A stretch of 64,000 bases of DNA from Acidobacteriota bacterium. Its GTDB lineage: Bacteria > Acidobacteriota > Terriglobia > Terriglobales > SCQP01. Where the stretch lies: assembly GCA_027459505.1 (NCBI GenBank), contig DAIDIE010000001.1, positions 26,318-90,317 of the forward strand. Direction: 5' to 3'. Made by a program: the position numbers and the translations under genes. The stretch's first letter is position 1, and each line of letters begins with the position of its first letter. A model generated the notes under the pieces. That model searched no databases. It had not been told where the DNA came from and was given only the letters and a program-made list of their open reading frames with translations. Positions 1 to 64,000 of this stretch are shown here, one piece after another.

Positions 1-362
1 TCATCCGCCAAATCCTGCAGCGCTTCGGCTATAGCGTGCTGGAGGCGCCCCAACCTGAACATGCCCTGGAGGTCTGCCGCAAGAACCCCAACATCGCACT
101 CCTGGTCTCGGACGTCATCATGCCCCGCGTCAATGGCCGCGAGATGGCGCGCCGCATGCGCGAGTTGCAGCCCCACTTACGCGTGCTGTTTATTTCCGGC
201 TACACGGATCGCGCCGTGGTTGAAAACGGCTTATTGGAGGCCGGTACCTCGTTTTTACAAAAGCCCTTTAGCCCGGAGGCGTTGGCCAGAAAGGTGCGCG
301 AAATCCTCGATGCCGCGCCGCAGCCCTCCGCCCTCACTCCAGCCCCCCCAGAGCGGCCCTAA
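1..362 (+). CDS. Response-regulator receiver (REC) domain, 5' end outside the window
   Basis: The frame is open from base 3, and the ORF-track M at 36 is an internal GTG. The translation ...IRQILQRFGYSVLEAPQPEHALEVC...LLVSDVIMPRVNGREMARRMRE...VLFISGYTD...FLQKPFSPEAL has CheY-like receiver hallmarks (D-x-x-M-P, S-G-Y, K-P). Confidence 0.8.
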   Translation, partial: IRQILQRFGYSVLEAPQPEHALEVCRKNPNIALLVSDVIMPRVNGREMARRMRELQPHLRVLFISGYTDRAVVENGLLEAGTSFLQKPFSPEALARKVREILDAAPQPSALTPAPPERP

Positions 363-409
363 GCCCCGGGCTCTCGGCTTACACCCCCTCAAGACCCTCT
401 CGGACGCGC

Positions 410-1177
410 ATGTCGTACACTGCAAGGATGATGACCATCGAGGAAGCACTCCGGACCAGCCTGCTCCAGACCTCCGCCAGCGGTCTGTCGTTTGCTGTTC
501 TCGAAGGCCCCGCCGGCGAAGGCGGCGCAGCGCAATTGGCCCGTATGGCCGACTGTGTGCCGCGCGGCGTTGTGCAACGTCTTGGTCAGACCGCCTGCTA
601 CTTCGTTCCCTGGCTGGTCAAAAATCGCCGCGCCATTCAAATCAGCCAGGAACCTGCGCCCGAAGGCGCCTCGCGCAATGAACTCTGCCATCACCTGGAA
701 GTCAAGCCCACTGGCAACCTGCTCTTCGTCAGCGAACGCTTTTATCAGGGCGACAGCTATGGGCTCGCCATGGAGTTCTTTGACAAGGTCGCCTACCTGG
801 CCGCGCTACAACGCTTCGAACGGGATGATTTCTACCGGCTGCTGCGCTCCCAGGCGGCCAGCGACAAGGGTGGCGAATTGACCCCAGAAGCCTATGAATG
901 GCGCCAGGAACTGGCGAAAATGCGCAACGGCGGCGACCCCGATACCGAAGTACGGCTCAGTTATGAACGCGCCGCCGAAACCGACGCCCTCGGCGTCTAC
1001 ATGGCTTCTTTGTTTACCGACGTTTTTTACGAGGACCTGGTGGACACCGAAGAAGCGCTGAAACCGCTTCCGCCCGAGCAGCTTTATGAACGTGTGCGTA
1101 CCCTGGAGCGGCTGTTCCCCCCCAACCGCGGCTTTAGTCTGCAAATCGTCCGGCAGAGAACGCGCCGCCGCGGCTAA
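410..1177 (+). CDS. Hypothetical protein
   Basis: 255-codon ORF on the same strand, 47 nt after the receiver-domain stop. I recognise no motif. Alternative starts at the MMTIEE methionines. Confidence 0.5.
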   Translation: MSYTARMMTIEEALRTSLLQTSASGLSFAVLEGPAGEGGAAQLARMADCVPRGVVQRLGQTACYFVPWLVKNRRAIQISQEPAPEGASRNELCHHLEVKPTGNLLFVSERFYQGDSYGLAMEFFDKVAYLAALQRFERDDFYRLLRSQAASDKGGELTPEAYEWRQELAKMRNGGDPDTEVRLSYERAAETDALGVYMASLFTDVFYEDLVDTEEALKPLPPEQLYERVRTLERLFPPNRGFSLQIVRQRTRRRG

Positions 1178-1252
1178 CTGTCCGCACCAGCAAGACGTGT
1201 GCTGTTTCGGGCCGCCTCCAGCTCTCGTTCGGCCGCTGTTCCCCCAGCGCCC

Positions 1253-1600
1253 TTACCCTGAAAACCCGCATTCAGGCCCGGAAGGTGGCGCGTGGCGTTT
1301 CAGCAACGACTTGAGGAACTCCTTCGTACCGGTGGGTCCGCTGATTTGCAAGCTGAGAGGCCCCCGATCCGGTGCGGCATACAGGTTGAACGCCAGAAAC
1401 CGGCAGCATTCCCGTTCGGCGCTCATCAACTCAAGCACCAGTTCAAGTTGCTTTGTTCCTCCCGGAATGCGGAAGCCGTAGCCTTCCTCCAATTCCTCAA
1501 AAACTGTCGCTTCGGCGATAAACTGTGCCAGCAATGTTGCCTCGCGCAGGCGCAATTGCGCGTCAGATAACGTGCACGCAATCGGAAGTTCTCTGCTCAT
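1253..1600 (-). CDS. Small conserved-looking Cys-containing hypothetical protein
   Basis: ATG at 1600 is preceded by GAGGAG. The product is MSRELPIACTLSDAQLRLRE...AERECCRFLAF... The C-T-L ... E-C-C-x-F pattern recalls small proteins seen next to MerR/ArsR-type regulators (from memory, unverified). The ORF-track start at 1666 is probably over-extended. Confidence 0.5.
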   Translation of the reverse strand: MSRELPIACTLSDAQLRLREATLLAQFIAEATVFEELEEGYGFRIPGGTKQLELVLELMSAERECCRFLAFNLYAAPDRGPLSLQISGPTGTKEFLKSLLKRHAPPSGPECGFSG

Positions 1601-1726
1601 CTCCGCTCCTCGTTGGGCTTGTTTGCCCTGAAGTAAACCATGAACCGGAGCTCCCCCAGACCGCAAGCAGGGCGCACGGAGGGAATCGCCATTTTTCCCG
1701 GGCGGCGTTTGTTCTAAAATATAGGT

Positions 1727-2926
1727 TTGGCCTTCCCTCCGCCCGGCGCATCATCGTACGCGCCGCGCCGGGAATGCCTTTCACTCGCGAGCAGCCCACA
1801 ACAGGAGACTCCGTTGGCAAGCAAACAGAAAAAGATCTTTCTTCCTGAGCAGGACAAAGTAGACGCCCGCGCCAAGCGGAAAATCCTGAGCAAGCGCATC
1901 CGCCCCATCGACTACGATTCCATCAGCAGCGTCTCCGACCTCGTCTCGGCAATGCGCGGCGCTTCCATCCAGGCTCGTAATCTCGGCCGTTGCGCCGAAG
2001 TGCTCGACAACATCTACAGCGACCGTGACCGCCCCACCGTCATGCTCGGCCTCGCCGGCCCGCTCATCGCCGCCGGCCTGCGCAAGATGCTGCGCGATCT
2101 GGTGGCCGGCGGATTCATCGATGTCATCGTCTCCACCGGCGCCATCCTCTATCAGGATATTTATCAGGCCCGCGGCTTCGGCCATTATGAGGGCACCCCC
2201 GAGGCCGACGACACCGTCCTGCGCGACCTCCTGATTGACCGCATCTACGATACCTACGTCGACGAGGAAAAGTTCATCGAGACCGACACCTGGCTTGGCT
2301 ATGTCGCCGACGAACTGCCGCCAGGCAATTACTCCTCCCGCGCCTACATGGATTTCGTCGGCAGCAAACTCGAAGACGAGCAGTCCATCGTCCGCACCGC
2401 CCATAAAATGGGCGTGCCGATGTTCGTGCCCGCCATCAACGACTCCTCCATCGGCATCGGCCTCACCCATCACTATCACCGCATGCTGCAGGAAGGCCGC
2501 CCGCGCCTGTCCATCGACTCCATTCGTGACAACTACGAGCTCACCCAGATCGTGGTGCAGTCCAAGAAAACGGCGGCGCTCTACATCGCCGGCGGCGTGC
2601 CTAAAAACTACATCAACGATTCGGTGGTCATGAGCTACATCTTCGAAGAGGAGAAGGGCCACAGCTACGCCCTGCAGCTCACCGCCGATAATCCCAATTG
2701 GGGCGGCCTCTCCGGCAGTACCTTGCATGAGGCCATGAGTTGGGGCAAGATCCGCAGCAAAGCGACCACCGCCATGTGCTTCGTCGAGCCCTCGGTCTCC
2801 TTTCCGCTGTTGTTCGGCTATGCCTTACAGAAAAAGCTCGCGGCGCGACGCGCCCGCCTGCGCTTTGATTGGGATAATGACGTTTTGCGCTCCATCAGCA
2901 CCGGCGCTAAGGCCAAACGCCGCTAA
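1727..2926 (+). CDS. Deoxyhypusine synthase family protein (bacterial DHS/homospermidine-synthase-like)
   Basis: Motifs GFIDVIVSTGAILYQD, VPAINDSSIGIGL, IAGGVPKNYINDS and LHEAMSWGKI match the deoxyhypusine synthase fold. The start is uncertain because the first ~40 codons are low-complexity. Confidence 0.85.
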   Translation: MAFPPPGASSYAPRRECLSLASSPQQETPLASKQKKIFLPEQDKVDARAKRKILSKRIRPIDYDSISSVSDLVSAMRGASIQARNLGRCAEVLDNIYSDRDRPTVMLGLAGPLIAAGLRKMLRDLVAGGFIDVIVSTGAILYQDIYQARGFGHYEGTPEADDTVLRDLLIDRIYDTYVDEEKFIETDTWLGYVADELPPGNYSSRAYMDFVGSKLEDEQSIVRTAHKMGVPMFVPAINDSSIGIGLTHHYHRMLQEGRPRLSIDSIRDNYELTQIVVQSKKTAALYIAGGVPKNYINDSVVMSYIFEEEKGHSYALQLTADNPNWGGLSGSTLHEAMSWGKIRSKATTAMCFVEPSVSFPLLFGYALQKKLAARRARLRFDWDNDVLRSISTGAKAKRR

Positions 2927-2948
2927 GCCCGGCCATGGCTCCATGACG

Positions 2949-2986
2949 AAGGCGGCCTTTCCCCTGGAAAGCCGCCTTTTCTTTTT
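2949..2986 (+). terminator. Rho-independent terminator after the DHS-like gene
   Basis: AAGGCGGCCTTTCC-CCTG-GGAAAGCCGCCTT hairpin (one bulge) followed by TTTTCTTTTT, 23 nt after the stop at 2926. Confidence 0.65.
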
Positions 2987-3124
2987 GCCGAACTTGGAGC
3001 CAAGGCCCGAGGTCGCCATTTCGCGCCCGCAACGCTGGCCACTGCTAAAGCCACGGCCGTGATCCCGGGGGCTTCGGCGGATGGAATTCAAGCGGCCTTG
3101 CCGCCTACCCGCCGCTGGAATCTT

Positions 3125-4477
3125 TCAGGGCTCCCCAGGCCAGCGCACCCCGTGGGCTCGGCAATACTGCTCGGCAAACCCCATCCGCTCCGCATTGCTC
3201 GGATGTGTATAAAACCACCATTCCAGCCAGCGCGGCGGGGCCGGATCGATCAAATCGGTCCACACGTCGCGCTCGAAGCTCACCACTGCGGCCGCCGGAT
3301 TGGGGCAGACCCGCAGCCCAAAAGCGTCCGCCCGGTGCTCCAGATGCCGCGAAAACCCGTTGCTGAGAGGCATCGCCAAAAAGAACAGCACACTGAGCGT
3401 GAGCCCCAACATTGGCAAACCGGCGATATCCGCCACCCCCTCATAGCCCCAGCCTGGCGCCCCTCGGCGGTACAGGGCAAAGCTGATTCCCAGCAATACG
3501 AACAGCAGTCCTGAACCAAAGGCCACCCCTAGCCAGACGTGGTTTTCCACGTAATGCCCCATCTCGTGGCCCAGCACAAACTCGATTTCCGGCGCCGTCT
3601 CGGCATGCAACAGCGTGTCGTAAAGGACAATCCGGCTGCTGCCAAACAGTCCGGTGACGTAAGCATTGGTGTGCGCGGATTGCCGGCTGCGGTTGACAAC
3701 ATAAATGCGGGCCGAAGGAATGCCCGCGCGCTGCGCCTCCGCCAGCAGTTCCTGGCGAAGCTGCCCCGCCGGCAGCGGCTTGAAATGGTTGAACAACGGC
3801 TCAATCGCCACCGGCTCAATCACCACGCTGAAAATCATCAACAACGTACAGGCCGCCCAGACCCACACCCAGGCGTTCCGCCCGGCGCGCCGCAACACCG
3901 CATAAACAATAAGGATTGCCGCCGTCCCCAGTGCGATTTCCACACCCTGGAACTTGCACCAGTCTCCCAACCATCCTGCAACTGACAGGTGTTCAAAGCC
4001 AAAGGCACGCTCGCGAAAAAATCCCAGGTAGATGCTAAACGGCAGACCAGCCACACCCAGCACCAGCAACAGCAGCGCGCCAAATGCCGCATCTCGTACC
4101 CACGCCGCTCGCAGACGCCGCAGCAGCTGATTTCTCCAGCGCACCGGGATGCCGCTCCAAATAAGAAAACCCAATACCGCGAAACTCCACAGTTGCGCCA
4201 GGGTCCCCCAAAAAATCCCACCGTAAACGTAGTGGCGCGTTCGCGCCAGCAACGCTGGCGAAGGGGGAGGAATACAGGGCAGGGTTGAACCAGCTTTTCC
4301 TGCCAGCACAGCGCTTTTAGGACACTCCGAAGGCCAGGCAAACGGCTGGGGAGCCGCCTGCAGCACCCCTCCGCTCAGCAGCAGCAGCCAGAAAAACGCG
4401 CGCAAGCCCTTGCGCACAATTGCAAAGTTTCTCCTTAAGCTGCTAAAGTACACGACCAAGGCAGAGATCTTGGACAT
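3125..4477 (-). CDS. M48 family (Ste24/HtpX-like) zinc metallopeptidase, membrane-bound
   Basis: HExxH in ...FVLGHEMGHYVENH..., with several hydrophobic helices before it and ...YTHPSNAERM... near the C-terminus. Start set at ATG 4477 (MSKISAL..., then RAFFWLLLLSGGVLQA). TTG 4534 from the track is possible. Confidence 0.8.
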   Translation of the reverse strand: MSKISALVVYFSSLRRNFAIVRKGLRAFFWLLLLSGGVLQAAPQPFAWPSECPKSAVLAGKAGSTLPCIPPPSPALLARTRHYVYGGIFWGTLAQLWSFAVLGFLIWSGIPVRWRNQLLRRLRAAWVRDAAFGALLLLVLGVAGLPFSIYLGFFRERAFGFEHLSVAGWLGDWCKFQGVEIALGTAAILIVYAVLRRAGRNAWVWVWAACTLLMIFSVVIEPVAIEPLFNHFKPLPAGQLRQELLAEAQRAGIPSARIYVVNRSRQSAHTNAYVTGLFGSSRIVLYDTLLHAETAPEIEFVLGHEMGHYVENHVWLGVAFGSGLLFVLLGISFALYRRGAPGWGYEGVADIAGLPMLGLTLSVLFFLAMPLSNGFSRHLEHRADAFGLRVCPNPAAAVVSFERDVWTDLIDPAPPRWLEWWFYTHPSNAERMGFAEQYCRAHGVRWPGEP

Positions 4478-4653
4478 CGCTCCCGGAATTGTGCCCCTTT
4501 TGGCAGCGCAACTCGCCATGGTTTGCTTGCTCAACCCTGCGCCTCCGCCACCTGGCCGTGGCTGGATTTTCGCGCGCCGGCCCCATCGGCGCGCCCTGGG
4601 CGTCCTCCGGCGCGCAAGCGCTTGGGCGAATTGCGCATAAAGGATTTTGCTCT

Positions 4654-5706
4654 ATGGCCAGTATGAAAGAAGTTGCCGCTCAGGCGGGAGTTTCCATCTC
4701 TACGGTTTCTCACGTCCTCAACAATACCCGCTTTGTCGCCCCAGAAACGGTCGCGAGAGTGCAGCGGGCCATGCAGGCAGTCGGTTTCCACCCCAATGCG
4801 GCGGCCCGTCAACTGGCGCGCGGCGCCAGCGAAGTCCTGGGCTTGATCATCTCCGACATTGCCAACCCCTTTTTCCCTGAGTTGGTGAAGGGCTTTGAGA
4901 GCTCCGCTCAACAGCTGGGCTATGAGATCACCCTGGCCACCACCAATTACGACGCCAAGCGCACCTCCACCTGCATCGAACGCATGATCATGTCCCGTGT
5001 TCGCGGCGTCGCCATCATGACCAGCGAAATGGATCCCGCCCTCATCCAGAAGTTGCGCCGCCAGCGCGTCCCTGTCGTTTACCTCGACCTGGGTCCGGTG
5101 GACTGCTTCGCCTCCAATTTGAAGGTCGAGTACGAGCGCGGCATTGCTGAAGCCGTCGAGCACCTCTGGGCGCTCGGCCACGCCCATATTGGCTTTATCA
5201 GCGGCTCTCTGCTGCTGCGTTCTCACCGCCAGCGTGTGGATTCGTTCCGCCGCTGCGCCTCCCAACTCGGTATGCAGGCCTCCACGGAGGTCAGCGATCC
5301 GCACCCGGAAGGCGGCGAAATCGCCGCCCGGCGCCTGCTCAGTATGGCGCAACGTCCCACCGCCATCATGGCCGCCAATGACGTTATGGCGCTCGGCGCC
5401 GTGCGCGCCGCCCGCGCCCTGGGACTCAATATCCCCCAGGATGTCTCCATTGTTGGTCACGATGATGTCCTGTTTGCCGCCCTCATGCATCCGGCTCTCA
5501 CCACCATTGAAGTCTCCCGCCATGAACTCGGCGAGATGGCCGTCCAGGCGCTGCATCTGATGAGTCATGCGGAGGGCAGCATGGGCGAGGAGTACAACCT
5601 GCGCAGCCGCCTCGTGGTTCGTGAAAGCACCGGTCCTGCGCCCGGCGCCAAGGCTGGCGCCTCCGGCAGCGGCAGCGCTCTTCATCGCATGCGCGTTCAC
5701 GCCTGA
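4654..5706 (+). CDS. LacI family transcriptional regulator
   Basis: N-terminal HTH MASMKEVAAQAGVSISTVSHVLNNTRFVAPETVARVQ, followed by a periplasmic-binding-protein-like sugar-binding fold. ATG 4654 replaces the over-extended TTG 4489. Confidence 0.9.
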   Translation: MASMKEVAAQAGVSISTVSHVLNNTRFVAPETVARVQRAMQAVGFHPNAAARQLARGASEVLGLIISDIANPFFPELVKGFESSAQQLGYEITLATTNYDAKRTSTCIERMIMSRVRGVAIMTSEMDPALIQKLRRQRVPVVYLDLGPVDCFASNLKVEYERGIAEAVEHLWALGHAHIGFISGSLLLRSHRQRVDSFRRCASQLGMQASTEVSDPHPEGGEIAARRLLSMAQRPTAIMAANDVMALGAVRAARALGLNIPQDVSIVGHDDVLFAALMHPALTTIEVSRHELGEMAVQALHLMSHAEGSMGEEYNLRSRLVVRESTGPAPGAKAGASGSGSALHRMRVHA

Positions 5707-5886
5707 CGACACGCGGAGCGGCCGCGCCCTCTCGCCCACCCGGCGCCGCCGCTCCCGCTCCACCATACTCCCGCCTTCCGCTCTGAATTCGCTATAATCG
5801 CTGATACCTGAACAACTTTGCTTTGGCATCTCTGCGCCCTTCATTGCTGGGGCGGAGGCTGTCTCAGGCTCTCGGAATACGCATAC

Positions 5887-7854
5887 ATGCTTTCTTCTTT
5901 CTTCCGCCGTTCACGTCTCACCGGTAGCCGCCTTCTGTTGGGATACCTCCTCCTCCTGGCGGCGGCTGGCATCGCTTGCAACGAGTACTACATCCCGCCG
6001 CCTGACGCCACCATCAGCATCGACCAGGTGGTCGCCAACCTTGGCATCCCGTTGCAATTGACCATTGCCAGCCCCTCGACCACCACCAGCAACGGCACAA
6101 CCACCACCACTGACGTGCAGACGCAGACTCAGTTCAGCGCCACCGTGCAGAACTCCAGCAACAATGGCGTCACATGGTCCATTGAGAATCCCAACGGCGG
6201 CGCTGATTTCGCTGCCTCTTCCGCCTCCACCTGTAGTCAACCCTACGGCTGCATCAGCCCCGACGGCGTTTATACCGCGCCCCCCGTTCTGCCCTCACCC
6301 AGTAGTATCGTCATTCGCGCGATTGCCCAGGTTGCGCCCAACCCGCAGGCCACCGCCACCCTGCAACTCATTGCTCCGGTACCCCAGGTCGCCAGTTCCT
6401 TTGTCGTTCCCGCCACCACCAGCCCCGCGCTCGCCGATTGCCAGAGCGCAAATGCGGTCGGCGCCCTGAGCGCGGGCTCCTCCTACGAAGTCTGCCTTAC
6501 CGGAAACTTCTTCTATCCCAATACCGCGGTCTCGTTGGGCGGCGCCAATGTCAGCGCCATCGCCGTTCCCGCCACCGGGCCGAACACCACCGCCATGGTC
6601 CAGGTGACGCCCACTCAGCCGGGACTGCTGGGCCTCAAGCTGACCAACGCCACTCCGGGCAGCAACACCGGTAGTGGCACCGCCAGCCTTCTCGTCGAAC
6701 CCGCCACTGCTCCCGCCAGCTCGGCGCTTGCCGTGCTCGTGGAAAACGTTGCCGCCGCTGGAGCAACTACGCCCAGCTACGCCGACGTGGGTTTCGTCCC
6801 CCGCGCCAGCGCCAATTCCATAGACGTGGTCAACCTCGATAGCGCCACCGCTCTCAGCCAGGTTTCCGGCATCCCCGCCGGCTTCAACCCTTCCGCGCTC
6901 GCCGCCGATCAGGCCACCAATCAGTTGGTTGCGATTGGCGCCGGAAGCACCAATCTGCTCATCATTGACGCCGGCAAGGATCAGGTCTCGCAGAGCGTGG
7001 CTCTGCCCGTAACGGCCCCCGCGGTTGCCTTCAGCGACAACAGTTGCCAGCTTTGCTCGGTGCTGGTCGATGCTGCACGCGGACAGGCGCTGGTGGATAC
7101 ATCGAGCGGCTACTTTGTCGTCTCCCTGGCCCAGGGGAGCGTTACCGCCGGACCCATTAGCTTGCCTGTGGCCGAAAACTTCACTTATGATCCGGCAGCC
7201 GGCCGGCTCTTCGATCCCTATTACGCCAATGGCAGCGGATTGCAGGTCGAAACCATCCTGCCCTCGCAATCTGCTCCGCTTTCCTTCAATGGAACCGCCG
7301 CAAGCGCCTGGTCGGCTGCACAACCCGACGCCGCCGCCTGGAGTCCGCAAGCCAGCCTGCTTTTGGTGAGCGACGAAGCTACCGGAAACTATAGCGCCAT
7401 CAACCTGAATGGCGCCATAACCAATGGCAATGTCCTCAGCGCTTCGTTCACACCCTTCTCCGTGACCACACAATGCACGGGAGCATGGGACGAAGTCACC
7501 CTGGAACCGAGCCAGGGATTTGCCTTGCTGGGAAATGAAGGCAATTGCCTCGCGGTCGCCTCCATACCAAGCTTCATTGGAACCAATGCGCCCGCCAGCC
7601 TCACTCCCCTGTGGGCTCAATTGGGCAGCAATGGCGGAGTGAGCTGGACCAATATTGGCGCTCCCCATGGCCTCGCCACTTATATCGGCCTTGACGGACT
7701 GGCCTACGGCTTGGCGCTACGCTCCGACACCCAACAGCTTCTAAAGGTTAACCTCAGTGCCTTCGTGGCTCTGCCTGCACCTTCCAGTCCGCTGGATTCC
7801 CACCAGGTTGACCCCACCGGCAGCACCGCCCTCACCTACATCACCTTGCAGTAA
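5887..7854 (+). CDS. Secreted putative lipoprotein with Thr-rich linker and beta-propeller-like repeats
   Basis: ATG 5887 gives MLSSFFRRSRLTGSRLLLGYLLLLAAAGIAC (signal peptide with a lipobox-like AGIAC). Then a poly-Thr stretch (TTTSNGTTTTTD) and repeated segments resembling YVTN/lactonase-type blades (e.g. NSIDVVNLDSATAL..., NLLIIDAGKDQV...). Function unknown. Confidence 0.6.
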   Translation: MLSSFFRRSRLTGSRLLLGYLLLLAAAGIACNEYYIPPPDATISIDQVVANLGIPLQLTIASPSTTTSNGTTTTTDVQTQTQFSATVQNSSNNGVTWSIENPNGGADFAASSASTCSQPYGCISPDGVYTAPPVLPSPSSIVIRAIAQVAPNPQATATLQLIAPVPQVASSFVVPATTSPALADCQSANAVGALSAGSSYEVCLTGNFFYPNTAVSLGGANVSAIAVPATGPNTTAMVQVTPTQPGLLGLKLTNATPGSNTGSGTASLLVEPATAPASSALAVLVENVAAAGATTPSYADVGFVPRASANSIDVVNLDSATALSQVSGIPAGFNPSALAADQATNQLVAIGAGSTNLLIIDAGKDQVSQSVALPVTAPAVAFSDNSCQLCSVLVDAARGQALVDTSSGYFVVSLAQGSVTAGPISLPVAENFTYDPAAGRLFDPYYANGSGLQVETILPSQSAPLSFNGTAASAWSAAQPDAAAWSPQASLLLVSDEATGNYSAINLNGAITNGNVLSASFTPFSVTTQCTGAWDEVTLEPSQGFALLGNEGNCLAVASIPSFIGTNAPASLTPLWAQLGSNGGVSWTNIGAPHGLATYIGLDGLAYGLALRSDTQQLLKVNLSAFVALPAPSSPLDSHQVDPTGSTALTYITLQ

Positions 7855-7874
7855 ACGAATCCGGGCTCTCAACG

Positions 7875-7914
7875 CAGAAAAGCGGCTTTCCCCAAGGGGA
7901 AAGCCGCTTTTCTG
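7875..7914. terminator. Bidirectional hairpin terminator between convergent genes
   Basis: Perfect 19-bp inverted repeat CAGAAAAGCGGCTTTCCCC-AA-GGGGAAAGCCGCTTTTCTG with A/T runs on both sides. It lies between the stop at 7854 (+) and the stop at 7959 (-). Confidence 0.7.
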
Positions 7915-7958
7915 TCGCACTCGCAAACGCACTCGGCCGGCGGCTGAGGCAGCTATGG

Positions 7959-9017
7959 CTACCGCGAGGAGGCCAGGCGCCGCACCATTGCCGGCTCGCG
8001 CGAAAAATTCAAACCACTGCCGCACTCGTCGGCGTCCACCAACAACGTGTCATGCGGCTGCACCTGGGCGGTCGCCAGCAGATTGGCCAATGGGTGCACC
8101 AAGTGGCGCTCGATCGCTCGCTTCAAATGACGCGCTCCGTATTTCGGGTCAATCCCCTCCCGCAGCAACAAATCGCGCGCCGCCGGCGTGCAACGAAAAC
8201 TGAACACGCTTTGCAGCGATGACGCCTTCAGCAGCCGCTGCCGCACCTGCTCCAGCTCCAGCTCCAGGACTTGCTCCAATTGTTTGCGCTCCAGGGGATG
8301 GAACACCACCACATGGTCCAGACGGTTGAAAAACTCGGGAGAAAACTTCCGCCGCGCCGCCTCCGTCGCCGTACTCACCAGCCTGCTCTGCTCAATGGCC
8401 GCCCATGCCGGGGCAAATCCTAACCCCGGCTGCAGCACCCGTTGCATCTCGCTGGCGCCCAGGTTACTGGTCATGAAGATCATCGTCTGCATGAACGACA
8501 CCCGGCGGTTGTCCCCCAGCGTCAGCGTCGCCTTGTCCAGAATGCCCAGCAGGAGCTGCCACAGCGCATCACTGGCCTTCTCGATCTCGTCAAACAACAC
8601 CAGCGCCAGAGGAGTTTCTGGGGTCTGGTATTGGTTCAGTGCCTCCTGCGTCAGCACCGGGTGCGTCTCTCGATGCCCCAGGTAGCCCGGCGGCGAACCA
8701 ATCAGCTTGGCGATCTCATGACTGTGCTGGAATTCGCCACAGTCTACCTTAATGACCGCATTGGGCTGGTGAAACAGTGCCTCCGCCAGCGCTTCAACGA
8801 CGTGCGTCTTGCCCGTCCCGGTCGGGCCCAGAAACAGAAAATTGGCAATCGGCCGCTGTTGCGCCTGCAGCCCGGCCAAAAACATTTGATAGGCGTCAAC
8901 GATTGGCTCCAGCGCCGCCCGTTGCCCCACCACGCGCTCCTGCAGGTAGCCGAGCAGCCGCTCCGCCTGGCCCCCGCGCCGCTGTGGATTTAGTACGATT
9001 CGTGCCGCCGTCGCCAT
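7959..9017 (-). CDS. Stand-alone AAA+ ATPase resembling the ClpA/ClpB D2 module plus D2-small domain
   Basis: VVGQ..A...V, Walker A FLFLGPTGTGKTH, Walker B LVLFDEIEKA, GSPPGYLGH, and C-terminal ...GARHLKRAIERHL.... There is no N-domain and no D1 module; 352 aa. Confidence 0.8.
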   Translation of the reverse strand: MATAARIVLNPQRRGGQAERLLGYLQERVVGQRAALEPIVDAYQMFLAGLQAQQRPIANFLFLGPTGTGKTHVVEALAEALFHQPNAVIKVDCGEFQHSHEIAKLIGSPPGYLGHRETHPVLTQEALNQYQTPETPLALVLFDEIEKASDALWQLLLGILDKATLTLGDNRRVSFMQTMIFMTSNLGASEMQRVLQPGLGFAPAWAAIEQSRLVSTATEAARRKFSPEFFNRLDHVVVFHPLERKQLEQVLELELEQVRQRLLKASSLQSVFSFRCTPAARDLLLREGIDPKYGARHLKRAIERHLVHPLANLLATAQVQPHDTLLVDADECGSGLNFSREPAMVRRLASSR

Positions 9018-9265
9018 ATTTTTCTCCGCCCACTTTCAACTGATGATGGCGGGCGAGTTTAGGTTGCGGCGGCACTCCCTCGCCCCCCGTTACCCCTCCA
9101 CAACCGGCCGGCCTCCGCGCCTGCCTGAAATGGCGAATTGCGGCGTCAACTGCACTACCCCGAGGCAACCCGGCGCCACTGGCGCCCTCCTCGGCTGTCC
9201 TTCACACTGCCTCGATCCTGTCCAAGTTCTTTGCGCGCTCCGCCTCCAAAGCGGCTTTCCAGCAG

Positions 9266-10585
9266 CTATGTCGCTGTCTGCCAGGCCTTGCTGGCTTGCA
9301 TTTGCCCCGCCCCGCTCGCCACTTTTTGTAACGCCTTCCCGTAAGCGTGCATCAGCTCCTCGCTCTGCGCGTAAATGGGGAACTCGTCGTTGGTTAGACA
9401 GAACGAGTTGGCGAACATCCGCAATGTCTCCGGATAATCCTCGGCGCGGTAGACGTACTGCGCGGGATCGCCGTTCAGGCTCCAGGGAACGTTGCGGCCC
9501 TGCCCATAATGCGATTGGATCATCGGATGCGCCGGCAACGGCGCCGTGCCCCACAGATCCACATCCACGCCCTCCGCGCTCAGCGCCGCCATGAAGGCGT
9601 CACGCAGCTCCTGGCCCCGCAATGGCGTGTCCAACTCCTCGGGCACGATTGTGATCCGGTACTTGTGGTACACCGATTCACACTCCTGCGGCACAAAAGG
9701 CGCGCGCAGTCCGGGCGTGTTCTGCAAATAGCTGTCCACAATACGGGCGTTTCGCTGCCCGGTACGGTTCACCTCCGCCAGCCGCGCAAGCTGCGTACGC
9801 GCCAGCGCGCACGGCATCTCCTGTACCCGGTAATTCCAGGCCAGCAGGTGCTGGAATTCCATCGTCCGGTTGCTGGCCGGCAGCGTCTCGCCCACCTGCT
9901 TGATCCAGTTGGCGCGATAGTAAACCTCTTCGTCGTTGGTCACCATGAAGCCGCCCTCGCCCACCGCGAAGTTCTTCGTGCCGTTGACGCTGAATCCCGC
10001 CGCCAGCCCCAGATTGCCCGCGCCCCGCCCTTTGTATTTCGCGCCCGGCGCCTGACAGGCATCTTCCAACACCAGCAACTTGTGCTTGCGCGCAACCGCG
10101 TGAATGGCGTCCCAGTCGGCGGTCAGGCCGTGAATATCGACGGCTAGGATGGCGCGCGTCCGCGGCGTAATCTTGGCCTCGATCTTCGCGGCATCGATGT
10201 TCCACGTGCGCGGATCGATATCGACAAAGACGGGGACCGCCCCGGCATGCAGAATGGCGGCGGGAGTGGCCAGAAACGAATAGGCCGAGGTAATCACCTC
10301 ATCGCCGGCCTGAACCCCCGCGGCCGCCACCGCCATGTGCAGCCCCGCCGTGCCACCGTTCACCGCCAGCGCATAGCGCGCCCCCAGAAAGGCCGCGAAC
10401 TCCCGCTCCAGCGCGTCCTGCTCGGGGCAGTGCAGGCCATCGACGGCCGTCATCGCCCACAAGACCTTCCGCTCCAGCACCCCCATCACGGCGCGCTTGT
10501 CCGCTTCGGTCACCACCGGCCAGCTTGTCTTCGCCAACTTCGCGGGAACGCTTTGCGCCCCCCCACGAATTGCCAGGTCACCCAT
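9266..10585 (-). CDS. DegT/DnrJ/EryC1/StrS family PLP-dependent aminotransferase
   Basis: ...FAAFLGARYALAVNGGTAGLHMAV..., ...GDEVITSAYSFLATP..., ...LVLEDACQAPGA..., and the PLP-lysine region FSVNGTKNFAVGEGG. ATG 10585 is preceded by GAGGAGAA. Confidence 0.9.
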   Translation of the reverse strand: MGDLAIRGGAQSVPAKLAKTSWPVVTEADKRAVMGVLERKVLWAMTAVDGLHCPEQDALEREFAAFLGARYALAVNGGTAGLHMAVAAAGVQAGDEVITSAYSFLATPAAILHAGAVPVFVDIDPRTWNIDAAKIEAKITPRTRAILAVDIHGLTADWDAIHAVARKHKLLVLEDACQAPGAKYKGRGAGNLGLAAGFSVNGTKNFAVGEGGFMVTNDEEVYYRANWIKQVGETLPASNRTMEFQHLLAWNYRVQEMPCALARTQLARLAEVNRTGQRNARIVDSYLQNTPGLRAPFVPQECESVYHKYRITIVPEELDTPLRGQELRDAFMAALSAEGVDVDLWGTAPLPAHPMIQSHYGQGRNVPWSLNGDPAQYVYRAEDYPETLRMFANSFCLTNDEFPIYAQSEELMHAYGKALQKVASGAGQMQASKAWQTAT

Positions 10586-10640
10586 GTCGCAGTTCTCCTC
10601 GTCTTCGCGCGGTCTGTGCCGCGGCTTTGCTCCGGTCCGC

Positions 10641-11981
10641 CTATTGTTCCCAGGCGTCGCGGCGCGCGTCGATCAGCCGCCGCAGCTTGCGTCCCGTGCT
10701 CAACGTGCGGGGCGCGTGATAGTGAAAGTCGAACTCAAAAAATCGCTTCTGGTAATAGCGCCAGCAATCCGGAAACCGCTCCTCGATATTGCGGAAAATA
10801 TGCTCCCGCACCTCGTCGGCGCCCGCCTCGGGCCGCAGTTCGAGATGAAACTCGATGCGATCGTCGCGGTCCCCCCGCCGCACGATCACCTGCCAGTCGT
10901 CCGTCACATCGTGGATGTCACGCAGGATCTCCTCGAACCAGTAGGGGCTGATGTTGCCCATTGAGCAATTGATGAGCTCGTCGGAACGGCCCGCGATACG
11001 CGCCACCCGCGGCATCAACTGCAAGCCGCATTGGCATTGCCCGTCTTGCGCCCAACGTGTTACATCCGCGGAGCGGTAGCGGATCAGCGGCATCACCTGG
11101 CGATTGAGCGTGGTGTAGGTGAGTTCGCCATAACCATCCTCATCGGGATCGGCGATCTCATTGACCAGATTCAGATCGTCGAGGTGATATCCGTGCTTTT
11201 CCGGGCACTCGATTCCGTTGGCCCCGAAGGCTTCCGTCTGCCCATAACTCAGCACCACCCGCGCCCCTTTCCAGACCGATTCGATGTAGCGCCGCGTCCG
11301 CTCGCTCAGGTTCTCTCCACCCAGCAAAAGCAGTTTTACCGGCCAGATCCCCTCTTTTTCCGCAACCTCGGTGACGCGAACAATATGTGTTGGCACGCCC
11401 ATAATCACCGTCGGGCGGTACACTTTCACGCGCTCGTAAAACTCCTTGGGCTCCACAAAGGCGCCGATCACGTGCAGGCAGCGCAGCGGAATCAGCGCGT
11501 AGTAGGCGGTGAACGGCGCGTTCCAGAAGGAATAGTCGAACCCGTCCGCTACCACATCCTCGCGGCGTACTCCCAGGTTATACAGTCCCGCCGCCGAATC
11601 GCGGCCATAATGCTGCATTTCCGCATAGGAGAAATAAACCCGCTTATTCACCCCCATCGAAGTGCCGGTCGTTTCAAAACCAAACTCCGGTGGCGCGCAT
11701 AAGAAGTCCTCCACCGGGTTGTTGCGCAGATCGGCCGCCGTCGTAAAAAAGTTCCCCAGGTCGGCGTGACTGTACACCTTGCGCGGATCGATGCCGAATT
11801 CCTTGAACTTCCGCTGATAAAACCGCGAATGCTTGGCCGCGTAGCGCACCGTGCGGTTCATCCCCTGCCGCTGTAAGCGGCGGATCAGCCCGGGTGTCAG
11901 GCGCTGGCCAAAGCGCAAGCGCCGCCCCGGCTGGTTCAACAGCCGTTCGTCAACAAACTTGATGAGGCGATGGATTGCCAT
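10641..11981 (-). CDS. PaaK / coenzyme F390 synthetase-like adenylate-forming enzyme
   Basis: ...FFTTAADLR..., FETTGTSMGVNKRVYFS, ...LLLGGENLSE..., ...LSYGQTEAFG... match the phenylacetate-CoA ligase-like family. ATG 11981 (GAGGAA upstream) is preferred over TTG 11999. Confidence 0.8.
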   Translation of the reverse strand: MAIHRLIKFVDERLLNQPGRRLRFGQRLTPGLIRRLQRQGMNRTVRYAAKHSRFYQRKFKEFGIDPRKVYSHADLGNFFTTAADLRNNPVEDFLCAPPEFGFETTGTSMGVNKRVYFSYAEMQHYGRDSAAGLYNLGVRREDVVADGFDYSFWNAPFTAYYALIPLRCLHVIGAFVEPKEFYERVKVYRPTVIMGVPTHIVRVTEVAEKEGIWPVKLLLLGGENLSERTRRYIESVWKGARVVLSYGQTEAFGANGIECPEKHGYHLDDLNLVNEIADPDEDGYGELTYTTLNRQVMPLIRYRSADVTRWAQDGQCQCGLQLMPRVARIAGRSDELINCSMGNISPYWFEEILRDIHDVTDDWQVIVRRGDRDDRIEFHLELRPEAGADEVREHIFRNIEERFPDCWRYYQKRFFEFDFHYHAPRTLSTGRKLRRLIDARRDAWEQ

Positions 11982-12064
11982 ACGTAACCGGTTCCTCAAC
12001 AGGGCTTCCGCCCCGCCTCTCGCTTCCCTCGCGTCGCTTCCTCCGCACGCCCTCCCCGCCGTGC

Positions 12065-13303
12065 TCAGCGCCCGGCCGCATTGCGCAGAATCAGCGACGA
12101 ATTCTGTCCCCCAAATCCAAATCCGTTACTCATTGCCACCCCGATGTGCGCCGCGCGCGCCTCTCCCGCCACCACATTCAGCAAACAGTCGGGGTCGGGA
12201 GTGCTGTAGTTCAGCGTTGGTGGAATAAAACTCTCCCGCATTGCCAACACCGTCAACACCGCCTCCACCGCCGAGGCGGCGGCGATCAGATGTCCGGTCA
12301 TGGCTTTGGTTGAACTCACCGGAACCCGCGCCGCGGCATCGCCCCACACCCGGCGCAAAGCTGCCGCCTCCGCCTGGTCGTTCAATACCGTGCCCGTGCC
12401 GTGCGCGTTGATGTAGTCGATCTCGCCCGGCCTCAGCCCGGCATCGTGCAAGGCCGCACCAATGGCCTGCGCCGCACCCCGCCCCTGCGGATGACACTTG
12501 GTCAGCCCAAAACAGTCCAACGAGCTGCCATAACCCGCCAGTTGCGCCAGCGGCCGCGCGCCCCGCGCTTCCGCGTGCCCCGCCTCTTCCAGCACGAAGG
12601 CGGCGGCTCCTTCGCCAACCACGAAACCGGTGCGATGACGGTCAAAGGGCCTGCAGGCCCGTTCCGGCCCTTCGTGCGCCAGCGCCGAAAGCAGTTCAAA
12701 TTCCAGCAAACTCAGCGGATCAATCTGGCTGTCGGTGGCGCCGGCAATGACCACCTCCGCCTGCCCCCGTTCAATAATGCGTTTGGCCATTCCCAACGCA
12801 TCGTTCCCAGAAGCGCAGGCGGTATAGCAGGAGTAGCGTGCGCCTCCAACCCCCGCCCGCTGCGCTAAGCCGCTCAGCAACTGCTGGGGCCGGGGGCGCT
12901 CCTCCGCGTTCACATACGCCTCCTGCGCGCGCGCCATCTGCTCCTCGATGACATCAGTCCCCCGCACGCCTGCCACCACCCGGCCCAGCATCTGCAGGTC
13001 CGTGGGGGGCTTGCCCACCGCCCACACCAGGGCGCGATCCTGCGCGGCATCCGCCGCCGGCAGTTGCGCCTCACTCAACGCCTCTTCCAGAACCTGCCGC
13101 GCCAGCGCTGCCATGCGCGGATTGCCACTGGGAAAGACGGCATCGGTAATTTCACCTGCGATCCGCACCGGAAAACCATCCACCGGAAACTGGCGTATCG
13201 CGCCAATGCCGTTGTGTCCCCGGCGCATCCGCTCGGCCGTTTGCCGCTGCCCCACTCCCAGCGCGGAAACCACACCCATTCCGGTAATGACCGCTCGCCT
13301 CAT
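12065..13303 (-). CDS. Beta-ketoacyl-ACP synthase (FabF/KS-alpha type, catalytic triad intact)
   Basis: MRRAVITGMGVVSALG..., active-site Cys in YTACASGNDALG, His in INAHGTGTVLND and KAMTGHLIAAAS, and C-terminal GFGFGGQNSSLIL. ATG 13303 overlaps the upstream stop (ATGA at 13300-13303). Confidence 0.9.
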   Translation of the reverse strand: MRRAVITGMGVVSALGVGQRQTAERMRRGHNGIGAIRQFPVDGFPVRIAGEITDAVFPSGNPRMAALARQVLEEALSEAQLPAADAAQDRALVWAVGKPPTDLQMLGRVVAGVRGTDVIEEQMARAQEAYVNAEERPRPQQLLSGLAQRAGVGGARYSCYTACASGNDALGMAKRIIERGQAEVVIAGATDSQIDPLSLLEFELLSALAHEGPERACRPFDRHRTGFVVGEGAAAFVLEEAGHAEARGARPLAQLAGYGSSLDCFGLTKCHPQGRGAAQAIGAALHDAGLRPGEIDYINAHGTGTVLNDQAEAAALRRVWGDAAARVPVSSTKAMTGHLIAAASAVEAVLTVLAMRESFIPPTLNYSTPDPDCLLNVVAGEARAAHIGVAMSNGFGFGGQNSSLILRNAAGR

Positions 13304-14205
13304 CGCGCGGCTACCTCGGCATAGGAAGCGGGCAGTATCTGTAGTCCAGCCCCCGCCGCCACTCCCTCGCTCCGTTGCGGATCGGCGCCGCTCAGCCTGT
13401 CCACTGCCTCGATCATGCTCAACAACCCGCCACTCGCCGGGCAACGCCGTAAAGGCTCCTCGTCGATTCGTGCCGCAACCACACCACCAGACGCCGCAGT
13501 CGCCCGCAGCAGCCCCACCACCGCCGCTCCTCGCGCCTTGGCACTGCTCCAGCGCTCCAAAACCAGAGCGCCAGCGGCCTCGCGGCTCGTCTCCGTTTCT
13601 ACGCCATAGGCGGGCGAGTCGCCGGCTTCACAGACCATGAGATCCGCCCGCCCTTCCACGATCGTCCAGTAACTTTCCGCCACCGCCTGCTGCGCCGCTT
13701 CCACGCCAGAGGTCATCGTGAAGCTCGGCCCTTGCAATCCGAACAGCAGCGACACATGCGCAGCCGCCATGTTGGCCAGAAGTGTTAAACGGCGGAAGGG
13801 ATGCAGCTTGTGCAACGCCACCTCCCCAAACCGGCTCAACTGCAACTCCCCGCCCCCAGCCTCCTCCAGCGTCTGCACCAGATCCGCTGTGATCGGGGAT
13901 ATGTCAGTGGTCGCCAGGGCCGTTCCCGCCCGGGTCACGTCGGCGTGGCTGGTTAGTTCAGCGGTCGAGCCCATCCCCGCTTGCCGCATGGCCAGCACCG
14001 CTGCCGCCGACGCCAACTGAAAGAGCCGCTGCATCGAGCGCAATACTTTGGGATTGTGTATGTAGGCGGCTGCGTCGAAATCGGGGACCGGCCGCCCGAC
14101 CTCCCCGGGATCACGCAACCAATTCCGCAGCGCCGCGGGGCCCACCCCCGCAGGCGTTAATACCCCAACGCCGGTGATGGCGACGATGCTGGCCTCACCT
14201 TCCAT
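13300..14205 (-). CDS. Truncated KS-like protein without catalytic residues (chain-length-factor-like partner)
   Basis: Thiolase-fold N-half (IVAITGVGVLTPAG...). The Cys position reads FTMTSGVEAAQQA, with no Cys. The His-containing C-half motifs are absent; 301 aa. The start follows the upstream stop directly (TAAATG), and the stop overlaps the next KS start. Confidence 0.7.
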   Translation of the reverse strand: MEGEASIVAITGVGVLTPAGVGPAALRNWLRDPGEVGRPVPDFDAAAYIHNPKVLRSMQRLFQLASAAAVLAMRQAGMGSTAELTSHADVTRAGTALATTDISPITADLVQTLEEAGGGELQLSRFGEVALHKLHPFRRLTLLANMAAAHVSLLFGLQGPSFTMTSGVEAAQQAVAESYWTIVEGRADLMVCEAGDSPAYGVETETSREAAGALVLERWSSAKARGAAVVGLLRATAASGGVVAARIDEEPLRRCPASGGLLSMIEAVDRLSGADPQRSEGVAAGAGLQILPASYAEVAAR

Positions 14206-14949
14206 TTAGCCCCGCATGCCTCCATCCACGTGCAGTACTTCGCCGGTGATGTAGTCAGCATCCGGGGAAACCAAAAAGGCGACCACTCCGGCGATCTCTT
14301 CCGGCTTGCCAAAACGGTTCAGCGTGATGAACGGCAGGATCTTATCCGCTGCCATCTCGCGGATATTCTGGCTCATGTCGGTCTCGATCATGCCCGGCGC
14401 CACGGCGTTCACGTTGATGTTGCGGCTGGCCAGTTCCGCCGCCAGCGCCCGCGTCATCGCATTGATGGCGCCTTTGGAGGCGGCATAGTTGGCGTGCCCG
14501 CGGTTGGGCTTATGCCCGGCCGCCGAAGAGAGATTCACAATCCGGCCCCAGCGCTGCCGCACCATCAGCTTGGCCGCCGCACGGCTGCAATAAAACACGG
14601 AGTCCAGATTGGTCTGCAGCACCGCCCGCCAGTCTTCCTCTTCCATGCTCAGCAGCAGCGTGTCGCGCGTAATGCCGGCGTTGTTGATCAGGATGTCAAG
14701 CCGCCCAAACTGGGTCTGCACCGCTTCAAACATCGCCTGCACTTGCGCGAGCTGCGAGACGTCGGCGGGAAAAATCTCCGCCTCACCCCCTTGGGCGCGA
14801 ATCTCATCGCGCACTTTTTCGGCGTCGGCCTGATGGCTGCGATAGTTGATCCCAACCCGGGCGCCATCCTGCGCCAGCCGCAAAGCAATGGCGCGGCCAA
14901 TCCCCCGGCTGGCGCCGGTGACTAATGCGGTTTTCCCTTTAAGACGCAT
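14206..14949 (-). CDS. 3-oxoacyl-ACP reductase (FabG-type SDR)
   Basis: TGASRGIGRAIA, NNAG, and S...YAASKGA...PG motifs; 247 aa; GAGGAAA RBS. Confidence 0.9.
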   Translation of the reverse strand: MRLKGKTALVTGASRGIGRAIALRLAQDGARVGINYRSHQADAEKVRDEIRAQGGEAEIFPADVSQLAQVQAMFEAVQTQFGRLDILINNAGITRDTLLLSMEEEDWRAVLQTNLDSVFYCSRAAAKLMVRQRWGRIVNLSSAAGHKPNRGHANYAASKGAINAMTRALAAELASRNINVNAVAPGMIETDMSQNIREMAADKILPFITLNRFGKPEEIAGVVAFLVSPDADYITGEVLHVDGGMRG

Positions 14950-14977
14950 AGCTTTCCTCGCGCTCGAAACGGCGCGC

Positions 14978-16291
14978 TCAGACGCTTTGGCTGATCACCA
15001 GCGAAGCGGTGTTGCCCACCGGACTGGCGGCGTTCACCAGCAGGTGGCGCAATGGACGCGCCGCCTGAGCTTCCAACACATAGGCCAAACCCAGGTCGGG
15101 ATCCGGCTGATTCAGATTTTTCACCGGCGGTAAACCAATGTGTCCGCCCACGCACCCCAATCCCGCAACCACCTCCAGCGGGGCCGAGCCCGCCAACAGG
15201 TTGCCGGTGAACGACTTGATCGCGGTCACTGGCACGTAGCTCGAGCGCGCCGTGAGCAGCGCCTTGATGGCCTGCGCCTCGACCGCGTCCGCGTGGCGTG
15301 CACCGCAGGCCTGGGCAAAGATGGCGTCCAATTCCCAGGGATCCAGCCGGGCATCCGCCAGCGCATTTTCCATCGCCGCCTGAAACGCCTGCTGCGTTTC
15401 CGCCGGACGCGGCCCCACCCCGCTGCTGGCCGCCGCGAAACCGCGAATTTCACCGTATATGCGAGCCCCGCGCGCCAGCGCCGCCTCTCGCTCCTCCATC
15501 ACCAAAAACGTTCCGCCCTCGGCGGGCACAAAGCCGGCGCGCTGCCGGTCAAAGGGACGGCTGGCGCCCGCCGCTTCACCCTCGCCGTCGTTGCCGCCCT
15601 GGTACAGCAAACCGGATGATTCAAAGCTCTCCAGCCGCTCTTCATCCAGCAGCGACTCGTAGCCTCCCGCCACCGCGATATCCGCCTTGCCTTGCCGCAC
15701 GGCCCGGAAAGCCTCGCCAATCGCGATCGCGCCCCCTGCTCCGCTCATGCAGATATTGGCGTTCAGCCCCTGCGCCCCCAGCTTCAGACTGACGAAGTAA
15801 AGCACGATGTTCGCCAGACTCTTCAGCAGCCACAACGGATTGATGGTGGAAATCCCCTCCGCGCCAAACAGCCGCAAATCCACCGGATCGCCGTTACGCA
15901 GCGCCACTTCCAGCGCTGGCAGCAGCTCGTCGCGATCCCCCGCATGTCCCGGCGACCCCACAAAGCAGGCAATCCGGAATGGGTCCACTCCCTCTAGATT
16001 GAGTTGCGCGCTCTTGACCGCCAGCTCCGCCGCCGCTACCCCAATGCGCACCGGGCGCGTCATCAGCTTCAGCGACTTGGGGTCGGCGATGAACTGGCGC
16101 GCGTTGAAATCTGGAATCGCACCGCCAAGGCGCGTGCGGAACGGCGCTACATCGAAGTGCGTTATCGCACGCAAACCACTGCGCCCCTCGCCCAATGCCG
16201 CCCACAACTGCTCGGCTGAACAGCCCAGCGGCGAGACCATGCCTATGCCGGTGATGACCACACGGCGTCCGGGTTCACGCGACGTATTCAC
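14978..16291 (-). CDS. KS-like protein lacking both catalytic histidines (KS-beta/CLF-like)
   Basis: RRVVITGIGMVSPLG thiolase-fold N-terminus. Aligned by eye to the upstream KS, INAHGT becomes IFAQAC and TGHMV becomes TGNLL. The Cys region reads NICMSGAGGAIAIGEA, and the Cys alignment is ambiguous. Start GTG 16291 (GGAG upstream) is chosen; the track gives TTG 16327. Either start overlaps the upstream KS stop at 16275. Confidence 0.8.
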   Translation of the reverse strand: MNTSREPGRRVVITGIGMVSPLGCSAEQLWAALGEGRSGLRAITHFDVAPFRTRLGGAIPDFNARQFIADPKSLKLMTRPVRIGVAAAELAVKSAQLNLEGVDPFRIACFVGSPGHAGDRDELLPALEVALRNGDPVDLRLFGAEGISTINPLWLLKSLANIVLYFVSLKLGAQGLNANICMSGAGGAIAIGEAFRAVRQGKADIAVAGGYESLLDEERLESFESSGLLYQGGNDGEGEAAGASRPFDRQRAGFVPAEGGTFLVMEEREAALARGARIYGEIRGFAAASSGVGPRPAETQQAFQAAMENALADARLDPWELDAIFAQACGARHADAVEAQAIKALLTARSSYVPVTAIKSFTGNLLAGSAPLEVVAGLGCVGGHIGLPPVKNLNQPDPDLGLAYVLEAQAARPLRHLLVNAASPVGNTASLVISQSV

Positions 16292-17576
16292 GAAATACCA
16301 AGCTCCCGTTGGATCCACCAAAACCAAACGAATTCGAAATCACCGTCCGCACCTTCGCCTGCCGCCCCACGTTGGGTACGTAGTCCAGATCGCAAACTGG
16401 GTCCGCCATCTCCTGGTTCAGGGTTGGCGGAATGTAACCTTCACCTATCACCAGCAGTGAAATCAATGCCTCAATCGCTCCGGCCGCGTTCACCATATGC
16501 CCCGTCATCGACTTGGTCGAGCTGATGGGGACCTTCCTGGCGTACTCGCCCAGACAGCGCTTGATGGCCATGGTTTCGCTGGCGTCGTTCTGCACGGTCG
16601 AGGTCCCGTGGGCGTTGATGTAGTCCACCTCGCTGGGAGCGATCCCCGCGTCTTCCAACGCCGCATTCATGGCCAACAGCGGCCCTTGTCCGTCCGGAGG
16701 CGAGTCGGTTATGCGATATGCGTTAATGGAGCAGCCAAAACCGGCAATCTCGCCGTAAATGCGCGCTCCCCTCCGGTAGGCGTGCCAGGCGTCTTCCAGC
16801 ACCAGCATGGCCGCGCCTTCCGCCAGCACAAAGCCGTCGCGCGCCCCGTCAAAGGGACGCGATGCCGCCTTGGGATTGTCGTTGCGCTTGGAGAGCGCGC
16901 CCAGCAGGATAAAGCTGGACACCATGGTCGGCTCCATCAGGCTCTCCGCTCCCCCCGCCAGCATGATGTCCGCGTCGCCGCTGCGAATCTTCTCCACCGC
17001 GAATCCCACCGCCTGCGAGCTGGACGTGCACGCGGTTGAGATCGTGTTCATCGGGCCCCGCGCCCCAATCAGCGAACTGAGCGCGTAAACCAGAGCGTAG
17101 GGCGCATAGCGCAGGTATTCGTAACCGGGAATCGCCGCCAGCGCCGCGCGCCGCTCCGCTTCCGTCCGCGCCCGCAACTTGCGGGCCGCTAACTCCGGCA
17201 ATAGGCAATCGCGCCGCCCCTCCGTACCCATCGACACGCCAATGCGGCTGCCATCCACGCTGGCGTCGCCCAGCTTCAGACCCGCGTCGCCCAGCGCTTC
17301 CAGCGCCGCCGCGTAGCCAAACGTGTTCTTGCGGTCCAGCACGTCCTGAATTTCCGCCGGCGCCTTGCCCTGCACCTTCTCCAGATCAAAGCCGCGTACC
17401 TCGCCGGCAATGCGCGTCTCGAAGGTTGAGGCGTCAAACAGCGAAATCGTGTCGATCCCGCAACGGCGCTCCTTCAGCCCTTGCCAGGTTTCGGCGGCAT
17501 TATGCCCAATCGGCGTCACCGCCCCCAGCCCGGTCACCACCACTCGCCTGCCTTTATTTGGACCGTGCGACTTCAT
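16275..17576 (-). CDS. Beta-ketoacyl-ACP synthase II-like (catalytic triad intact)
   Basis: RRVVVTGLGAVTPIG, active site TACTSSSQAVG, INAHGTSTVQND, KSMTGHMVNAAG, SNSFGFGGSNGSLVF. The ATG overlaps the dehydratase stop (ATGA at 17573-17576). Confidence 0.9.
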   Translation of the reverse strand: MKSHGPNKGRRVVVTGLGAVTPIGHNAAETWQGLKERRCGIDTISLFDASTFETRIAGEVRGFDLEKVQGKAPAEIQDVLDRKNTFGYAAALEALGDAGLKLGDASVDGSRIGVSMGTEGRRDCLLPELAARKLRARTEAERRAALAAIPGYEYLRYAPYALVYALSSLIGARGPMNTISTACTSSSQAVGFAVEKIRSGDADIMLAGGAESLMEPTMVSSFILLGALSKRNDNPKAASRPFDGARDGFVLAEGAAMLVLEDAWHAYRRGARIYGEIAGFGCSINAYRITDSPPDGQGPLLAMNAALEDAGIAPSEVDYINAHGTSTVQNDASETMAIKRCLGEYARKVPISSTKSMTGHMVNAAGAIEALISLLVIGEGYIPPTLNQEMADPVCDLDYVPNVGRQAKVRTVISNSFGFGGSNGSLVFREYVA

Positions 17577-18100
17577 TCCGCTCCCGTTCCCTTTCCCTTG
17601 CCCAGCGCCTGCAGCCGCGGCCAGTGCTCGCGCAGCAGCGCCCGGTTCACGTTCTCCGCCCAGCGCTCCAGATCCTGCCGCGCCGACTCCGGAATCACGT
17701 TGTCTCCCCCGCTCTGATATCCCAGCGTCACCTCGGCCGTGGTCATCGTCTGGCCATCGACTTGCGCCGTCCCCTTACAACGGCCCGCGCCATCGGTCAT
17801 CGCCGTCAACTCCACTCGCACCACCACGGTGTCGCCCGGTCGCACAAAACGCCGGAATTTGGCGTTACTCACACCCAGCAGCACCGGCAGTACCACCTCG
17901 CCCGTCTCCGCCCGCACCGTGTACGTGATCAGCCGCCCGGCCAATTGCGCCATCGCTTCCACCAGCAGCACGCCGGGAACCACCGGAAATCCGGGAAAAT
18001 GGTCGGCAAAATAGTCCTCCGCCATCGCCGGGTTTTTTACGCCCACGGCGTGACTGCCCGGCTCCAGCTCGGTGATTTTGTCGATCAGAATGAATCGCAC
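17573..18100 (-). CDS. FabZ-like hot-dog 3-hydroxyacyl-ACP dehydratase with a C-terminal extension
   Basis: GTG 18100 is preceded by AAGGGG. The product VRFILIDKITELEPG...ADHFPGFPVVPGVLLVEAMAQLAG carries the FabZ catalytic His/Glu motif. About 45 extra C-terminal residues follow. The ORF-track start at 18304 is over-extended. Confidence 0.85.
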   Translation of the reverse strand: MRFILIDKITELEPGSHAVGVKNPAMAEDYFADHFPGFPVVPGVLLVEAMAQLAGRLITYTVRAETGEVVLPVLLGVSNAKFRRFVRPGDTVVVRVELTAMTDGAGRCKGTAQVDGQTMTTAEVTLGYQSGGDNVIPESARQDLERWAENVNRALLREHWPRLQALGKGKGTGAE

Positions 18101-18239
18101 GTTCCCCTTGGCCCTTTCCCGCTGTTGGCCAGCCCCTCTGCAACGCAATGCCTGCCCGCTCACTATCCCGCCAACTTCAGGCACACTTCGACTGCGGAGC
18201 CGCCATGTGCCCCTGTGCATCCACCGCTTGGCGACCAGT

Positions 18240-18728
18240 TCAGCTTCCCGCGCTGGTGCTCGCTCCGCCCGTCTCCCCCAACCGCCACGCCACCAGCCGG
18301 GCAAACGTTTCGGGAGTGAACAGCGTCGGAATCTCGCGCGCCGGCAAGCCGGTATGGAATTTCGCCGGGTCCACTTCGGGCATCAGTATGCGCAGACGCT
18401 CCAGGGCGGCTTCGGTCAGAATGCCGTTCTGCTGAAACTCGGCGTCGCTCAACGATCCCTGCGTCGCCTTCTGAATGCCACCGCGCGGAATCTTGATTCC
18501 GAATTCCGATTCCAACTGGAACAGCAGATCCAGAAAATCGAGCGACTCGGCGCCCAGATCCTTCATCAGGCTGGAGTTGGCCTGCACCTCATCCTCGTCC
18601 TTGCCCAGCACGCTGGCCACCGCTTTGCGCACCGTGGTCAGAATCTCGTCGTGACGAGTGGCCAGCACACTGTCGGCGGCCTTGCGGATATGCAGTACCT
18701 CTTCGGAGCTCTTGCTCACTTCAGTCAT
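18240..18728 (-). CDS. Acyl carrier protein with an internal insertion (162 aa)
   Basis: GGAGG RBS. Phosphopantetheine-attachment motif LGAESLDFLDLLFQLESEFGIKIP. About 50 residues are inserted before a helix-IV-like TPETFARLVAWRL. Confidence 0.8.
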   Translation of the reverse strand: MTEVSKSSEEVLHIRKAADSVLATRHDEILTTVRKAVASVLGKDEDEVQANSSLMKDLGAESLDFLDLLFQLESEFGIKIPRGGIQKATQGSLSDAEFQQNGILTEAALERLRILMPEVDPAKFHTGLPAREIPTLFTPETFARLVAWRLGETGGASTSAGS

Positions 18729-18792
18729 CTCGTAGCCTCCGCGGCGCCACCCTCTGCGGCGCCGGAATTGAATTTCTTGCCGCGCTGATGCC

Positions 18793-19557
18793 TCAGCGCA
18801 CGCTCATCAGCGACAGACCGCCATCGGCGATGATGGTCTGTCCGTAAATCCAGTGGGCCGCGTCGGAACACAGAAACGCGACTACGTCGCAGACGTCGTC
18901 CGGCGTCCCGATCCGCCCGGCGGGAGAGTACTCCTCGCACGCCTTTTTCATCTGCTCAAACGTGGAAAACAGCTTCAGCGCGTCGGTCTCTATCGGACCC
19001 GCCGAAAGCGTGTTCACGTTGATGCCCAGCCTCCCCAACTCCACGCCCAGATAGCGGGTCAATGCCTCGGTCGCCGCCTTGGTCACGCCAATCGCGGCGT
19101 AGCCCGGTATATAGTGCTGCGAACCCAGACTCGACAGGCTCACGATCTTGCCCTTGCGGTCCTTCATCAGCGGCACGCAACGCTGCGCGCTGTACAGCAG
19201 CGCGTTGGTGTTGCCGTTCAACGTGTGTTCCCAACCGTCTTTCCTGGTGCGTAGCAGTGGACCAAACGCGGCCACATCAATGGCGTTGTTAATGAAAATG
19301 TCGAGGTGGCCAAATTGCGCCTTCACAAAGTCAAAAAGCTTCGTGATCCCCTCGCTGCTGATGGCGTCGGCTTCGACAATCTCCGCGCGCCGCCCTTTGC
19401 CGCGAATCTCCTCCGCCAGCGCCTTGGCCCGGTCTTCGCTGGTCACGTAATTGATGACCACGTCCGCGCCGTGATCCGCCAGGCGCAGCGCGATCGCCCG
19501 CCCGATTCCCCGGGCCGCGCCGGTCACCAGCGCTACCCTGCCTTGCAAGTCAATCAC
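18793..19557 (-). CDS. FabL-type enoyl-ACP reductase (SDR)
   Basis: GTG 19557 with GAGGAG upstream. VTGAARGIGRAIA, SLSSLGSQHYIPGYAAIGVTKAATEALTRYLGVEL, GPIETDALKLF and GQTIIADGG closely parallel B. subtilis FabL (compared from memory). Confidence 0.8.
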   Translation of the reverse strand: MIDLQGRVALVTGAARGIGRAIALRLADHGADVVINYVTSEDRAKALAEEIRGKGRRAEIVEADAISSEGITKLFDFVKAQFGHLDIFINNAIDVAAFGPLLRTRKDGWEHTLNGNTNALLYSAQRCVPLMKDRKGKIVSLSSLGSQHYIPGYAAIGVTKAATEALTRYLGVELGRLGINVNTLSAGPIETDALKLFSTFEQMKKACEEYSPAGRIGTPDDVCDVVAFLCSDAAHWIYGQTIIADGGLSLMSVR

Positions 19558-19788
19558 ACACGTCTCCTCTGTCCGCCAGACGACCGGCGAACCCAGATGG
19601 CGTTTCCACTGGCCGATGGAGCAGGGCCGGCGCACCCGGAAGGGAGGCCCGGCCGCTTTTCATCCCGCACTAGCCCTTCGGTACAGGCACACGGGCAACC
19701 CAACAAGCTCCCTGTTGGTAAACTCCCGCCACTGCCCTACCGCGGCCCGCACCCTTGCAAACCGAACCGCTGTTCCCAGCGGTCCGCT

Positions 19789-21099
19789 TTACACCACCGC
19801 CTTGACCCGCAACTGCTGCGCCAGGCGATGAAGCGTCTGCTCCAGTCTCTGGAACTGCAGGCTCAGGTCATGCTGCGGCTGGCCGGCGCTTACCTGCGGG
19901 CTCTTGAAGAAAAAGCCCAGCCACTCCTGCACGCCGCTTTCTCCCGCGCGTTGGGCCGCATAGCTCAACAGCGCCAGATCCAGCAGCAGGGGGGCGGCCA
20001 AAATACTGTCTCGGCACAAGAAGTTTACCTTGATCTGCATCTGGTAGCCCAGCCACCCGATCAGGTCAATCGTGTCCCAGCTCTCCTTGTTGTCGCCCCG
20101 CGGGGGATAATAGTTGATTTTCACCTGGTGCGACACGTTGCCGTACAGCTCCGGATAGGTCCCCGCGTCCAGAATCTGGTTCAGTACCGACAGCTTCGAC
20201 TCTTCCTTACTGCGGAAAGCCGCCGGATCGTCCAGCACCGCCCCATCCTGATTGCCCAGAATATTCATCGAAAACCAGCCCGACAGACCCAGCATCCGCT
20301 GCTTGATCCCCGGCGCCAGAATCGTCTTCAACAGCGTCTGCCCGGTCTTCAGATCCTTGCCGCTGATCACGCAGCCCTTCGCCTTGGCCAGATCGATCAT
20401 CACCGGCAGATCAACCGTCAGCGTGGGCGTCGCGTTCACAAACGAACAGCCCTCCTGCAGCGCCGCGTAGGCGTAAACCATGCTGGGCGCAATGCTGGGA
20501 TCGTTCTCGCGCAGCGCCGTCTCGAATATCTTCAGGCCTTGATGCGCCGGTCCGGGGGTAAGAAAAACCTCCGTGGAACCGCACCACATCACAACCACAT
20601 CCTGCAGTCCGTTGCGGCGGCGAAACTCGCGAATGTCGGCACGCAGCGCCTCCGCCTGCTCCATCTTATTGGTCTCCGGCTTCAGCTTGCGGCCTTCCGT
20701 GCGGCGCAGGAAGCGGGGATCGTGAATGCCGGGCATCGGCTGAATCTTCTCCAGCGCCGGCCGCAACTGCTCCAGCAGTCCACGGTCCAGAACCGCCGCG
20801 CGCACCGCCGATTCATAGCAGTTGCCCCCCGAAATGTCCCATCCCCCAAATACCAGTTGATCCAGTTGCGGCAACCGCAGGTAGGTCGCGAGCGGCACCT
20901 TTTGTCCCGGATCTTCCGCGTCGTCGATCTGCATCAACTGCGTGATCGCCCCAAAGGGACGCGCCAGCCCGCTCTTAACCGCTTCCACTCCCGCGATCAG
21001 CGTGGTCGCAATTGAGCCCATTCCGGCCAATAAAATTCCCACCCGGGCGTTCTCAGACTCCGCCTGGGACTTGTCCTGCCAACGTAGAGGTTCTGTCAT
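19789..21099 (-). CDS. ino1: myo-inositol-1-phosphate synthase (inositol-3-phosphate synthase)
   Basis: ARVGILLAGMGSIATTLIAG (NAD site), ...VVVMWCGSTE..., ...SGKDLKTGQTLLKT..., ...NILGNQDG..., ...KESWDTIDL... are typical of the bacterial/archaeal MIPS family. ATG 21099 with a GGAGAG RBS. Confidence 0.9.
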   Translation of the reverse strand: MTEPLRWQDKSQAESENARVGILLAGMGSIATTLIAGVEAVKSGLARPFGAITQLMQIDDAEDPGQKVPLATYLRLPQLDQLVFGGWDISGGNCYESAVRAAVLDRGLLEQLRPALEKIQPMPGIHDPRFLRRTEGRKLKPETNKMEQAEALRADIREFRRRNGLQDVVVMWCGSTEVFLTPGPAHQGLKIFETALRENDPSIAPSMVYAYAALQEGCSFVNATPTLTVDLPVMIDLAKAKGCVISGKDLKTGQTLLKTILAPGIKQRMLGLSGWFSMNILGNQDGAVLDDPAAFRSKEESKLSVLNQILDAGTYPELYGNVSHQVKINYYPPRGDNKESWDTIDLIGWLGYQMQIKVNFLCRDSILAAPLLLDLALLSYAAQRAGESGVQEWLGFFFKSPQVSAGQPQHDLSLQFQRLEQTLHRLAQQLRVKAVV

Positions 21100-21269
21100 G
21101 GATCTCTCCCAACAGCAGCATTGTGGGGAGCCGCCTATTAACCGGGGGTTAAATGAGGATTAAAGACTTTAAACGATTCCTGTGCGAAGCAACACTTGCA
21201 TGCCCCCATCAACCGGCCTCCGCCGCTCCGCCTACTCTGCCCCTCACCAGCCACCGGCATGTCCAACGG

Positions 21270-21390
21270 ATTTGGAACTCAAAATCGCACGCCAAGCGAC
21301 TCTCAAATCCAGCGTTGCATCCCACCCCGCGCCGCGCGGCACCGCAACCGGCGCCGAAACGAGTGGAATAAAAGCGAAGTTTGCCGCAGG
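21270..21390. repeat. Dispersed intergenic repeat, family E2 (degenerate copy)
   Basis: Shares ...TCGAAATCGCA-like, CCAC(G)CCGCGCCGCGCGGC and G(G)TGGAATAAAAGCG blocks with 60985-61170 and partly with 25255-25292. Confidence 0.6.
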
Positions 21391-21392
21391 TG

Positions 21393-21446
21393 GAGCTCGC
21401 GCGGAATTGGGCCGGCTCGCGCGGAATTGGGCCGGCTCGCGTGGAA
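21393..21446. repeat. Tandem 20-bp repeat (about 2.6 copies)
   Basis: GCGGAATTGGGCCGGCTCGC occurs at 21401-21420 and again perfectly at 21421-21440. It is flanked by partial units (GAGCTCGC before, GTGGAA after). Confidence 0.85.
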
Positions 21447-21550
21447 AGAGCACCCGGCATGGGCGGCTTCTGGGTCTCACCGGAGAACGCGAGCCGCTAT
21501 TCCGGCAACGCCGGCGAAGGCCTCAAGAGACGAGACCGTGCCCCCTCCGG
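21436..21550. repeat. Dispersed intergenic repeat, family E1
   Basis: CTCGCGTGGAAAGAGCACCCGGCATGGGCGGCTTC...TCTCACCGGAGAACG...CTCAAGAGACGAGACCGTGCC parallels 61930-62050 block by block. Confidence 0.65.
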
Positions 21551-21659
21551 CATTGGGCCAGGGCACAGCGACTGCTGCTGCCGCCGAAAGACACGGGCTA
21601 CTCGCGTGAGCCGGCTCTCGCCTGGCGCTAAACCACATCTTTAACAACAACCGTGTGAA

Positions 21660-22145
21660 CTACCTACCACCTTGCTGCGGCTCCAGTGCATTCAGCGCCG
21701 CCTGATAGGCATCCCGATGCGTCATCTCGTCCCTGCGAATCTCTGCAAAACGGCTCGCCGCCGCCTGATCCCCTAACGCCGCCGCTTGCTTGGCAAAGCG
21801 GGGATACATGGTGTTAACTTCATACGTCTCGCCTTTGATCGCGTCCCGCAGGTTGTCCGCGTCGCTTCCCACCAGTCCGGAAAGCTGTGCCTCCTCGGCG
21901 AAATGCTGAAAGCGCTCCGTGTGTGCCGTCTGCGCGAATAGCCTCGCCAGACGCGGGTCACCTGACTGGCGGGCATGTTGCGCGTACAACATGTACTTGG
22001 CGAAGGCAAACGCTTCGCCATGCATCGCCGTGGACAAATTATCAATCGTCTGCTGATGGAGTGCGGCTCGCCGCGCCGTTGTGCTTCCAATCGTGAATGC
22101 CACAGCCGCCACCACCACCAGCGCCATACTCCATAACACCTTCAT
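21660..22145 (-). CDS. Rubrerythrin/ferritin-like di-iron protein with signal peptide
   Basis: MKVLWSMALVVVAAVAFTIG, then paired E...ExxH motifs (GEAFAFAKY, TERFQH, GETYE, RRDEMTH). No rubredoxin domain. Confidence 0.75.
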   Translation of the reverse strand: MKVLWSMALVVVAAVAFTIGSTTARRAALHQQTIDNLSTAMHGEAFAFAKYMLYAQHARQSGDPRLARLFAQTAHTERFQHFAEEAQLSGLVGSDADNLRDAIKGETYEVNTMYPRFAKQAAALGDQAAASRFAEIRRDEMTHRDAYQAALNALEPQQGGR

Positions 22146-22450
22146 GAGGTTACCTCCGCGAATCGCTCCTTTGGGCGCAGCCTTGCATTGCGTCCTTTGT
22201 TATCAGTTAGCCGCAAAAGCCAAGGAGTTCGCCGTGACAAGCGTCAACCCCGCGCGAGGGGAAAAAGGTACACTTTGACGCTCTTTCCACGCCCGCCAGC
22301 TTTCCTTGACGCTCCCTTGAGCCTTGTGCTATTCAAAATGCGTGCGCTCCAGGCGCCCGCAGGTTCGCGCGAAGGGCCAAGCCCACTGCCTATTCCCGAT
22401 CCGTTGCACGTCTGATCTCGTGCTGCCTGATTGCGAACCCAGGCCCCAGC

Positions 22451-24028
22451 ATGGAGATCTTTATGACGCTGCAATTGCCCCAGCGCCCCAACCTGGAGCA
22501 GCTCAAAAAACAAGCCAAGTCCTTACTGCAAGCCGCTCGCGCCGGCGACCCATCCGCTCTGCGGCGCTTCCACGCCATCTTCGATGCCTCGCCTGGCCCG
22601 CAACACAGCCTCGCTCTGCATCAGGCGCAGTTCGTCATTGCCCGCGAATACGGCTTTAGTTCCTGGAACCGGCTGCGCGAGGAAATCGAGGAACGTTGCC
22701 TTCCCTTCACCGCCGCGGTCGACGAGTTCCTCCGCTGCGCCACCGGAAATGCCAAAGATCGCGCTCTTCGCCTGCTGCACCGCCATCCCGGTATTGCGCA
22801 CGCCAGCCTCTTCACCGAACTGGTGCTCGGCGACACAGCGGCGGTCGAGCGCTGTCTGCAAGCGCATCCCCAAGCGGCGCTCCAGCCTGGCGGCGTGCAA
22901 AATTGGGAGCCGCTGCTCTACGTCTGTCACTCCTGCCTGCATCGTGATGACCCGCGCCGCGCCGAGGACCTGGTGCGGATTGCGCGCACCCTGCTCCGTC
23001 ACGGCGCCGATCCCAACCCCCAGTACCACTGGAACTGGCACCCCGAGCTCCCTCGCACCGCACTCTGGGGCGCGCTCATCGATATGGAGCACCTCGCACT
23101 GGCCGAGGCCTTACTGGAAGCGGGCGCCCAACCCAACGACGGCGTCTCCCTGCATATCGCCGCCGGTTCGGGAAACCTTGCCGCCCTGGAACTGCTGCAC
23201 CGCTTCCATGTCAATGTCGACGGTATTCCCGGCGGCGTGCCGCCGCTGCGCTATGTGCTCGGATGGGCCGGCCGCACGCAAGGCATTCGCTGGCTGCTGG
23301 AACACGGCGCCGATGCCAACCTGGTTTGGGCCGCGCCCGGCGATGCCCCTTTGCATATCGCCGCGGAACGCTGGGATCTTGCCATGGTCGAGCTGCTCGT
23401 CTCTCATGGCGCCGATGTTCACCGCCGCCGCCCCGATGGGCGCACACCGCATTCCGTCGCCGCGCTGCACGGCAACATGGAAATCGCCGCCTGGCTGCTG
23501 CAACATGGCGCTCAAGACGAGCTCTCGCCGCTGGAACATTTCGTCTCCGCCTGCACTTCCGGCAATGGCAAACACGCCGCGGAAATGCTGGCTGCGGATC
23601 CCACCCTGCGCCATCAACTCCAGCCTGAACATCATCTCCTCATGCAGGTCCCCGCCCAGCGCGGTGATGTGCCGGTGCTGCGAGCCATGCTCTCCTGCGG
23701 CTTTGACCCCAACGTTCCGGATGCCGATGGCGTCAGGGCGCTGCACCGCGCCGCCATGGCCGGCCGCGTGGAAGCCACTCAGGTACTTCTCGCCCACGGC
23801 GCCAATGTCAACGCGCTTGACTCTATGTTTGCCGCTTCCCCGCTGCTCTGGGCATGCGAGGGCTGGAGCCATGATCCTCATGCCCCCGGAACAGACCACC
23901 TGGCCGTCGCCCGCCTCCTGCTGGCAGCGGGATCGCCGCGAGACTGGACGCCTCCCCAGAAGGCCCCCGACCCGGAGGGCACCCAGGAGCGGCTGCAGGA
24001 ATTTTGTCTGGCAGCCGAGGCCGGATAG
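22451..24028 (+). CDS. Ankyrin-repeat protein
   Basis: Repeated ...PLHIAA..G....V.LLL.HGAD.N... units (e.g. APLHIAAERWDLAMVELLVSHGADVH, RALHRAAMAGRVEATQVLLAHGANVN). Start is ATG 22451 or the Met 4 codons later. Confidence 0.85.
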   Translation: MEIFMTLQLPQRPNLEQLKKQAKSLLQAARAGDPSALRRFHAIFDASPGPQHSLALHQAQFVIAREYGFSSWNRLREEIEERCLPFTAAVDEFLRCATGNAKDRALRLLHRHPGIAHASLFTELVLGDTAAVERCLQAHPQAALQPGGVQNWEPLLYVCHSCLHRDDPRRAEDLVRIARTLLRHGADPNPQYHWNWHPELPRTALWGALIDMEHLALAEALLEAGAQPNDGVSLHIAAGSGNLAALELLHRFHVNVDGIPGGVPPLRYVLGWAGRTQGIRWLLEHGADANLVWAAPGDAPLHIAAERWDLAMVELLVSHGADVHRRRPDGRTPHSVAALHGNMEIAAWLLQHGAQDELSPLEHFVSACTSGNGKHAAEMLAADPTLRHQLQPEHHLLMQVPAQRGDVPVLRAMLSCGFDPNVPDADGVRALHRAAMAGRVEATQVLLAHGANVNALDSMFAASPLLWACEGWSHDPHAPGTDHLAVARLLLAAGSPRDWTPPQKAPDPEGTQERLQEFCLAAEAG

Positions 24029-24112
24029 TCCCTGGCCATCCCCCTGGATCGAGCAAACCCGCGCCTTCGCCTGCCGCTGTTTATACTGGAACACGGGACA
24101 AAGGGCGCGCAC

Positions 24113-25168
24113 ATGAGTGATTCCGAAGCGGTTTGGGAGCGCTACTCGCGGCAGATTCTATTTACGCCTTTTGGCCGCCGCGGCCAGCAGCGCCTGCGCG
24201 CCGCTCATGTCGCCATCGTCGGCTGTGGCGCTTTGGGCAGCGCCCAAGCCCTGCTGCTCACCCGCGCCGGCGTTGGCCGCCTCACCCTTATCGACCGCGA
24301 CTTTGTCGAACCCAGCAATCTGCAGCGCCAGAACCTGTTTGACGAGCAGGACGCCGCCGAAGGCCGCCCCAAAGCCACCGCCGCCGCCACTCACCTGACC
24401 TGCATGAATCGCGAGGTGGCTCTCAACCCGGTCATTGCGGATTTGACCCCGGCCAATATCCATCAGCTCCTCGCACCCGCTGACATCGTCCTGGACGGCT
24501 GCGACAACTTCGAGACTCGCTACCTGATCAACGACTGGTCCATCGAGCAGGCGCGCCCCTGGATTTACGGCGCCGTGGTGGGAGCCTATGGCGTGACCTT
24601 GAACGTGCTGCCCGGTGGCCCCTGCCTGGAGTGCGTGCTGGGCGCAATGCCCACCGCTCCCCAGGCCACCTGCGATACCGCCGGGGTGTTGAACTGGGTC
24701 GTTAACCTCGTCGCCTCACTGCAGGTTGGCGAGGCTGTCAAGTACATCGCCGCCAACGCCACCGGCGCTCCCCCGGAAGAGAGCGGCCTCAGTACCCTCC
24801 GCAATACCATTTGGGCGGCTGACGTTTGGGTGAACCACTTTCAGCAGGTGCCCTTACCCGATCGCGATCCGCAATGCCGCGCCTGCGCGCAACGCGACTT
24901 CGTCCATCTCCGCGCCGAACTCCGCCCCCACATAACCCTCTGCGGCCGCGACTCGGTGCAAATACACGAGCAGCACCGCCAACTCGACCTTTCCCGTCTC
25001 CACCAACTCCTCGCCTCCCAGGGCCGCGTCCGCTCCACGGCCATGATGCTGAAGTTCTGGACCGGACCCTACGAGCTCACCGTCTTCAGCGATGGTCGCG
25101 CCATCGTCAAAGGCACCACCGAGCCCTCGGTCGCCCGCTCGCTGTACGCCCGCTACATCAGCGCCTAG
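24113..25168 (+). CDS. ThiF/MoeB/HesA family adenylyltransferase (E1-like)
   Basis: YSRQILF, VAIVGCGALGSAQALLLTRAGVGRLTLIDRDFVEPSNLQRQ, CDNFETRYLIND, CxxC pairs (CLEC, CRAC), and a C-terminal ...FSDGRAIVKGT...ARSLYARYI domain like the long ThiF/MoeB forms. Confidence 0.85.
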   Translation: MSDSEAVWERYSRQILFTPFGRRGQQRLRAAHVAIVGCGALGSAQALLLTRAGVGRLTLIDRDFVEPSNLQRQNLFDEQDAAEGRPKATAAATHLTCMNREVALNPVIADLTPANIHQLLAPADIVLDGCDNFETRYLINDWSIEQARPWIYGAVVGAYGVTLNVLPGGPCLECVLGAMPTAPQATCDTAGVLNWVVNLVASLQVGEAVKYIAANATGAPPEESGLSTLRNTIWAADVWVNHFQQVPLPDRDPQCRACAQRDFVHLRAELRPHITLCGRDSVQIHEQHRQLDLSRLHQLLASQGRVRSTAMMLKFWTGPYELTVFSDGRAIVKGTTEPSVARSLYARYISA

Positions 25169-25254
25169 GCCGCACCCCGCGCGCAAGCTGCGCGCCTCAA
25201 TCCCCCATCAACGCGCGAGGGCAATCCGAACGAAATTCCGCCTGGGGTGACGCC

Positions 25255-25292
25255 CTACACCAAAGCCGGTGGAATGAAAGCGGCCGTGCCGC
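25255..25292. repeat. Short copy of repeat family E2
   Basis: ACACCAAAGCCGGTGGAATGAAAGCGGCCGTGCCGC compares with ACACCGAAGCGGGTGGAATAAAAGCGGCCGTGCCGC at 61134-61169. Confidence 0.6.
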
Positions 25293-25330
25293 AATTACAC
25301 CAGCCTTCTCCCTTGTGGCACCATTACCCT

Positions 25331-26881
25331 ATGTCTCTCGAACGCCGAGTCGAGGAGTTGCGCCGGCGCCAGGCGGCGGCGCTGGCCGGAGGTGGACCCG
25401 AGCGGCGCCAACGCCAGCACGACCAAAACAAACTCACCGCCCGGGAACGCGTCGAGCTGCTGCTCGACGAGGGCAGCTTCGAGGAGTTTGATCAGCTCGT
25501 CACCCACCGCTGTGACGAGTTCGGCATGGACCAGCAGCGCATCCCCGGAGACGGCTTTGTCACCGGCTCGGGACGCATCGACGGCCGCCCCGTCTTCGTC
25601 TTCGCACAGGATTTCACCGTCTTCGGCGGCTCGCTCTCCGAAACCAATGCCGAGAAGATCTGCAAAGTCATGGACCTGGCCATGAGCGTTGGCGCCCCCG
25701 TGATTGGCCTCAACGACAGCGGCGGTGCCCGCATCCAGGAGGGCGTGGCCTCCCTCGCTGGCTATACCAAAATCTTCCTGCGTAACACCCTCGCCAGTGG
25801 CGTCGTTCCCCAGATCTCCGCCATCCTCGGCCCCTGCGCCGGCGGTGCGGTCTATTCTCCCGCCATCACCGATTTCATCTTCATGGTCGACCGTTCCTCC
25901 TACATGTTTGTCACCGGACCTGATGTCATCAGGACCGTCACCCACGAGGAGGTCTCCAAAGAGGACCTGGGCGGCGCCACCACCCACAACCAGGCCAGCG
26001 GCGTCGCCCATTTCCTTGCTCCCGATGACGCTGGCTGCCTGCGCATGGTCCGCGAGCTGTTAAGCTACCTGCCCTCCAACAACCTCGACGACCCGCCGCG
26101 GCGCCGCACCAGCGATCCCGTCGACCGCCTCGCGCCACAACTGAATTCCCTGGTGCCCCCTGAATCCAATCAGCCCTATGACATGCGCCAGGCCATTACC
26201 GCCGTCGCCGATGACGGCGTCTTTTTCGAAGTGCAGGAATTGTTCGCGCCAAATCTGGTGATTGGCTTTGCCCGCCTCAACGGCGAGTCCGTTGGCATCG
26301 TCGCCAACCAGCCCGCCTATCTCGCCGGCGTGTTGGACATCAATGCCAGCGTCAAAGGCGCGCGCTTTGTGCGCTTCTGCGATTGCTTCAACATTCCCCT
26401 TATTACCTTTGAAGACGTGCCCGGCTTCCTGCCCGGCACCCAACAGGAGTGGGGTGGCATCATCCGCCACGGCGCCAAGCTGCTCTACGCCTTTGCGGAA
26501 GCAACCGTACCCAAGATCACTGTGATCACCCGCAAGGCCTACGGCGGCGCCTACTGCGTCATGGCTTCCAAGTTCCTCCGCACCGACATCAATTACGTCT
26601 GGCCTACCGCGGAATTGGCGGTTATGGGTCCCGAGGGGGCCGTCAACATCGTCTTCCGCCGCGAGATCGAGCAGGCCGAAGACCCCGATGCCTTTCGCCG
26701 CGAGAAGCTCGATGAGTTCCGCGACCGCGTCGCCAATCCCTTCACTGCCCTCGAACGTGGATACGTCGATGCGATAATCCAGCCCGAGGAGACCCGTAAG
26801 CGCCTCATCAAGGCACTGGGACTGTTGCGCGGCAAGCGCGCCAGCAACCCGGCCAAAAAGCACGGTAACATCCCGCTCTGA
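25331..26881 (+). CDS. pccB: Acyl-CoA carboxylase carboxyltransferase subunit (propionyl-CoA carboxylase beta / methylmalonyl-CoA carboxyltransferase family)
   Basis: [14 protein letters not shown]...[20 protein letters not shown]..., [47 protein letters not shown], and [13 protein letters not shown] 25331 replaces the longer track start. Confidence 0.9.
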
Positions 26882-26931
26882 ACACGCGCCGGGAGATGCC
26901 GCCCCAGCGACCGCCCGCATCCCTCTTCCTT

Positions 26932-28149
26932 ATGGCCGCAAGCTGTGATTTCGACGTCGCCATCGTCGGTGCCGGCCCCGCCGGCAGCACCGCCGCAGCG
27001 GACTTGGCCAGCGCCGGCGCACGCGTCGCCGTCTTCGAGCGCGAGCGCTTTCCCCGCGATAAAGTCTGCGGCGAGTTCCTCTCCGGCGAGGTAGCGGAAT
27101 CCTTGGGGCCACTGCTCACCGGCCTCGGCGCCCGGCGTATCGCTGGTGGCAGTTGGAATCCGGCCCACGGCCGTCCCTTCCACCTTGCCCTGCCTCGCCC
27201 CGCCTGGGGCCTCTCCCGCCTCGCCCTGGATGCTGCCCTATACCAGCGCGCGCTGGCTTTGGGCGCGGTCTTTCACCTGGGCTGCGCGGTAGAAAGCGTC
27301 TCCCGGGAAGCCGGCAACTGGCGCCTTACCACTAAGGCCTCCATCTGCCCCGCCAGTGATCCTGCTGGACATGCTTCCACCCTGCCTCCCAGTGTGTCCG
27401 CCAGCGCTAGCGTCAGCAGGGCCGCTGCTCCCGGCGGCCACCACATTACAGCTCGTCACCTGCTGCTCGCCTGTGGCCGCTGGTGGCGCCTGCGCGGCCT
27501 CCCTATAGCTAACGCTGCGGTGCCCGGTCCCCATAGCCTCTCCTTAGGCGTCAAATTGCGCGTTAGCGATCTGCCTGCGCAAGAGACGGTGGACATGTTC
27601 TCGTTCCGCGGCGGTTACGTGGGAGTGGCGCCAGTGGAACACGGCTGGGTGAATGTTTGTGGCCTGGTCGCGCCCGCGGCTTACGGCAAAGGACGCAACC
27701 TGCTCGCCTGGTTGGTCAACTCGGTCCCTCACCCCGCCCTGCGCGAGCGCCTGGCCCAAGCCCGTCTTGCCACCCCTGCCGTCTTTACGGCCCCGGTTAG
27801 CATACAAGCCATGCGTCCCCTGCTGTTCGTTGACGGGCACCCGGTAGTGCTCGCCGGTGATGCTGCTGGTTTCATCGATCCCTTCACCGGATCGGGCATC
27901 AGCCGTGCCATCCTAGGCGCCCGCCTCGCAGCCCAAGCGCTGCTCAGCCAGGAAGAAGCCGCACTGCACGACTACAACGCGCGAATGATCGCGGCCACCG
28001 GCTCCGGCTTCCACTGCGCCAGCCTGCTCCGCCCCTTGCTCTCTGCCCCCGTGCCCCTACAGCGCTGCGCCGGCCATCTGCTCCGCCTCCCCGGCCTCTC
28101 CGCCAGCCTTGTTCGCCATACCCGCTGGCAAGACCACGGCGGGCGATAA
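26932..28149 (+). CDS. FAD-dependent oxidoreductase (geranylgeranyl-reductase-like family)
   Basis: FDVAIVGAGPAGSTAAADLASAGARVAVFERERFPRDKVCGEFLS dinucleotide-binding motif, and GDAAGFIDPFTGSGI near the C-terminus. Confidence 0.75.
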   Translation: MAASCDFDVAIVGAGPAGSTAAADLASAGARVAVFERERFPRDKVCGEFLSGEVAESLGPLLTGLGARRIAGGSWNPAHGRPFHLALPRPAWGLSRLALDAALYQRALALGAVFHLGCAVESVSREAGNWRLTTKASICPASDPAGHASTLPPSVSASASVSRAAAPGGHHITARHLLLACGRWWRLRGLPIANAAVPGPHSLSLGVKLRVSDLPAQETVDMFSFRGGYVGVAPVEHGWVNVCGLVAPAAYGKGRNLLAWLVNSVPHPALRERLAQARLATPAVFTAPVSIQAMRPLLFVDGHPVVLAGDAAGFIDPFTGSGISRAILGARLAAQALLSQEEAALHDYNARMIAATGSGFHCASLLRPLLSAPVPLQRCAGHLLRLPGLSASLVRHTRWQDHGGR

Positions 28150-28419
28150 CCGGTCCAGCCTTCCGCCTGGCAGGCGCCCTCGAAAACCACTCTCTCCACT
28201 GGTCGATTCCTTGCCCCGCTTCCGGTGAAACCGCGAAACCGGCGAGGCCGCGCGCATCTCCCATGCGCCCCACGCCACCAAGCCAGGCCTCACTGCTGGA
28301 ACTCGGGCGCGAGAGCGTCGCCCTTCCCACAAAAGATCGCGGCGGGTGGAAGGGCGCTCTGTTTCAGCCGCGCAAGCCGGCTTCGATATCCGCCGCCTCT
28401 GCCCGCTTCCGCTTCCTCT

Positions 28420-29247
28420 CTACTTCACCGCGACTATGCCCGGAAGGCATGCCTGTGCGATCAATACGCTCCCGTCCTGCGCGATCGCCCGCATCTGCTT
28501 AAGCAGCTCATTGAGCTCCTCCGCCGTGGCCACTCCCGTGCGCACCATAACAGGAACCGTTTCCGCGAAAGTGTGCTCCCATAGTTGCTTCTCAGGGCCG
28601 CTCAAATAGGCAGGCTGCTCCAGATAGACCCGTATTGATTGAAACCCGGCGCCGGCGGCCGCGGCTGGCAATCGTACGCCGAAGTCGTAGTCCACTCCAA
28701 GTTTCAGTCCCATGGCCATGCCGAGTTGAACGAAGCGGGTGTAGGCAGCGGACTCCGGGGAGCAAAAGACGCTTGAAAGCTTCAAATCCTGGCAAACCAG
28801 TACGCCTCCGGGCCTCAGCAAACGATAGGCCTCGGCGATCACCTTTGACGGACTCGTCAGATGACACAACAGCAGCCGCATGTGGACAACATCAAAGCTA
28901 TGCGACGCAAGCCCCGTCTCATAGGCATCCACTTCCAAGTACTCAATGGGAATCGGGTGATCGCATTGCGCGCAATGGCTTTTAGCCACCGCCAACTGCT
29001 CCGGGTTCACGTCACCGGCGAGTACCCTTCCGCTGGTTCCCACCTGGCCTGCCAACCAGCACGATATCGCCCCAATACCACAGGCAAGGTCGAGCACCCG
29101 GCTCCCTTCACGAAGCCCAGCATCATGCAGCATCCGGCGCGTGGATGCCCCATAGACCCGGTCAAGCAACCGCAAACGATTTGCTCCAGCATCTCCAACA
29201 TCGAGCACGTATACGTCGCTGGCAGTTCCCTTGGCGCCGTCCAACAT
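28420..29247 (-). CDS. Class I SAM-dependent methyltransferase
   Basis: Motif I VLDLACGIGAIS, followed by GRVLAGDVNPEQL and LRPGGVLV. Start ATG 29247 (MLDGAKG) is preferred over 29307. Confidence 0.75.
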   Translation of the reverse strand: MLDGAKGTASDVYVLDVGDAGANRLRLLDRVYGASTRRMLHDAGLREGSRVLDLACGIGAISCWLAGQVGTSGRVLAGDVNPEQLAVAKSHCAQCDHPIPIEYLEVDAYETGLASHSFDVVHMRLLLCHLTSPSKVIAEAYRLLRPGGVLVCQDLKLSSVFCSPESAAYTRFVQLGMAMGLKLGVDYDFGVRLPAAAAGAGFQSIRVYLEQPAYLSGPEKQLWEHTFAETVPVMVRTGVATAEELNELLKQMRAIAQDGSVLIAQACLPGIVAVK

Positions 29248-29562
29248 GAGTAACACTCCTTTGCGAGCGCGAAAATAGACCGGGACCAGCTCTGATGCAA
29301 ACAACAACGCAGTGGGGCGGAGATCATCTTAACAGGTAAAGGCACGGCCTCTTAGCTTGAGGCCCCCTGGCCAATCTTCCTTTTGGGATCGCATCCCCCA
29401 ACTAATCCAAACCGCGGCTTTATCAAGCTCCGCTGGCGCGTCCTCCGGTGAGGTCCCGAATCCGCCCGGACCGCCCCCCTCTCCCGGGTGAGGGGGCCGC
29501 CGTTCGGAATTGCACCTCTGAACAAAGTCGAGCGATTCCCCCGCCCGCCCCGGGCATGGCCA

Positions 29563-29585
29563 TATATACCCCCAAGGGGTATATA
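29563..29585. promoter_or_regulatory. CsoR-type operator overlapping the copZ promoter
   Basis: Perfect 10-bp inverted repeat TATATACCCC-CAA-GGGGTATATA. It lies 22 nt upstream of the copZ ATG (AGGAGG RBS at 29593-29598). TATA-rich hexamers inside the arms could serve as the -10. A GC-core flanked by AT arms is the known architecture of CsoR operators. Confidence 0.65.
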
Positions 29586-29606
29586 ATCGTGTAGGAGGAT
29601 CCCTAG

Positions 29607-29813
29607 ATGGCACAACTTCAACTCAACATCTCTGGCATGAGCTGCGGCCACTGCGTCCAGTCCGTGCGCAAAGCCCTGACCTCCCTGCCCGGCGTGGAAA
29701 TCAAAAACGTCGAGGTCGGGCGCGCCGAGGTGGACTACGATCCCGCTCAGGTGCAGCCCGCTCAAATCGTCAGCGCCATCGATCGCCAGGGCTTCCAAGC
29801 ACACCAGAACTAA
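29607..29813 (+). CDS. copZ: Copper chaperone CopZ (HMA domain)
   Basis: 68 aa with GMSCGHCV metal-binding motif and a strong RBS. Confidence 0.9.
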   Translation: MAQLQLNISGMSCGHCVQSVRKALTSLPGVEIKNVEVGRAEVDYDPAQVQPAQIVSAIDRQGFQAHQN

Positions 29814-29856
29814 CGCCATGAATGCCGGCTCGTACGCGCGGCCTTAAAGGAGCGCT

Positions 29857-30255
29857 ATGAACATTGCCGTCACAACCATCGCCATTGCCCTGATCGTTTG
29901 GGTGAACTGGTACTTCCTGTTTGCGGGTCGTGCCCCCGTCCCAGCCGCGATCTCCACCCCGCTGGCGACTTCAGGAACGGTGCCGGCGCAAGCGGCTCAG
30001 GAGATCACCATTCGCGTCGAGGGCGGCTACGATCCCAGCAGCATCGCCGTCCGCGCCGGGCAGCCTGTGCGCCTGGTCTTTGATCGCCGCGAGGATAACC
30101 CCTGCAGCGCGGAGATCGTCTTCCCCGACTTCCGCATTCGCAAACCGCTGGCCGCCTTTGCTTCCACCAGCGTCGAGTTCACGCCCCCGCGCCCGGGAAC
30201 GTATGAGTTTAGCTGCGGCATGGGCATGCTGCACGGCCGTGTGATCGCCAGCTAG
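29857..30255 (+). CDS. Membrane-anchored cupredoxin-like domain protein
   Basis: N-terminal TM helix ([20 protein letters not shown]), then a ~90-aa domain ending [14 protein letters not shown] (Cys/Met/His ligand-like pattern). Located between copZ and copA. Confidence 0.65.
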
Positions 30256-30281
30256 ATGCCCACACAGAGGAGGCAGGACCT

Positions 30282-32894
30282 ATGCCAACAAGTCAGACCA
30301 AGCCGGTAGCCACCGAACTTGCGGTGACGGGAATGACCTGCGCCTCCTGCGTCGCACGTGTGGAGAAGACGCTGAAGCGCCTGCCCGGCGTTGAAGACGC
30401 CGCCGTCAATCTCGCCACCAATAAAGCCTCCATCCGTTTCCACCCTGAACAGATCCGGCTGCGGCAACTGGTCGACGCCGTGCGCGAGATCGGCTACGAC
30501 GCGCCCCTCACCACCAGCACTTTTCAGGTCAGTGGCTTGGAAATGACCCAGGACCCACAACCGCTGCAGCGCGCCGTCGCCAGCCTTCCCGGCGTCGCCT
30601 CAGCGCAGCTCAATTTGGCCAGTGGCGAACTCCGCGTCGAGCACACCGGCAACCTGAGGTCCGAGATCATCCGGATAGTCGAGCAGCGCGGCTTTCAGGT
30701 AGCGGAGCGCGGTGCCCCGGAGACTGACCCCGCGGCCCACGAACACGCCCATGACTACGCCGATGCCGAGACCAGCCGCCTGCGCACGCGCTTTTGGGTG
30801 GCGCTGGCCGCCAGCGCCGTCGTGATGTTCTTCTCCATGCTGCTGCAGGCCTCCCTGCCCCGCATGGCGGGCGCAACGCTTTCCGATCCGCTGATGAAGT
30901 GGATGTCGCCGCTCAGCCACGCCTTGCTGCAGGCCTTGGGCGGCGCCCCCCTCTGGACGCCCGGCCTGCTGCGCTGGCTCCTCCTGCTGCTCACACTCCC
31001 GGTCGTCGGTTGGGCGGGACGGCATTTCTATGTCCGCGCCTGGAAGGCCTTCCGTCACCACGCCGCGGATATGAACACCCTCATCGCCGTGGGAACCGCC
31101 GCCGCTTTTCTCTTCTCCCTGATCTCTACCCTGGCGCCCACGCTGTTCACTCATCACGGCCTGGCCGCGGACGTCTACTACGAAGCCGTTGACTGGATCA
31201 TTGCCCTGATCCTGCTCGGCAACTGGATGGAGAGCCGCGCCCGCCGCCAGACCGCCGGCGCCATCCGCTCCCTCATCAAACTGCAAAGCCGCACCGCGCA
31301 CCTGCTGCGCGACGGCCAGGAATCTGAAGTTCCCGTCGACGCGCTGCAACCCGGCGACCTGGTCCGCATCCGCCCCGGGGAACGCATTCCCGCCGACGGC
31401 CTCGTCCGTGAAGGCGCCAGCAGCGTCGATGAAAGCATGCTTACCGGCGAATCCATGCCGGTCGAAAAGCAGCCCGGCGCCGAGCTCATAGGCGGCACCG
31501 TGAACGGCAACGGCGGACTCGTCGCCGAGCTGCGCCGCGTCGGAGAGCAAACCACCCTGGCGCAGATTGTGCGCCTGGTGGAACAAGCGCAGGGCTCCAA
31601 GGCCCCCGTCCAGCGCCTCGCCGACCGCGTCGCCGGCGTCTTCGTCCCGGTGGTCATCTCCCTTGCCATTGCCACCTTCGCCATCTGGTTTGATTTCGGT
31701 CCCTCGCCCCACCTGCTCTGGGCCTTTCTCACCGGCGTCACCGTGCTCGTCATTGCCTGCCCCTGCGCCATGGGACTGGCCGTACCCACTGCGGTGATGG
31801 TGGGCACCGGACAGGGCGCACGCCAGGGTGTGCTGATCCGCGGCGGAGAAGCACTGGAAAAATTGCAGGCGGTGCGCACCATCGTGCTCGATAAAACGGG
31901 AACCATCACCGCCGGACGCCCCGAAGTTACGGACCTGCTGCCCACGCAGGCATCCAGCGAGCCCGAACTGCTCGCCACCGCCGCCTCTCTCGAAGCGCAC
32001 TCCGAACATCCCCTGGGGCAAGCGATTGTCCGCGCCGCACAGAGCCGCGGGTTGCCCCTTGCGGAAATCGACGGCTTCACCGCCATTCCCGGCAAGGGCA
32101 TTCATGGCCAAAGCCGCGGTACCGCTGAGACATTGCTGGTGGGCAGTGACGCCTACATCGCCTCAGCATTTCCGGAAGCCTCCAACGCCCGCACGGCCGC
32201 AGCCACGACCCTTGCGCAGTGGGCCAGCCAGGGCAAAACAATCGTCGGCGCGGCTCGCGGAACACGCTTGCTCGGCTGGTTGGCCGTTGCCGACCCGATT
32301 AAGCCCGGCTCCGCCGATGCCATCCGGAGTCTGCGCCACCTCGGCCTGCGCCTCGTAATGCTCACCGGCGATGCGCCCGCCACCGCGCAGGCCATTGCCT
32401 CCCAGTTGGGCATTGAGGAAGTGCGCGCGGGCGTGCTGCCGGCCGGCAAAGCTGACGAGGTGCGCCGCTTGCAGCAACAGGGGCTCAGCGTTGCCATGGT
32501 TGGTGATGGCATAAACGATGCCCCCGCCCTCGCGCAGGCCGATGTGGGCGTCGCCATTGGCACCGGCACTGATGTCGCCATGGAAGCCAGCGACGTCACC
32601 CTGGTACGCGGCGATTTGCGTGCCCTGCTGCGCGCCATCCTGCTCTCGCGCCGGACCATGCGGATCATCCGCCAAAACCTGTTTTGGGCCTTCGGATACA
32701 ACGTGATCGGCATCCCCATTGCCGCCGGCCTGTTGTATCCCGCCTTTCACATTTTGCTGTCCCCAGTACTGGCCAGTGCGGCCATGGCTTTCAGTTCGGT
32801 AAGCGTGGTCAGCAACAGCCTGCGCCTGCGCCACACCGGGGGTGATGAGCGGTTTGCCGGCCAAAGCCAACTCCGCGCCAGGACAACCGCCTAG
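30282..32894 (+). CDS. copA: Copper-translocating P1B-type ATPase
   Basis: HMA with GMTCASCV, a second HMA-like repeat lacking CxxC, TGES (LTGESMPV), CPC (ACPCAMGLA), DKTGT, and GDGINDAP. Confidence 0.95.
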
Positions 32895-33026
32895 AATTGC
32901 CCATACCGGCGCACAAGACCACCGGCCGCCCGGCTAGCACGCCGCGAGCTTCGGCTCGCCGAACCGGAGAACTGGAACGATCGCTACTCGGCCGCTTTCC
33001 CCCGGAAGCGCCGCAAGGAGAATGCA

Positions 33027-33383
33027 GTGACCAGAACCAGCAAGCAAGCTAACCTCTGCTGCTCGCCGCCGCGCCATGCGGTCGGACCCGGCGGCCACGC
33101 CAGCAGCGTCGATGCCGAGGTGCAAAAGCGTCTGCTCAATCGCTTGAAACGCGCCGAGGGACAAGTCCGCGGTGTCCAGCGCATGATCGAAGAGGGACGC
33201 TATTGTCCCGATATCCTCGGACAGCTCTCCGCCCTCAATGAGTCCTTGCGCGCCGCTGCCCGCGAACTGCTGCGCCATCACCTCGAACACTGCGCCACCG
33301 AGGCCATCCGCTCCGGAGACCAGCAACGCGCCCGCGACGCCTACGAGGAGATCACCGCCATCTTCACCCGCTACGCGCGCTGA
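33027..33383 (+). CDS. csoR: CsoR family copper-sensing repressor
   Basis: GTG start with AAGGAG upstream. LNRLKRAEGQVRGVQRMIEEGRYCPDIL...HHLEHC carries the C-H-C ligand signature of CsoR. Confidence 0.85.
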   Translation: MTRTSKQANLCCSPPRHAVGPGGHASSVDAEVQKRLLNRLKRAEGQVRGVQRMIEEGRYCPDILGQLSALNESLRAAARELLRHHLEHCATEAIRSGDQQRARDAYEEITAIFTRYAR

Positions 33384-33407
33384 GCGCGGCATCTAAAGGA
33401 AAATCCC

Positions 33408-34250
33408 TCAGCCCTCGAACACCCAGTTGTCAATCAATCGTGTCTTTCCGCAGAAGGCAGCCACTGCGAACAATGCCGGCGCCGCCAACTCCTGCCGCGG
33501 CAACAGGGTATCCGGATCGACCGCCTCGTAATAATCCAGCTTCAGGCCCGGCGTCTCCGCAATGCGCGCGCGCGCATTGCCCAGCAGCATCCCCAGCCGC
33601 CGCTCGCCGCTCCGCACGGCGTCCTCAATTTCGCGCAGCGACGCCGGAATCGCCAGCGCGGCGCGGCGCTCCTCCGCCTTCAGGTACGCGTTGCGCGAGC
33701 TCAACGCCAGCCCATCCGCATCGCGCACGATCGGGCACGCAACAATTTCCACGGGTACATTCAAGTCCCGCACCATGCGCCGGATCACCGCCAACTGCGC
33801 CGCGTCCTTCTGCCCAAAGTAGGCGCGGCTGGGCAATGTCCACAACAGCAGCTTCAACACCACCGTCGCCACCCCGCGGAAATGCCCGGGGCGGCTCGCC
33901 CCGCACAGCCGTCCCCCCAGCCCTTCAACTTCGACAAACGTGGCAAACCCGTTGGGATAAACCGCCGCCGCCTCGGGCGCCAGCACCAGGTCGACCCCTT
34001 CGCTCCGTAACAGTTCGCAGTCCCCCTCCAACTGCCGCGGATAGCGCGCCAGATCTTCATTGGGCCCAAACTGGGTGGGGTTCACAAAAATGCTGACTGC
34101 GCAGAACCGGTCCCGCGCTTTGGCCGCGCGTACCAGCGCGACATGTCCCGCATGCAGCGCTCCCATGGTGGGCACAAACCCAAGGCTGCCCTGCTCCCGC
34201 AGCGCCGCGCAGCCGCGGGAATACTCTTCCGGATGGCTGAAAATTTCCAT
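33408..34250 (-). CDS. panC: Pantoate--beta-alanine ligase
   Basis: GFVPTMGALHAGHVALV, SIFVNPTQF and GHFRGVATVV motifs. ATG 34250 lies 2 nt after the upstream stop. The track start at 34382 is over-extended. Confidence 0.9.
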   Translation of the reverse strand: MEIFSHPEEYSRGCAALREQGSLGFVPTMGALHAGHVALVRAAKARDRFCAVSIFVNPTQFGPNEDLARYPRQLEGDCELLRSEGVDLVLAPEAAAVYPNGFATFVEVEGLGGRLCGASRPGHFRGVATVVLKLLLWTLPSRAYFGQKDAAQLAVIRRMVRDLNVPVEIVACPIVRDADGLALSSRNAYLKAEERRAALAIPASLREIEDAVRSGERRLGMLLGNARARIAETPGLKLDYYEAVDPDTLLPRQELAAPALFAVAAFCGKTRLIDNWVFEG

Positions 34251-34252
34251 GC

Positions 34253-35419
34253 TCAGGACTGAACCTTTTCCAGCGTGAACACCACCACCTCCGGTTGCGT
34301 TCCCTGCCGCATCGGAGGTCCCCACGTGCCCGCCCCTGATGAGGTATAAACCCACATCCGCCCGAAGCGCCGCAGTCCCCACGTAAATTCTCGAAAGACG
34401 CGCCGCGTAAACCAGGTAAACGGAAACACCTGCCCGCGATGTGTGTGCCCCGACAGCTGCAGCCCAAAGCCAGCCTCTTCGGCGGCGCTCAGGTGGTGTG
34501 GCACGTGCAGCAGCAGGATCGCCGCCCGTTCCGTATCCACGCGCAACGACTCCAGCACCGCGCGGTAGCGCTGTTCGTTCACTGAGCTGGGATAGCTAAC
34601 GCCCGCCACCTGGAGTTCTTCAAGCTCCCGCAGTTCATCCGAGAGAATCGAGATGCCGGCGTTTTCCAATGCGCGGTGAAAACTCGAAGCGCCCAGAAAT
34701 TCGTCATGGTTGCCACTGGTAAACCAGCTTCCCAACGGCGGCCGCACCTCCACCCAGGCCGTCAGCATCGCCTCCGCATCCACCGGGGTGCCATCAAACA
34801 AGTCCCCGGCGATAAAGACAACGTCGGGTTCCAGACCGCGCAACACTCCGGCCAGCTTGCGCAGAAAGCGCGCACCCCGTACGTGCCCCAGGTGTATATC
34901 GCTGACCAGCGCCGCCCTCCTCCCATGCCAGTTCTCCGGCAGACCGGCGAGCGGAAGCCGCACATGCCTCACCCGTGTCCAGCCGGCATTGATCAGCGCA
35001 TAGACACTCAGCAGCAACGCCGCGCCGTAATACCCAATCAGCATGTCCCGCCGCGGCCAGTCCAAATGAAACAGCGTCGAGATGCCCCAGCTCGCCCAAA
35101 TCAGCCACGAAGCCCAGAACAGGAAGTTCACCGCGCCCAGCCACACCGCCGCGGCGCTGTAGTACAACCGGTAGAAGGGTGCGCTATGATGCCGCGCCAG
35201 CAGCGAGGCGCTGAGAAAGCTGAGCGACAGCAGACCCAGCAGCAGCGCCGCACATCCAGCCTGAACCGCGCTCAACGGCCAGAAATGACTCACGGTTTCA
35301 AAAATCAGCCAATGGCCAAAGAAGATGATTCCTTGCGCCACCGTGAGAAAGCGCCCTATCCTCCTGCGTCGCCGCGGAGTCGCCTGACTGGGGGTGGCGG
35401 AAACCGGCGGTGCACTCAT
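34253..35419 (-). CDS. Membrane-anchored metallophosphoesterase
   Basis: About 150 aa with 4-5 hydrophobic helices. Then SDIHLGH, GDLFDG, GNHDEF and GHTHRG calcineurin-like phosphoesterase motifs. Confidence 0.8.
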   Translation of the reverse strand: MSAPPVSATPSQATPRRRRRIGRFLTVAQGIIFFGHWLIFETVSHFWPLSAVQAGCAALLLGLLSLSFLSASLLARHHSAPFYRLYYSAAAVWLGAVNFLFWASWLIWASWGISTLFHLDWPRRDMLIGYYGAALLLSVYALINAGWTRVRHVRLPLAGLPENWHGRRAALVSDIHLGHVRGARFLRKLAGVLRGLEPDVVFIAGDLFDGTPVDAEAMLTAWVEVRPPLGSWFTSGNHDEFLGASSFHRALENAGISILSDELRELEELQVAGVSYPSSVNEQRYRAVLESLRVDTERAAILLLHVPHHLSAAEEAGFGLQLSGHTHRGQVFPFTWFTRRVFREFTWGLRRFGRMWVYTSSGAGTWGPPMRQGTQPEVVVFTLEKVQS

Positions 35420-36306
35420 TGCTTGGCGGCCGAGGCTTGCGTTCTGCCCAGGTGGTAGCTTTCGTCTTGAGAGGGAAAACTGCCCCCCTCCACATCGTGG
35501 CGAAACAGTTCCGCGGCGTGGCGCACCTGCGCGCCCAAGTCGGCGTATGCGCGCACAAACTTCGGCCGCGGCTCCGGCGTCAAACCCAGCAGATCGTGCA
35601 GCACCAGAACCTGCCCGTCACACTGCGGCCCCGCCCCAATCCCGATCGTCGGCACTGGCACGCTGCGCGTGATCTCCGCCGCCAGTTCCGCCGGAATACC
35701 CTCCAGCACCAATGCAAAAATACCCGCCTCCACCAGCACTGCGGCGTCGTCCAGCAGTTGTTTGGCCTGCTCCGGCGAGCGGCCCTGTACCTTGTAGCCG
35801 CCCATGGCGTGCAGCGATTGCGGAGTCAACCCGATATGGCCCATGACGGGAATCTCAGCTTCCACCAGCGCGCGCACCGCCGCCGCCCGCCGCCGCCCTC
35901 CCTCCAGCTTCACCGCCTCCGCTCCACCCTCTTTGATAAAGCGGATGCCGGTCTTCACCGCCTGCCGCGGACTCAGCTGATACGATCCGTACGGCAGATC
36001 CCCAATCACCAGCGCGCGACGGGTCACGCGGCTGACCGCGCGCGTCGCCCACAACATCTCTTCCACCGTGATCGGAAGCGTCGAGGCATACCCCTGCGCC
36101 GTCATGGCAAAAGAGTCACCCACCAGCAGCAGGTCAATCCCGCTCTCATCCAGCAGGCGCGCAAAGCTGGCGTCATAGGCGGTCAGACAGGTGATTTTCT
36201 CGCCGCGCTGCTTCTTTGCCGCGCAGCTATGCACCGTGACTTTCAGTTGGGAAGGACTGACAACGCCCGCCGCTTGCGAGCGCGTCGATAGAGGCTGCAG
36301 GCTCAT
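35416..36306 (-). CDS. panB: 3-methyl-2-oxobutanoate hydroxymethyltransferase
   Basis: KITCLTAYDASFARLLDESGIDLLLVGDS, KLEGG and GHIGLTPQ motifs. ATG 36306. The stop overlaps the next start (35416-35419). Confidence 0.9.
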   Translation of the reverse strand: MSLQPLSTRSQAAGVVSPSQLKVTVHSCAAKKQRGEKITCLTAYDASFARLLDESGIDLLLVGDSFAMTAQGYASTLPITVEEMLWATRAVSRVTRRALVIGDLPYGSYQLSPRQAVKTGIRFIKEGGAEAVKLEGGRRRAAAVRALVEAEIPVMGHIGLTPQSLHAMGGYKVQGRSPEQAKQLLDDAAVLVEAGIFALVLEGIPAELAAEITRSVPVPTIGIGAGPQCDGQVLVLHDLLGLTPEPRPKFVRAYADLGAQVRHAAELFRHDVEGGSFPSQDESYHLGRTQASAAKQ

Positions 36307-36474
36307 GATTTTGGTGCTCGTCCCATCGCCCGGGATCGAGTCCTCCTGTCTTCGAGTTGGAAACGCATGGTGCCTGTCCAGCCGCGGTGTGCTTGCGCCC
36401 CCACTGGCTGCAATCAGGCCCAATTGCTATGGTAGCGCCGTTTTCCGCCGCTCCGTTCCCGCCCTCGCCCGCCT

Positions 36475-37125
36475 TCAGCCTTGTGAACCCAGTGGCAAAA
36501 AGTACTGCGTCCCGTGGATCGGTTCTGAAACCCGCTGCAGCAAGGCCTGCAGATCAGTGCTGCGCTCCACGAAATCGATCTCGGTCGTGTTGATCACCAG
36601 CAGGTCGCTTTGTGAATAGTGGAAGAAGAAATGGTCGTACGCCTTCACCACCTCTTCCAGATACTCATCCGAAAGTTGCCGCTCGGCGGGAAAGTTCTTG
36701 CGGTTCAACCGCTCCCGCAGCACCTCCGGCGTGGCCTGCAGGTAAATCACCAGGTCCGGCGTGGGCAGCGCCGGGCGGAACAGTTGATAGTACTGGTTGT
36801 AGACCGCCAGATCGTCGTCGCTCAGGTTGATATAGGCAAACAGCTTGTCTTTTTCAAAGATGTAGTCGGCCACCACCGGATCATAGGGACGGCCTGGCCC
36901 CAAAGGACTGAGCTGCTGATAGCGCTGCAGCAGAAAGTGCATCTGCGTCCGCAGCGACGAACCTGGCTCGCCCGCGTAAAAACTCTCCAGAAAGGGATTG
37001 TCTTCCGGCTCCAGAATGCGGCGCGCCTGCATGGTGTCGGCCAGGATACGGGCCAAGGTGCTTTTGCCCACGCGGATGGGCCCTTCTACGGCGATATACC
37101 TGGGCGGTTCGAAAAGCTGAGCCAT
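36475..37125 (-). CDS. Deoxynucleoside kinase family protein
   Basis: YIAVEGPIRVGKSTLARILA P-loop, ...EDNPFLESFY..., and ~215 aa length are typical of the dNK family. Confidence 0.75.
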   Translation of the reverse strand: MAQLFEPPRYIAVEGPIRVGKSTLARILADTMQARRILEPEDNPFLESFYAGEPGSSLRTQMHFLLQRYQQLSPLGPGRPYDPVVADYIFEKDKLFAYINLSDDDLAVYNQYYQLFRPALPTPDLVIYLQATPEVLRERLNRKNFPAERQLSDEYLEEVVKAYDHFFFHYSQSDLLVINTTEIDFVERSTDLQALLQRVSEPIHGTQYFLPLGSQG

Positions 37126-37186
37126 GCGTCTGCAGTCCCCACCGGCGCTGGATGGCCTTGTATGGGTACGAACATTCTACTCTGGA

Positions 37187-37726
37187 TCAACCCCCGCCTG
37201 CCCCTCCAACCAGCCCCTCCTTGAAACGCCGCACCCGCTCCCGCGGCGCGCGCTGCAACAGCGCGGAAATGCTTTTCCCAGTAGCCGGGTCCCGCAATTC
37301 CGGATTCAGCTCCGCCAGCGGCGCCAGCACAAATCGGCGCTGGCGGAAACGCGCATGCGGCACCTGCAGCCCGGCCAGCGAAATCTGCCGCTCGCCCCAC
37401 AGCACAATGTCGAGGTCCAGCGTCCGCGGCCCCTGCTCATTTTCTTTCGTGCGCCGCCGCCCAGCCTCGTGTTCAATTGCGTGCAGACGCCGCAGCAACT
37501 CCTGCGGATCGAGCGGCTCTTCCGCCACCGCTTCCACAACACAGTTCAGAAACCACGGCTGCTCCCGCCTGCCGACCGGCTCGGTCTCGTAAACGCTGGA
37601 AACGCGCAACACGCGCAGCCCCGCCGCTCCCAGTTGCACTAGGGCGCGTCGCAACCAGTCCATGCGGTCGCCAACGTTCGACCCCATTCCGAGGTAAATC
37701 AGTTCGGCCACGGCGCTACTCTTCAA
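37187..37726 (-). CDS. folK: 2-amino-4-hydroxy-6-hydroxymethyldihydropteridine diphosphokinase
   Basis: [34 protein letters not shown] and [15 protein letters not shown]. Confidence 0.85.
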
Positions 37727-38780
37727 ATAAACTCGTTTGCGGCGCGGCCGCCGCGCTGGGAGGCTTGATCTTGAAATGCTGGTAGGCCAGTGAGGTCGCC
37801 ACCCGTCCGCGCGGCGTGCGGTTCAGAAACCCGATTTGAATCAGAAACGGTTCGTAGATCTCTTCAATCGCATCCGGCTCCTCCGCCAGCGATGCCGCCA
37901 GCGTGTTCACCCCTACCGGACCGCCTTCATACTTCTGGATCAGCGTCAGCATCAGCCGGCGGTCCGCCTCGTCGAAACCGTACTCATCCACCTCCAGCAT
38001 CGCCAGCGCGTCGTTCGCCACCGGGCCGGTAATGCGCCCCTGCGCTCGCACTTGGGCGTAGTCGCGAACCCGCCGCAATAAACGGTTGGCAATGCGTGGA
38101 GTCCCACGGCAACGGCGCGCCAGCGTGCGAATCCCCTCGTCATCCGCCGGTACGTCCAGAATCCGCGCCGAGCGGTGCAGAATCACCGCCAGTTCTTCCG
38201 GCGTATAAAAATCCAGCCGCAGAATTAATCCGAAGCGCGAACGCAACGGCGATGACAGCAGTCCGGCGCGCGTAGTGGCGGCGACAAACGTAAATGGCTT
38301 CAGATCCAGAGTGTGCGTCCGGGCTGCCGGCCCCTGCCCGATCAGAATGTCGAGCTTGTAATCTTCCAGCGCCGAGTACAGCACCTCTTCCAACTGCGGC
38401 TGCAGCCGGTGCACCTCGTCGAAGAAAAGCACCTGCTTGTCCTGCAGGTTGGTGAGAATTGCCGTGAGGTCGCCTTTGATCTGCAGCAGCGGTCCGGAGG
38501 TCTGCTGAAACGCTACTCCCATCTCCTGCGACACAATCGTCGCCAGCGTCGTTTTCCCCAGCCCCGGTGGCCCATACAGCAGCACGTGATCGAGTGCCTC
38601 GCCCCGGCTGCGCGCCGCGGTGATGGCCAATTCCAACTGCTGCTTGGCCTTCGTTTGGCCCACAAACTCGTCAAAGCGGCTGGGCCGCAGACGTGTCTCA
38701 AAGCTGGCGTCATCCTCGCCCGCCTGCGAGCCCACCAGCCGAGGAGAAGAGGAACGCGCGTCCGGCATGTCCATTAGCAT
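37716..38780 (-). CDS. ruvB: Holliday junction branch migration helicase RuvB
   Basis: [53 protein letters not shown], and the winged-helix C-terminus. Start ATG 38780 (MLMDMPD) is preferred. Confidence 0.9.
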
Positions 38781-38936
38781 ACAGGCAGCGGCAAGCCCCC
38801 GCGCCGTCGTGCACCGGCAAAACGGTACGGCCGCCCTTATCGGGGACTCACCCACTGAAAGCTGTCGAGAAAGCGCGCGCCGCCCGGGCCCGGCCCTGCC
38901 CATCACCCCGCAAGGCCCGAGGCCAACCGCGTCACC

Positions 38937-39338
38937 TCAGTGCGCCGCTAAGGGCACTTTCAGATTCATCACGATGTCACTGCGTGTATCGTAGGCGGAA
39001 ATCTCGCGGGTCGAGCTCTTCTTGCCGTTGTACTCGGCATAAAGCTGGTAGTTCGTATTGGATGCGAGGGCGTGGAATTCGAACTTGCCGTCATCTCCCA
39101 CGATGTAGGAGCGCACCATGTGCGTTTCCGCGTTCTTCAGATACACCACCGCCTTGGGCAGGATGTTGTCGTTGGCGTCCAGCACCACACCGGTAACCGA
39201 TCGCGTACTCTGCGCCAGCAGAACAGTGCTTCCTGGCAACACCAGCAACAGCAGCACCAGCACCACCGCCAGAGCGCGCCCGGGCGCAACCCCACGCCGC
39301 GAAAGTCTCTCATCCGATCTGACCAGCATAGACTTCAT
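38937..39338 (-). CDS. Secreted carboxypeptidase-regulatory-like (CarboxypepD_reg) domain protein
   Basis: Signal peptide (ALAVVLVLLLLVLPGSTVLLAQ), then SVTGVVLDANDNILPKAVVYLKN...DDGKFEFHAL, typical of the transthyretin-like CarboxypepD_reg fold. Confidence 0.6.
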   Translation of the reverse strand: MKSMLVRSDERLSRRGVAPGRALAVVLVLLLLVLPGSTVLLAQSTRSVTGVVLDANDNILPKAVVYLKNAETHMVRSYIVGDDGKFEFHALASNTNYQLYAEYNGKKSSTREISAYDTRSDIVMNLKVPLAAH

Positions 39339-39454
39339 CCTCCCGCTCCCATCCGCGAGCCCTCGCCCGAGTTCGCCTCAACGTTGAACGGCACTCCCTA
39401 CATCACCGTCTCGCGCAGGTCGCGCAAGGCTGTCGAAAGACCGTCACGCCCTAC

Positions 39455-39500
39455 GGACAACTGACAACTGTCAACTGACAACTCAACCGACAACTGTCAC
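39455..39500. repeat. GACAAC-type short-period repeat block (family E3)
   Basis: GGACAACTGACAACTGTCAACTGACAACTCAACCGACAACTGTCAC. The left flank ACGCCCTACGGACAACT matches ACGCCCTGCGGACAACT at 43309-43325. Confidence 0.7.
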
Positions 39501-39508
39501 TTCCACTC

Positions 39509-39969
39509 TCAACCCTTTTTCCGATGTCTCCCACTCGGCTTCAGGTGCAGAAAGATGGTTTCTTTCTCGTCGCCATAGACGTGCACCCGCGCCGTGGTGC
39601 TCTGGTATCCACGCGCGGAAATGCTCAGATCATAGTCCGCCGCGCCGGCTGGCACGCGCGCCACAAACTCGCCAATCGCATTGGTGCGCAACCGCATCGC
39701 ACGCGGCGCTTTGCTCTGCGCCTGCGCCGGCGGATGCAACCGGACCGACACCTGCGCCCCCGCTACCCCAAAGCCATCCGGGTTGAAAACTGTGCCGTAA
39801 ATTTCCGCCGTGGCAGGCTGTGCCGGCTGCTTGGCCGCTGCCTTCTGATGGGATCCCCGCCCGCCAACCATGGCCGCGGATACCGCGCGTGCGCCCGGCC
39901 GCGCCCCCGCCGCGACAACTCCCAACGGCAACAGCAACATCGCGGCCGCGACAGAACGGCTAATCACGC

Positions 39970-39973
<4 letters not shown>
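39509..39973 (-). CDS. Secreted carboxypeptidase-regulatory-like domain protein
   Basis: Signal peptide (AAAMLLLPLGVVAAGA), then AEIYGTVFNPDGFGVAGAQVSVRL...ANAIGEFV. The start overlaps the upstream stop (39970-39973). Confidence 0.6.
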
Positions 39974-40389
<416 letters not shown>

Positions 40390-40728
40390 TCTCGTCCTTA
40401 CCTTATTCCGGTCCTGGTGGGGACGCTTGCTCGCGGCCCTAAAAAATTCTAGCCGAGAACGACCAACCCTACCGGCCCTGAGTATTGTTCCGCGCCGTGG
40501 CGCTGACAGGAAGATGCCAACCCCCGACAGGCCAGTTGTACTTGGCCAATCCCGCTTCAGAATAGCCGCACTCAACAACCGTCTGCCGACTGCGCTGCCG
40601 GGGCCTCGGTAACGGGCACCTCCTCACCCCGCCTGTTTGGGGGTAGTCTGAAAGTGTCCACTGGGACTCTAACCCGCCTCGGGTGCACCGCCCTGGGAGA
40701 AGCCTCCAGTTAAGCAAGGAGCAAACCG

Positions 40729-42180
40729 TTGCCCAACCATCCTTCTCTATCCTGGTCCTCTGGCTGGCCTTCTCCGTCCTGGCGTGTTGTTGCCCTTTGC
40801 TCCGCTCTGCTCTCTGTGGCCACCCTCGCCGCCGCCCAGCAACCCAGCGCCTCCGCCTGGACCCACTATCAAGACATGGCGCAGTCCCTGCTGCAGCGCT
40901 ACGTGCGGGTCAACACCACCAACCCGCCCGGACACGAACTGCGCGCCGCCCGTTTCTGGCAGCGCACCTTTCAGCGCGAAGGCATTCCCGGCCAGATCAT
41001 TCCTTTTGCCCCCGGCCGCGCCGATTTCATCGCCGTGCTCCACAGCGACTCCAAGCACCGCCCCATCGTGCTGCTCAATCACGAGGATGTCGTCACCTCG
41101 GTGCCCTCGCGCTGGATGGCGCCCCCCTTTTCCGGCGCCATCGTCCACGGCCAGCTCTTTGGCCGCGGCTCGGAGGACATGAAAGACGAGGGCGTCGCCC
41201 AGGCCATGGCCATGTTCATCCTCCATCGCCAGCACATCGCTTTGCACCGCGATGTGATCTTCCTCGCCGTCGGCGATGAGGAAGTCGATGACCTCGGCGC
41301 CCAGTACATCATTCAGCACAAGCGCGCCCTGCTGCGCAATGCGCGCTACCTGATCACCGAAGGCGGAGAGAACATCCGCGCCAGCCGCAACGGCCCCGTG
41401 CAGTACGTCGGCATCGATATTGCCGAAAAAGCGCCTTATTGGCTGCATCTGGTCGCCGGCGGTCACCCTGGACACGGCGCCCGCCCGGTCCCCAACTCCG
41501 CCCCCAACCGCCTCGTCCGTGCCCTCAACCGGGTGGTGAATTGGCGGACGCCGCTCCACGTCACCCCCGAGGTCGAACAGTTCTTCCGCGCCCTGGCCCC
41601 CATGCAGCCGCCCGCCCGCCGCCAGCAGTTCCTGCACCTGCGCCAGGCCCTCAAAGATCCCGCCTTCGCCGATTGGATCTCGCAACAGACCATGTTCAGC
41701 TACATGCTGCGCGACACCATCAGCCTTACCATGATGCAGGGCTCCCAGCAGACCAACGTGATTCCCGCCCAGGCCTGGGCCAATCTGGATGTCCGCCTGC
41801 TCCCCGGAACCGCCCCCAGCCAGTTCCTTGCCGAAATTGAAAAGGTCATCGACGATCCCGGCATCCAGGTCACCGAGGTGGGAACCTTCCGTCCGCCCAA
41901 CCAGTCGCCCACCACCACCGATCTGTACCGCGACATGGTGGCGGTTTCCCATAAGTATTTTCCCGGAACTCCCGTTACCCCGCGCCTGCTCAGCGGCTTT
42001 ACCGAGAGTGAAATGTTCCGCCGCATCGGTATCGATTCCTACGGCTTTTGTCCTTACGCGGTGACCGAGCCGGAAGCCGATTCGGAACACGCCGACAATG
42101 AACGCATGGACGTTCGCGAGCTGCGCGCCGGTCAGCCCGTGATGTACGACCTGATCCGCCGCATCGCCACACAACCATAA
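40729..42180 (+). CDS. Secreted M20 family metallopeptidase (ArgE/DapE/CPG2-like)
   Basis: Signal-like N-terminus ending ATLAAAQQ. Then TTNPPGHE, VLLNHEDVV, GRGSEDMKDEG and LITEGGE (metal-ligand motifs of M20). Confidence 0.85.
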   Translation: MPNHPSLSWSSGWPSPSWRVVALCSALLSVATLAAAQQPSASAWTHYQDMAQSLLQRYVRVNTTNPPGHELRAARFWQRTFQREGIPGQIIPFAPGRADFIAVLHSDSKHRPIVLLNHEDVVTSVPSRWMAPPFSGAIVHGQLFGRGSEDMKDEGVAQAMAMFILHRQHIALHRDVIFLAVGDEEVDDLGAQYIIQHKRALLRNARYLITEGGENIRASRNGPVQYVGIDIAEKAPYWLHLVAGGHPGHGARPVPNSAPNRLVRALNRVVNWRTPLHVTPEVEQFFRALAPMQPPARRQQFLHLRQALKDPAFADWISQQTMFSYMLRDTISLTMMQGSQQTNVIPAQAWANLDVRLLPGTAPSQFLAEIEKVIDDPGIQVTEVGTFRPPNQSPTTTDLYRDMVAVSHKYFPGTPVTPRLLSGFTESEMFRRIGIDSYGFCPYAVTEPEADSEHADNERMDVRELRAGQPVMYDLIRRIATQP

Positions 42181-42257
42181 CCAGCCGCGCGGCGGCGCCA
42201 AAGTTAACAATTCCGCCGCGCGCCGGCGCCGCTTCTCGCCCGCCACGGCTCAACATC

Positions 42258-42701
42258 ATGACCACTCCTCCGACATCCCGTCCCGTCCTGGGCGTTGGCG
42301 TCATTCTCGTTCACGACGCGCACGTCCTTCTCGGCAGGCGCGGCAAGCCGCCCCTCCAGGGCATGTGGAGCTTCCCCGGAGGCTCGGTGGAATGGGGCGA
42401 AACCGTGCGCGACGCCGCCCATCGCGAGTTCCTGGAAGAGACCTGTCTTGATGTGGAGATTCTGGAGGTGGCCGAAGTCTTTGAGCGGATCGAGCGCGAC
42501 CCTGGCGGCGGCACGCGCTTTCATTTCGTGATTGTCGACTTCATGGCGCGCCTGCGCCGCCAGGCCGACCGCGACTGCGCCCGCGCCGCCACCGACATCA
42601 CCGAGGTCCGCTGGGTGGCGCTGGACGCGGTCTCCTCTCTGGAAGTTACCCCCGGCCTGCTCGAGGTGCTCCAGCGCGCCCGCCAGCGCTTCAACTTTTA
42701 A
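42258..42701 (+). CDS. NUDIX hydrolase
   Basis: Nudix box GGSVEWGETVRDAAHREFLEETCL. Confidence 0.85.
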   Translation: MTTPPTSRPVLGVGVILVHDAHVLLGRRGKPPLQGMWSFPGGSVEWGETVRDAAHREFLEETCLDVEILEVAEVFERIERDPGGGTRFHFVIVDFMARLRRQADRDCARAATDITEVRWVALDAVSSLEVTPGLLEVLQRARQRFNF

Positions 42702-43075
42702 GCGCTGGACTTCTTCCCCAGCCGCCAGCCGCGGCCCCATTCATACGCCGTTACGTGCAGCAATCCCCCCATGATGGCAATGTTCTTCAAAACCTCCATC
42801 TGTTGAAAGCCCGGCGCGATGTGCCCGTAATAGGTGGCGCCCACCAGATAAATGGCCATAATCAAGGCCACCAGCCCCGCCCGCAAGCCAATAATCAGCA
42901 GGATGCCGCCAACCAGCTCGACCACGATGGCAATCACCGTGGCCAGCCCTGGCGCGGGCATATGGCTGTGCGCGAAGTAACCGGCGGTACCGTGGAAGCT
43001 CCGCAGCTTGTTGAAGCCGCTCAGAACGAAAATCAGGGCCAGCAGGACGCGTGAAAAAATCACCAATGGACGCAC
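42698..43075 (-). CDS. DoxX family membrane protein
   Basis: 125 aa with four hydrophobic helices; RVLLALIFVLSGFNKL is typical of DoxX. The stop overlaps the convergent NUDIX stop by 4 nt. Confidence 0.8.
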   Translation of the reverse strand: MRPLVIFSRVLLALIFVLSGFNKLRSFHGTAGYFAHSHMPAPGLATVIAIVVELVGGILLIIGLRAGLVALIMAIYLVGATYYGHIAPGFQQMEVLKNIAIMGGLLHVTAYEWGRGWRLGKKSSA

Positions 43076-43316
43076 GGCGGTCCTCCCTAAAACAAAGGCT
43101 TACAGGCGAGCCTCGCCGCCGAAAGAACCTTACCGGTTCCTCCCGGCCCCGAAGCTGCCACTTTGGATGCAAACCACACACCAAACGTTGGCACCACTGT
43201 TGCCTGCGATCCAGCACTCGCTTGAACACCCGGAAACCGCCCCATGATCCCATCTACTGCGGCCGACGCCCCCCGCCCGAGTCATGCGCGACACCCAACC
43301 AGCCGCAACGCCCTGC

Positions 43317-43347
43317 GGACAACTTCAACCGGTAACTGACAACCGCC
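43317..43347. repeat. Short copy of repeat family E3
   Basis: GGACAACTTCAACCGGTAACTGACAACCGCC with the same left flank as the 39455 copy. Confidence 0.55.
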
Positions 43348-43485
43348 ACCCGACCACTGCCCCACGCCCATGGCATCGCCGGCGCGCAGAATCCGCCGCA
43401 CGCCTCATGCGATTGGGAGTCCGTTGTATCCCAAACATGGCAAAGCACTTGTATTGAATGGAGGAGGCGGTCGGAGGGGGGTGTT

Positions 43486-43562
43486 TGGTAGCGCCAGCGG
43501 GATTCGAACCCGCGATCTTCGCCTTGAGAGGGCGACGTCCTGGGCCGCTAGACGATGGCGCC
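43486..43562 (-). tRNA. tRNA-Glu: tRNA-Glu (anticodon CUC), CCA encoded
   Basis: The reverse complement folds as a cloverleaf. Acceptor GGCGCCA/TGGCGCT. D-arm GTCT-AGCGGCCCA-GGAC. Anticodon arm TCGCC-CTCTCAA-GGCGA. T-arm GCGGG-TTCGAAT-CCCGC. Discriminator A plus CCA. The TCGTCTAG..GGCCCAGGAC region is characteristic of bacterial tRNA-Glu. Confidence 0.9.
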
Positions 43563-43661
43563 ACGCCCGTGGAGTGCTCTACTAGAGTACCAAAGCCCCC
43601 AGCAACTGCCAAACCGCGCGGCTCCGAGCCATTCGCAGCAAGGCTGGCGCGAACTGACCTC

Positions 43662-44936
43662 TCACGCAATCACCGGCAGCGCCATGGCATAACTAATCTT
43701 CAGCTTCGCCTGTGCCGTGCGCAGCGCCTGCTCCACCTCCGCCGGCGTCTCCGCGTGGGCAAAGATAAAGCCCAGATACGTTCCCCCTTCCGGCAGCGGC
43801 CGTAGCATCTGTTTCGGCTTTGCCGTGATCAGCACCTCTTCCACCCCAGGCACCTCGCGCGCCCGCTCCACCCCGCTCACCTTCTGCAGCAGTCCCCCAC
43901 TGCCAATGGGAAGCATGAACACACCTCGTGCGCCGCTAAAGTGCAACTGCGCCGGTGCGAATACCTCCGGCAGCAAACGCTGGATCAGCAGCCGCTCCAG
44001 TCCCGGCAGCGTCCGCGCGCACAGCCCGCCTATCGGCCGCGGCGCGGTCTCCAGCACATACGCCCGGCCGCCGCTCCATCGCACCTCGGCGTGCACCGGC
44101 CCATGCGCCAGTCCGCTGGCGCCCAGCGACGCGCGCACCGCCTGCTCGATCAGCTTCTGATCGCGTTGCGGCAGCCGCGATGGCGTAACGTAAATCGTCT
44201 CCTCAAAAAACGGCCCGTCCAGCGGATCGGGTTTGTCGTAGAGCGCCAGCGTCTCCAGCCGCCCTTCCCGCACGAACCCTTCCAGCACAAACTCCGGCCC
44301 GGGAAGGAAGTCCTCCACCAGAATGGTCTCCGCCGCGCTCGCGCCAGTTGACCGGATGGCCGGCTCCAGCAGAAGCTCGCGCGTGCGCTGAAACGCGGTG
44401 ATGAACTCCGCCGGATTGTTGGAGCGGATCACACCACGGCTGCCCGACAGATGCAGCGGCTTGCTGACCACCGGATAGTGCAGTCCCGCCGCCGTCCGCG
44501 CCAACTCCGCCGCGCTGATCTGCAGCGGCAGCAGGCGGTGCGCCGGCGCCGGCAAGCGCGCCGCCAGGTGCGCCATCCGCATCAGGTTCTTCCGCGTGCA
44601 AACCTGAACCGCCTCGGGCGTGGCGCCTCGCACGCCCAACCCGCGCGCCAGTTCGGCCGCGGTCAACGCCGCCCGGTCATCCAGCGCCAGCACCGCCGTA
44701 TTCTCCGCTCGGATGTCGCTCCACCGCCGGCGCAACGCCTCCAGCACCGGGGCCTGCGAGCCGGCCTCTTCAAACCGCACCGCCAGCGCCTGGTCTCCCC
44801 AGGGATCGTCCAGGTGCGAGCAGCGGTCCGAGACCAGGGCGCAGTCCACGCCCAGGCTAGCCGCCGCTTCGCGAAACGCCTGCGCCTGGTACCCCAGCTT
44901 GTTGGTCACCAGCACGAGTTGGGCTTTGCTCTCCAT
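43662..44936 (-). CDS. ATP-grasp enzyme (L-amino-acid-ligase / carnosine-synthase-like architecture)
   Basis: ATG 44936 (MESKAQLVLVTNKLG) lies 5 nt after the extended radical SAM stop. Motifs YPVVSKPLHLSGSRGV, ILVEDFLPGPEFVLEG and GPVHAEVRW...YVLETAPRPIGG are ATP-grasp hallmarks. The track start GTG 44993 is rejected. Confidence 0.8.
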   Translation of the reverse strand: MESKAQLVLVTNKLGYQAQAFREAAASLGVDCALVSDRCSHLDDPWGDQALAVRFEEAGSQAPVLEALRRRWSDIRAENTAVLALDDRAALTAAELARGLGVRGATPEAVQVCTRKNLMRMAHLAARLPAPAHRLLPLQISAAELARTAAGLHYPVVSKPLHLSGSRGVIRSNNPAEFITAFQRTRELLLEPAIRSTGASAAETILVEDFLPGPEFVLEGFVREGRLETLALYDKPDPLDGPFFEETIYVTPSRLPQRDQKLIEQAVRASLGASGLAHGPVHAEVRWSGGRAYVLETAPRPIGGLCARTLPGLERLLIQRLLPEVFAPAQLHFSGARGVFMLPIGSGGLLQKVSGVERAREVPGVEEVLITAKPKQMLRPLPEGGTYLGFIFAHAETPAEVEQALRTAQAKLKISYAMALPVIA

Positions 44937-44941
44937 GACGC

Positions 44942-46426
44942 TCAAATCAGACGGGCAAACTGCTCGTCGGTAGGCTCGCTTCAACAGAACCACGGCTCAT
45001 TTAAATACGGAATCGTCGCCCGCGCGGGCAGCACCACACCCGCCGCCGCGGCCAGTGGGGCGGCTTGCTGGTCTTCTTCGGCCTCGGCCGGAGTCTCAGC
45101 TACAGACTCCACCGCCCGCGTCAGGTTTCGCACCGCCGCAAAAATTCTTTCCCGCGTGGCCGCCACGCTGTTGGCCACCGCCGTCCCCGGCGCCGTCGCC
45201 GTTTGCACCAGTTCCTGCACCCGCAGGCACAGCTCATCAACCCTCGAGTCGGTGTGCCGCCATTCGTAGCTCAACTGCCGCGCGTTGAACTCGCCCAGCC
45301 AGCCCTCTTCCCGTCCCAGTTCCAATAGCCCGGAACCCTCGGGCAGCAATAGCCGCACCGCCAATTGAATGGGCGCCACCTGCGCTTCCAGCTCCAGCCG
45401 CTGCAACGCGTCGAGCATGCGCTGGTAGCTTTCCAGGCTGGTCCAGGGCGTGAAGGCGACCAGGGTCGGGTTCAGCGCTATCCCGTGCCGCCGCACCAAT
45501 TCCACCGCGCGCTCCACGTCCGCGCGCGTGTGCCGCTTTTGCAGCCGTTCCAGTACAGTATCGTCAAACGACTCCACCGCGCTGGTAATCAGCGCACATC
45601 CCGTGGCCTGCAATTCCGGCAGCAGCTCCGCATGTTGCAGCAGGTGCTCGACCTTTATAGTCGCGTCATAGGTGACTTCCGGAAACCGCGCATGCAGCCC
45701 TCGCACCACGCGCAACGCATGCGTGGGCCCATTCAGAAAATCAGGATCGCCGAAGGTGATGTGCTGCGCGCCCGCCTCGACCTGCTGCGCAATGTCGGCC
45801 AGCACCACCTCCGGCGCCACCACCCGGAACTGTCCCTGGTACACCGGAACGATGGGGCAGTGCCGGCAGTGGTGCTTGCAGCCACGGCTGGCCTCCGTGT
45901 AACCCACCAGCTTAGCCGCTCGCCCCTCCTGCTCCAGTTGTGCATAGCGGGAGAGAGGCGGTAATCCCACCCGTTCGGGTGGCACAAACGCCAGCCGCGG
46001 CACGCTCTGCCCTGCCTCAGCCGCCTCGCGCTCGCCCTCCACCCGGCCGTCACGCAGCGCCACCGCCAGCCGGCATAGCTCTTCTTCAAATTCCCCGCCG
46101 AGAACGCTGGCAAAGCCGTGCGCGCGCAAGAAGCGCGCATTCAGCGGCGCGTACAATCCATAGGCCGCCAGGTGCGCGGACCCGTTGAGTTCTTTCAACC
46201 GCGGCGCCAATTGCATGGCCAAGCGCGTCGCCGTGTGCATCGGCAGGTGGATGGCGATCAGGTCGGCCCCCCTCACCGCTTCCATCACCTGCGTTTCGTT
46301 CAGCGGCTGGCGCGAAAGATCAAACACCTCTACCGCGATCCCTGCGCGCCGTAGCCACGCCGCCGGCGAGGCCAGCCCAAAGGGCTGCCGTCCCATCTCG
46401 TAGGTGGCCATCAAAACAGCACGCAT
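44942..46426 (-). CDS. B12-binding-domain-like radical SAM protein, predicted selenoprotein (TGA 44981-44983 read as Sec; tail ...EPWFC-U-SEPTDEQFARLI)
   Basis: Radical SAM cluster motif SRGCKHHCRHCPIV (CX3CX2C). N-terminal MRAVLMATYEMGRQPFGLASPAAWLRRAG...DLIAIHLPMHTA region. An in-frame TGA directly after Cys is followed by 12 sense codons and a second TGA at 44942-44944. There is a hairpin 12 nt downstream of the first TGA. See findings. Confidence 0.7.
44950..44983 (-). other. Candidate Sec codon (44981-44983) plus SECIS-like hairpin (44950-44968)
   Basis: mRNA: UGA AGCGAGCCUACC GACG(A)GCA-GUU-UGC(C)CGUC. It has 7 base pairs with one A/C mismatch and G and U in the apical loop. The stem starts 12 nt after the UGA. 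Confidence 0.5.
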
Positions 46427-46587
46427 ATTTCGATCATAAAACGTGCGCAACGCTCCCGGGAATTTACACACCCTGCTGGCCGTCAATCCCGCGCCGGATC
46501 AGGTACGATTAAGTACGCATCACGTCCACGACGATGGAGACGAACCCGGGCTTCGGCCACGCCGCCGAGGTAGTGTATTTTCCCCGC

Positions 46588-47784
46588 ATGGCCCCCAACT
46601 TTGAACGCAGACTGTTTGACCTGATCGAGAGCGTCTCGCGCGCCGAGCGCGACGGCTCGTTCTCCAACGCGCTGGCCGACAGCATCATGCGCGAATTCGG
46701 CCCCAGCCTCAAACTGCGCTCGGTGGCCATCTTCCGTCCGCAAGGCCTGCGCTACGAACCTACCTACTGCGCCGGCGAGCCGCTCTGGGATGTCGTGGAT
46801 GGCTCCCTGTCCACGCGCACCGTGCAGCGCCGTTTGCAGGGACAACTGTGGTGGGTGCAGCGCGGCCTCAAACGCGTCACCCCGCAACAGACCGAGTGGT
46901 TCGACCTCATCCTCATCCCCGTCGCCCGCAACCTGCAGTTCATCATCGGTCTGCTCACCAACTCGCTGGCCGGCGATGAGGGCGAGGAGCGCGAAACCAC
47001 TTTCCACGTCATGGGCCAGTTGATCCGGCTCTTTGTCGATCGCCACCACCAGCGCCAGCGCCTGCAGGAGATTCTCACCCTCGCCCGCCAGCAACAGCTC
47101 AGCCTCCTGCAGCCGGAGTTGCCGCGCATTCCCGGCTTCCAGGTCGCGGGTGTATCGCTCCCCAATCAGGAAGTGGGAGGCGATTACTTCCAGGTCATCA
47201 AGCTGGCCCCGGATTTGTTCGCGCTGGCGCTGGCCGACGCCAAAGGCAAGGGCTTTGAAGCCGCCGTGCAGGTTACCGGCCTGCATGCCGGGCTGCGCGT
47301 GGTCAGCGAAACCCCCTTCAAGGTCTCCCACAAAGTGGGCCTGCTCAACCGCAGCCTCGCCCAGGGCGATGAAATGCGCAACCTGGTCTCGCTGTTCTAC
47401 GCCGAACTCGACACCCAGGGACGCCTGCTTTACGTCAACTGCTCGCACCCGCCGCCGTTCGTGGTTCGCGCCGGCGGTGTCATTGAAGAACTACCCGACG
47501 GTGGCATGTTCCTCGGCCTCAGCCCCGACAGCATTTACCGCATCGGCATCTTCGAGCTGCGCCCTGGCGACGTGCTGGTCGTCTACTCCGACGGCTGGAG
47601 CGAGTTGTTCAACGATCAGGGCGAGGAGTTCGGCGCCGACCGCTTACGCGAAACGCTGCGCCAGGTGCACCGCTGGGAACCCCAGGCCGTCATCGACCTC
47701 ATCCAGGCCAGTTGCGACCAGTTCCGCGGCGAAGCTCCTTACCAGGACGACCGTACGCTGCTGGTGCTCAAACGCGATGGATAG
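46588..47784 (+). CDS. PP2C/SpoIIE-family serine phosphatase with N-terminal GAF-like sensor region
   Basis: C-terminal half has GGDYFQV, ALADAKGKGFEAA, VYSDGWSE and QDDRTLLVLKR. Start ATG 46588 is preferred. Confidence 0.8.
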   Translation: MAPNFERRLFDLIESVSRAERDGSFSNALADSIMREFGPSLKLRSVAIFRPQGLRYEPTYCAGEPLWDVVDGSLSTRTVQRRLQGQLWWVQRGLKRVTPQQTEWFDLILIPVARNLQFIIGLLTNSLAGDEGEERETTFHVMGQLIRLFVDRHHQRQRLQEILTLARQQQLSLLQPELPRIPGFQVAGVSLPNQEVGGDYFQVIKLAPDLFALALADAKGKGFEAAVQVTGLHAGLRVVSETPFKVSHKVGLLNRSLAQGDEMRNLVSLFYAELDTQGRLLYVNCSHPPPFVVRAGGVIEELPDGGMFLGLSPDSIYRIGIFELRPGDVLVVYSDGWSELFNDQGEEFGADRLRETLRQVHRWEPQAVIDLIQASCDQFRGEAPYQDDRTLLVLKRDG

Positions 47785-47856
47785 CGCAATCGTGACGGTG
47801 CTCAGCCCTGGCTCTGCCCTGTCCCTTTAAATCCCCTCGCCCCGGAGGCATGCATT

Positions 47857-48366
47857 ATGGATTCCAGCTCCCAGAGCTTCCTCGAACTATCCCGCCAGCA
47901 ATTCCTGCAGTGGATACCGCGCCTGCGCGCCGCCGTCGAGCCCCTCTCCCCCGAACAACTCTGGTGGCGGCCTAACCAACACTCCAACAGCGTTGCCAAC
48001 CTGCTGCTGCATCTCAATGGCAACGTTTCGCAATGGCTGTTGGCCAACGTTGGCGGGCTGCCCTATGAACGCCATCGTCCGGAGGAGTTCAGCGCCCGTG
48101 GGACGGCGACCGCGGCCGAGCTCCTGAATCCGTTGCAGGCCACCCTGGAACGCGCCGCGGAGATCCTCGCCACGCTGTCCGAAGAGGCCTTGCGGCGCGA
48201 ACACAGCATTCAGGGCTACGCGGTCAACGGAATGGCGGCCATCTACCACGTGGTCGAGCACTTCAGCATGCACTATGGCCAGATTCTCTACGTCGCCAAA
48301 TTGCTGCAGGATCGCGACCTCGGCTTTTACGCCCACCTCAACCGCGCTAAAACCGCTCAGCAGTGA
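47857..48366 (+). CDS. DinB/DUF1572 family protein
   Basis: Four-helix-bundle His pattern: NSVANLLLHLNGN ... HVVEHFSMHYGQI. Confidence 0.75.
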   Translation: MDSSSQSFLELSRQQFLQWIPRLRAAVEPLSPEQLWWRPNQHSNSVANLLLHLNGNVSQWLLANVGGLPYERHRPEEFSARGTATAAELLNPLQATLERAAEILATLSEEALRREHSIQGYAVNGMAAIYHVVEHFSMHYGQILYVAKLLQDRDLGFYAHLNRAKTAQQ

Positions 48367-48381
48367 CCCTAGCGCTGCGCG
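48326..48381. repeat. Left copy of 56-bp direct repeat (contains the DinB-family stop and a 4-codon aroA-tail remnant)
   Basis: TTTACGCCCACCTCAACCGCGCTAAAACCGCTCAGCAGTGACCCTAGCGCTGCGCG is 54/56 identical to 59465-59520. The offset is 11,139 bp. Confidence 0.9.
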
Positions 48382-48419
48382 CCTTCCACACCATGGCGCG
48401 TGTCGACGATCAACCGCAC

Positions 48420-48899
48420 TCACCGCCGGCCTTGTTTCCTGCCGGCACACGAGTGTATATAGTCGTTCACGTTGATGGCGTGCCAATCGCCGTTCTCGAT
48501 TTCCTCGCGGATCTGCGCCGGCGTCTTTCCCTTACGTGTTTCCTGGTAGGCGAACGCGGCTTCCATCAAGCACACTTCGCAGACCGAGGCGTGATCGGAA
48601 ACATAGCAGTCCAGCAGACTGCGGTGCCCCAGCGTTTTGTCGCAACGGCAATAGCAGGGGAGTTGGTACAGCACTGGCTTGATCTTGGCGGCCAAGGCAT
48701 AGATGTTGCGCACTCGCGGATCCTGATACTTGCTTGGGGGTTGCACCGCTGGCAGCGGACCCGGCGGATGGGCGTGGTAGGCTGGCGCGGCCCCCTTCGC
48801 CGGCGTCGCCGCCGTTACATGATCCGCACCTGCGGGCGTTTGCGCGGCAGCCAAGCCCAACAGTGCCCAGGCGCCAAGAATAAAACGCAAACGGGTCAT
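48420..48899 (-). CDS. Secreted PCYCxC-motif protein
   Basis: ATG 48899 overlaps the upstream stop (ATGA). Signal peptide MTRLRFILGAWALLGLAAAQ. Motif LPCYCRCDKTLGH plus a downstream CEVC. It resembles the family annotated as PCYCGC-motif (lipo)proteins (from memory). Confidence 0.65.
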   Translation of the reverse strand: MTRLRFILGAWALLGLAAAQTPAGADHVTAATPAKGAAPAYHAHPPGPLPAVQPPSKYQDPRVRNIYALAAKIKPVLYQLPCYCRCDKTLGHRSLLDCYVSDHASVCEVCLMEAAFAYQETRKGKTPAQIREEIENGDWHAINVNDYIHSCAGRKQGRR

Positions 48900-49954
48900 C
48901 GTTTTCCCTCTCTCTCTTCCGGTCGCAACGGTGCCAGTGGCGCTAAGCGGAAACAACTCCGGCTGCTGCCATTGCCGTCAAAAAGCCGAAGCCTCCCGCG
49001 CCGGATGGCGTGCAGACCGTTCCGCAAACGCCTGCGGCGGTTACGGCTGGCACGAATCTCCCGGGCCAGCAACAGCCCGGCTGCATCGGCTTCCTGCCAA
49101 AGCACTGGCTTGTGCGGTCGCAAGGAATTGACTCGGCAAGGTTGCACCCCCGCCAACTCGGACTGGCCAACCACCTGCGCCCCGCCATCACTCATTGGCG
49201 CAAAGAGCCCGGCGGATCGCCACGATAAAAGCACCTCCGCCCGATTCGACTGGCTCCAGCGCCGCAGCATTGACTCAGTCTCCGCGGGTCCTGTCCAGAA
49301 AACGACAACGTGCACCCCTTGGAGAGCATCCACCGCCGCGTCCTCGCTGGCCAGCAGCACCTTTGGCGCACTCACTCCAAGCGCCTTCGCCGCCGCTAAA
49401 AACGCCAGCTCCCCCTCGCGGCCGTCGTGATCGTTTGCCGTTACCAGCAGAACGCGAGCCGCTGATCTCCCCCCCGTGCGGTAGACGGCGTGGGCTAGCA
49501 GTTGCGCCTGTTGGCGATCGCTGGGCGCCACCCGGAATATCCAGGACAGATGAGCGCTGGTCGTCGTGTTGTCGCTGGCGGTGCTGACGACCGGGACGCC
49601 GAGTTTGGCGGCGATCAACTCGCAGAGGTGCGTAGTCTCACCGTCGGGCGCAAGCAGCGCCAATGCGTGGTCGGCGAAGGCCAGTTGGACGACTTTGCTC
49701 GTCGTTTGGCCCCATTCCTGGCTGGCATCGGCCACATCCACATCAACGCACGGCACTCCCCTCAATCCCGCCCGAATCCCTTGCAACCAAGCCTCCCCAG
49801 CCGCTTTCTCCCGCCCCCGCAACCCCGCCACAACCCCTATAGAAGTGGCGCCGGCGCATGCATGCTCCACGCCCTGCGGCGATTGCGCCGCCGTCACCGC
49901 AATGCCGCCCAACAGCGACACCAGCAACCCCACCATCGCCCGGCCCCCGCTCAT
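48896..49954 (-). CDS. Periplasmic binding protein, type 1 (LivK/Peripla_BP_6-like)
   Basis: Signal peptide, then SIGVVAGLRG...WLQGIR...PVVSTASDNTTT...IFRVAPSD...ARVLLVTANDHDGREG, a pattern like ABC branched-chain amino-acid/amide binding proteins. ATGA overlaps at both ends. Confidence 0.6.
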   Translation of the reverse strand: MSGGRAMVGLLVSLLGGIAVTAAQSPQGVEHACAGATSIGVVAGLRGREKAAGEAWLQGIRAGLRGVPCVDVDVADASQEWGQTTSKVVQLAFADHALALLAPDGETTHLCELIAAKLGVPVVSTASDNTTTSAHLSWIFRVAPSDRQQAQLLAHAVYRTGGRSAARVLLVTANDHDGREGELAFLAAAKALGVSAPKVLLASEDAAVDALQGVHVVVFWTGPAETESMLRRWSQSNRAEVLLSWRSAGLFAPMSDGGAQVVGQSELAGVQPCRVNSLRPHKPVLWQEADAAGLLLAREIRASRNRRRRLRNGLHAIRRGRLRLFDGNGSSRSCFRLAPLAPLRPEEREGKR

Positions 49955-51333
49955 TGCCCCCCGCTAATCTTCTCGAATTTGAACTGCCGGTGCTCCACCC
50001 GCGCTACGGGAACGGGGGCAATATCGTTGAGCGTGTAATCGAAGAAGCTTGGCCCGCTCACCCCACAGTAGCCCTTCATCTCATAATTCTTCAGTGCCTC
50101 CATAATCCCTGGGCGGCTCAAGCCGCCGCGCTGAATGGCGCCGATCAATATGTTCATGCCGTCATAGGCCCGCGCCGCATACGCATCCGGCAGCCGATGG
50201 TAGCGCTGCTCGAACTCCCGGCGGAATGCCCGCCAGCGCGGATCGGTGCGGGTGGGATCAAGAGCGCAGGTCACAACCAGGCCATTGGCGGCCGCTCCGG
50301 CCGCCTGCAGAAAGCGTTGCGTGCATAAGCGGCTACCGCCGAAGACGGCCGCCTGGATGTGCGCCGCGCGCAGCGCCCGCAGCTGAACCGCCGCACCCCT
50401 TGGACCACCCCACAGCACTACGGCCTGCGGATGCGTCGCCGCAATGATTCGGGCCAACCGCGCCGCGCTGTTGGGATTGGTCTGCGCGGGATCGTATTCC
50501 AACTCCGCCACCGGTGGGGCGCCGGCGCGCCGTGCCACATTGACGAACTCCCGGATCCCGAGACGCCCATACCGGCTAACGCTCACCAAAACCGCGATCC
50601 GTGTCAACTTCCGCCTTCGAAAAATAACATTGGCTAGCGCATATCCCTGCTGCCGGTCGTCGGGAAACTCCCGCAGCAGCCACGGTACCCGCGTCTCGGT
50701 CAGCGTCGGGTCGGAAGTGCCGGTATTCACTATCGGCAACCCCACCTTCAACGCGACCCGCAGTGCGACGTGCGTGCTGACCGCGTTTATCGATCCCAGC
50801 ATCGCCCAGACGTGTTGACGAAACACCATGTCCGCGATTTCGTTGGCCGACGATCCCCACAGTGCGGCATCGTTGTGGAGTCTAAGAACATAGGGAATGC
50901 CCGCACCCCCCGAGCGGAGATGGAATCCCCCCTTGGCATTGGCTTGCTCCACGGCCAATTGCGCGCCCTCAAGCATTGCGAGCCCAAAGCCGTGTCCGCG
51001 CGCGCTCTTTTTAATGGGACCGAGCAGTCCGATGGCCACTTGCTGCGGTGCCCGATCACTCTCCCCCGTCACCTGGTTCGGCGTCCGGTCGAGCCGCAGC
51101 GTTTCCGGCGACAGATACCACTCGTGGTACGGCTTGGCGAAATGACGGAACGCGACCGCCGCCAGCGGCATGTTGGCGTAGCGCAAGTGCGCGGCTGCCG
51201 GTGTCGGCGCGCACCCCCCCGGCAGTTGCGCGCCGCTGAGCCCGCTCAGCAACAAGCCAATACCTATCAGCCTCAGCCGCCAAAGCATAAACCCTCCTGC
51301 TCTCATCCGCCTACTTCGATTCCGGCGATTCAA
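49951..51333 (-). CDS. Periplasmic binding protein, type 1 (LivK/Peripla_BP_6-like), paralogous in architecture to the next gene
   Basis: VAIGLLGPI...MLEGAQLAVEQANAKGG..., GSINAVSTHVALRVALKVGLPIVNTGTSDPTLTE..., REFPDDRQQG..., IAVLVSVSRYGRLG. The start is uncertain (51333, 51306 or 51288). Confidence 0.65.
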   Translation of the reverse strand: MNRRNRSRRMRAGGFMLWRLRLIGIGLLLSGLSGAQLPGGCAPTPAAAHLRYANMPLAAVAFRHFAKPYHEWYLSPETLRLDRTPNQVTGESDRAPQQVAIGLLGPIKKSARGHGFGLAMLEGAQLAVEQANAKGGFHLRSGGAGIPYVLRLHNDAALWGSSANEIADMVFRQHVWAMLGSINAVSTHVALRVALKVGLPIVNTGTSDPTLTETRVPWLLREFPDDRQQGYALANVIFRRRKLTRIAVLVSVSRYGRLGIREFVNVARRAGAPPVAELEYDPAQTNPNSAARLARIIAATHPQAVVLWGGPRGAAVQLRALRAAHIQAAVFGGSRLCTQRFLQAAGAAANGLVVTCALDPTRTDPRWRAFRREFEQRYHRLPDAYAARAYDGMNILIGAIQRGGLSRPGIMEALKNYEMKGYCGVSGPSFFDYTLNDIAPVPVARVEHRQFKFEKISGGQ

Positions 51334-51799
51334 AAATCGCCATGCATTCCATCTCGATCAGCAGGTCGGGACGGCAGAGAATCGCCTGAATGCCGGTCGA
51401 AGCCGGCAGTGGCGCCAGTTCCTGCCGCCGGAAAAACTCCGTGCGGATTTCGTTGAAGGCAACATAGTCGCGCTCAATATCCCGCAGGTAGCACGTGGTG
51501 CGAACGACATCCTTCCAACTTGCGCCCTCCGCTTCCAGCAGAGCGGTGATGTTTTGGTAGGTTCTCCAGGTCTGCGCGCTAAAGTCTCCCAGGTGGATCG
51601 TCTTGCCGTGCTCGTCAATACTGGCCGTTCCGGATATCATCAGGATGGTGACTCCCTTGATGTCCAGACGCAAACCGCGCGAAAACGACACCGGCTGCGG
51701 GTAATCGTAGGCCTCACAAAGGTTTTTGAGCGCGGTTATGGGTTGTTTCGCGATCGGCACGTGGGCCGCCGGCTGACTCGGTGCGAGGATGGAACTCAT
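51311..51799 (-). CDS. RidA/YjgF/chorismatase-superfamily protein
   Basis: ATG 51799 with AAGGAGA RBS. ILMISGTASIDEHGK..., QTWRTYQNITALLEAEGASWKDVVRTTCYL.D...F...R, and ...PASTGIQA.L......IEMECMA resemble the RidA fold. No signal peptide. Confidence 0.65.
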   Translation of the reverse strand: MSSILAPSQPAAHVPIAKQPITALKNLCEAYDYPQPVSFSRGLRLDIKGVTILMISGTASIDEHGKTIHLGDFSAQTWRTYQNITALLEAEGASWKDVVRTTCYLRDIERDYVAFNEIRTEFFRRQELAPLPASTGIQAILCRPDLLIEMECMAIFESPESK

Positions 51800-51800
51800 G

Positions 51801-52904
51801 CTAATTCTCCTTTTTGAATAGGGGTTGTGGGTTGAGCCCGAGACTGACGCCTTGGGCCGTGGCCACCCAAAGGCGGCCCGGTTGAAAAGCAACATCGTAG
51901 AGATAGGCGCTCGCGGGAGCAGTGGCGGTCTTGCGCCTGGCCGCGACTCGGCCGGCGCCGTTGACCAGCTCGACTTCGGTTCCTGCACCCTGCCGCCGGT
52001 AGACAATCCATCGCCGGCGGGCCGGCTCAAACTCATTCAGCCCGCGATTGGTGCAAATCCAAACCGCCGCTCCGCGAGCATGAACCTTGTTGATGAAGTT
52101 CGAAATCAATCCGCTGTCGCTGGCCAAATAGTTGTGCCAATCGCGGCCGTCATACCCGCTCAAGCCGAAGTAAGTGCCGGCCCACCACCATTGCGTGGCC
52201 CGGTCGTAGCTCACCGAGGAGACCACGTCATTGACCAGTCCCTGATTGCGGAACAGCACGATTTCCGGCGACTGGTTGGGGTTGGTGAAGGGGCGCCAGT
52301 AACGGCCCCGTTGGTTGTACTCCAGAATTCCGCTGCCCCACATCGCCACCAGCACCCGTCCGGGTGCGACCGTCACCCCATATCCCCATGGATCGCCCAT
52401 GGGCGCGTTCTCCTGCGTGTACGTGGTCCATTCCTGGGTGTCCGGATCGAACCGGCTCACCCCGGCCGCCGTCGCAAACCACAGCGTGCGCCCTTCAATA
52501 GCGATCCCGTAGACAACGTTGTTCACCAATCCGCTGTTGAGCTGGGTGTAGTTATGGAACACACCGCCGGAATATTGGCTGACCCCGCCAAAAGTCCCGA
52601 TCCAAAGATCGCCCGTTTGCGGATCCGGCGCTAGCGACAAAACCGCCTGCTGGACCAGGCCGTCCTTGCTCGTCAAAGTCTTCCAGCGGCCGTGGCGGTA
52701 ATACGCCAAACCGTTTTCCGTTCCCGCCCAAACGCGGTGCCCTTGTAACGCAAGGCAGAAAACCCGCCCCGGCGGCAAGCCCTCCCTGGGCCCAAAGTTT
52801 TGCCAACGCGTGTAAATGATCGGCGCTGGCGCCACTGCCGGCGCCGCGCCCACCAGGGCGGCGACCAGCCCCACCACAATTGCGAGATGAAGTGTCCGAT
52901 TCAT
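51801..52904 (-). CDS. Secreted beta-propeller protein (two-component-regulator-propeller-like repeats)
   Basis: Signal peptide MNRTLHLAIVVGLVAALVGAAPA. Repeated ...WAGTENGLAYY..., LWIGTFGGVSQY, LWFATAAGVSRF, WWAGTYFGLSGY, VWICTNRGLNEF and LWVATAQGVSL units. Confidence 0.65.
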   Translation of the reverse strand: MNRTLHLAIVVGLVAALVGAAPAVAPAPIIYTRWQNFGPREGLPPGRVFCLALQGHRVWAGTENGLAYYRHGRWKTLTSKDGLVQQAVLSLAPDPQTGDLWIGTFGGVSQYSGGVFHNYTQLNSGLVNNVVYGIAIEGRTLWFATAAGVSRFDPDTQEWTTYTQENAPMGDPWGYGVTVAPGRVLVAMWGSGILEYNQRGRYWRPFTNPNQSPEIVLFRNQGLVNDVVSSVSYDRATQWWWAGTYFGLSGYDGRDWHNYLASDSGLISNFINKVHARGAAVWICTNRGLNEFEPARRRWIVYRRQGAGTEVELVNGAGRVAARRKTATAPASAYLYDVAFQPGRLWVATAQGVSLGLNPQPLFKKEN

Positions 52905-52920
52905 GTTTTCCTCGCCAGCG

Positions 52921-54780
52921 CTAGAACGTGTGCAGATACTGAATGAGGTCGTTGAGATCGCGCTTGCTCATTCCGGCGATAACTCCGTGCTTTTGCGTCT
53001 GGTTGTATTTGGTCCAGATTTCTTCCAGCGAGCGCGCTTCGCCATTGTGCAGGTACGGCGGACTGAGCGCGATTTCCTCCAACTGCGGAATATCCACCCT
53101 TCCACCGTGAAAGCAGGAATTGTCGTCGGCGGCCGTCATCGTGCCCACATTCACGCTGAAGCGCGCCGTGCCATGCGACGCTGGGTTGTGGCAGCCGGCG
53201 CAGCCCATGTTGTCGAACAGGGCCTTGCCGCGCCGCTGCTGCCGCGTCAGTGGTTGGCCAACGCGGTGATAAGGATTCGGGGGCAGCGGTATCGAGCTCA
53301 CAAAAGCCACCAGATCTTCCAGCTCCCTCTTGTGGCCCAGAAATCCCTGCGACCGGAAAATGATCGCCGCCGCGCCCACGCCGTCCTGCGTTTCCAGGTT
53401 GGGGCTGCTGGCGTTCCAATTGAACGGAGCCGTTCCGGCAATTCCCCGCAGCGTGCGTACGGTGACCCGGCAGCGCCCCATGGTTCGGCTTTGCAGGTCC
53501 CACGCCAACCCGTTTTGATCGCCTTCCGGATGGCAACTCGCGCAAGCGACCCCGCCTTGGTAGGCGAAGCGAGCGCTATAAAACAACCGTTGCCCGCGCC
53601 GCCGCGGCGTGATGGCTTCAACGCCATTGAGCGGGATTGTCGCCGTCGTCCAGGTGCGCAAGTCAATGCGCGTGAGGGAGTCGTCCAGCCGGTTGACAAC
53701 TACCGCAAAGCGCCCGGCCGGCGCCACCGCCACCGCCACCGGATCGCGTCCGCTCGCAATCTCGCGCTCTTCAAAGCGCGCCGCCGTGTCCATGCGATCG
53801 GCCATCCGCGCCGGGGGATGGCCGAGCAGCCCCAACAGGCCGCGCGTGTCAAACACTGCAACGCGATTGGAGGCCGCGCTCGTGACTAGAATGTGTCCTC
53901 CGCCTCTGGTGAAGGCCAGACCCTCGGGTAACGCGAAGCCACGCTCCATCGAGTCCAGCGGAAATTGCAGCGTGGCCGGCGTTGTGCCCTCTCTGGGAAG
54001 CAGTGCGGCCATGGCGTTGTTCAGCGTCCAGCCCTGGGAAACGCGGACGATGGGCACCTCGTTGTGCGGGCGAATCTCAGGAATCAAAATGACGCCGGGC
54101 CAAGGGCGGGGCGCCTCCGCCGGCGTGCGCAACTGAACCGCATTGGGCACCGCGATGCGCCGGGCCACGGTAAGGCTCGCAACCCGGATCACCGTCACCT
54201 CCGATACCGGCGCTTGGTCATAAGGATGCAGCGGCGCTTGGAGGCCCGAAACGTAGACATACCGGCCACCGCGCGACAGCATCACCCCATGCGGCCAACG
54301 CCAGGCCGCAAGCCGCTTCAACTCCTTGCCCGTCTTCAGATCGTCGATCGAAACGTCGTTGCTTTCGCTGTTGGCGATGAATAGATGCCGCCCCTCGCGA
54401 TCAGTCGTCAGGCCAACCGGCCCCCAGCCAGTAGGCAACGTGCGCAGCAGGCCAAGACTGTGCGCGTCAAGTTCGCTGACATTGTTCGCCCAGGTGTTCG
54501 AAACGAAAAGGGTGCGGCCACCGGACGCTATGGCCAGCCCGGATGGGTGCGCACCCACTGTGGCACGGCGCAGAATCTTGCCCGAAGCCGCATCCAACGC
54601 CAACAGCTCGTTGCTGCCTTGGCACAGCACATAGAGCGTGCGCCCGCTGGGCGAAAAAACGACCGCCTCGGGATCAAGATAGTGCGGCGCGCCCGCCGCG
54701 GGCGCGCCCTGAGCGCCGCTGCCGTACCCTACGGCGGCCATCACCAACAACACGCAAGACCGGCGCCAGCGCTTAAACAT
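52921..54780 (-). CDS. Secreted YVTN-type beta-propeller fused to a di-heme cytochrome c peroxidase/MauG-like domain
   Basis: Signal peptide. Blades GRTLYVLCQGSNELLALD, GRTLFVSNTWANNVSELD, GRHLFIANSESNDVSIDD and GRYVYVSG. Two CxxCH sites (CASCH, CAGCH). C-terminal PPYLHNGEARSLEEI is typical of CCP/MauG. Confidence 0.75.
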   Translation of the reverse strand: MFKRWRRSCVLLVMAAVGYGSGAQGAPAAGAPHYLDPEAVVFSPSGRTLYVLCQGSNELLALDAASGKILRRATVGAHPSGLAIASGGRTLFVSNTWANNVSELDAHSLGLLRTLPTGWGPVGLTTDREGRHLFIANSESNDVSIDDLKTGKELKRLAAWRWPHGVMLSRGGRYVYVSGLQAPLHPYDQAPVSEVTVIRVASLTVARRIAVPNAVQLRTPAEAPRPWPGVILIPEIRPHNEVPIVRVSQGWTLNNAMAALLPREGTTPATLQFPLDSMERGFALPEGLAFTRGGGHILVTSAASNRVAVFDTRGLLGLLGHPPARMADRMDTAARFEEREIASGRDPVAVAVAPAGRFAVVVNRLDDSLTRIDLRTWTTATIPLNGVEAITPRRRGQRLFYSARFAYQGGVACASCHPEGDQNGLAWDLQSRTMGRCRVTVRTLRGIAGTAPFNWNASSPNLETQDGVGAAAIIFRSQGFLGHKRELEDLVAFVSSIPLPPNPYHRVGQPLTRQQRRGKALFDNMGCAGCHNPASHGTARFSVNVGTMTAADDNSCFHGGRVDIPQLEEIALSPPYLHNGEARSLEEIWTKYNQTQKHGVIAGMSKRDLNDLIQYLHTF

Positions 54781-56479
54781 GCTTCCCCCTGGCCGTCTCC
54801 TCTTCCGCTTCGGTAACGGTCACAATCTGGTCGGCCCGGGTCTGGCCCAGTCGCTGCACGACCCCGCTTGGCCAATGAACCTCGACCTGATCGGCATGAG
54901 TCGCCCGCCCCAGACCGAAGTGCGGCCGGGAGTCGCTTTGCGAGAGATATCCGGAAGCGGAAACGCACTCAATCATCTGCCGATGTCCGCCGGCGGTGAC
55001 GAAAACGCGCGCCCCATAACCATTGCGATTGCTTCGCCGCCCCACCAGACGCAACTTCAGCCAGTGGTGCGGATCCGGCCCGCGCGCCGTGTTCTTCAGC
55101 AGCACCCCGTCCCCATTCAGCGATATCAGAAAGGCGCCCATGCGGCCGTCGTTGTCGAAGTCGGCAAAGGCCGCCCCACGCCCCACCAAACGGCGCCGGA
55201 AGATCCCGCCACCCGCCTCGGAAACGTCGCTGAAGCGCGCCCCTTCCGCCCCGGCGCCCATATTGCGCAGCAGCGAAGGCTCCATCGCCACCGGCCAGTT
55301 CAACCCCCCGTTGAGAATGAAGATATCCTTCCAGCCGTCGTTGTCGAAGTCGAAAATTCCGTCGCCCCAGGAGACGTATTGCCCGGATATCGCGGCTACT
55401 CCCGCGGCTACCGTGACATCGTCGAAGCCGCGCGCTCCGCGGTTGCGGAAAAGACGGTGATAGTGCGTGTCGGTGACAAACAGATCAAGCTGGCCGCGGT
55501 TTTCCAGATCGGCGAAAATCGGCCCCATCGCCGAATCGGTTTCGCCGTCCTGCCCGTAGGCCACCCCCAGCTCCGCCCCCACCTCGCTAAAAGTGCCGTT
55601 GTGGTTGTTATGGAAGAGATAGCTCTCCATGCTGTCGTTGGCGACGTAGATATCGGGCCAACCGTCGTTGTCGTAGTCGCCAACCGTCACGCTCATCGCC
55701 CTGCCACCCGGCTTGAACACGCCAGCGTCATGCGTCACGTCGCTGAACGTGCCGTTGCCGTTGTTATGAAAAAGCCGGTTCGATTCCCCGTCGTAGTTGA
55801 GCGGCCCGGGAAAGTGATCGGCGCCGTAGTAGGTGCGCAGGCGGGGATCGAAACGCAGGTAGTTGCCCACGAACAGGTCCAGACGGCCATCGCGGTCGAT
55901 ATCCACCCACGCGGCGCCCGTCCCAAAACGAGGATTGCCCACGCCCGCTTGGGCGGTGATATCCGTGAACGTTCCGTCGCCGTTGTTGTGATACAGAATC
56001 GCCGAACCGTAGTTGGTGACGTAGATGTCATCGAATCCGTCGTTGTCGAAATCACCCACCGTCACGCCCATGGCGAACCCCCGGCCACTCACGCCTGCTT
56101 TCGCCGTCACATCGGTGAAGGTGCCGTCGCCATTGTTGCGATAAAGACGATTGCCGGCATCCTGGCGCGTCGCCGGCGAGCTATCAGTGACTCCCGGTAT
56201 GTAGCGCCCGTTGAGAACATACAGATCCAGCAGGCCATCGTTGTTGTAGTCCATCCAGGCGCAGCCCGATCCCGTGGCCTCGACGATGTTGCTCAAGTCG
56301 GTTTCGCCGAAAACATGGCGGAACTCGATGCCCGCTCTTCGCGTCACGTCGCGAAACAGCGGCCAGCCCTGAGGCGCGGTAGGGGCGGCGGTACGAACCG
56401 GCCGCGCCAGCCCGCGCATCGCCCAGGCGGCGGGCGTCGCCGCCAGAAACTGCAGCAGCTGTCTCCGGGAAGTCTTCAT
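54773..56479 (-). CDS. CRTAC1-like protein: Tat-signal, FG-GAP/VCBS repeats, ASPIC/UnbV C-terminal domain
   Basis: ATG 56479 gives MKTSRRQLLQFLAATPAAWA (twin-arginine signal). Repeated NNGDGTFTD(V/I)T and DYDNDG/DFDNDG units. C-terminal SASGYLSQSDSRPHFGLG. The start overlaps the upstream TAA by 1 nt (TAATG). Confidence 0.8.
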   Translation of the reverse strand: MKTSRRQLLQFLAATPAAWAMRGLARPVRTAAPTAPQGWPLFRDVTRRAGIEFRHVFGETDLSNIVEATGSGCAWMDYNNDGLLDLYVLNGRYIPGVTDSSPATRQDAGNRLYRNNGDGTFTDVTAKAGVSGRGFAMGVTVGDFDNDGFDDIYVTNYGSAILYHNNGDGTFTDITAQAGVGNPRFGTGAAWVDIDRDGRLDLFVGNYLRFDPRLRTYYGADHFPGPLNYDGESNRLFHNNGNGTFSDVTHDAGVFKPGGRAMSVTVGDYDNDGWPDIYVANDSMESYLFHNNHNGTFSEVGAELGVAYGQDGETDSAMGPIFADLENRGQLDLFVTDTHYHRLFRNRGARGFDDVTVAAGVAAISGQYVSWGDGIFDFDNDGWKDIFILNGGLNWPVAMEPSLLRNMGAGAEGARFSDVSEAGGGIFRRRLVGRGAAFADFDNDGRMGAFLISLNGDGVLLKNTARGPDPHHWLKLRLVGRRSNRNGYGARVFVTAGGHRQMIECVSASGYLSQSDSRPHFGLGRATHADQVEVHWPSGVVQRLGQTRADQIVTVTEAEEETARGKHV

Positions 56480-58074
56480 TATTGTTCTGCTCCTTGAACG
56501 GGACTGGCGCCGGAACCCGGCGGCATTGGCGGCATCCGCCTGCACAGCGTCACTGAACACTGCTTCCGCGTTCCCCGCTGCGCTGCGGGCTTCAACATCG
56601 AAACCGTTCTTCTGCTCGCGCCGGTCTTGGAACGCCGCGGCACGCCGGTCCTCTTTCCGCCGCCCTGCGTCCGCGCTGCCGGCGCCCCCGCGGCAGTCGC
56701 TGCCGGCCCGCCAATGACGTAAGGAATCCGCTTTCGCCGTAATATCAGCGGCCACCGGTTCGGCGGCGCAAGCGCCTCACTTTCGTGACAGCCGGTGCAG
56801 GCGTGTTGCTCGTCCGGGCGCACCCAGATCCAGCTCCGCTGCTCCCGCAACACCCGGTCAGCCGCATCCAGCAGTTGAAACCGGATCGCCCGGTCCGCGG
56901 CTACTTGCACATAAAACGACCCATCACTTGCCACCGGCGCCGTGCCCAGCGTTTCCGAGCCATGCGAACTCCGCCCCAAAATCCGCACCCGCACCGCCGC
57001 GGCGGCCACGGCCCGTGGGTTCATGCTGAGGCGGCTGTTCAAACACAATAGTTGCCCCTCCCCCATGCGGTAGAGCGGCAAGTTCAGCCACTGCAAAATG
57101 CTTGGATACACCAACGGCGCCGCATGCGCCTGCAAGCGAACCACTTCCACCAGCGACCCTGCCACCCCATCCCCGCGCAACAGCGGCCGCACGCGGTGTG
57201 TGCGCGGATGAAACATGACGGGAAGATAGCGACTGCCCCTGCGCTGGGAGGCCACTACCCACCCGTTCTCGAACGGGCGTGGCCAATACAAACTTCCGGT
57301 CTCGATCCCCAGCGGCAACGCCCGCACCGCCCCCGCACGCAATTCCCACAGTGTCGCGGCTCGGCCCGGTTGTTGCCCGCGGAAGACGAGCGTGCCCGCT
57401 GCGATTTCTGCCGCTTCTGTATTTCTCGTGCCGGTGTGCGTCACGTCGCGCAACACCCGGAGGCCGGAGCCGTCGGGATGAAGTACGTAGAGCTGCCGGC
57501 TCCGTTGCACCAGCCCCGGCGCGCGCAGTGGCCATCCCGCTGAAACCAGCAGTCGGCCGTCGTGCAACACGTCCTCCAGCCGGAAGTCCCCGGGGCCGAA
57601 CGTGATCGGCTGGGTCGCTGCGGAGGCTGTGCGCACATAGATCTGGGCCCGCCCCCGAACCGACTCACCTGTATACGCGATGGCGCCTTCCGCCAGATAC
57701 AAAGGGTGAAGGCAGTTGTCGCGACCGTGGGTCAGCTGCCGCAAACCCGTGCCATCCGCCTTCAATGTCCAAACTTGCCAGCGAGAATCCGCTTTACGTT
57801 GGGCGGAAAAAAGAATCTGTTTGCCGTCGAACGAGACTTCCGGATCGCGAACGGCAAAAAACGGCAGGTTCAGCACGGTTCGATCGCGCTTGCCTCCGCT
57901 CCCCACCAACACAAGTTTGCTGCCCCTTGGAAAACGGCGGATCAGCCGGCCGGCATCCACCGCGGGCGCCTCAACTCCTACCCAACGAACACTCCGCGCA
58001 CCGGAGCTCTGGGCTGAAAGGATGGCGCCGGCGAGCAAACCGGCGGTCAAGAAAATGATGATTCGACGAGCCAT
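56479..58074 (-). CDS. Secreted PD40/TolB-like beta-propeller protein with C-terminal CxxCH heme motif
   Basis: ATG 58074 gives MARRIIIFLTAGLLAGAILSAQ. Then FDGKQILFSAQRKADSRWQVWTLKADGTGLRQLT (PD40-like). The C-terminal LGTAPVASDGSFYVQVAADRAIRFQLLD......WIWVRPDEQHACTGCHE resembles the segment annotated in some databases as the hydrazine-synthase-alpha middle domain (from memory). Confidence 0.7.
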   Translation of the reverse strand: MARRIIIFLTAGLLAGAILSAQSSGARSVRWVGVEAPAVDAGRLIRRFPRGSKLVLVGSGGKRDRTVLNLPFFAVRDPEVSFDGKQILFSAQRKADSRWQVWTLKADGTGLRQLTHGRDNCLHPLYLAEGAIAYTGESVRGRAQIYVRTASAATQPITFGPGDFRLEDVLHDGRLLVSAGWPLRAPGLVQRSRQLYVLHPDGSGLRVLRDVTHTGTRNTEAAEIAAGTLVFRGQQPGRAATLWELRAGAVRALPLGIETGSLYWPRPFENGWVVASQRRGSRYLPVMFHPRTHRVRPLLRGDGVAGSLVEVVRLQAHAAPLVYPSILQWLNLPLYRMGEGQLLCLNSRLSMNPRAVAAAAVRVRILGRSSHGSETLGTAPVASDGSFYVQVAADRAIRFQLLDAADRVLREQRSWIWVRPDEQHACTGCHESEALAPPNRWPLILRRKRIPYVIGGPAATAAGAPAARTQGGGKRTGVPRRSKTGASRRTVSMLKPAAQRGTRKQCSVTLCRRMPPMPPGSGASPVQGAEQ

Positions 58075-58567
58075 ATTGCAGAGCGTGCCCACGGATGCTG
58101 ACGGCCATCTCATTTCTTCTCTTCCGTCGGCGCAGTCCGTATGTAATAGCACCGCCGCCCCGGATTCCATGACAATTCGCAGGAAAACGCCCGTAGTTCA
58201 CCATAAACAGCGAACTAGTCTGGCGGCATCGAGAGAGGTACTCGAAAGGCATTAGCATCCCTGGCAGGACCAGAGGCAGTTCGAATCGGATTGACTTGGA
58301 AATTGCAGGCCAAAATGCCTTGGGCGTTGCGCGGGCGCGCAGCGCCGGCACGCCGCGTCATGAACTGGCGCCGGCAAGGGACGTATGGGGAAAGAGCCGT
58401 GCCGCATGCCCTGAGGTTCTGGGAACGGGCCGCCGGCGTGAGTTATCGAGAAGTCGCGGTGACGTTGTGGCCGCCTCGGGGAATGGCGGTTGCGATGCTG
58501 CCTTCCCGAGACAGCGGCCGGCGGTGGAGCGTGTTACTGTCGCGCCGCCCCCGCGCGTTGGCAAAGC

Positions 58568-59263
58568 TTAGGCGTCCGGATTGCCGGCTTTTGCGCGCAG
58601 CTCGGAAAGTGCGCGGATCACTACCCGCCGCCCGTTGATGCGCGCCACCCCTTCATTCCGCAGAACGGTCAAGGCGCGACTGACTGTTTCTGCGCTCAGG
58701 CCGAGCAGTTCCCCGATTTCCTGCCGCGACAGCGGCAGCTGCAGCGCAATCGGACTGCTTCCGGGCGTCGGGCTGGGGAGAAGACTCAGCAGAAATGACG
58801 CGACCTTGGCGCAGGCGTCACGCTGTCCGCCAGCCCCGATTTGCCCTCGGTTCCTCGCCGCGTCCCGCAAAAGGAATCGCATCAGCGCCAGGGCTAACTC
58901 AGGCCGCTGGGTCATCGCCGCCAACAGCGCTTCGCGAGGAGCCGCACAGATGTCGCATTTGCCTATCGCCACCGCCCGCAAGGGATAGCATTCTTCCGCC
59001 ACTGCCTCCAACCCAAACAAATCGCCGGCCTGCACCAGACGGGCAATCCGCGAGTGCCCGTCCTGCAGATCGTCAATGATTTTTATATTCCCAGCCCTCA
59101 CGGCATACACATGGCGAGCCTCGCTCCCATGCAAAAAAATCACTTGATCAGCGCCTACGGGAGCCGGGCGAAAAAGGCAAGTCAGCGCGGAGCTGGCGGC
59201 TCTATCGAAACCGCCCGCTCGTAGCGTGGCAACCACAGGACACGTCTGGCATCGCGCTCTCAT
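58568..59263 (-). CDS. Crp/Fnr family transcriptional regulator with Cys-rich N-terminus
   Basis: cNMP-binding-like barrel (...GDLFGLEA...) and C-terminal HTH LSRQEIGELLGLSAETVSRALTVLRNEGV. The N-terminal MRARCQTCPV...LTC plus the later CDIC offer FNR-like Cys ligand candidates. Confidence 0.8.
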   Translation of the reverse strand: MRARCQTCPVVATLRAGGFDRAASSALTCLFRPAPVGADQVIFLHGSEARHVYAVRAGNIKIIDDLQDGHSRIARLVQAGDLFGLEAVAEECYPLRAVAIGKCDICAAPREALLAAMTQRPELALALMRFLLRDAARNRGQIGAGGQRDACAKVASFLLSLLPSPTPGSSPIALQLPLSRQEIGELLGLSAETVSRALTVLRNEGVARINGRRVVIRALSELRAKAGNPDA

Positions 59264-59385
59264 ATTCGCGTTTCTCGCATTCGGTCAGCCAGCAACGCTG
59301 GCCCACAGGCACGGGCGGCCTTCCTTCCGGCGATTAAGGCAGCGTACCAGACCGGTATGGCCAAATGGGGTGTTCCGGAACCGTT

Positions 59386-59399
59386 TTGATCATGACCAA
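59386..59399. promoter_or_regulatory. FNR/CRP-type box upstream of the Crp/Fnr gene
   Basis: TTGATCATGACCAA compared with consensus TTGAT-N4-ATCAA (one mismatch). It is centred about 130 nt upstream of ATG 59263. Confidence 0.4.
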
Positions 59400-59464
59400 C
59401 TTCCTATGGTCAACCGGAGGGAAAGCCCTGCGGTATACTCGGTCACTTGTCCTACTGAAACTGG

Positions 59465-59520
59465 TTTACGCCCACCTCAACCGCACTAAAACCGCTCAGC
59501 AGTGACCCTAGCGCTGTGCG
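59465..59520. repeat. Right copy of 56-bp direct repeat (contains the aroA stop and a 13-codon DinB-tail remnant)
   Basis: TTTACGCCCACCTCAACCGCACTAAAACCGCTCAGCAGTGACCCTAGCGCTGTGCG. On the + strand it reads ...VYAHLNRTKTAQQ*, against the intact DinB-family C-terminus FYAHLNRAKTAQQ*. Confidence 0.9.
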
Positions 59521-60830
59521 ATCCGCTCCAGCGTGTCGTAGAACTCCGGATACGAGATCGAGGCGCACTCGGCGTCTTCTATCACCGTTTCGCCCTGCGC
59601 CTTCAGCGCGGCGATGGCAAACGCCATGGCAATGCGGTGGTCCCCAAAGCTGTTGATGCGCGCTCCCCGCAGCGTCTGCTCGCCCGGCACGCGCAGCCCG
59701 TCCCGGCGCTCCTCGCACTCCACCCCCATCGCCCGCAGGTTGTGCACGATGCTCACAATCCGGTCGCTCTCTTTGACGCGCAGCTCCGCCGCATCCTGAA
59801 AATCCATGCCGCTATCGGAGACGGTAGCCAGCACCGACAGCACCGGGATCTCGTCAATCAGCGCCACCGTCTCCTGTCCCGCCAGCGTCGTTCCCCGCAG
59901 CCGTCCGCGCGCGGGGCCACTCACCTGGATGGTCCCCACCAGTTCGCCGCCGCGGTCTTCAATGTGCAGGATCTCGATCTGCGCGCCCATGCGGCGCAGC
60001 ACATCGAGCAACACCGCGCGCGTGGGATTCAAGGAAATCTCCTGCAGCACCAGCTCCGAGCCGGCAAACATCGCCCCGGCGCACAGGAAAAACGCCGCCG
60101 AACTGGGGTCGCCGGGAATGCGGTACTCCTGTGGCTGCAATTCCGCCACCGGCCCGCTCACGCTTACCCGCTGCCGCCCCCGCCGTACTTCAACGCCAAA
60201 ATTTCGCAGCGCCAGCTCGGTATGATCGCGCGTGGGCTGCGGCTCTTCCACCGTGGTCTCGCCCTGCGCATACATGCCGGCCAGCAGGATGGCGCTCTTC
60301 ACCTGCGCGCTCGCCACCGGCAACGTGTAAGTAATCCCCTGCAGGCTCGTCACCGGAGAAAAGCGCAGCGGCGGACGCCCGCCCTCCTCGGCCCCAATAT
60401 TGGCCCCCATCTCCAGCAGCGGCTTGATCACCCGCGCCATGGGACGGCGCGCAATCGATTCGTCCCCGGCGATCACCGAGGCAAACGGCTGCGCCGCCAG
60501 AATGCCGGAGAGCATGCGGATCGCGGTCCCGGAATTCCCCGCGTCCAGCACGCGCTGCGGCGCCTGCAATCCGCGCAGGCCGACGCCGTGAATGGTGATC
60601 TCGCCCTTCTCGCGATCGCTTTCCACCCGCACTCCCATGGTCTGCATGCAGGCCAGAGTGCTGTGGCAGTCCGCTCCCGAGGAGTAGTGCGTCAATTTGG
60701 TGACCCCCGCCGCCAGGCTGCCCAGCATGGCGTAGCGATGCGATATGCCCTTATCACCCGGCGGTGCGACTGTTCCGGAGAGATTGCGGGCGGCGAGGAT
60801 GGTGCGTGTGGCGACTTGCGTCTGCGTCAA
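59508..60830 (-). CDS. aroA: 3-phosphoshikimate 1-carboxyvinyltransferase (EPSP synthase)
   Basis: PPGDKGISHRYAMLG, LDAGNSGTAIRML and GDHRIAMAFAIAAL. TTG start at 60830. Confidence 0.9.
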   Translation of the reverse strand: MTQTQVATRTILAARNLSGTVAPPGDKGISHRYAMLGSLAAGVTKLTHYSSGADCHSTLACMQTMGVRVESDREKGEITIHGVGLRGLQAPQRVLDAGNSGTAIRMLSGILAAQPFASVIAGDESIARRPMARVIKPLLEMGANIGAEEGGRPPLRFSPVTSLQGITYTLPVASAQVKSAILLAGMYAQGETTVEEPQPTRDHTELALRNFGVEVRRGRQRVSVSGPVAELQPQEYRIPGDPSSAAFFLCAGAMFAGSELVLQEISLNPTRAVLLDVLRRMGAQIEILHIEDRGGELVGTIQVSGPARGRLRGTTLAGQETVALIDEIPVLSVLATVSDSGMDFQDAAELRVKESDRIVSIVHNLRAMGVECEERRDGLRVPGEQTLRGARINSFGDHRIAMAFAIAALKAQGETVIEDAECASISYPEFYDTLERIAQR

Positions 60831-60865
60831 GGAAGTCTCGTTATCCGTTACCGGTGGTGAGTGGT

Positions 60866-60924
60866 GAGTTGTCAGTTGTCCGTTTGTCCGTTGTCAGTTG
60901 TCCGTTGTCCGTGGACCGTGGACC
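60866..60924. repeat. GACAAC-type repeat block (family E3, inverted orientation)
   Basis: GAGTTGTCAGTTGTCCGTTTGTCCGTTGTCAGTTGTCCGTTGTCCGTGGACCGTGGACC is the reverse complement of GGACAAC/TGACAAC units. Confidence 0.7.
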
Positions 60925-60984
60925 AACGGCCGCCAGAAGCTGCCGCTCAAGCCCTGACGAGCCAGGGCCGAGTCGAACTGCTTT

Positions 60985-61170
60985 CGAGTTCGAAATCGCA
61001 GGCCGAAGCCGTAGCAAAGGTCCGGGGTTGCCGTTTAGGTCCCGCACCGCTGGCGACTAGTAAAGCGCGGCCACCATCCGTGAGCTTCGGCCGGGGTCCC
61101 CACGCCGCGCCGCGCGGCGTGGGGTGGGGCCGGACACCGAAGCGGGTGGAATAAAAGCGGCCGTGCCGCC
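60985..61170. repeat. Dispersed intergenic repeat, family E2 (fullest copy), containing a 12-bp-stem GC palindrome
   Basis: GTTCGAAATCGCA ... CCCCACGCCGCG-CCG-CGCGGCGTGGGG (61098-61124) ... GGTGGAATAAAAGCGGCCGTGCCGCC. Blocks are shared with 21270-21390 and 25255-25292. Confidence 0.65.
61150..61170 (-). terminator. Possible small terminator downstream of rnpB
   Basis: The minus strand reads GGCGGC-ACG-GCCGCU followed by UUUAUU, about 50 nt after the RNase P RNA 3' end. The stem is short, and the motif is also part of repeat family E2. Confidence 0.4.
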
Positions 61171-61219
61171 TCAATTGCCGGGAGCTTGCACTCTTCCCGC
61201 GCCCACCCCAAAAATCTCT

Positions 61220-61670
61220 GCCGCAAGCGGACTGTAAGCCGGATTCTGTACCTGACGGTTCCCCGCCAGGCGGCAATCATTCTTCTAGGAGAGCCATTAC
61301 TGGCTCCCTCCAGCAACCTACCCGGAAGTTGCACCCCGCCAAGGCGGGGAACGGGCCGGGCCGGCCCATGCGCCCTGCGGCGCTCCTTCCCTATTTGGTC
61401 TTGCTCCGTGTGGGGTTTGCCCTGCCCCCGGCCGTTACCGGCGGGGCGGTGCGCTCTTACCGCACCTTTTCACCCTTACCGGACGGCGCAGCCGCCCGGC
61501 GGTACGTTTTCTGTGGCACTTTCCGTGAACCGGCGTTGTGACACCGGCCCCCTGGCCGTTAGCCAGCACACTGCCCTGTGGAGTCCGGACTTTCCTCTCC
61601 CCGGGACCGGCCGCCACCGCCGCAGCGTGTGGCGCGGTCTCCCAGGCAGCAATTGCCCGTCCGCTTGCAA
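61220..61670 (-). ncRNA. rnpB: RNase P RNA, bacterial type A
   Basis: The reverse complement contains GAGAGGAAAGTCCGGACTCCACAGGGCAG (P4/CR-I) and ACAGAAAACGTACCGCC. It also contains GGTAAGGGTGAAAAGGTGCGGTAAGAGCGCACCG, GGGTAGGTTGCTGGAGGGAGCCAGTAATGGCTCTCCTAGAAGAATGATTGCC and ACAGAATCCGGCTTACAG. P1 pairs GCAAGCGGAC (61659-61668) with GTCCGCTTGC (61223-61232). The ends are good to a few nt. Confidence 0.95.
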
Positions 61671-61929
61671 GCAAGTCCTTATTTTAGCAATTCCGCCTGG
61701 CGCCGCCCCCTCGATTCCCTCCCCCGCTTCCCAGCCGCCAAAGGAGCGAGCCACCGAGTCCTCCCTGAGGGAGAGATCGCCGGAGGAAATCGCAGGTGGA
61801 GGGCCGCGAAATTCCCCCGGGGTCCCCGGCAAAGCGCAGTTTGCTTTGTTGGGGCGGGAAGGGCGGTCCCCTCGCGCCGGGGCCCCCGCGAAGCCCCGTT
61901 GGCATTGAATGTCTGGCTTCGTTGTGTGG

Positions 61930-62050
61930 CTCGCGCGGGAGAGGAGCCCGGCATGGGCCGCTTCACGTTCTCACTGGAGAACGTGCCAGCGACCCAACAG
62001 TAAGCAATGCCAGCGGGCGGCTCAGGAGACGAGGCCGTGCCTCCCTCCCT
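61930..62050. repeat. Dispersed intergenic repeat, family E1 (with perfect 9-bp hairpin)
   Basis: CTCGCGCGGGAGAGGAGCCCGGCATGGGCCGCTTC, then the hairpin CACGTTCTC-ACTG-GAGAACGTG (61964-61985), then ...CTCAGGAGACGAGGCCGTGCC. It parallels 21436-21550. Confidence 0.65.
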
Positions 62051-62110
62051 GCCTTATAATTTATTGTTCCGGGCGCGGGCTGAACTGCGCTGGCCGGGCG
62101 AGGACGTTTC

Positions 62111-62857
62111 ATGTCAGGACATTCAAAATGGGCGACCATTAAGCATAAAAAGGCCGCCACCGACGCCAAACGCGGGAAAATCTTCACCCGCCTCATCAAA
62201 GAAATCACCATCGCCGCCCGCAGTGGCGGCGGCGACATCGACAGCAACCCCCGCCTGCGCACCGCGGTGCTGGCCGCCAAGGCGGAGAACATGCCCGCCG
62301 ACAACATCAAACGCGCCGTCCAGCGCGGGACCGGCGAGTTGCCCGGCGCCATCTACGAAGAACTCACCATGGAAGGCTACGGCCCCGGCGGCGTGGCCAT
62401 CATGGTGGACCTCACCACTGACAACCGCAATCGCACGGTCAGCGAAATCCGCCACCTGCTCTCGAAAAACGGCGGCAACCTGGGCGAATCCGGCTGTGTG
62501 GGCTGGCTGTTCACCAAGCGCGGTTCGATCAGCGTCTCCAAGGACGCCATTGGTGAAGACGACCTCATGGCGGCCGTGCTCGACGCCGGCGCCGAAGACC
62601 TGCGCGATGACGGCTCCAGCTGGGAAGTGCTCACCCCGCCCGACACCTTCGAGCCGGTGTTGAACGCGGTGAAGGCCAAGGGCCTGGAGCCGGAAAACGC
62701 CGAGGTCACCATGATTCCGCAGAACTACATCAAGCTGGAAGGCAAGGAAGCCAGCCAGATGGTCCGTCTGCTGGAAGCCCTCGACGACCACGACGACGTG
62801 CAGCACGTCTACTCCAACTTCGACATGGACGAAGCCGCCCTCGCCAGCGTGTCGTAA
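62111..62857 (+). CDS. yebC: YebC/PmpR family DNA-binding transcriptional regulator
   Basis: MSGHSKWATIKHKKAATDAKRGKIFTRLIKEI... is the hallmark N-terminus; 248 aa. Confidence 0.9.
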   Translation: MSGHSKWATIKHKKAATDAKRGKIFTRLIKEITIAARSGGGDIDSNPRLRTAVLAAKAENMPADNIKRAVQRGTGELPGAIYEELTMEGYGPGGVAIMVDLTTDNRNRTVSEIRHLLSKNGGNLGESGCVGWLFTKRGSISVSKDAIGEDDLMAAVLDAGAEDLRDDGSSWEVLTPPDTFEPVLNAVKAKGLEPENAEVTMIPQNYIKLEGKEASQMVRLLEALDDHDDVQHVYSNFDMDEAALASVS

Positions 62858-62880
62858 ACTTCTGACCGCAACCCACCGCC

Positions 62881-62988
62881 GAGTGCCCCACTCAACGCCT
62901 TTTGTTGAGTGGGCATCGCCGAGGTCATGTGCGCCGCCAACTCCTCGCAACTCCCCACCGGCAACTGACAACCGACAACTCGTCAACG
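62881..62988. repeat. ~108-bp composite repeat: hairpin + conserved spacer + GACAAC-type tail (copy 1)
   Basis: GAGTGCCCCACTCAACGCCTTTTGTTGAGTGGGCATCGCCGAGGTCATGTGCGCCGCCAACTCC...CAACTGACAACCGACAACTCGTCAACG. It has a 10-bp stem CCCACTCAAC/GTTGAGTGGG. It is about 90 percent identical over the first ~80 nt to 63541-63650 (by eye). Confidence 0.85.
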
Positions 62989-63054
62989 TGAGGAGTCGCG
63001 CCAGGAACGCGGGTCAGTAACCCGCTTCGCGCCGCGATCCTCTTTGATACCGCT

Positions 63055-63468
63055 TTAAACGCTTCCCGCATCAGCCTTCAGTTGCCTGGCGTAGGCCCAG
63101 TGCGTAAGCGCCATGGAAGCAGCGAATGCAAGGACGATTCCGTCAATTCCGGTCACCACCGAAATCCAGTCTAGATCGGGCCAGTTCAGTGCAACAACAA
63201 GCGAGAGCTGAATGCCCAGCCATACCAGGAACACCTTAAATCCGAACCGCGGCTTCCATATGTAGAAGCCAAACATGAGGAGGCATACCAGCCAGGGGAC
63301 GGCCGCGGCCAGTTCAACCAAGCCGGGCAGCAATCCAGGGTGTGGATCGCTTGCAAACGAAAGCGTCATCCACCCGAACCAGGACACCACCAGCGCAAGT
63401 AAACCGGCAATCACCGCGAAAAACCAGCGGACCAGCCCCAAGGAGCCTCCTGATTTCACACCCTGCAC
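63055..63468 (-). CDS. Hypothetical small membrane protein
   Basis: 137 aa with 4 predicted hydrophobic helices (WFFAVIAGLLALVVSWFGW, AAAVPWLVCLLMFGFYIW, VFLVWLGIQLSLVVAL, GIDGIVLAFAASMAL). It is flanked on both sides by the 108-bp repeat. Confidence 0.55.
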   Translation of the reverse strand: MQGVKSGGSLGLVRWFFAVIAGLLALVVSWFGWMTLSFASDPHPGLLPGLVELAAAVPWLVCLLMFGFYIWKPRFGFKVFLVWLGIQLSLVVALNWPDLDWISVVTGIDGIVLAFAASMALTHWAYARQLKADAGSV

Positions 63469-63540
63469 CGTGGGGTGATAGCCCCAGTTCGGCCGCTATA
63501 TCCAGAGCAAGCCGGGGTGTCTCCCGGCTAGCAGGGCAGC

Positions 63541-63650
63541 CGAGTGCCCTTTCAACGCCTTTTGTTGAGTGGGCATCGCCGAGGTCATGCGCGCCGCCAG
63601 CTCCCGGCAACTCCCCACTTGCAACCGACAACTGACAACCGACAACTGAC
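63541..63650. repeat. ~110-bp composite repeat (copy 2, hairpin degenerate)
   Basis: GAGTGCCCTTTCAACGCCTTTTGTTGAGTGGGCATCGCCGAGGTCATGCGCGCCGCCAGCTCC...CAACCGACAACTGACAACCGACAACTGACA. Confidence 0.85.
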
Positions 63651-64000
63651 ATCTCCCAACCTAAGTCCAGGAGCGACAGCAACAGCGTCGGGACAAGGAT
63701 ACCGCGCTTTAATCTCACTGCGGCCAGAACGATGCCGGTCGACCATGCCAGCAGAAACACTTCCCACCGGATCTGGAAGAAAGATATGGAAATGAACGCT
63801 CCCGTAAGCAGCGCTGCGAGCAAATCCGGATTCATGTGATTTCCGAGGAAGCGAACGCCCCAGTCGAATATCCAGACCACGCGCCCGCCAGCCACAACGA
63901 GGACACCGGTCGTTGCGCACCCCGGTCAACGCGCGCTCCGGCCATTGCCTGCTCCGGCCTCAACGCCCTCCGGTCAGCGCGTCGCGGAGCGACGCTTTGG

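Follow-up and report, generated by a model that had tools for sequence, protein, structure and literature searches.

A 56-bp direct repeat composed of two convergent gene ends brackets a hydrazine-synthase-homologue operon in an acidobacterial contig

The locus analysed here raises the question of how a regulator gene and an eight-gene operon came to lie between a DinB-family gene and aroA when the ends of both flanking genes are found twice, once at each side of the operon. The DNA derives from an uncultured soil acidobacterium and was analysed as one stretch of 64,000 nucleotides (64 kb), hereafter the window. The coordinates of all features are given in Table 1.

A search of the window with the degenerate 56-mer returned exactly two matches, both on the plus strand and identical to each other at 54 of 56 positions, and no match in any of 100 shuffles, by which the repeat and both pairs of coordinates given in an earlier note were confirmed. 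The two copies differ at repeat positions 21 (G/A) and 53 (C/T) and the longest perfect run common to both is 31 nt. Exact repeats of at least 20 nt were sought throughout the window, and only three other pairs came up, all of them local (20-660 bp apart). The borders of the repeat are sharp, with an in-register identity of 15-25% in the 20-nt blocks just beyond each end, and decayed homology extending past the 56 bp was looked for on both sides of the repeats and not found. Neither a significant terminator or RNA structure (z-scores -1.5 to 0) nor a terminator-like site was detected in the repeat, and the 56-mer has no clear core-type inverted repeats except for a 6-bp GCGCTA/TAGCGC pair. The 11,139 bp formerly given as the length of the insertion is the repeat period, that is the insert plus one copy of the repeat, and the unique inserted DNA is 11,083 bp long.

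Analysis of the left copy revealed that it contains the last 12 codons and the stop of the DinB-family gene (TGA at 48364-48366); the tail and the TGA had been recognized before, and the 13 codons then counted are to be read as 12 whole codons plus two nucleotides of the 13th. The TGA is followed by CC and by CTA (48369-48371), which reads on the minus strand as a TAG stop after ...AQR. In the right copy the true stop of aroA is CTA at 59508-59510, and this stop and the last three codons of the gene lie inside the repeat. Alignment of the DinB C-terminus (DLGFYxHL...) with those of its homologues showed L155, G156, F157, Y158 and L161 to be invariant, and the aroA C-terminus (...LERIAQR) likewise aligned with the C-termini of aroA homologues. 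Since both tails align in this way, the truncated copies are real fragments of the DinB-family gene and of aroA, and since each tail is native to its own gene, the two genes once abutted and are now 11,083 bp apart. The gene content ascribed to the repeat in the earlier note was thus found in place (the DinB ORF end, the aroA stop and the ...AQR remnant), and its claim that the two genes are former convergent neighbours is upheld as to structure by the C-terminal alignments. As judged from these gene ends, an ancestral abutting junction of the convergent dinB-family gene and aroA is the simplest source of the 56-mer, a sequence made up of the native ends of both genes. Because a copy of this junction is present at each end of the insert, both flanking genes retain complete 3' ends.

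The same features bear on the possibility that the 11-kb block was misjoined into the dinB/aroA junction during assembly of a metagenome-assembled contig, and the proteins can indeed be traced in the databases only to one NCBI contig (94,907 bp), as is typical of a MAG. Such an artefact is very improbable, since the copies have two mismatches, show no exact match longer than 31 bases and adjoin block ends otherwise unlike the junction, so that no de Bruijn graph path would lead there unless the repeat is real; moreover, the DinB-family gene and aroA are both read through cleanly.

Distant hydrazine-synthase-homologue gene clusters have been described in clades I-III (Hagglund et al. 2025; PMC12758564). 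The insert resembles them in carrying an alpha-like gene, an FG-GAP/CRTAC1 gene and a beta-gamma-like gene followed downstream by two substrate-binding protein genes, and domain matches together with synteny with at least 40 loci indicated that the alpha-like and beta-gamma-like genes flank the FG-GAP/CRTAC1 gene. The alpha-like protein matched the NCBIfam model hydrazine_alpha at 6.9e-18, under the family cut-off, and the beta-gamma-like protein matched hydrazine_BC at 2.5e-29, far under the family cut-off, its best non-self homologue being 48% identical. The order Crp, alpha-like, FG-GAP, beta-gamma-like, Reg_prop, RidA and binding protein is common to the acidobacterial loci L014, L049 and L052, where the Crp gene occupies the same position and the counterparts of the FG-GAP/CRTAC1 protein and of the first Peripla_BP_6 protein are 58-60% and 48-49% identical, respectively. 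The core operon order was also found in Planctomycetota, Verrucomicrobiota and Bacteroidota, with different neighbours each time. Probable true starts lie near 51720 for the RidA/L-PSP gene and near 56500 for the FG-GAP/CRTAC1 gene.

The insert differs from the published clusters (PMC12758564) in holding the most divergent acidobacterial copy seen: the acidobacterial homologues of its beta-gamma-like protein all match it at 43-48% identity and match one another at 51-91%. Unlike this protein, aroA (59-66%) falls within the identity range of its own clade. The nearest relatives of the cluster carry DAHP-synthase-family and GMC-oxidoreductase genes, which the insert lacks, and, unlike all of them, the insert ends in a CYCXC-family gene for which no tblastn match was obtained in 43 related operon loci. 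A DinB-family gene convergent on the L014 operon suggested an ancestral linkage of DinB and operon; this was rejected, as the two DinB proteins have no detectable similarity.

Table 1. Features of the repeat, the inserted segment and the flanking genes, with positions in the window.
Feature	Coordinates	Strand	Evidence or remark
DUF1572/DinB_2-family gene, intact, 169 aa	47857..48366	+	Pfam DUF1572 1.7e-18, DinB_2 6e-14
Left repeat copy (attL-like)	48326..48381	+	DinB tail, 2-nt spacer, 13-nt aroA tail remnant
Orphan aroA 3' remnant (...AQR and TAG), no aroA body	48369..48381	-	sequence reading; same register as the genuine aroA stop of the right copy
Inserted segment, 11,083 bp, nine genes, all on the minus strand	48382..59464	-	Crp/Fnr gene and eight genes
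CYCXC/PCYCGC-family gene, last of insert	48420..48956	-	NCBIfam NF041379, 96.4 bits (cut-off 90); Pfam PCYCGC
Periplasmic substrate-binding protein (Peripla_BP_6), second of two	48896..49954	-	domain match and related-locus comparison
Periplasmic substrate-binding protein (Peripla_BP_6), first of two	49951..51333	-	Pfam 1e-37
RidA/L-PSP-domain gene	51311..52036 (listed ORF)	-	Pfam Ribonuc_L-PSP 6e-19, residues 130-234
Reg_prop beta-propeller protein	51801..52904	-	domain match and related-locus comparison
Beta-propeller and di-haem cytochrome c, distant hydrazine synthase beta-gamma fusion homologue	52921..54780	-	Pfam YNCE, Cytochrom_C, CCP_MauG
FG-GAP/ASPIC-UnbV (CRTAC1-family) protein	54773..56755	-	Pfam FG-GAP_3 3.9e-52, UnbV_ASPIC 3e-21
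Distant hydrazine synthase alpha homologue (propeller and HZS_alpha middle domain)	56479..58170	-	Pfam HZS_alpha 1.2e-17
Crp/Fnr-family regulator, first gene of insert	58568..59263	-	Pfam cNMP_binding, HTH_Crp_2, Crp
Right repeat copy (attR-like)	59465..59520	+	DinB tail remnant, 2-nt spacer, true aroA 3' end
Orphan DinB-family 3' remnant (...YAHLNRTKTAQQ, then stop)	59465..59505	+	Thr (ACT) vs Ala (GCT) of the intact gene
aroA (EPSP synthase), intact	59508..60830	-	Pfam EPSP_synthase 4.8e-110

The insert and its flanks are virtually equal in GC content (0.634 vs 0.636), and the statement that no compositional shift is obvious therefore stands for GC; it does not stand for synonymous codon usage and tetranucleotides. 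The codon usage of the nine cargo genes differed from that of the other 43 genes (Mann-Whitney p=0.0015), strongly so for Leu, Arg, Gln, Thr and Pro, and a sliding nine-gene scan placed the worst fit exactly at the cargo frame (-1.623), with another region of the window coming near it (-1.591). The tetranucleotide distance of the insert was the largest among all segments of the same size in the 64 kb. Both deviations are modest, and low expression is a possible alternative cause of the shift in codon usage. Taken with the outlying beta-gamma-like protein and with related operon copies that occur in other phyla and in unrelated surroundings, unbracketed by repeats, the deviant codon usage suggests that the insert is of foreign origin, and the cargo would then have arrived from outside rather than being native.

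A native rearrangement, in which an operon already near aroA reached the present layout of single genes, intervening operon and orphan tails by a tandem duplication over the dinB-tail/aroA junction and subsequent deletions, agrees with the resemblance of the insert to its neighbourhood in GC content and in the orientation of its genes, and with the occurrence of the operon family in other Acidobacteriota. We consider it improbable, since it would take three or more precisely bounded events as against one for an insertion, neither aroA nor the operon has left any sign of a second copy in the window, and the codon usage of the cargo and its outlying divergence argue against long residence.

If the block was inserted, the question is by what means. 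Searches of the nine cargo ORFs and the gene-like ORFs of the window against Pfam revealed no recombinase or integrase, transposase, relaxase or other mobile-element gene or pseudogene, and searches of the cargo ORFs against NCBIfam revealed no recombinase, transposase, relaxase or Cas1. Terminal inverted repeats at the ends of the insert did not exceed those of shuffles (score 17 vs 15.4 +/- 2.2). The sole tRNA gene of the window (Glu, 43486-43562) was rejected as a target, being 4.8 kb away and having no repeated fragment in the window. The absence of integrase, transposase and tRNA target remarked on in the earlier note accordingly extends to all gene-like ORFs of the window that were scanned. 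Little space is left for a remnant of a mobility gene: the last gene lies 38 bp from the left repeat, the first gene about 200 bp from the right one, and crp is separated from the operon by 397 bp.

The insert is like the products of transposon and casposon insertion in that a target sequence is directly repeated at both ends of the inserted DNA. It is unlike them in that the 56-bp duplication is several-fold longer than those known, and none of the inverted repeats, the transposase or Cas1 and the short duplication of fixed length that mark DDE transposons and casposons was found.

Host XerC/XerD could have acted on an integrase-less element at a dif-like site, as in IMEX elements, which have no recombinase of their own and are flanked by repeated dif-like sites of 28 bp at the replication terminus. 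The present target likewise lies between convergent genes. The 56-mer has no TTATG or CATAA-type dif core, however, and the cumulative GC skew is monotonic through the site, which is therefore not at the replication terminus; with neither a skew turn nor a dif-type core, the Xer/dif reading was rejected as hardly credible.

Islands that are integrated by tyrosine integrases at the 3' ends of tRNA, tmRNA or protein genes are exemplified by the ssrA islands of Dehalococcoides (PMC3146451). Like such classical islands, the present insert is bounded by a repeat that restores the target gene's 3' end and is of a length within the known range, and it carries a metabolic operon; unlike them, it has no integrase gene beside either att-like site, no deviant GC content and no tRNA involved. 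In actinomycete integrative elements such as pSAM2, the att identity blocks at gene 3' ends are of about 50-60 bp (about 58 bp in the pSAM2 type). The direct repeat holds the 3' ends of the target genes as the repeats of integrative elements do, and its copies are putative att sites on this structural ground.

Integrase-less elements that keep attL and attR form a recognized class, the CIMEs, which are decayed ICE or IME islands whose integration and transfer genes are gone (PMC5704250, PMC6323972). The segment is like a CIME in being bounded by direct repeats that include a target-gene 3' end, in having no integrase or transfer genes and in carrying adaptive cargo; attL- and attR-like ends are thus retained with integration and transfer genes absent, as a matter of structure only. 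Decay from an ICE or IME has left no sign: no remnant modules were found, no non-coding stretch exceeds about 400 bp and the related loci are without such an element. The segment also differs from CIMEs in having no known cognate ICE or integrase, repeats that are att-like in structure, and a target formed jointly by the 3' ends of two convergent protein genes. Elements of the CIME class, which are mobilized in cis once a cognate ICE has integrated at one of their att sites, are known mainly from Firmicutes, while the present segment is in Acidobacteriota.

We tentatively regard a decayed or trans-served integrative island of this CIME-like kind, arising by site-specific recombination of the tyrosine-integrase type, as the best reading. 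The dinB-family gene and aroA would at first have been convergent, with their stops 2 nt apart, and the 11,083-bp block with the Crp/Fnr regulator and the eight-gene hydrazine-synthase-homologue operon would have entered this junction when a circular element carrying a 56-bp junction copy (attP) recombined with the chromosomal junction (attB). A recombinase would have been responsible for the insertion, and its gene would later have been lost or would never have been within the segment, acting in trans. The outcome would be an integrase-less island of the CIME pattern, with attL- and attR-like repeats at its ends, and the scar would consist of the orphan tails of aroA at the left (13 nt) and of dinB at the right (41 nt). 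The comparison with attL and attR is by analogy, and the repeats may still function as att sites. Given the 31-nt perfect stretch in both copies, rare RecA-mediated loss of the block, restoring a single junction, is conceivable.

A CIME-like origin is supported by the insert being a complete functional unit with its regulator, by a sharply bounded repeat that is unique in the window and made up of two gene ends, by the deviant codon usage and tetranucleotide distance and by the outlying beta-gamma-like protein, as well as by the precedent of CIMEs themselves. Against it count the lack of a mobility gene or remnant, the scant non-coding room, the unchanged GC, the modest codon shift, the lack of any bracketed related operon and the lack of clear core-type inverted repeats. 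Bracketing repeats were found around none of the 43 related operon loci, the sole pair (32 bp, L033) lying inside the operon, and no mobility genes were found beside the related loci; the operon has thus not been seen riding such an element elsewhere. No close relative was present in the collections searched. In a set of 5.8 billion proteins the best homologues of DinB and aroA reached only 60% and 66% identity, respectively, and were without shared synteny. Around the closest DinB (57-60%) and aroA (61-66%) homologues no dinB-aroA adjacency or shared neighbours were found, so that their contexts speak neither for nor against an empty site. The junction 26-mer had no match in genome, metagenome and viral contig collections, among which the source genome is not included, and a 20-mer from the left end of the repeat had none in viral contigs, so that no attP, empty site or circular form was found in the collections searched by DNA.

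The main rival, which we hold to be rather unlikely, is an illegitimate insertion in one step, with genuine duplication of a 56-bp target and no dedicated recombinase. Nicks staggered by 56 nt, or a replication fork that re-entered its template 56 nt upstream by template switching or break-induced repair, would have captured a linear or foreign 11-kb fragment, and fill-in would have doubled the 56 bp. This would account for the absence of mobility genes and remnants, the tight fit of one regulator plus operon, the sharp repeat borders and the related operons without bracketing repeats. On the other hand, a duplication of 56 bp is, to our knowledge, far beyond the lengths produced by known bacterial transposition or casposon-type reactions, and random breakage catching exactly a whole operon and its regulator would be a lucky event. 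In a further form, the block would be an operon-sized cassette moving without a self-encoded or classical recombinase and inserted with a true 56-bp target duplication at abutting convergent gene ends, as by a long staggered cut with fill-in or template-switch copy-in. We give little credence to this form. We know of no description in bacteria of recombinase-free operon gain by such a 56-bp target duplication.

The event itself, a probable gene gain with a clean footprint and no mobility gene, is of a fairly ordinary kind, and the insertion alone reveals no new mechanism. Insertions with neither integrase nor GC shift are expected to escape island finders based on integrase genes or GC deviation. 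If the CIME-like reading is right, the locus would show with unusual clarity the scar left when a sparsely sampled acidobacterial lineage acquired an operon, and the old gene order can be read directly from two orphan gene tails. The gained block would be a complete unit of regulator and operon from the hydrazine-synthase-homologue family, whose patchy spread over phyla has been noted in the literature, and the locus would provide one concrete case of a cluster of this family moving between genomes.

Analysis of the window indicated that the 56-bp repeat, for which the earlier note had claimed two copies with two differences, is present exactly twice in the 64 kb, both times on the same strand, while none of 100 dinucleotide-preserving shuffles contained a match. 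The copies mismatch at repeat positions 21 (G/A) and 53 (C/T), which means that either a true duplication has had some time to diverge or attP and attB were not identical from the outset. Other exact repeats of at least 20 nt in the whole window amounted to three pairs only, all local and 20-660 bp apart. Immediately beyond either end of the repeat, 20-nt blocks compared in register were 15-25% identical; since its borders are sharp, the 56-mer is a precise duplication and not the best-kept part of a longer decayed repeat, and neither a terminator-like site nor any other significant structure was found in it. An assembly artefact is highly improbable, as there are two differences between the copies, their longest common exact stretch is 31 bases and the ends of the block are otherwise unlike the junction. 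Elsewhere, a 20-nt exact repeat, TCCTCGTCCTCATCCTCATC, lies between a CarboxypepD_reg-domain gene and a peptidase M20 gene and has the look of low-complexity sequence, acidic or repeat-coding.

In the left copy, the CTA located 2 bases past the dinB TGA reads as a minus-strand TAG with ...AQR before the stop, and the CTA at 59508-59510 in the right copy is the real aroA stop. Alignment with ten homologues revealed that the DinB C-terminus is conserved, residues L155, G156, F157, Y158 and L161 being invariant, and the aroA C-terminus ...LERIAQR aligned with ...LERLAER and ...LEQIAQR of its relatives; each tail is thus part of its own gene. The ORF stops and the homologue alignments agree with the claim that the repeat holds both gene ends, and the 56-mer is a composite of two native gene ends with 2 nt between them. 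Its simplest source is an ancestral convergent dinB-family/aroA pair with almost abutting stops. The orphan pieces, 13 nt of aroA beside dinB and 41 nt of dinB beside aroA, are the scar of whatever parted the two genes. The orphan DinB tail carries Thr (ACT) and the live gene Ala (GCT); Thr also occurs at this alignment position in several homologues, which is too weak to tell which copy changed. Tandem duplication followed by deletions is an improbable origin of this arrangement, as it requires several precise events. Upstream of aroA lies a heptamer array, and two intergenic regions farther right contain such arrays again, inverted, as part of a 93-nt unit that starts with a perfect hairpin with a 10-bp stem (CCCACTCAAC...GTTGAGTGGG).

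The unique DNA between the copies comprises 11,083 bp (48382-59464) and carries nine genes, all on the minus strand. The fit is tight, the last stop codon being only 38 bp away from the left repeat and the start of the regulator gene about 200 bp from the right one. The palindrome TTGATCATGACCAA, some 125 bp upstream of the Crp/Fnr gene and still within the insert at its right end, shows one mismatch to TTGAT-N4-ATCAA; about 0.9 such matches per window are expected by chance, and it is a weak candidate for an FNR/CRP box.

Features of the window and of the related operon loci (L014, L049, L052) in other acidobacterial genomes
Feature	Position	Strand	Remarks
Left 56-mer copy	48326-48381		last 12 codons, 2 nt of the 13th and TGA of the dinB-family ORF
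Right 56-mer copy	59465-59520
dinB-family ORF	47857-48366	+	DUF1572/DinB_2-family protein
Cargo gene 1 (transcription order)		-	Crp/Fnr regulator
Cargo gene 2		-	distant homologue of hydrazine synthase alpha subunit
Cargo gene 3		-	FG-GAP/ASPIC (CRTAC1-family) protein
Cargo gene 4		-	beta-propeller and di-haem cytochrome c, like hydrazine synthase beta-gamma fusion
Cargo gene 5		-	Reg_prop propeller protein
Cargo gene 6		-	RidA-domain protein
Cargo genes 7 and 8		-	two periplasmic substrate-binding proteins
Cargo gene 9	48420-48956	-	CYCXC/PCYCGC family; NCBIfam NF041379, 96.4 bits vs cut-off 90
FNR/CRP-box-like palindrome	59386-59399
aroA	59508-60830	-	EPSP synthase match 4.8e-110
Heptamer array	60868-60912		GTTGTCC/GTTGTCA, about 6 copies, directly upstream of aroA start
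Heptamer arrays, inverted	62947-62981; 63622-63661
93-nt unit	62887-62979; 63547-63639		89% identity
Long gene cluster	9266-21099	-	fatty-acid/polyketide-type: four ketosynthase-like genes, two KR/enoyl-reductase-type SDRs, FabA-like dehydratase, ACP, AMP-ligase, DegT-type aminotransferase, myo-inositol-1-phosphate synthase
20-nt exact repeat	39974-40122		copies at 39974 and 40103
tRNA-Glu(CTC)	43486-43562	-	sole tRNA; 4.8 kb from the repeat site
tRNA-Glu and the two genes after it	43486-46486
DAHP-synthase-family gene	L052 13659-14564; L014 13712-14617		none in window cluster
GMC oxidoreductase	L052 17145-19046; L049 13069-14796		none in window cluster
DinB-family (PF05163) gene	L014 17589-18227	-	converges on the 3' end of the related operon

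The cargo (48420-58170) is the published cluster of distant hydrazine-synthase homologues, in which alpha-like and beta-gamma-like genes flank a CRTAC1 gene and two binding-protein genes lie downstream (Hagglund et al. 2025; PMC12758564). Among species-representative genomes, a scan recovered 43 related loci, and tblastn showed the same core gene order in Planctomycetota, Verrucomicrobiota, Bacteroidota and Acidobacteriota. The acidobacterial loci L014, L049 and L052 share two further features with the window, a Crp gene ahead of the operon and the position of RidA; unlike the window cluster, they also contain a DAHP-synthase-family gene, a GMC oxidoreductase or both. The window cluster adjoins aroA, a shikimate-pathway gene like the DAHP-synthase-family gene of its nearest relatives, which may be a coincidence. 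Since the CYCXC gene is the last one inside the repeats and has a counterpart in none of the 43 loci, it joined the block separately. The neighbours of the related operons are ordinary (glycogen phosphorylase, GMC oxidoreductase, BNR/sortilin, cytochrome c, an unrelated DinB-family gene), and repeats bracketing the operon were found in none of these loci. The convergent DinB-family gene of L014 mimics the window layout; as its protein has no detectable similarity to the window DUF1572 protein, kinship was rejected and the convergence is a chance echo. The DinB family is a very large superfamily.

The earlier note had seen no obvious compositional shift, which holds for GC (0.634 in the insert, 0.636 in the rest of the window) but not for tetranucleotides and synonymous codons. 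The tetranucleotide distance of the insert to the rest was the largest of all same-size sliding windows, and the nine cargo genes fit the codon usage of the window worse than the other 43 genes (Mann-Whitney p=0.0015), with strong differences for Leu, Arg, Gln, Thr and Pro. Among all runs of nine neighbouring genes, the one that coincides exactly with the cargo had the poorest codon fit (-1.623); one other region is not far behind (-1.591), which makes the signal modest, though real. The cargo beta-gamma-like protein shares 43-48% identity with each acidobacterial homologue, these being 51-91% identical among themselves, whereas aroA, at 59-66% identity to members of a clade with internal identities of 59-87%, is inside the range of its clade. 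Among 5.8 billion proteins the best non-self match of the beta-gamma-like protein was 48% identical; the flanking genes reached 60% and 66%. Composition and divergence together favour a history of the block unlike that of its flanks; a native operon, fast-evolving or lowly expressed, could also produce such deviance.

Scanning of the gene-like ORFs against Pfam revealed no integrase, transposase, relaxase or phage gene in the segment or elsewhere in the window, and the sole tRNA gene, with no repeated fragment in the window, is distant; both agree with the earlier note. After this tRNA gene come genes for an ATP-grasp/L-amino-acid ligase and a B12-binding radical SAM protein, a pairing frequent in peptide-modification loci. 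Inverted repeats above chance were not found at the insert ends. A Xer/dif route was considered unlikely, as the GC skew does not turn at the site and a dif-type core is missing from the 56-mer. On the contigs of the closest homologues, which are only 60% (DinB) and 66% (aroA) identical, neither dinB-aroA adjacency nor common neighbours were found, and the junction 26-mer gave no exact match in the genome, metagenome and viral collections; the source lineage is isolated in the collections searched.

The block was probably inserted into a formerly abutting dinB-family/aroA junction, as previously proposed; this reading is sensible and has indirect support, short of proof. Tyrosine-integrase elements normally leave repeats of such a length, which restore the 3' end of the target gene, and for this reason site-specific recombination would be our first, still tentative, choice of route. 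CIMEs, a recognised class of elements that keep attL and attR and have lost the genes for integration and transfer (PMC5704250, PMC6323972), resemble the block in this respect, the window repeats being att-like by structure only. Against such a route, the block holds no remnant of a mobile module and almost no room for one, and nowhere else is there a sign of this operon riding on such an element. One-step illegitimate insertion with a true 56-bp target duplication, through a long staggered break and fill-in or template switching, fits the lack of mobility genes but is the less likely course; no bacterial precedent is known for a target duplication this long. A recombinase-free operon cassette that makes 56-bp target duplications is doubtful. 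Islands of this kind, flanked by repeats, located at gene 3' ends and devoid of an integrase, are already known, and the cargo is a published gene cluster.

Follow-up and report, generated by a model that had tools for sequence, protein, structure and literature searches.

A conserved operon from an Acidobacteriota bacterium with a core homologous to anammox hydrazine synthase

Which system is encoded by eight close-set genes, A to H, on the minus strand downstream of a Crp/Fnr regulator, and what may it do? The genes lie in a 64,000-nucleotide stretch of Acidobacteriota DNA (hereafter the window). The original prediction described them as an operon of secreted heme, propeller and binding proteins that could not be assigned to a described system. 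All eight open reading frames and the regulator were found where predicted, and every domain call (heme, propeller, RidA and binding protein) was backed by a Pfam profile search. The features are:

58568..59263, minus strand: regulator of the Crp/Fnr family (Pfam HTH_Crp_2, cNMP_binding, Crp); C5, C8, C29 and C106 form an FNR-like four-Cys pattern
58075..58567, minus strand: intergenic region between regulator and A, 493 nt, presumed promoter
56479..58074, minus strand: A, short HzsA-like subunit (PF18582, HZS_alpha)
54773..56479, minus strand: B, CRTAC1-like FG-GAP propeller with ASPIC/UnbV domain (Pfam FG-GAP_3, UnbV_ASPIC)
52921..54780, minus strand: C, fused HzsB/HzsC-like subunit (Pfam YNCE, CCP_MauG and Cytochrom_C)
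51801..52904, minus strand: D, secreted Reg_prop-type propeller (Pfam Reg_prop)
51311..51799, minus strand: E, cytoplasmic RidA-fold protein (Pfam Ribonuc_L-PSP)
49951..51306 (start 51306 or 51288), minus strand: F, secreted type-1 periplasmic binding protein (Pfam Peripla_BP_6)
48896..49954, minus strand: G, second type-1 binding protein, degenerate (Pfam Peripla_BP_6, weak)
48420..48899, minus strand: H, secreted CYCXC/PCYCGC-motif protein (Pfam PCYCGC)

Six of the junctions are as predicted: A and B share a TAATG with a 1-nt overlap at 56479, B and C overlap by 8 nt (54773-54780), C and D are separated by 16 nt and D and E by 1 nt, and ATGA overlaps join both F to G and G to H. The predicted overlap of E and F exists only with a TTG start at 51333; the start best supported by a Shine-Dalgarno sequence, ATG 51288 (or 51306), would instead put 4-22 nt between the two genes. 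Related loci number at least 525, nearly all in Terriglobia, and 86 were examined for gene order. The run A-B-C-D-E is whole in 63 of the 86, with F next in most. Since this run is complete in loci of other species, the gene order is not due to chance; together with the tight or overlapping junctions it shows that the genes form a single conserved operon, as had been proposed. The membership of H did not hold in the same way: none of 84 related loci has a homolog, and H is an add-on of this window only, outside the operon conserved elsewhere.

Protein A consists of a signal peptide, a TolB-like β-propeller, an HZS_alpha middle domain and a single CxxCH motif (C426-H430). It matches chain A of the hydrazine synthase (HZS) structure (5c2v_A, E 1.1e-13) and PF18582 (E 1.1e-17). 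For its AF2 model (pLDDT 80) the top Foldseek match is again 5c2v_A (E 1.5e-22, TM 0.68), and TolB follows at 2.5e-11, eleven orders of magnitude in E-value behind. Protein C carries a signal peptide, a 7-bladed YVTN propeller (aa ~35-385) and a di-heme domain (C413xxCH417, C527xxCH531); two CxxCH motifs are present in all 84 C proteins. The window sequence matches 5c2v_B with E 9e-17 and 5c2v_C with E 1.4e-16; the family profile matches the same two chains with 3.5e-51 and 2.3e-36, respectively, and the top Foldseek match is 5c2v_B (HZS-β, TMt 0.87). Hence, it is highly probable that A and C are homologs of HZS-α and of a fused HZS-βγ, and the set can be assigned after all. The cluster matches the 'clade II' HZS-homolog arrangement of Hagglund et al. 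2025 (PMC12758564), where this cluster type was first published and an α / FG-GAP (CRTAC1) / βγ / substrate-binding-protein order is described from non-anammox bacteria. The window locus is a divergent representative of this cluster, which is common in soil Acidobacteria.

For the di-heme domain of C the original prediction had offered a choice between a cytochrome c peroxidase (CCP) and a MauG-like enzyme. This choice was too narrow: with the family profile MbnH, CCP and MauG are matched at 1e-11 to 1e-5 only, while HZS-γ is far nearer (2.3e-36). The distal pocket is nevertheless of the CCP type, because Trp and Gln are found as in CCPs and MauG, whereas HZS-γ has His144. Trp455 of C is located at the His144 position and is invariant across the family; the CCP Gln position is occupied by Gln or Glu, Pro468 is conserved, and the family segment YKWNGHNPDLETQCGPRI aligns with FWDGRAKDLKEQAAGPI of Nitrosomonas CCP. 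The γ-Asp168 and the β-loop Glu of HZS are unconserved. In the alignment, the invariant His598 falls on the distal His region of HZS-γ heme II, and the second heme thus appears to be bis-His ligated like in HZS, not His-Tyr like in MauG. An HZS-specific third heme-binding Cys (equivalent to γ-Cys165) is kept in 67 of 83 family members (81%); Asp466 is at this position in the window. Since CCPs and MauG lack this Cys, the chemistry of the C family may differ from both.

In contrast to HzsA, A lacks the heme-αII domain and has one c-type heme. A single CxxCH is present in 72 of 75 A proteins, which stop ~35 aa beyond it, and in the family the CxxCH is not followed by a Tyr and no further Cys, His or Met is conserved. 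In agreement with this, Hagglund et al. (PMC12758564) found the Tyr591/zinc site to be missing in HZS-α homologs. Because this site is missing in A and the C pocket lacks His144 and Asp168 of HZS-γ, hydrazine production by the complex is very unlikely from these residues; Hagglund et al. (PMC12758564) concluded the same for all non-anammox clades.

B contains five FG-GAP_3 matches (E 4e-53) and a UnbV_ASPIC domain (E 2.4e-21), and is 50-65% identical to the gene between A and C at other loci. Its predicted twin-arginine signal (SRRQLLQF) is real in the window, but the motif is rare in the family, where most members have Sec-type signals. D (PF07494, 44 bits) is 43-51% identical to the gene following C elsewhere. 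E, the best-conserved gene of the operon (58-81% identical), matches PF01042 with 69.9 bits and has no signal peptide. Structure alignments place an invariant PASTG at the catalytic PAR of RidA, so that Ser replaces the catalytic Arg. In 61 loci a type I-β DAHP synthase is embedded in the operon; scoring 352-400 bits (cut-off 335), it is a genuine enzyme, and DAHP synthase is known to be H2O2-sensitive. It is missing from the window operon. Since an E-like gene was also found outside the operon (locus L087), E and the DAHP synthase may have housekeeping functions and be no more than neighbors of the operon genes.

F is conserved after E in most loci and is a clear binding protein (Peripla_BP_6, E 1e-37), with Leu/Ile/Val-type amino-acid binders as the nearest solved structures (E 1e-14). 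The second binding protein of the original prediction, G, stands only in part: its N-terminal ~280 residues are recognisable (Peripla_BP_6, 40 bits over residues 38-195 only), full-length homologs match window positions 49855-49226 only, and the last ~100 residues are without any match, whatever the frame. As predicted, the window encodes no ABC permease or ATPase, and none was seen among gene families conserved within 10 kb of related loci. H, predicted as a PCYCxC-motif protein, matches PF13798 (E 9e-14) and scores 96.8 bits with NF041379 (CYCXC family), above the cut-off of 90.

The predicted link to the regulator is plausible. Homologous four-Cys regulators precede HZS-like genes in 10 related loci, in 9 of them directly before A; at locus L018 the regulator precedes C and no A was found there. 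Of 11 homologous regulators upstream of the operon at other loci, 10-11 retain the four Cys. NCBIfam models for FixK, Fnr and FnrL all scored below cut-off. However, no FNR or CRP box (TTGAT-N4-ATCAA or TGTGA-N6-TCACA, up to two mismatches) is present upstream of A in the window, and a promoter scan of the 493-nt region gave a result no better than chance. Control by low oxygen through this regulator may be proposed from its conserved Cys pattern.

Since the hydrazine-specific residues are missing and the Trp and Gln of CCPs are present, we propose a low-oxygen periplasmic three-heme reductase. A and C, probably with B and D, would form a periplasmic HZS-like assembly with three hemes. Electrons may enter at the bis-His heme of C, donated by a cytochrome bc-type complex (a Rieske/cytochrome b operon adjoins a minimal A-C variant), by soluble cytochromes or, in one subtype, by a GMC flavoprotein. 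A small oxidant would be reduced at the first heme of C, and the ordinary His-ligated heme of A could be a second reaction site or a relay. E and, in most genomes, the embedded DAHP synthase would have cytoplasmic support functions. Our best guess is a periplasmic H2O2 reductase induced at low oxygen; NO is the next candidate substrate. In E. coli, Ccp reduces H2O2 in respiration and is induced under hypoxia (PMC8115020). A simple peroxidase would leave B, D, F and G without an explained role and make A superfluous. As a whole, this explanation is tentative and we hold it with slightly less than even confidence. Its peroxide/NO reductase part is more doubtful, a possibility suggested by a few pocket residues and the gene context.

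Retention of the γ-Cys165 equivalent in most of the family, the subunit architecture and the nearest relatives, all HZS-like, also suit a rather unlikely reading as an N-oxide enzyme. It would convert NO to hydroxylamine (or ammonium) at the first heme of C, with the product handled at the heme of A, and would thereby detoxify or respire NO in soil low in oxygen. Heme γI of HZS binds NO (PMC12607021), the FNR-like regulator and the Rieske/cytochrome b complex beside the minimal variant would fit, and E could conceivably handle reactive nitrogen adducts. However, the exchange of γ-His144 for Trp, the unconserved γ-Asp168 and β-loop Glu and the Asp for Cys in window C argue against it, and neither the window nor the conserved neighbours contain nitrite or NO reductase genes.

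In about 10 loci the operon is followed by a GMC flavoprotein and a Tat small subunit ('gluconate 2-dehydrogenase subunit 3', G2DH3), and in minimal loci both directly follow C (C-GMC-G2DH3, A-C-GMC-G2DH3). C, with or without A, could mainly be the cytochrome subunit that takes up electrons from a periplasmic GMC flavoprotein whose substrate is a sugar, an alcohol or an aromatic alcohol, similar to three-subunit gluconate or fructose dehydrogenases, with the flavoprotein lost in the window. Of the 15 loci with Asp or Ala at the Cys165 position, 10 have the GMC genes, compared with 0 of the 67 with Cys, a statistic uncorrected for shared ancestry; the window has Asp. Yet the whole 64-kb window contains no GMC gene, this partner is missing from the bulk of the family (67 of 82 loci other than the window), and pure electron transfer needs no five-coordinate, specially linked heme. 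We regard this role as quite unlikely.

The GMC enzyme of that subtype is also a possible source of H2O2 for a maturase of the MauG/MbnH type, in which C would reach a high-valent bis-Fe(IV) state and oxidatively modify a partner encoded nearby (A, B, D, F or G) into a catalyst with a protein-derived cofactor. The invariant inter-heme Trp, the pocket Gln, weak matches of C to MbnH-family, MauG and quinohemoprotein amine dehydrogenase β models, and several secreted partners translationally coupled to C would agree with this. It is nonetheless improbable: C is much nearer to HZS-γ, its second heme is apparently ligated like in HZS, no conserved Trp/Cys/Tyr pair is prominent among the family columns of A, B has no conserved Cys in the family, and there would be no reason for the partner to be a heme protein homologous to HZS-α.

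In C, D and G the window copy stands apart from the rest of the family. Of 151 conserved columns, C departs from the family at 33, the highest value of 83 sequences, and family-invariant residues beside the first heme are exchanged (Cys to Asp, Pro to Val, Arg to Gly); family-wide inferences may therefore not hold for the window. D departs at 27 of 125 columns and lacks the family-invariant His225, His332, His355, Asp208, Asp210 and Glu212. G lacks its C-terminal lobe, and A has an unusual, disordered tail of ~65-80 residues (residues ~458-531) beyond the conserved end of the family. Along with the missing DAHP synthase and GMC genes, this could indicate an operon losing its function in this genome. 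We consider such decay highly improbable, since all reading frames and heme motifs are intact and the junctions coupled. Relative to a sister contig (L088), dN/dS is 0.14 for D, 0.05 for E and 0.19 for F, which largely refutes decay for these three genes; judged by these values, the window copy is functional and under purifying selection. The sister contig shares the D substitutions, and D is thus a stable lineage-specific variant.

Scarcely credible is a true N-N bond former, with cryptic anammox-like chemistry or with condensation of hydroxylamine and an amine delivered by F and G, for although both subunits are homologous to HZS and amino-acid- or amine-type binding proteins occur without a transporter in the operon, the hydrazine α and BC-fusion models, top-ranked by NCBIfam, score far under cut-off (A 64 against 800, C 102 bits against 1250), the αII heme domain, Tyr591, the zinc site and γ-His144 are missing, the window holds no hydrazine dehydrogenase or HAO genes, and the published conclusion on non-anammox clades is the opposite.

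The eight genes A to H are packed on the minus strand at 48420-58074, and a Crp/Fnr regulator gene lies ahead of A:

59263-58568, minus: Crp/Fnr-family regulator gene, upstream of A with a 493-nt spacer between them
58074-56479, minus: A, HzsA-like protein
56479-54773, minus: B, FG-GAP/CRTAC1 protein
54780-52921, minus: C, fused HzsBC-like protein
52904-51801, minus: D, Reg_prop propeller
51799-51311, minus: E, RidA-fold protein
51306-49951, minus: F, type-1 binding protein
49954-48896, minus: G, second binding protein
48899-48420, minus: H, CYCXC protein

Most junctions described in the original prediction are present in the sequence, namely a 1-nt TAATG overlap, an 8-nt overlap, gaps of 16 nt and 1 nt and two ATGA overlaps. 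The predicted overlap of E and F did not hold: it requires a TTG start at 51333, and the ATG with a good AGGAGG is at 51288. Internal promoters and terminators were counted in the operon no more convincingly than in shuffled sequence. Every domain that had been named for the eight products is supported by Pfam. F reaches 131 bits with Peripla_BP_6 and G 40 bits, in G with the N-terminal lobe only, and H exceeds the NCBIfam cut-off for the CYCXC (seleno)protein family. The absence of an ABC permease or ATPase was likewise borne out for the window operon, the neighbourhoods of the related loci L001, L004 and L085, and the families common to at least 10 loci. Sec-type signal peptides can be read at the start of A, C, D, F, G and H; B carries SRRQLLQF at its N-terminus and E has no signal. 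Tat export was rejected as a trait of the B family, since most B proteins have Sec-type signals. A DinB/DUF1572 (mycothiol-S-transferase-like) gene on the plus strand (47857-48366) is convergent with the operon end.

The gene set had been described as not assignable to a known system. This view has to be given up, since A and C are homologs of anammox hydrazine synthase (HZS, with subunits alpha, beta and gamma) and the layout fits the published clade II clusters. Hydrazine synthase was long viewed as an enzyme without relatives. Homologs outside anammox bacteria were recognised only in 2023-2025. Pfam gives one match for A, to the 'hydrazine synthase alpha subunit middle domain' (PF18582, E 1e-17). 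Its best match among all PDB sequences is Kuenenia HZS-alpha (5c2v_A, E 1e-13), spanning the propeller and the CxxCH region, and the same chain is the first Foldseek match of the AlphaFold model of A (pLDDT 80; E 1.5e-22, TM 0.68), with an E-value eleven orders of magnitude below that of TolB. For C, the propeller matches HZS-beta (E 9e-17) and the di-heme domain HZS-gamma (E 1.4e-16) among PDB sequences, and the first Foldseek match of the modelled propeller is 5c2v_B (TMt 0.87). A C-family profile built from 21 sequences finds full-length HZS-beta at 3.5e-51 and HZS-gamma at 2.3e-36, whereas MbnH-like, CCP and MauG structures reach just 1e-11 to 1e-5. In NCBIfam the top ranks are 'hydrazine synthase subunit alpha' for A and 'beta-gamma fusion subunit' for C; the equivalog cut-offs are missed, with scores of about 8-12% of the required values (hydrazine_alpha 64 bits vs 800, hydrazine_BC 102 vs 1250, beta 72 vs 560, gamma 70 vs 625). 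P0040 was discarded as a genuine HzsA reference because it turned out to be another distant homolog; hence the Tyr591 region could not be aligned directly to Kuenenia HzsA.

Hagglund et al. (2025, Genome Biol Evol evaf244, PMC12758564) describe four clades of HZS homologs outside anammox bacteria, with co-localised alpha and fused beta-gamma genes. An FG-GAP 'CRTAC1 family' gene separates the alpha and beta-gamma genes in clades I and II. Downstream there are two substrate-binding-protein genes. The alpha proteins of clades II and III lack the heme alphaII domain and the last ~100 residues, and the clade II beta-gamma protein has two canonical hemes only. Alpha Tyr591, Ser590 and Cys303 and the beta-loop Glu are reported as not conserved outside anammox bacteria, with a 2-residue gap at Ser590/Tyr591, and gamma-His144 is replaced by Trp. 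The window operon fits clade II point by point: alpha is encoded upstream of a fused beta-gamma protein with the FG-GAP CRTAC1 gene between them, alpha is shortened in the same way, beta-gamma has the two canonical hemes only, binding-protein genes follow downstream, gamma-His144 corresponds to Trp and alpha has no Tyr591/Cys303 site. On these architectural criteria, the operon very probably belongs, as a divergent copy, to the non-anammox HZS-homolog operons of Terriglobia. The window copy differs from clade II in an Asp at the gamma-Cys165 position, a D protein without its His cluster, a shortened G and an extra CYCXC gene. Pairs of hzsA-like and fused hzsBC-like genes had been reported before from Phycisphaerae MAGs (PMC10732223).

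The heme sites differ from those of the anammox enzyme. All but three of the A relatives contain exactly one CxxCH, and the C-terminus follows ~35 residues later. None of 74 family sequences has a Tyr in the six positions after this motif, and the A relatives share no conserved Cys, His or Met outside it. The bis-His heme alphaII domain is absent from A, and the extra tail of the window protein is predicted to be disordered. Since A has a single CxxCH, no following Tyr and no further conserved Cys, His or Met, its heme is probably an ordinary His-ligated one with an open distal side.

Every relative of C has two CxxCH motifs. The position of gamma-His144 is taken by W455, an invariant Trp of the C family. 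Gamma-Cys165 makes the third covalent heme bond in HZS; the corresponding residue is Cys in 67/83 sequences, Asp in 14/83, the window among them, and Ala in 2/83. Gamma-Asp168 is not conserved in the family, the position being Thr or Ile, and all 83 sequences have Gln or Glu at position 465. The family segment YKWNGHNPDLETQCGPRI aligns with FWDGRAKDLKEQAAGPI of Nitrosomonas CCP (1iqc), with the peroxidase Trp and Gln kept, although the phmmer domain is weak. The beta loop aligns as well, its Glu being weakly conserved in the family and Ser in the window. Judged from these residues, the pocket of C is a hybrid, because scaffold and Cys come from HZS and Trp and Gln from CCP/MauG. The invariant His598 falls on the DMHG region of HZS-gamma in the alignment, a hint that the second heme is bis-His-ligated.

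Compared with HZS of Kuenenia stuttgartiensis (PDB 5C2V, EC 1.7.2.7), the operon products thus retain an alpha subunit made of propeller and heme middle domain, a seven-bladed beta propeller joined to a CCP-fold di-heme gamma part, with a fusion as in Scalindua, a conserved His at the distal-ligand position of the second heme and, in most family members, the extra heme-binding Cys. In contrast, a complex of the window type would have three hemes instead of four, and it lacks the alphaII domain, the Tyr591/Zn site, gamma-His144 and gamma-Asp168. The gene order is reversed, with alpha first, B and D would be extra subunits, and the Acidobacteria-like host is no anammox bacterium and shows no other anammox genes in view. 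With CCP and MauG/MbnH, C shares two c-hemes within a domain of ~230 residues (PF03150, 35.0 bits vs a cut-off of 25.6), a Trp between the hemes and the distal-side W-x-G...D-L-x-x-Q segment. Unlike these enzymes, which are stand-alone proteins of ~330 residues, C has its di-heme domain attached to a propeller and an HzsA-like heme protein as partner. The domain has Cys (or Asp) beside the Gln, likely carries a bis-His second heme rather than a His/Met or His/Tyr one, and is much more similar to HZS-gamma.

A degenerate-pattern scan for C relatives with one genome per species gave at least 525 loci, the best 80 of which lie almost all in Terriglobia MAGs (Acidoferrales, Terriglobales, Bryobacterales/Solibacter). 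Judged by these species-level genomes, the homolog operon belongs to the normal gene content of Terriglobia, which are among the most abundant soil bacteria. When 1.8 billion representatives were searched with a C-family profile, giant YVTN-repeat proteins dominated the result; the top 150 include ~40 full-length clusters of 600-680 residues and longer, N-terminally extended forms. Gene content of the related loci was determined by tblastn with the window proteins and by all-against-all ORF clustering. Co-conservation of all eight genes had been expected. The run A-B-C-D-E is complete in 63/86 loci, with F next in most and most remaining loci cut by contig ends, whereas H has no homolog in the other loci examined. 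Identity to the window proteins (tblastn, related loci) is 58-81% for E, 50-65% for B, 43-51% for D, 35-48% for C and 27-41% for A.

Sixty-one loci include a DAHP synthase in the operon, a genuine type I-beta enzyme (NF006421, 352-400 bits vs a cut-off of 335). Its gene lies directly upstream of A, overlapping its start or at most 50 nt away, in 30 loci and after E in 23. Examples are:

L001:16342-17289: embedded DAHP synthase
L004:925-1788: embedded DAHP synthase
L085:13553-14449: embedded DAHP synthase

The window lacks this gene; an EPSP synthase gene (aroA, 59508-60830, minus) lies just upstream of the regulator. In ten Terriglobales-type loci (L042:15587-16561 and nine others) a 4-hydroxyproline epimerase gene stands right after F, with 417 bits against NF052296, slightly below the cut-off of 450. 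In L085, from Acidoferrales, ergothioneine genes (EgtB-like, EgtD-like; 4281-6623) precede the operon and an alpha-type carbonic anhydrase gene (17103-17876) follows it.

At the operon end of ~10 loci a GMC flavoprotein gene and a gene for a Tat protein annotated as 'gluconate 2-dehydrogenase subunit 3' (G2DH3) were found, and the minimal forms of the operon are A-C-GMC-G2DH3 or C-GMC-G2DH3, one of them beside a divergent Rieske/cytochrome b operon. Of the 15 loci whose Cys165 position holds Asp or Ala, 10 have the GMC gene, against 0 of 67 with Cys there (Fisher's exact test 1.4e-9, without correction for shared ancestry). The operon occurs in two subtypes, characterised by the third heme-Cys and by Asp/Ala together with GMC, respectively. 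Example loci among L001-L086 are:

L003:12568-14949: subtype example locus
L018:11874-14288: subtype example locus

No GMC gene occurs in the 64-kb window, though its C protein carries Asp. The ~10 loci resemble three-subunit flavoprotein dehydrogenases, which consist of a GMC FAD subunit, a Tat 'gluconate 2-dehydrogenase subunit 3' and a cytochrome c, in that the GMC and Tat small-subunit genes directly follow the operon or C and have no cytochrome subunit of their own. The usual cytochrome subunit, however, is tri-heme and unrelated to HZS-gamma, and the genes are not in the window. The Rieske/cytochrome b operon divergent from the minimal A-C-GMC variant (L002:1-9144, L003:1-8443) also encodes multi-heme cytochromes, an FAD/Fe-S oxidoreductase and a cupredoxin-like protein, and presumably resembles the elaborate Rieske/b complexes of anammox bacteria.

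The conserved set is larger than in the examined text of PMC12758564, as it comprises a Reg_prop His/Asp propeller, an extremely conserved Arg-less RidA-fold protein, a DAHP synthase, orphan binding proteins and two subtypes. The main text of that article mentions neither RidA nor Acidobacteria, the latter being found solely in the supplementary hit tables, and the examined text contains no mention of the Reg_prop propeller, the embedded DAHP synthase, an FNR-like regulator or the GMC-linked subtype. The tables of that article list Paludibaculum fermentans, a culturable bacterium, with an alpha homolog of 428 residues. The wider gene set, the two subtypes (Cys and Asp/GMC) and the wide occurrence within Terriglobia go beyond the examined text.

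E clearly has the RidA fold (PF01042, 69.9 bits vs a cut-off of 27.3; RidA structures at E 1e-13 to 1e-14). Where RidA has its catalytic Arg (Arg105 in E. coli), E has Ser134, in an invariant 'PASTG' instead of 'PAR', and E scores below every curated cut-off (TIGR00004, 55.5 vs 106; TIGR04444, 33.7 vs 325). A weak match of E reaches into the C-terminal domain of FkbO/Hyg5 chorismatases (TIGR04444 33.7 bits; FkbO 4bps, E 7.5e-8), which are multi-domain proteins of ~340 residues, whereas E is a single domain of 162. A role as mini-chorismatase, paired with the DAHP synthase in making a chorismate-derived metabolite, is a remote prospect and was rejected: the RidA match (1e-14) is better than that to FkbO/Hyg5 (1e-7), the 68 N-terminal residues of E used as a query gave no matches, and an E-like gene is also found apart from the operon.

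E-like proteins are highly conserved and extremely abundant in soil metagenomes, with at least 8000 scored candidates, all at E 1e-10 or better, and the best 120 of these are at least 69% identical. A 79%-identical E-like gene (L087:9001-9516) is not part of an HZS-like operon; it is flanked by TPR-protein genes, with a TonB-dependent-receptor-like gene nearby. Consequently, E is not strictly tied to the operon. Given this occurrence and the abundance of E-like proteins, E and the DAHP synthase may act in the cytoplasm, sharing regulation with the complex without being part of it. DAHP synthase is a classic peroxide-sensitive mononuclear-iron enzyme. Genes for redox protection lie nearby, namely those for the CYCXC and DinB proteins in the window and the ergothioneine genes in L085. 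A peroxide theme would circumstantially tie together the DAHP synthase, the CCP-type features and these neighbours. CCP allows respiration of H2O2 under hypoxia (E. coli Ccp; PMC8115020).

The regulator consists of a cNMP-like sensor and an HTH domain (Pfam). Of 11 homologs, 10-11 retain C5, C8, C29 and C106; the spacing of these Cys differs from that in E. coli FNR, and the score with NF008365 is 83 vs a cut-off of 228. In 10 related loci a homologous Crp/Fnr regulator gene precedes the HZS-like genes, and in 9 of these A is the next gene. FNR-type regulation is typical of CCPs. Upstream of A in the window no FNR/CRP box with up to two mismatches was detected, and TTGAC-N4-(G/A)TCAA-like sites are scattered over 3-4 other loci, too few to define a regulon.

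Within its family the window copy is unusual. Window C deviates at 33/151 columns that are at least 90% conserved, the highest number among 83 sequences (median 3), and window D at 27/125 conserved columns. In D (51801-52904) the family invariants His225, His332, His355, Asp208, Asp210 and Glu212 are replaced, i.e. three invariant His and three acidic residues are lost; this cluster is a possible metal or ligand site. G has no C-terminal lobe. A extends ~80 residues beyond the conserved family end in a tail, predicted to be disordered, that is rich in Ala, Gly, Arg and Pro (56479-56722), whereas in other loci A ends at the very start of B. These deviations might indicate a pseudogene or relic. 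L088, however, a 2-kb metagenomic contig from a sister lineage, encodes D-E-F in the same order with protein identities of 85%, 92% and 84% and has all but two of the 22 checked substitutions of window D, including the loss of the His/acidic cluster (L088:3-743). Between window and L088, dN/dS is 0.14 for D, 0.05 for E and 0.19 for F. These values and the common substitutions led us to reject relic status for D, E and F. Thus, the window copy is a stable lineage-specific variant under purifying selection in these three genes, and serves mainly as a natural 'mutant' for comparison rather than as the best model.

With regard to function, we tentatively favour a periplasmic, HZS-like complex of three hemes which would be induced at low oxygen and would reduce a small oxidant at the first heme of C. 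The CCP-type pocket favours H2O2 as this oxidant, with NO as the main alternative. Once its function is known, the operon would show from what chemistry hydrazine synthase evolved, and low-oxygen soil may turn out to have a peroxide or nitric oxide sink that had been overlooked. It is considerably less probable, and on balance doubtful, that the complex of Terriglobia carries out nitrogen-oxide chemistry not yet placed in the soil nitrogen cycle. According to this proposal, NO would be reduced to hydroxylamine at the triple-linked heme of C. Hydroxylamine would then pass through an internal channel to the heme of A and be further reduced or joined to an amine or amino acid supplied by the orphan F and G proteins, and the Arg-less E would clear reactive N-adducts from the cytoplasm. 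The HZS scaffold and, in most family members, the third heme-binding Cys are kept; no nitrogen-cycle or cytochrome-maturation genes were found elsewhere in the window. If true, the complex would be a living relative of the ancestor of anammox hydrazine synthase. Synthesis of hydrazine itself is very unlikely despite the common scaffold; Hagglund et al. (PMC12758564) conclude that the non-anammox homologs make no hydrazine and assign a function to none of them.

Apart from the operon, the window contains a small cluster directly downstream of it (43489-47448, minus), which may be a peptide or natural-product cluster:

46483-47448, minus: unknown 321-aa protein
44981-46486, minus: B12-binding radical SAM enzyme
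43662-44993, minus: ATP-grasp enzyme of the L-amino-acid-ligase type
43489-43562, minus: tRNA at the end of the cluster

A further cluster of fatty-acid/polyketide type (9266-21099, minus) comprises four ketosynthase-like genes, two short-chain reductases, a FabA-like dehydratase, an AMP-binding enzyme and a DegT-type aminotransferase, and adjoins a myo-inositol-1-phosphate synthase gene (19789-21099). The stretch without protein matches beyond the regulator is accounted for by a structural RNA:

61219-61668, minus: bacterial RNase P RNA class A (270.9 bits)
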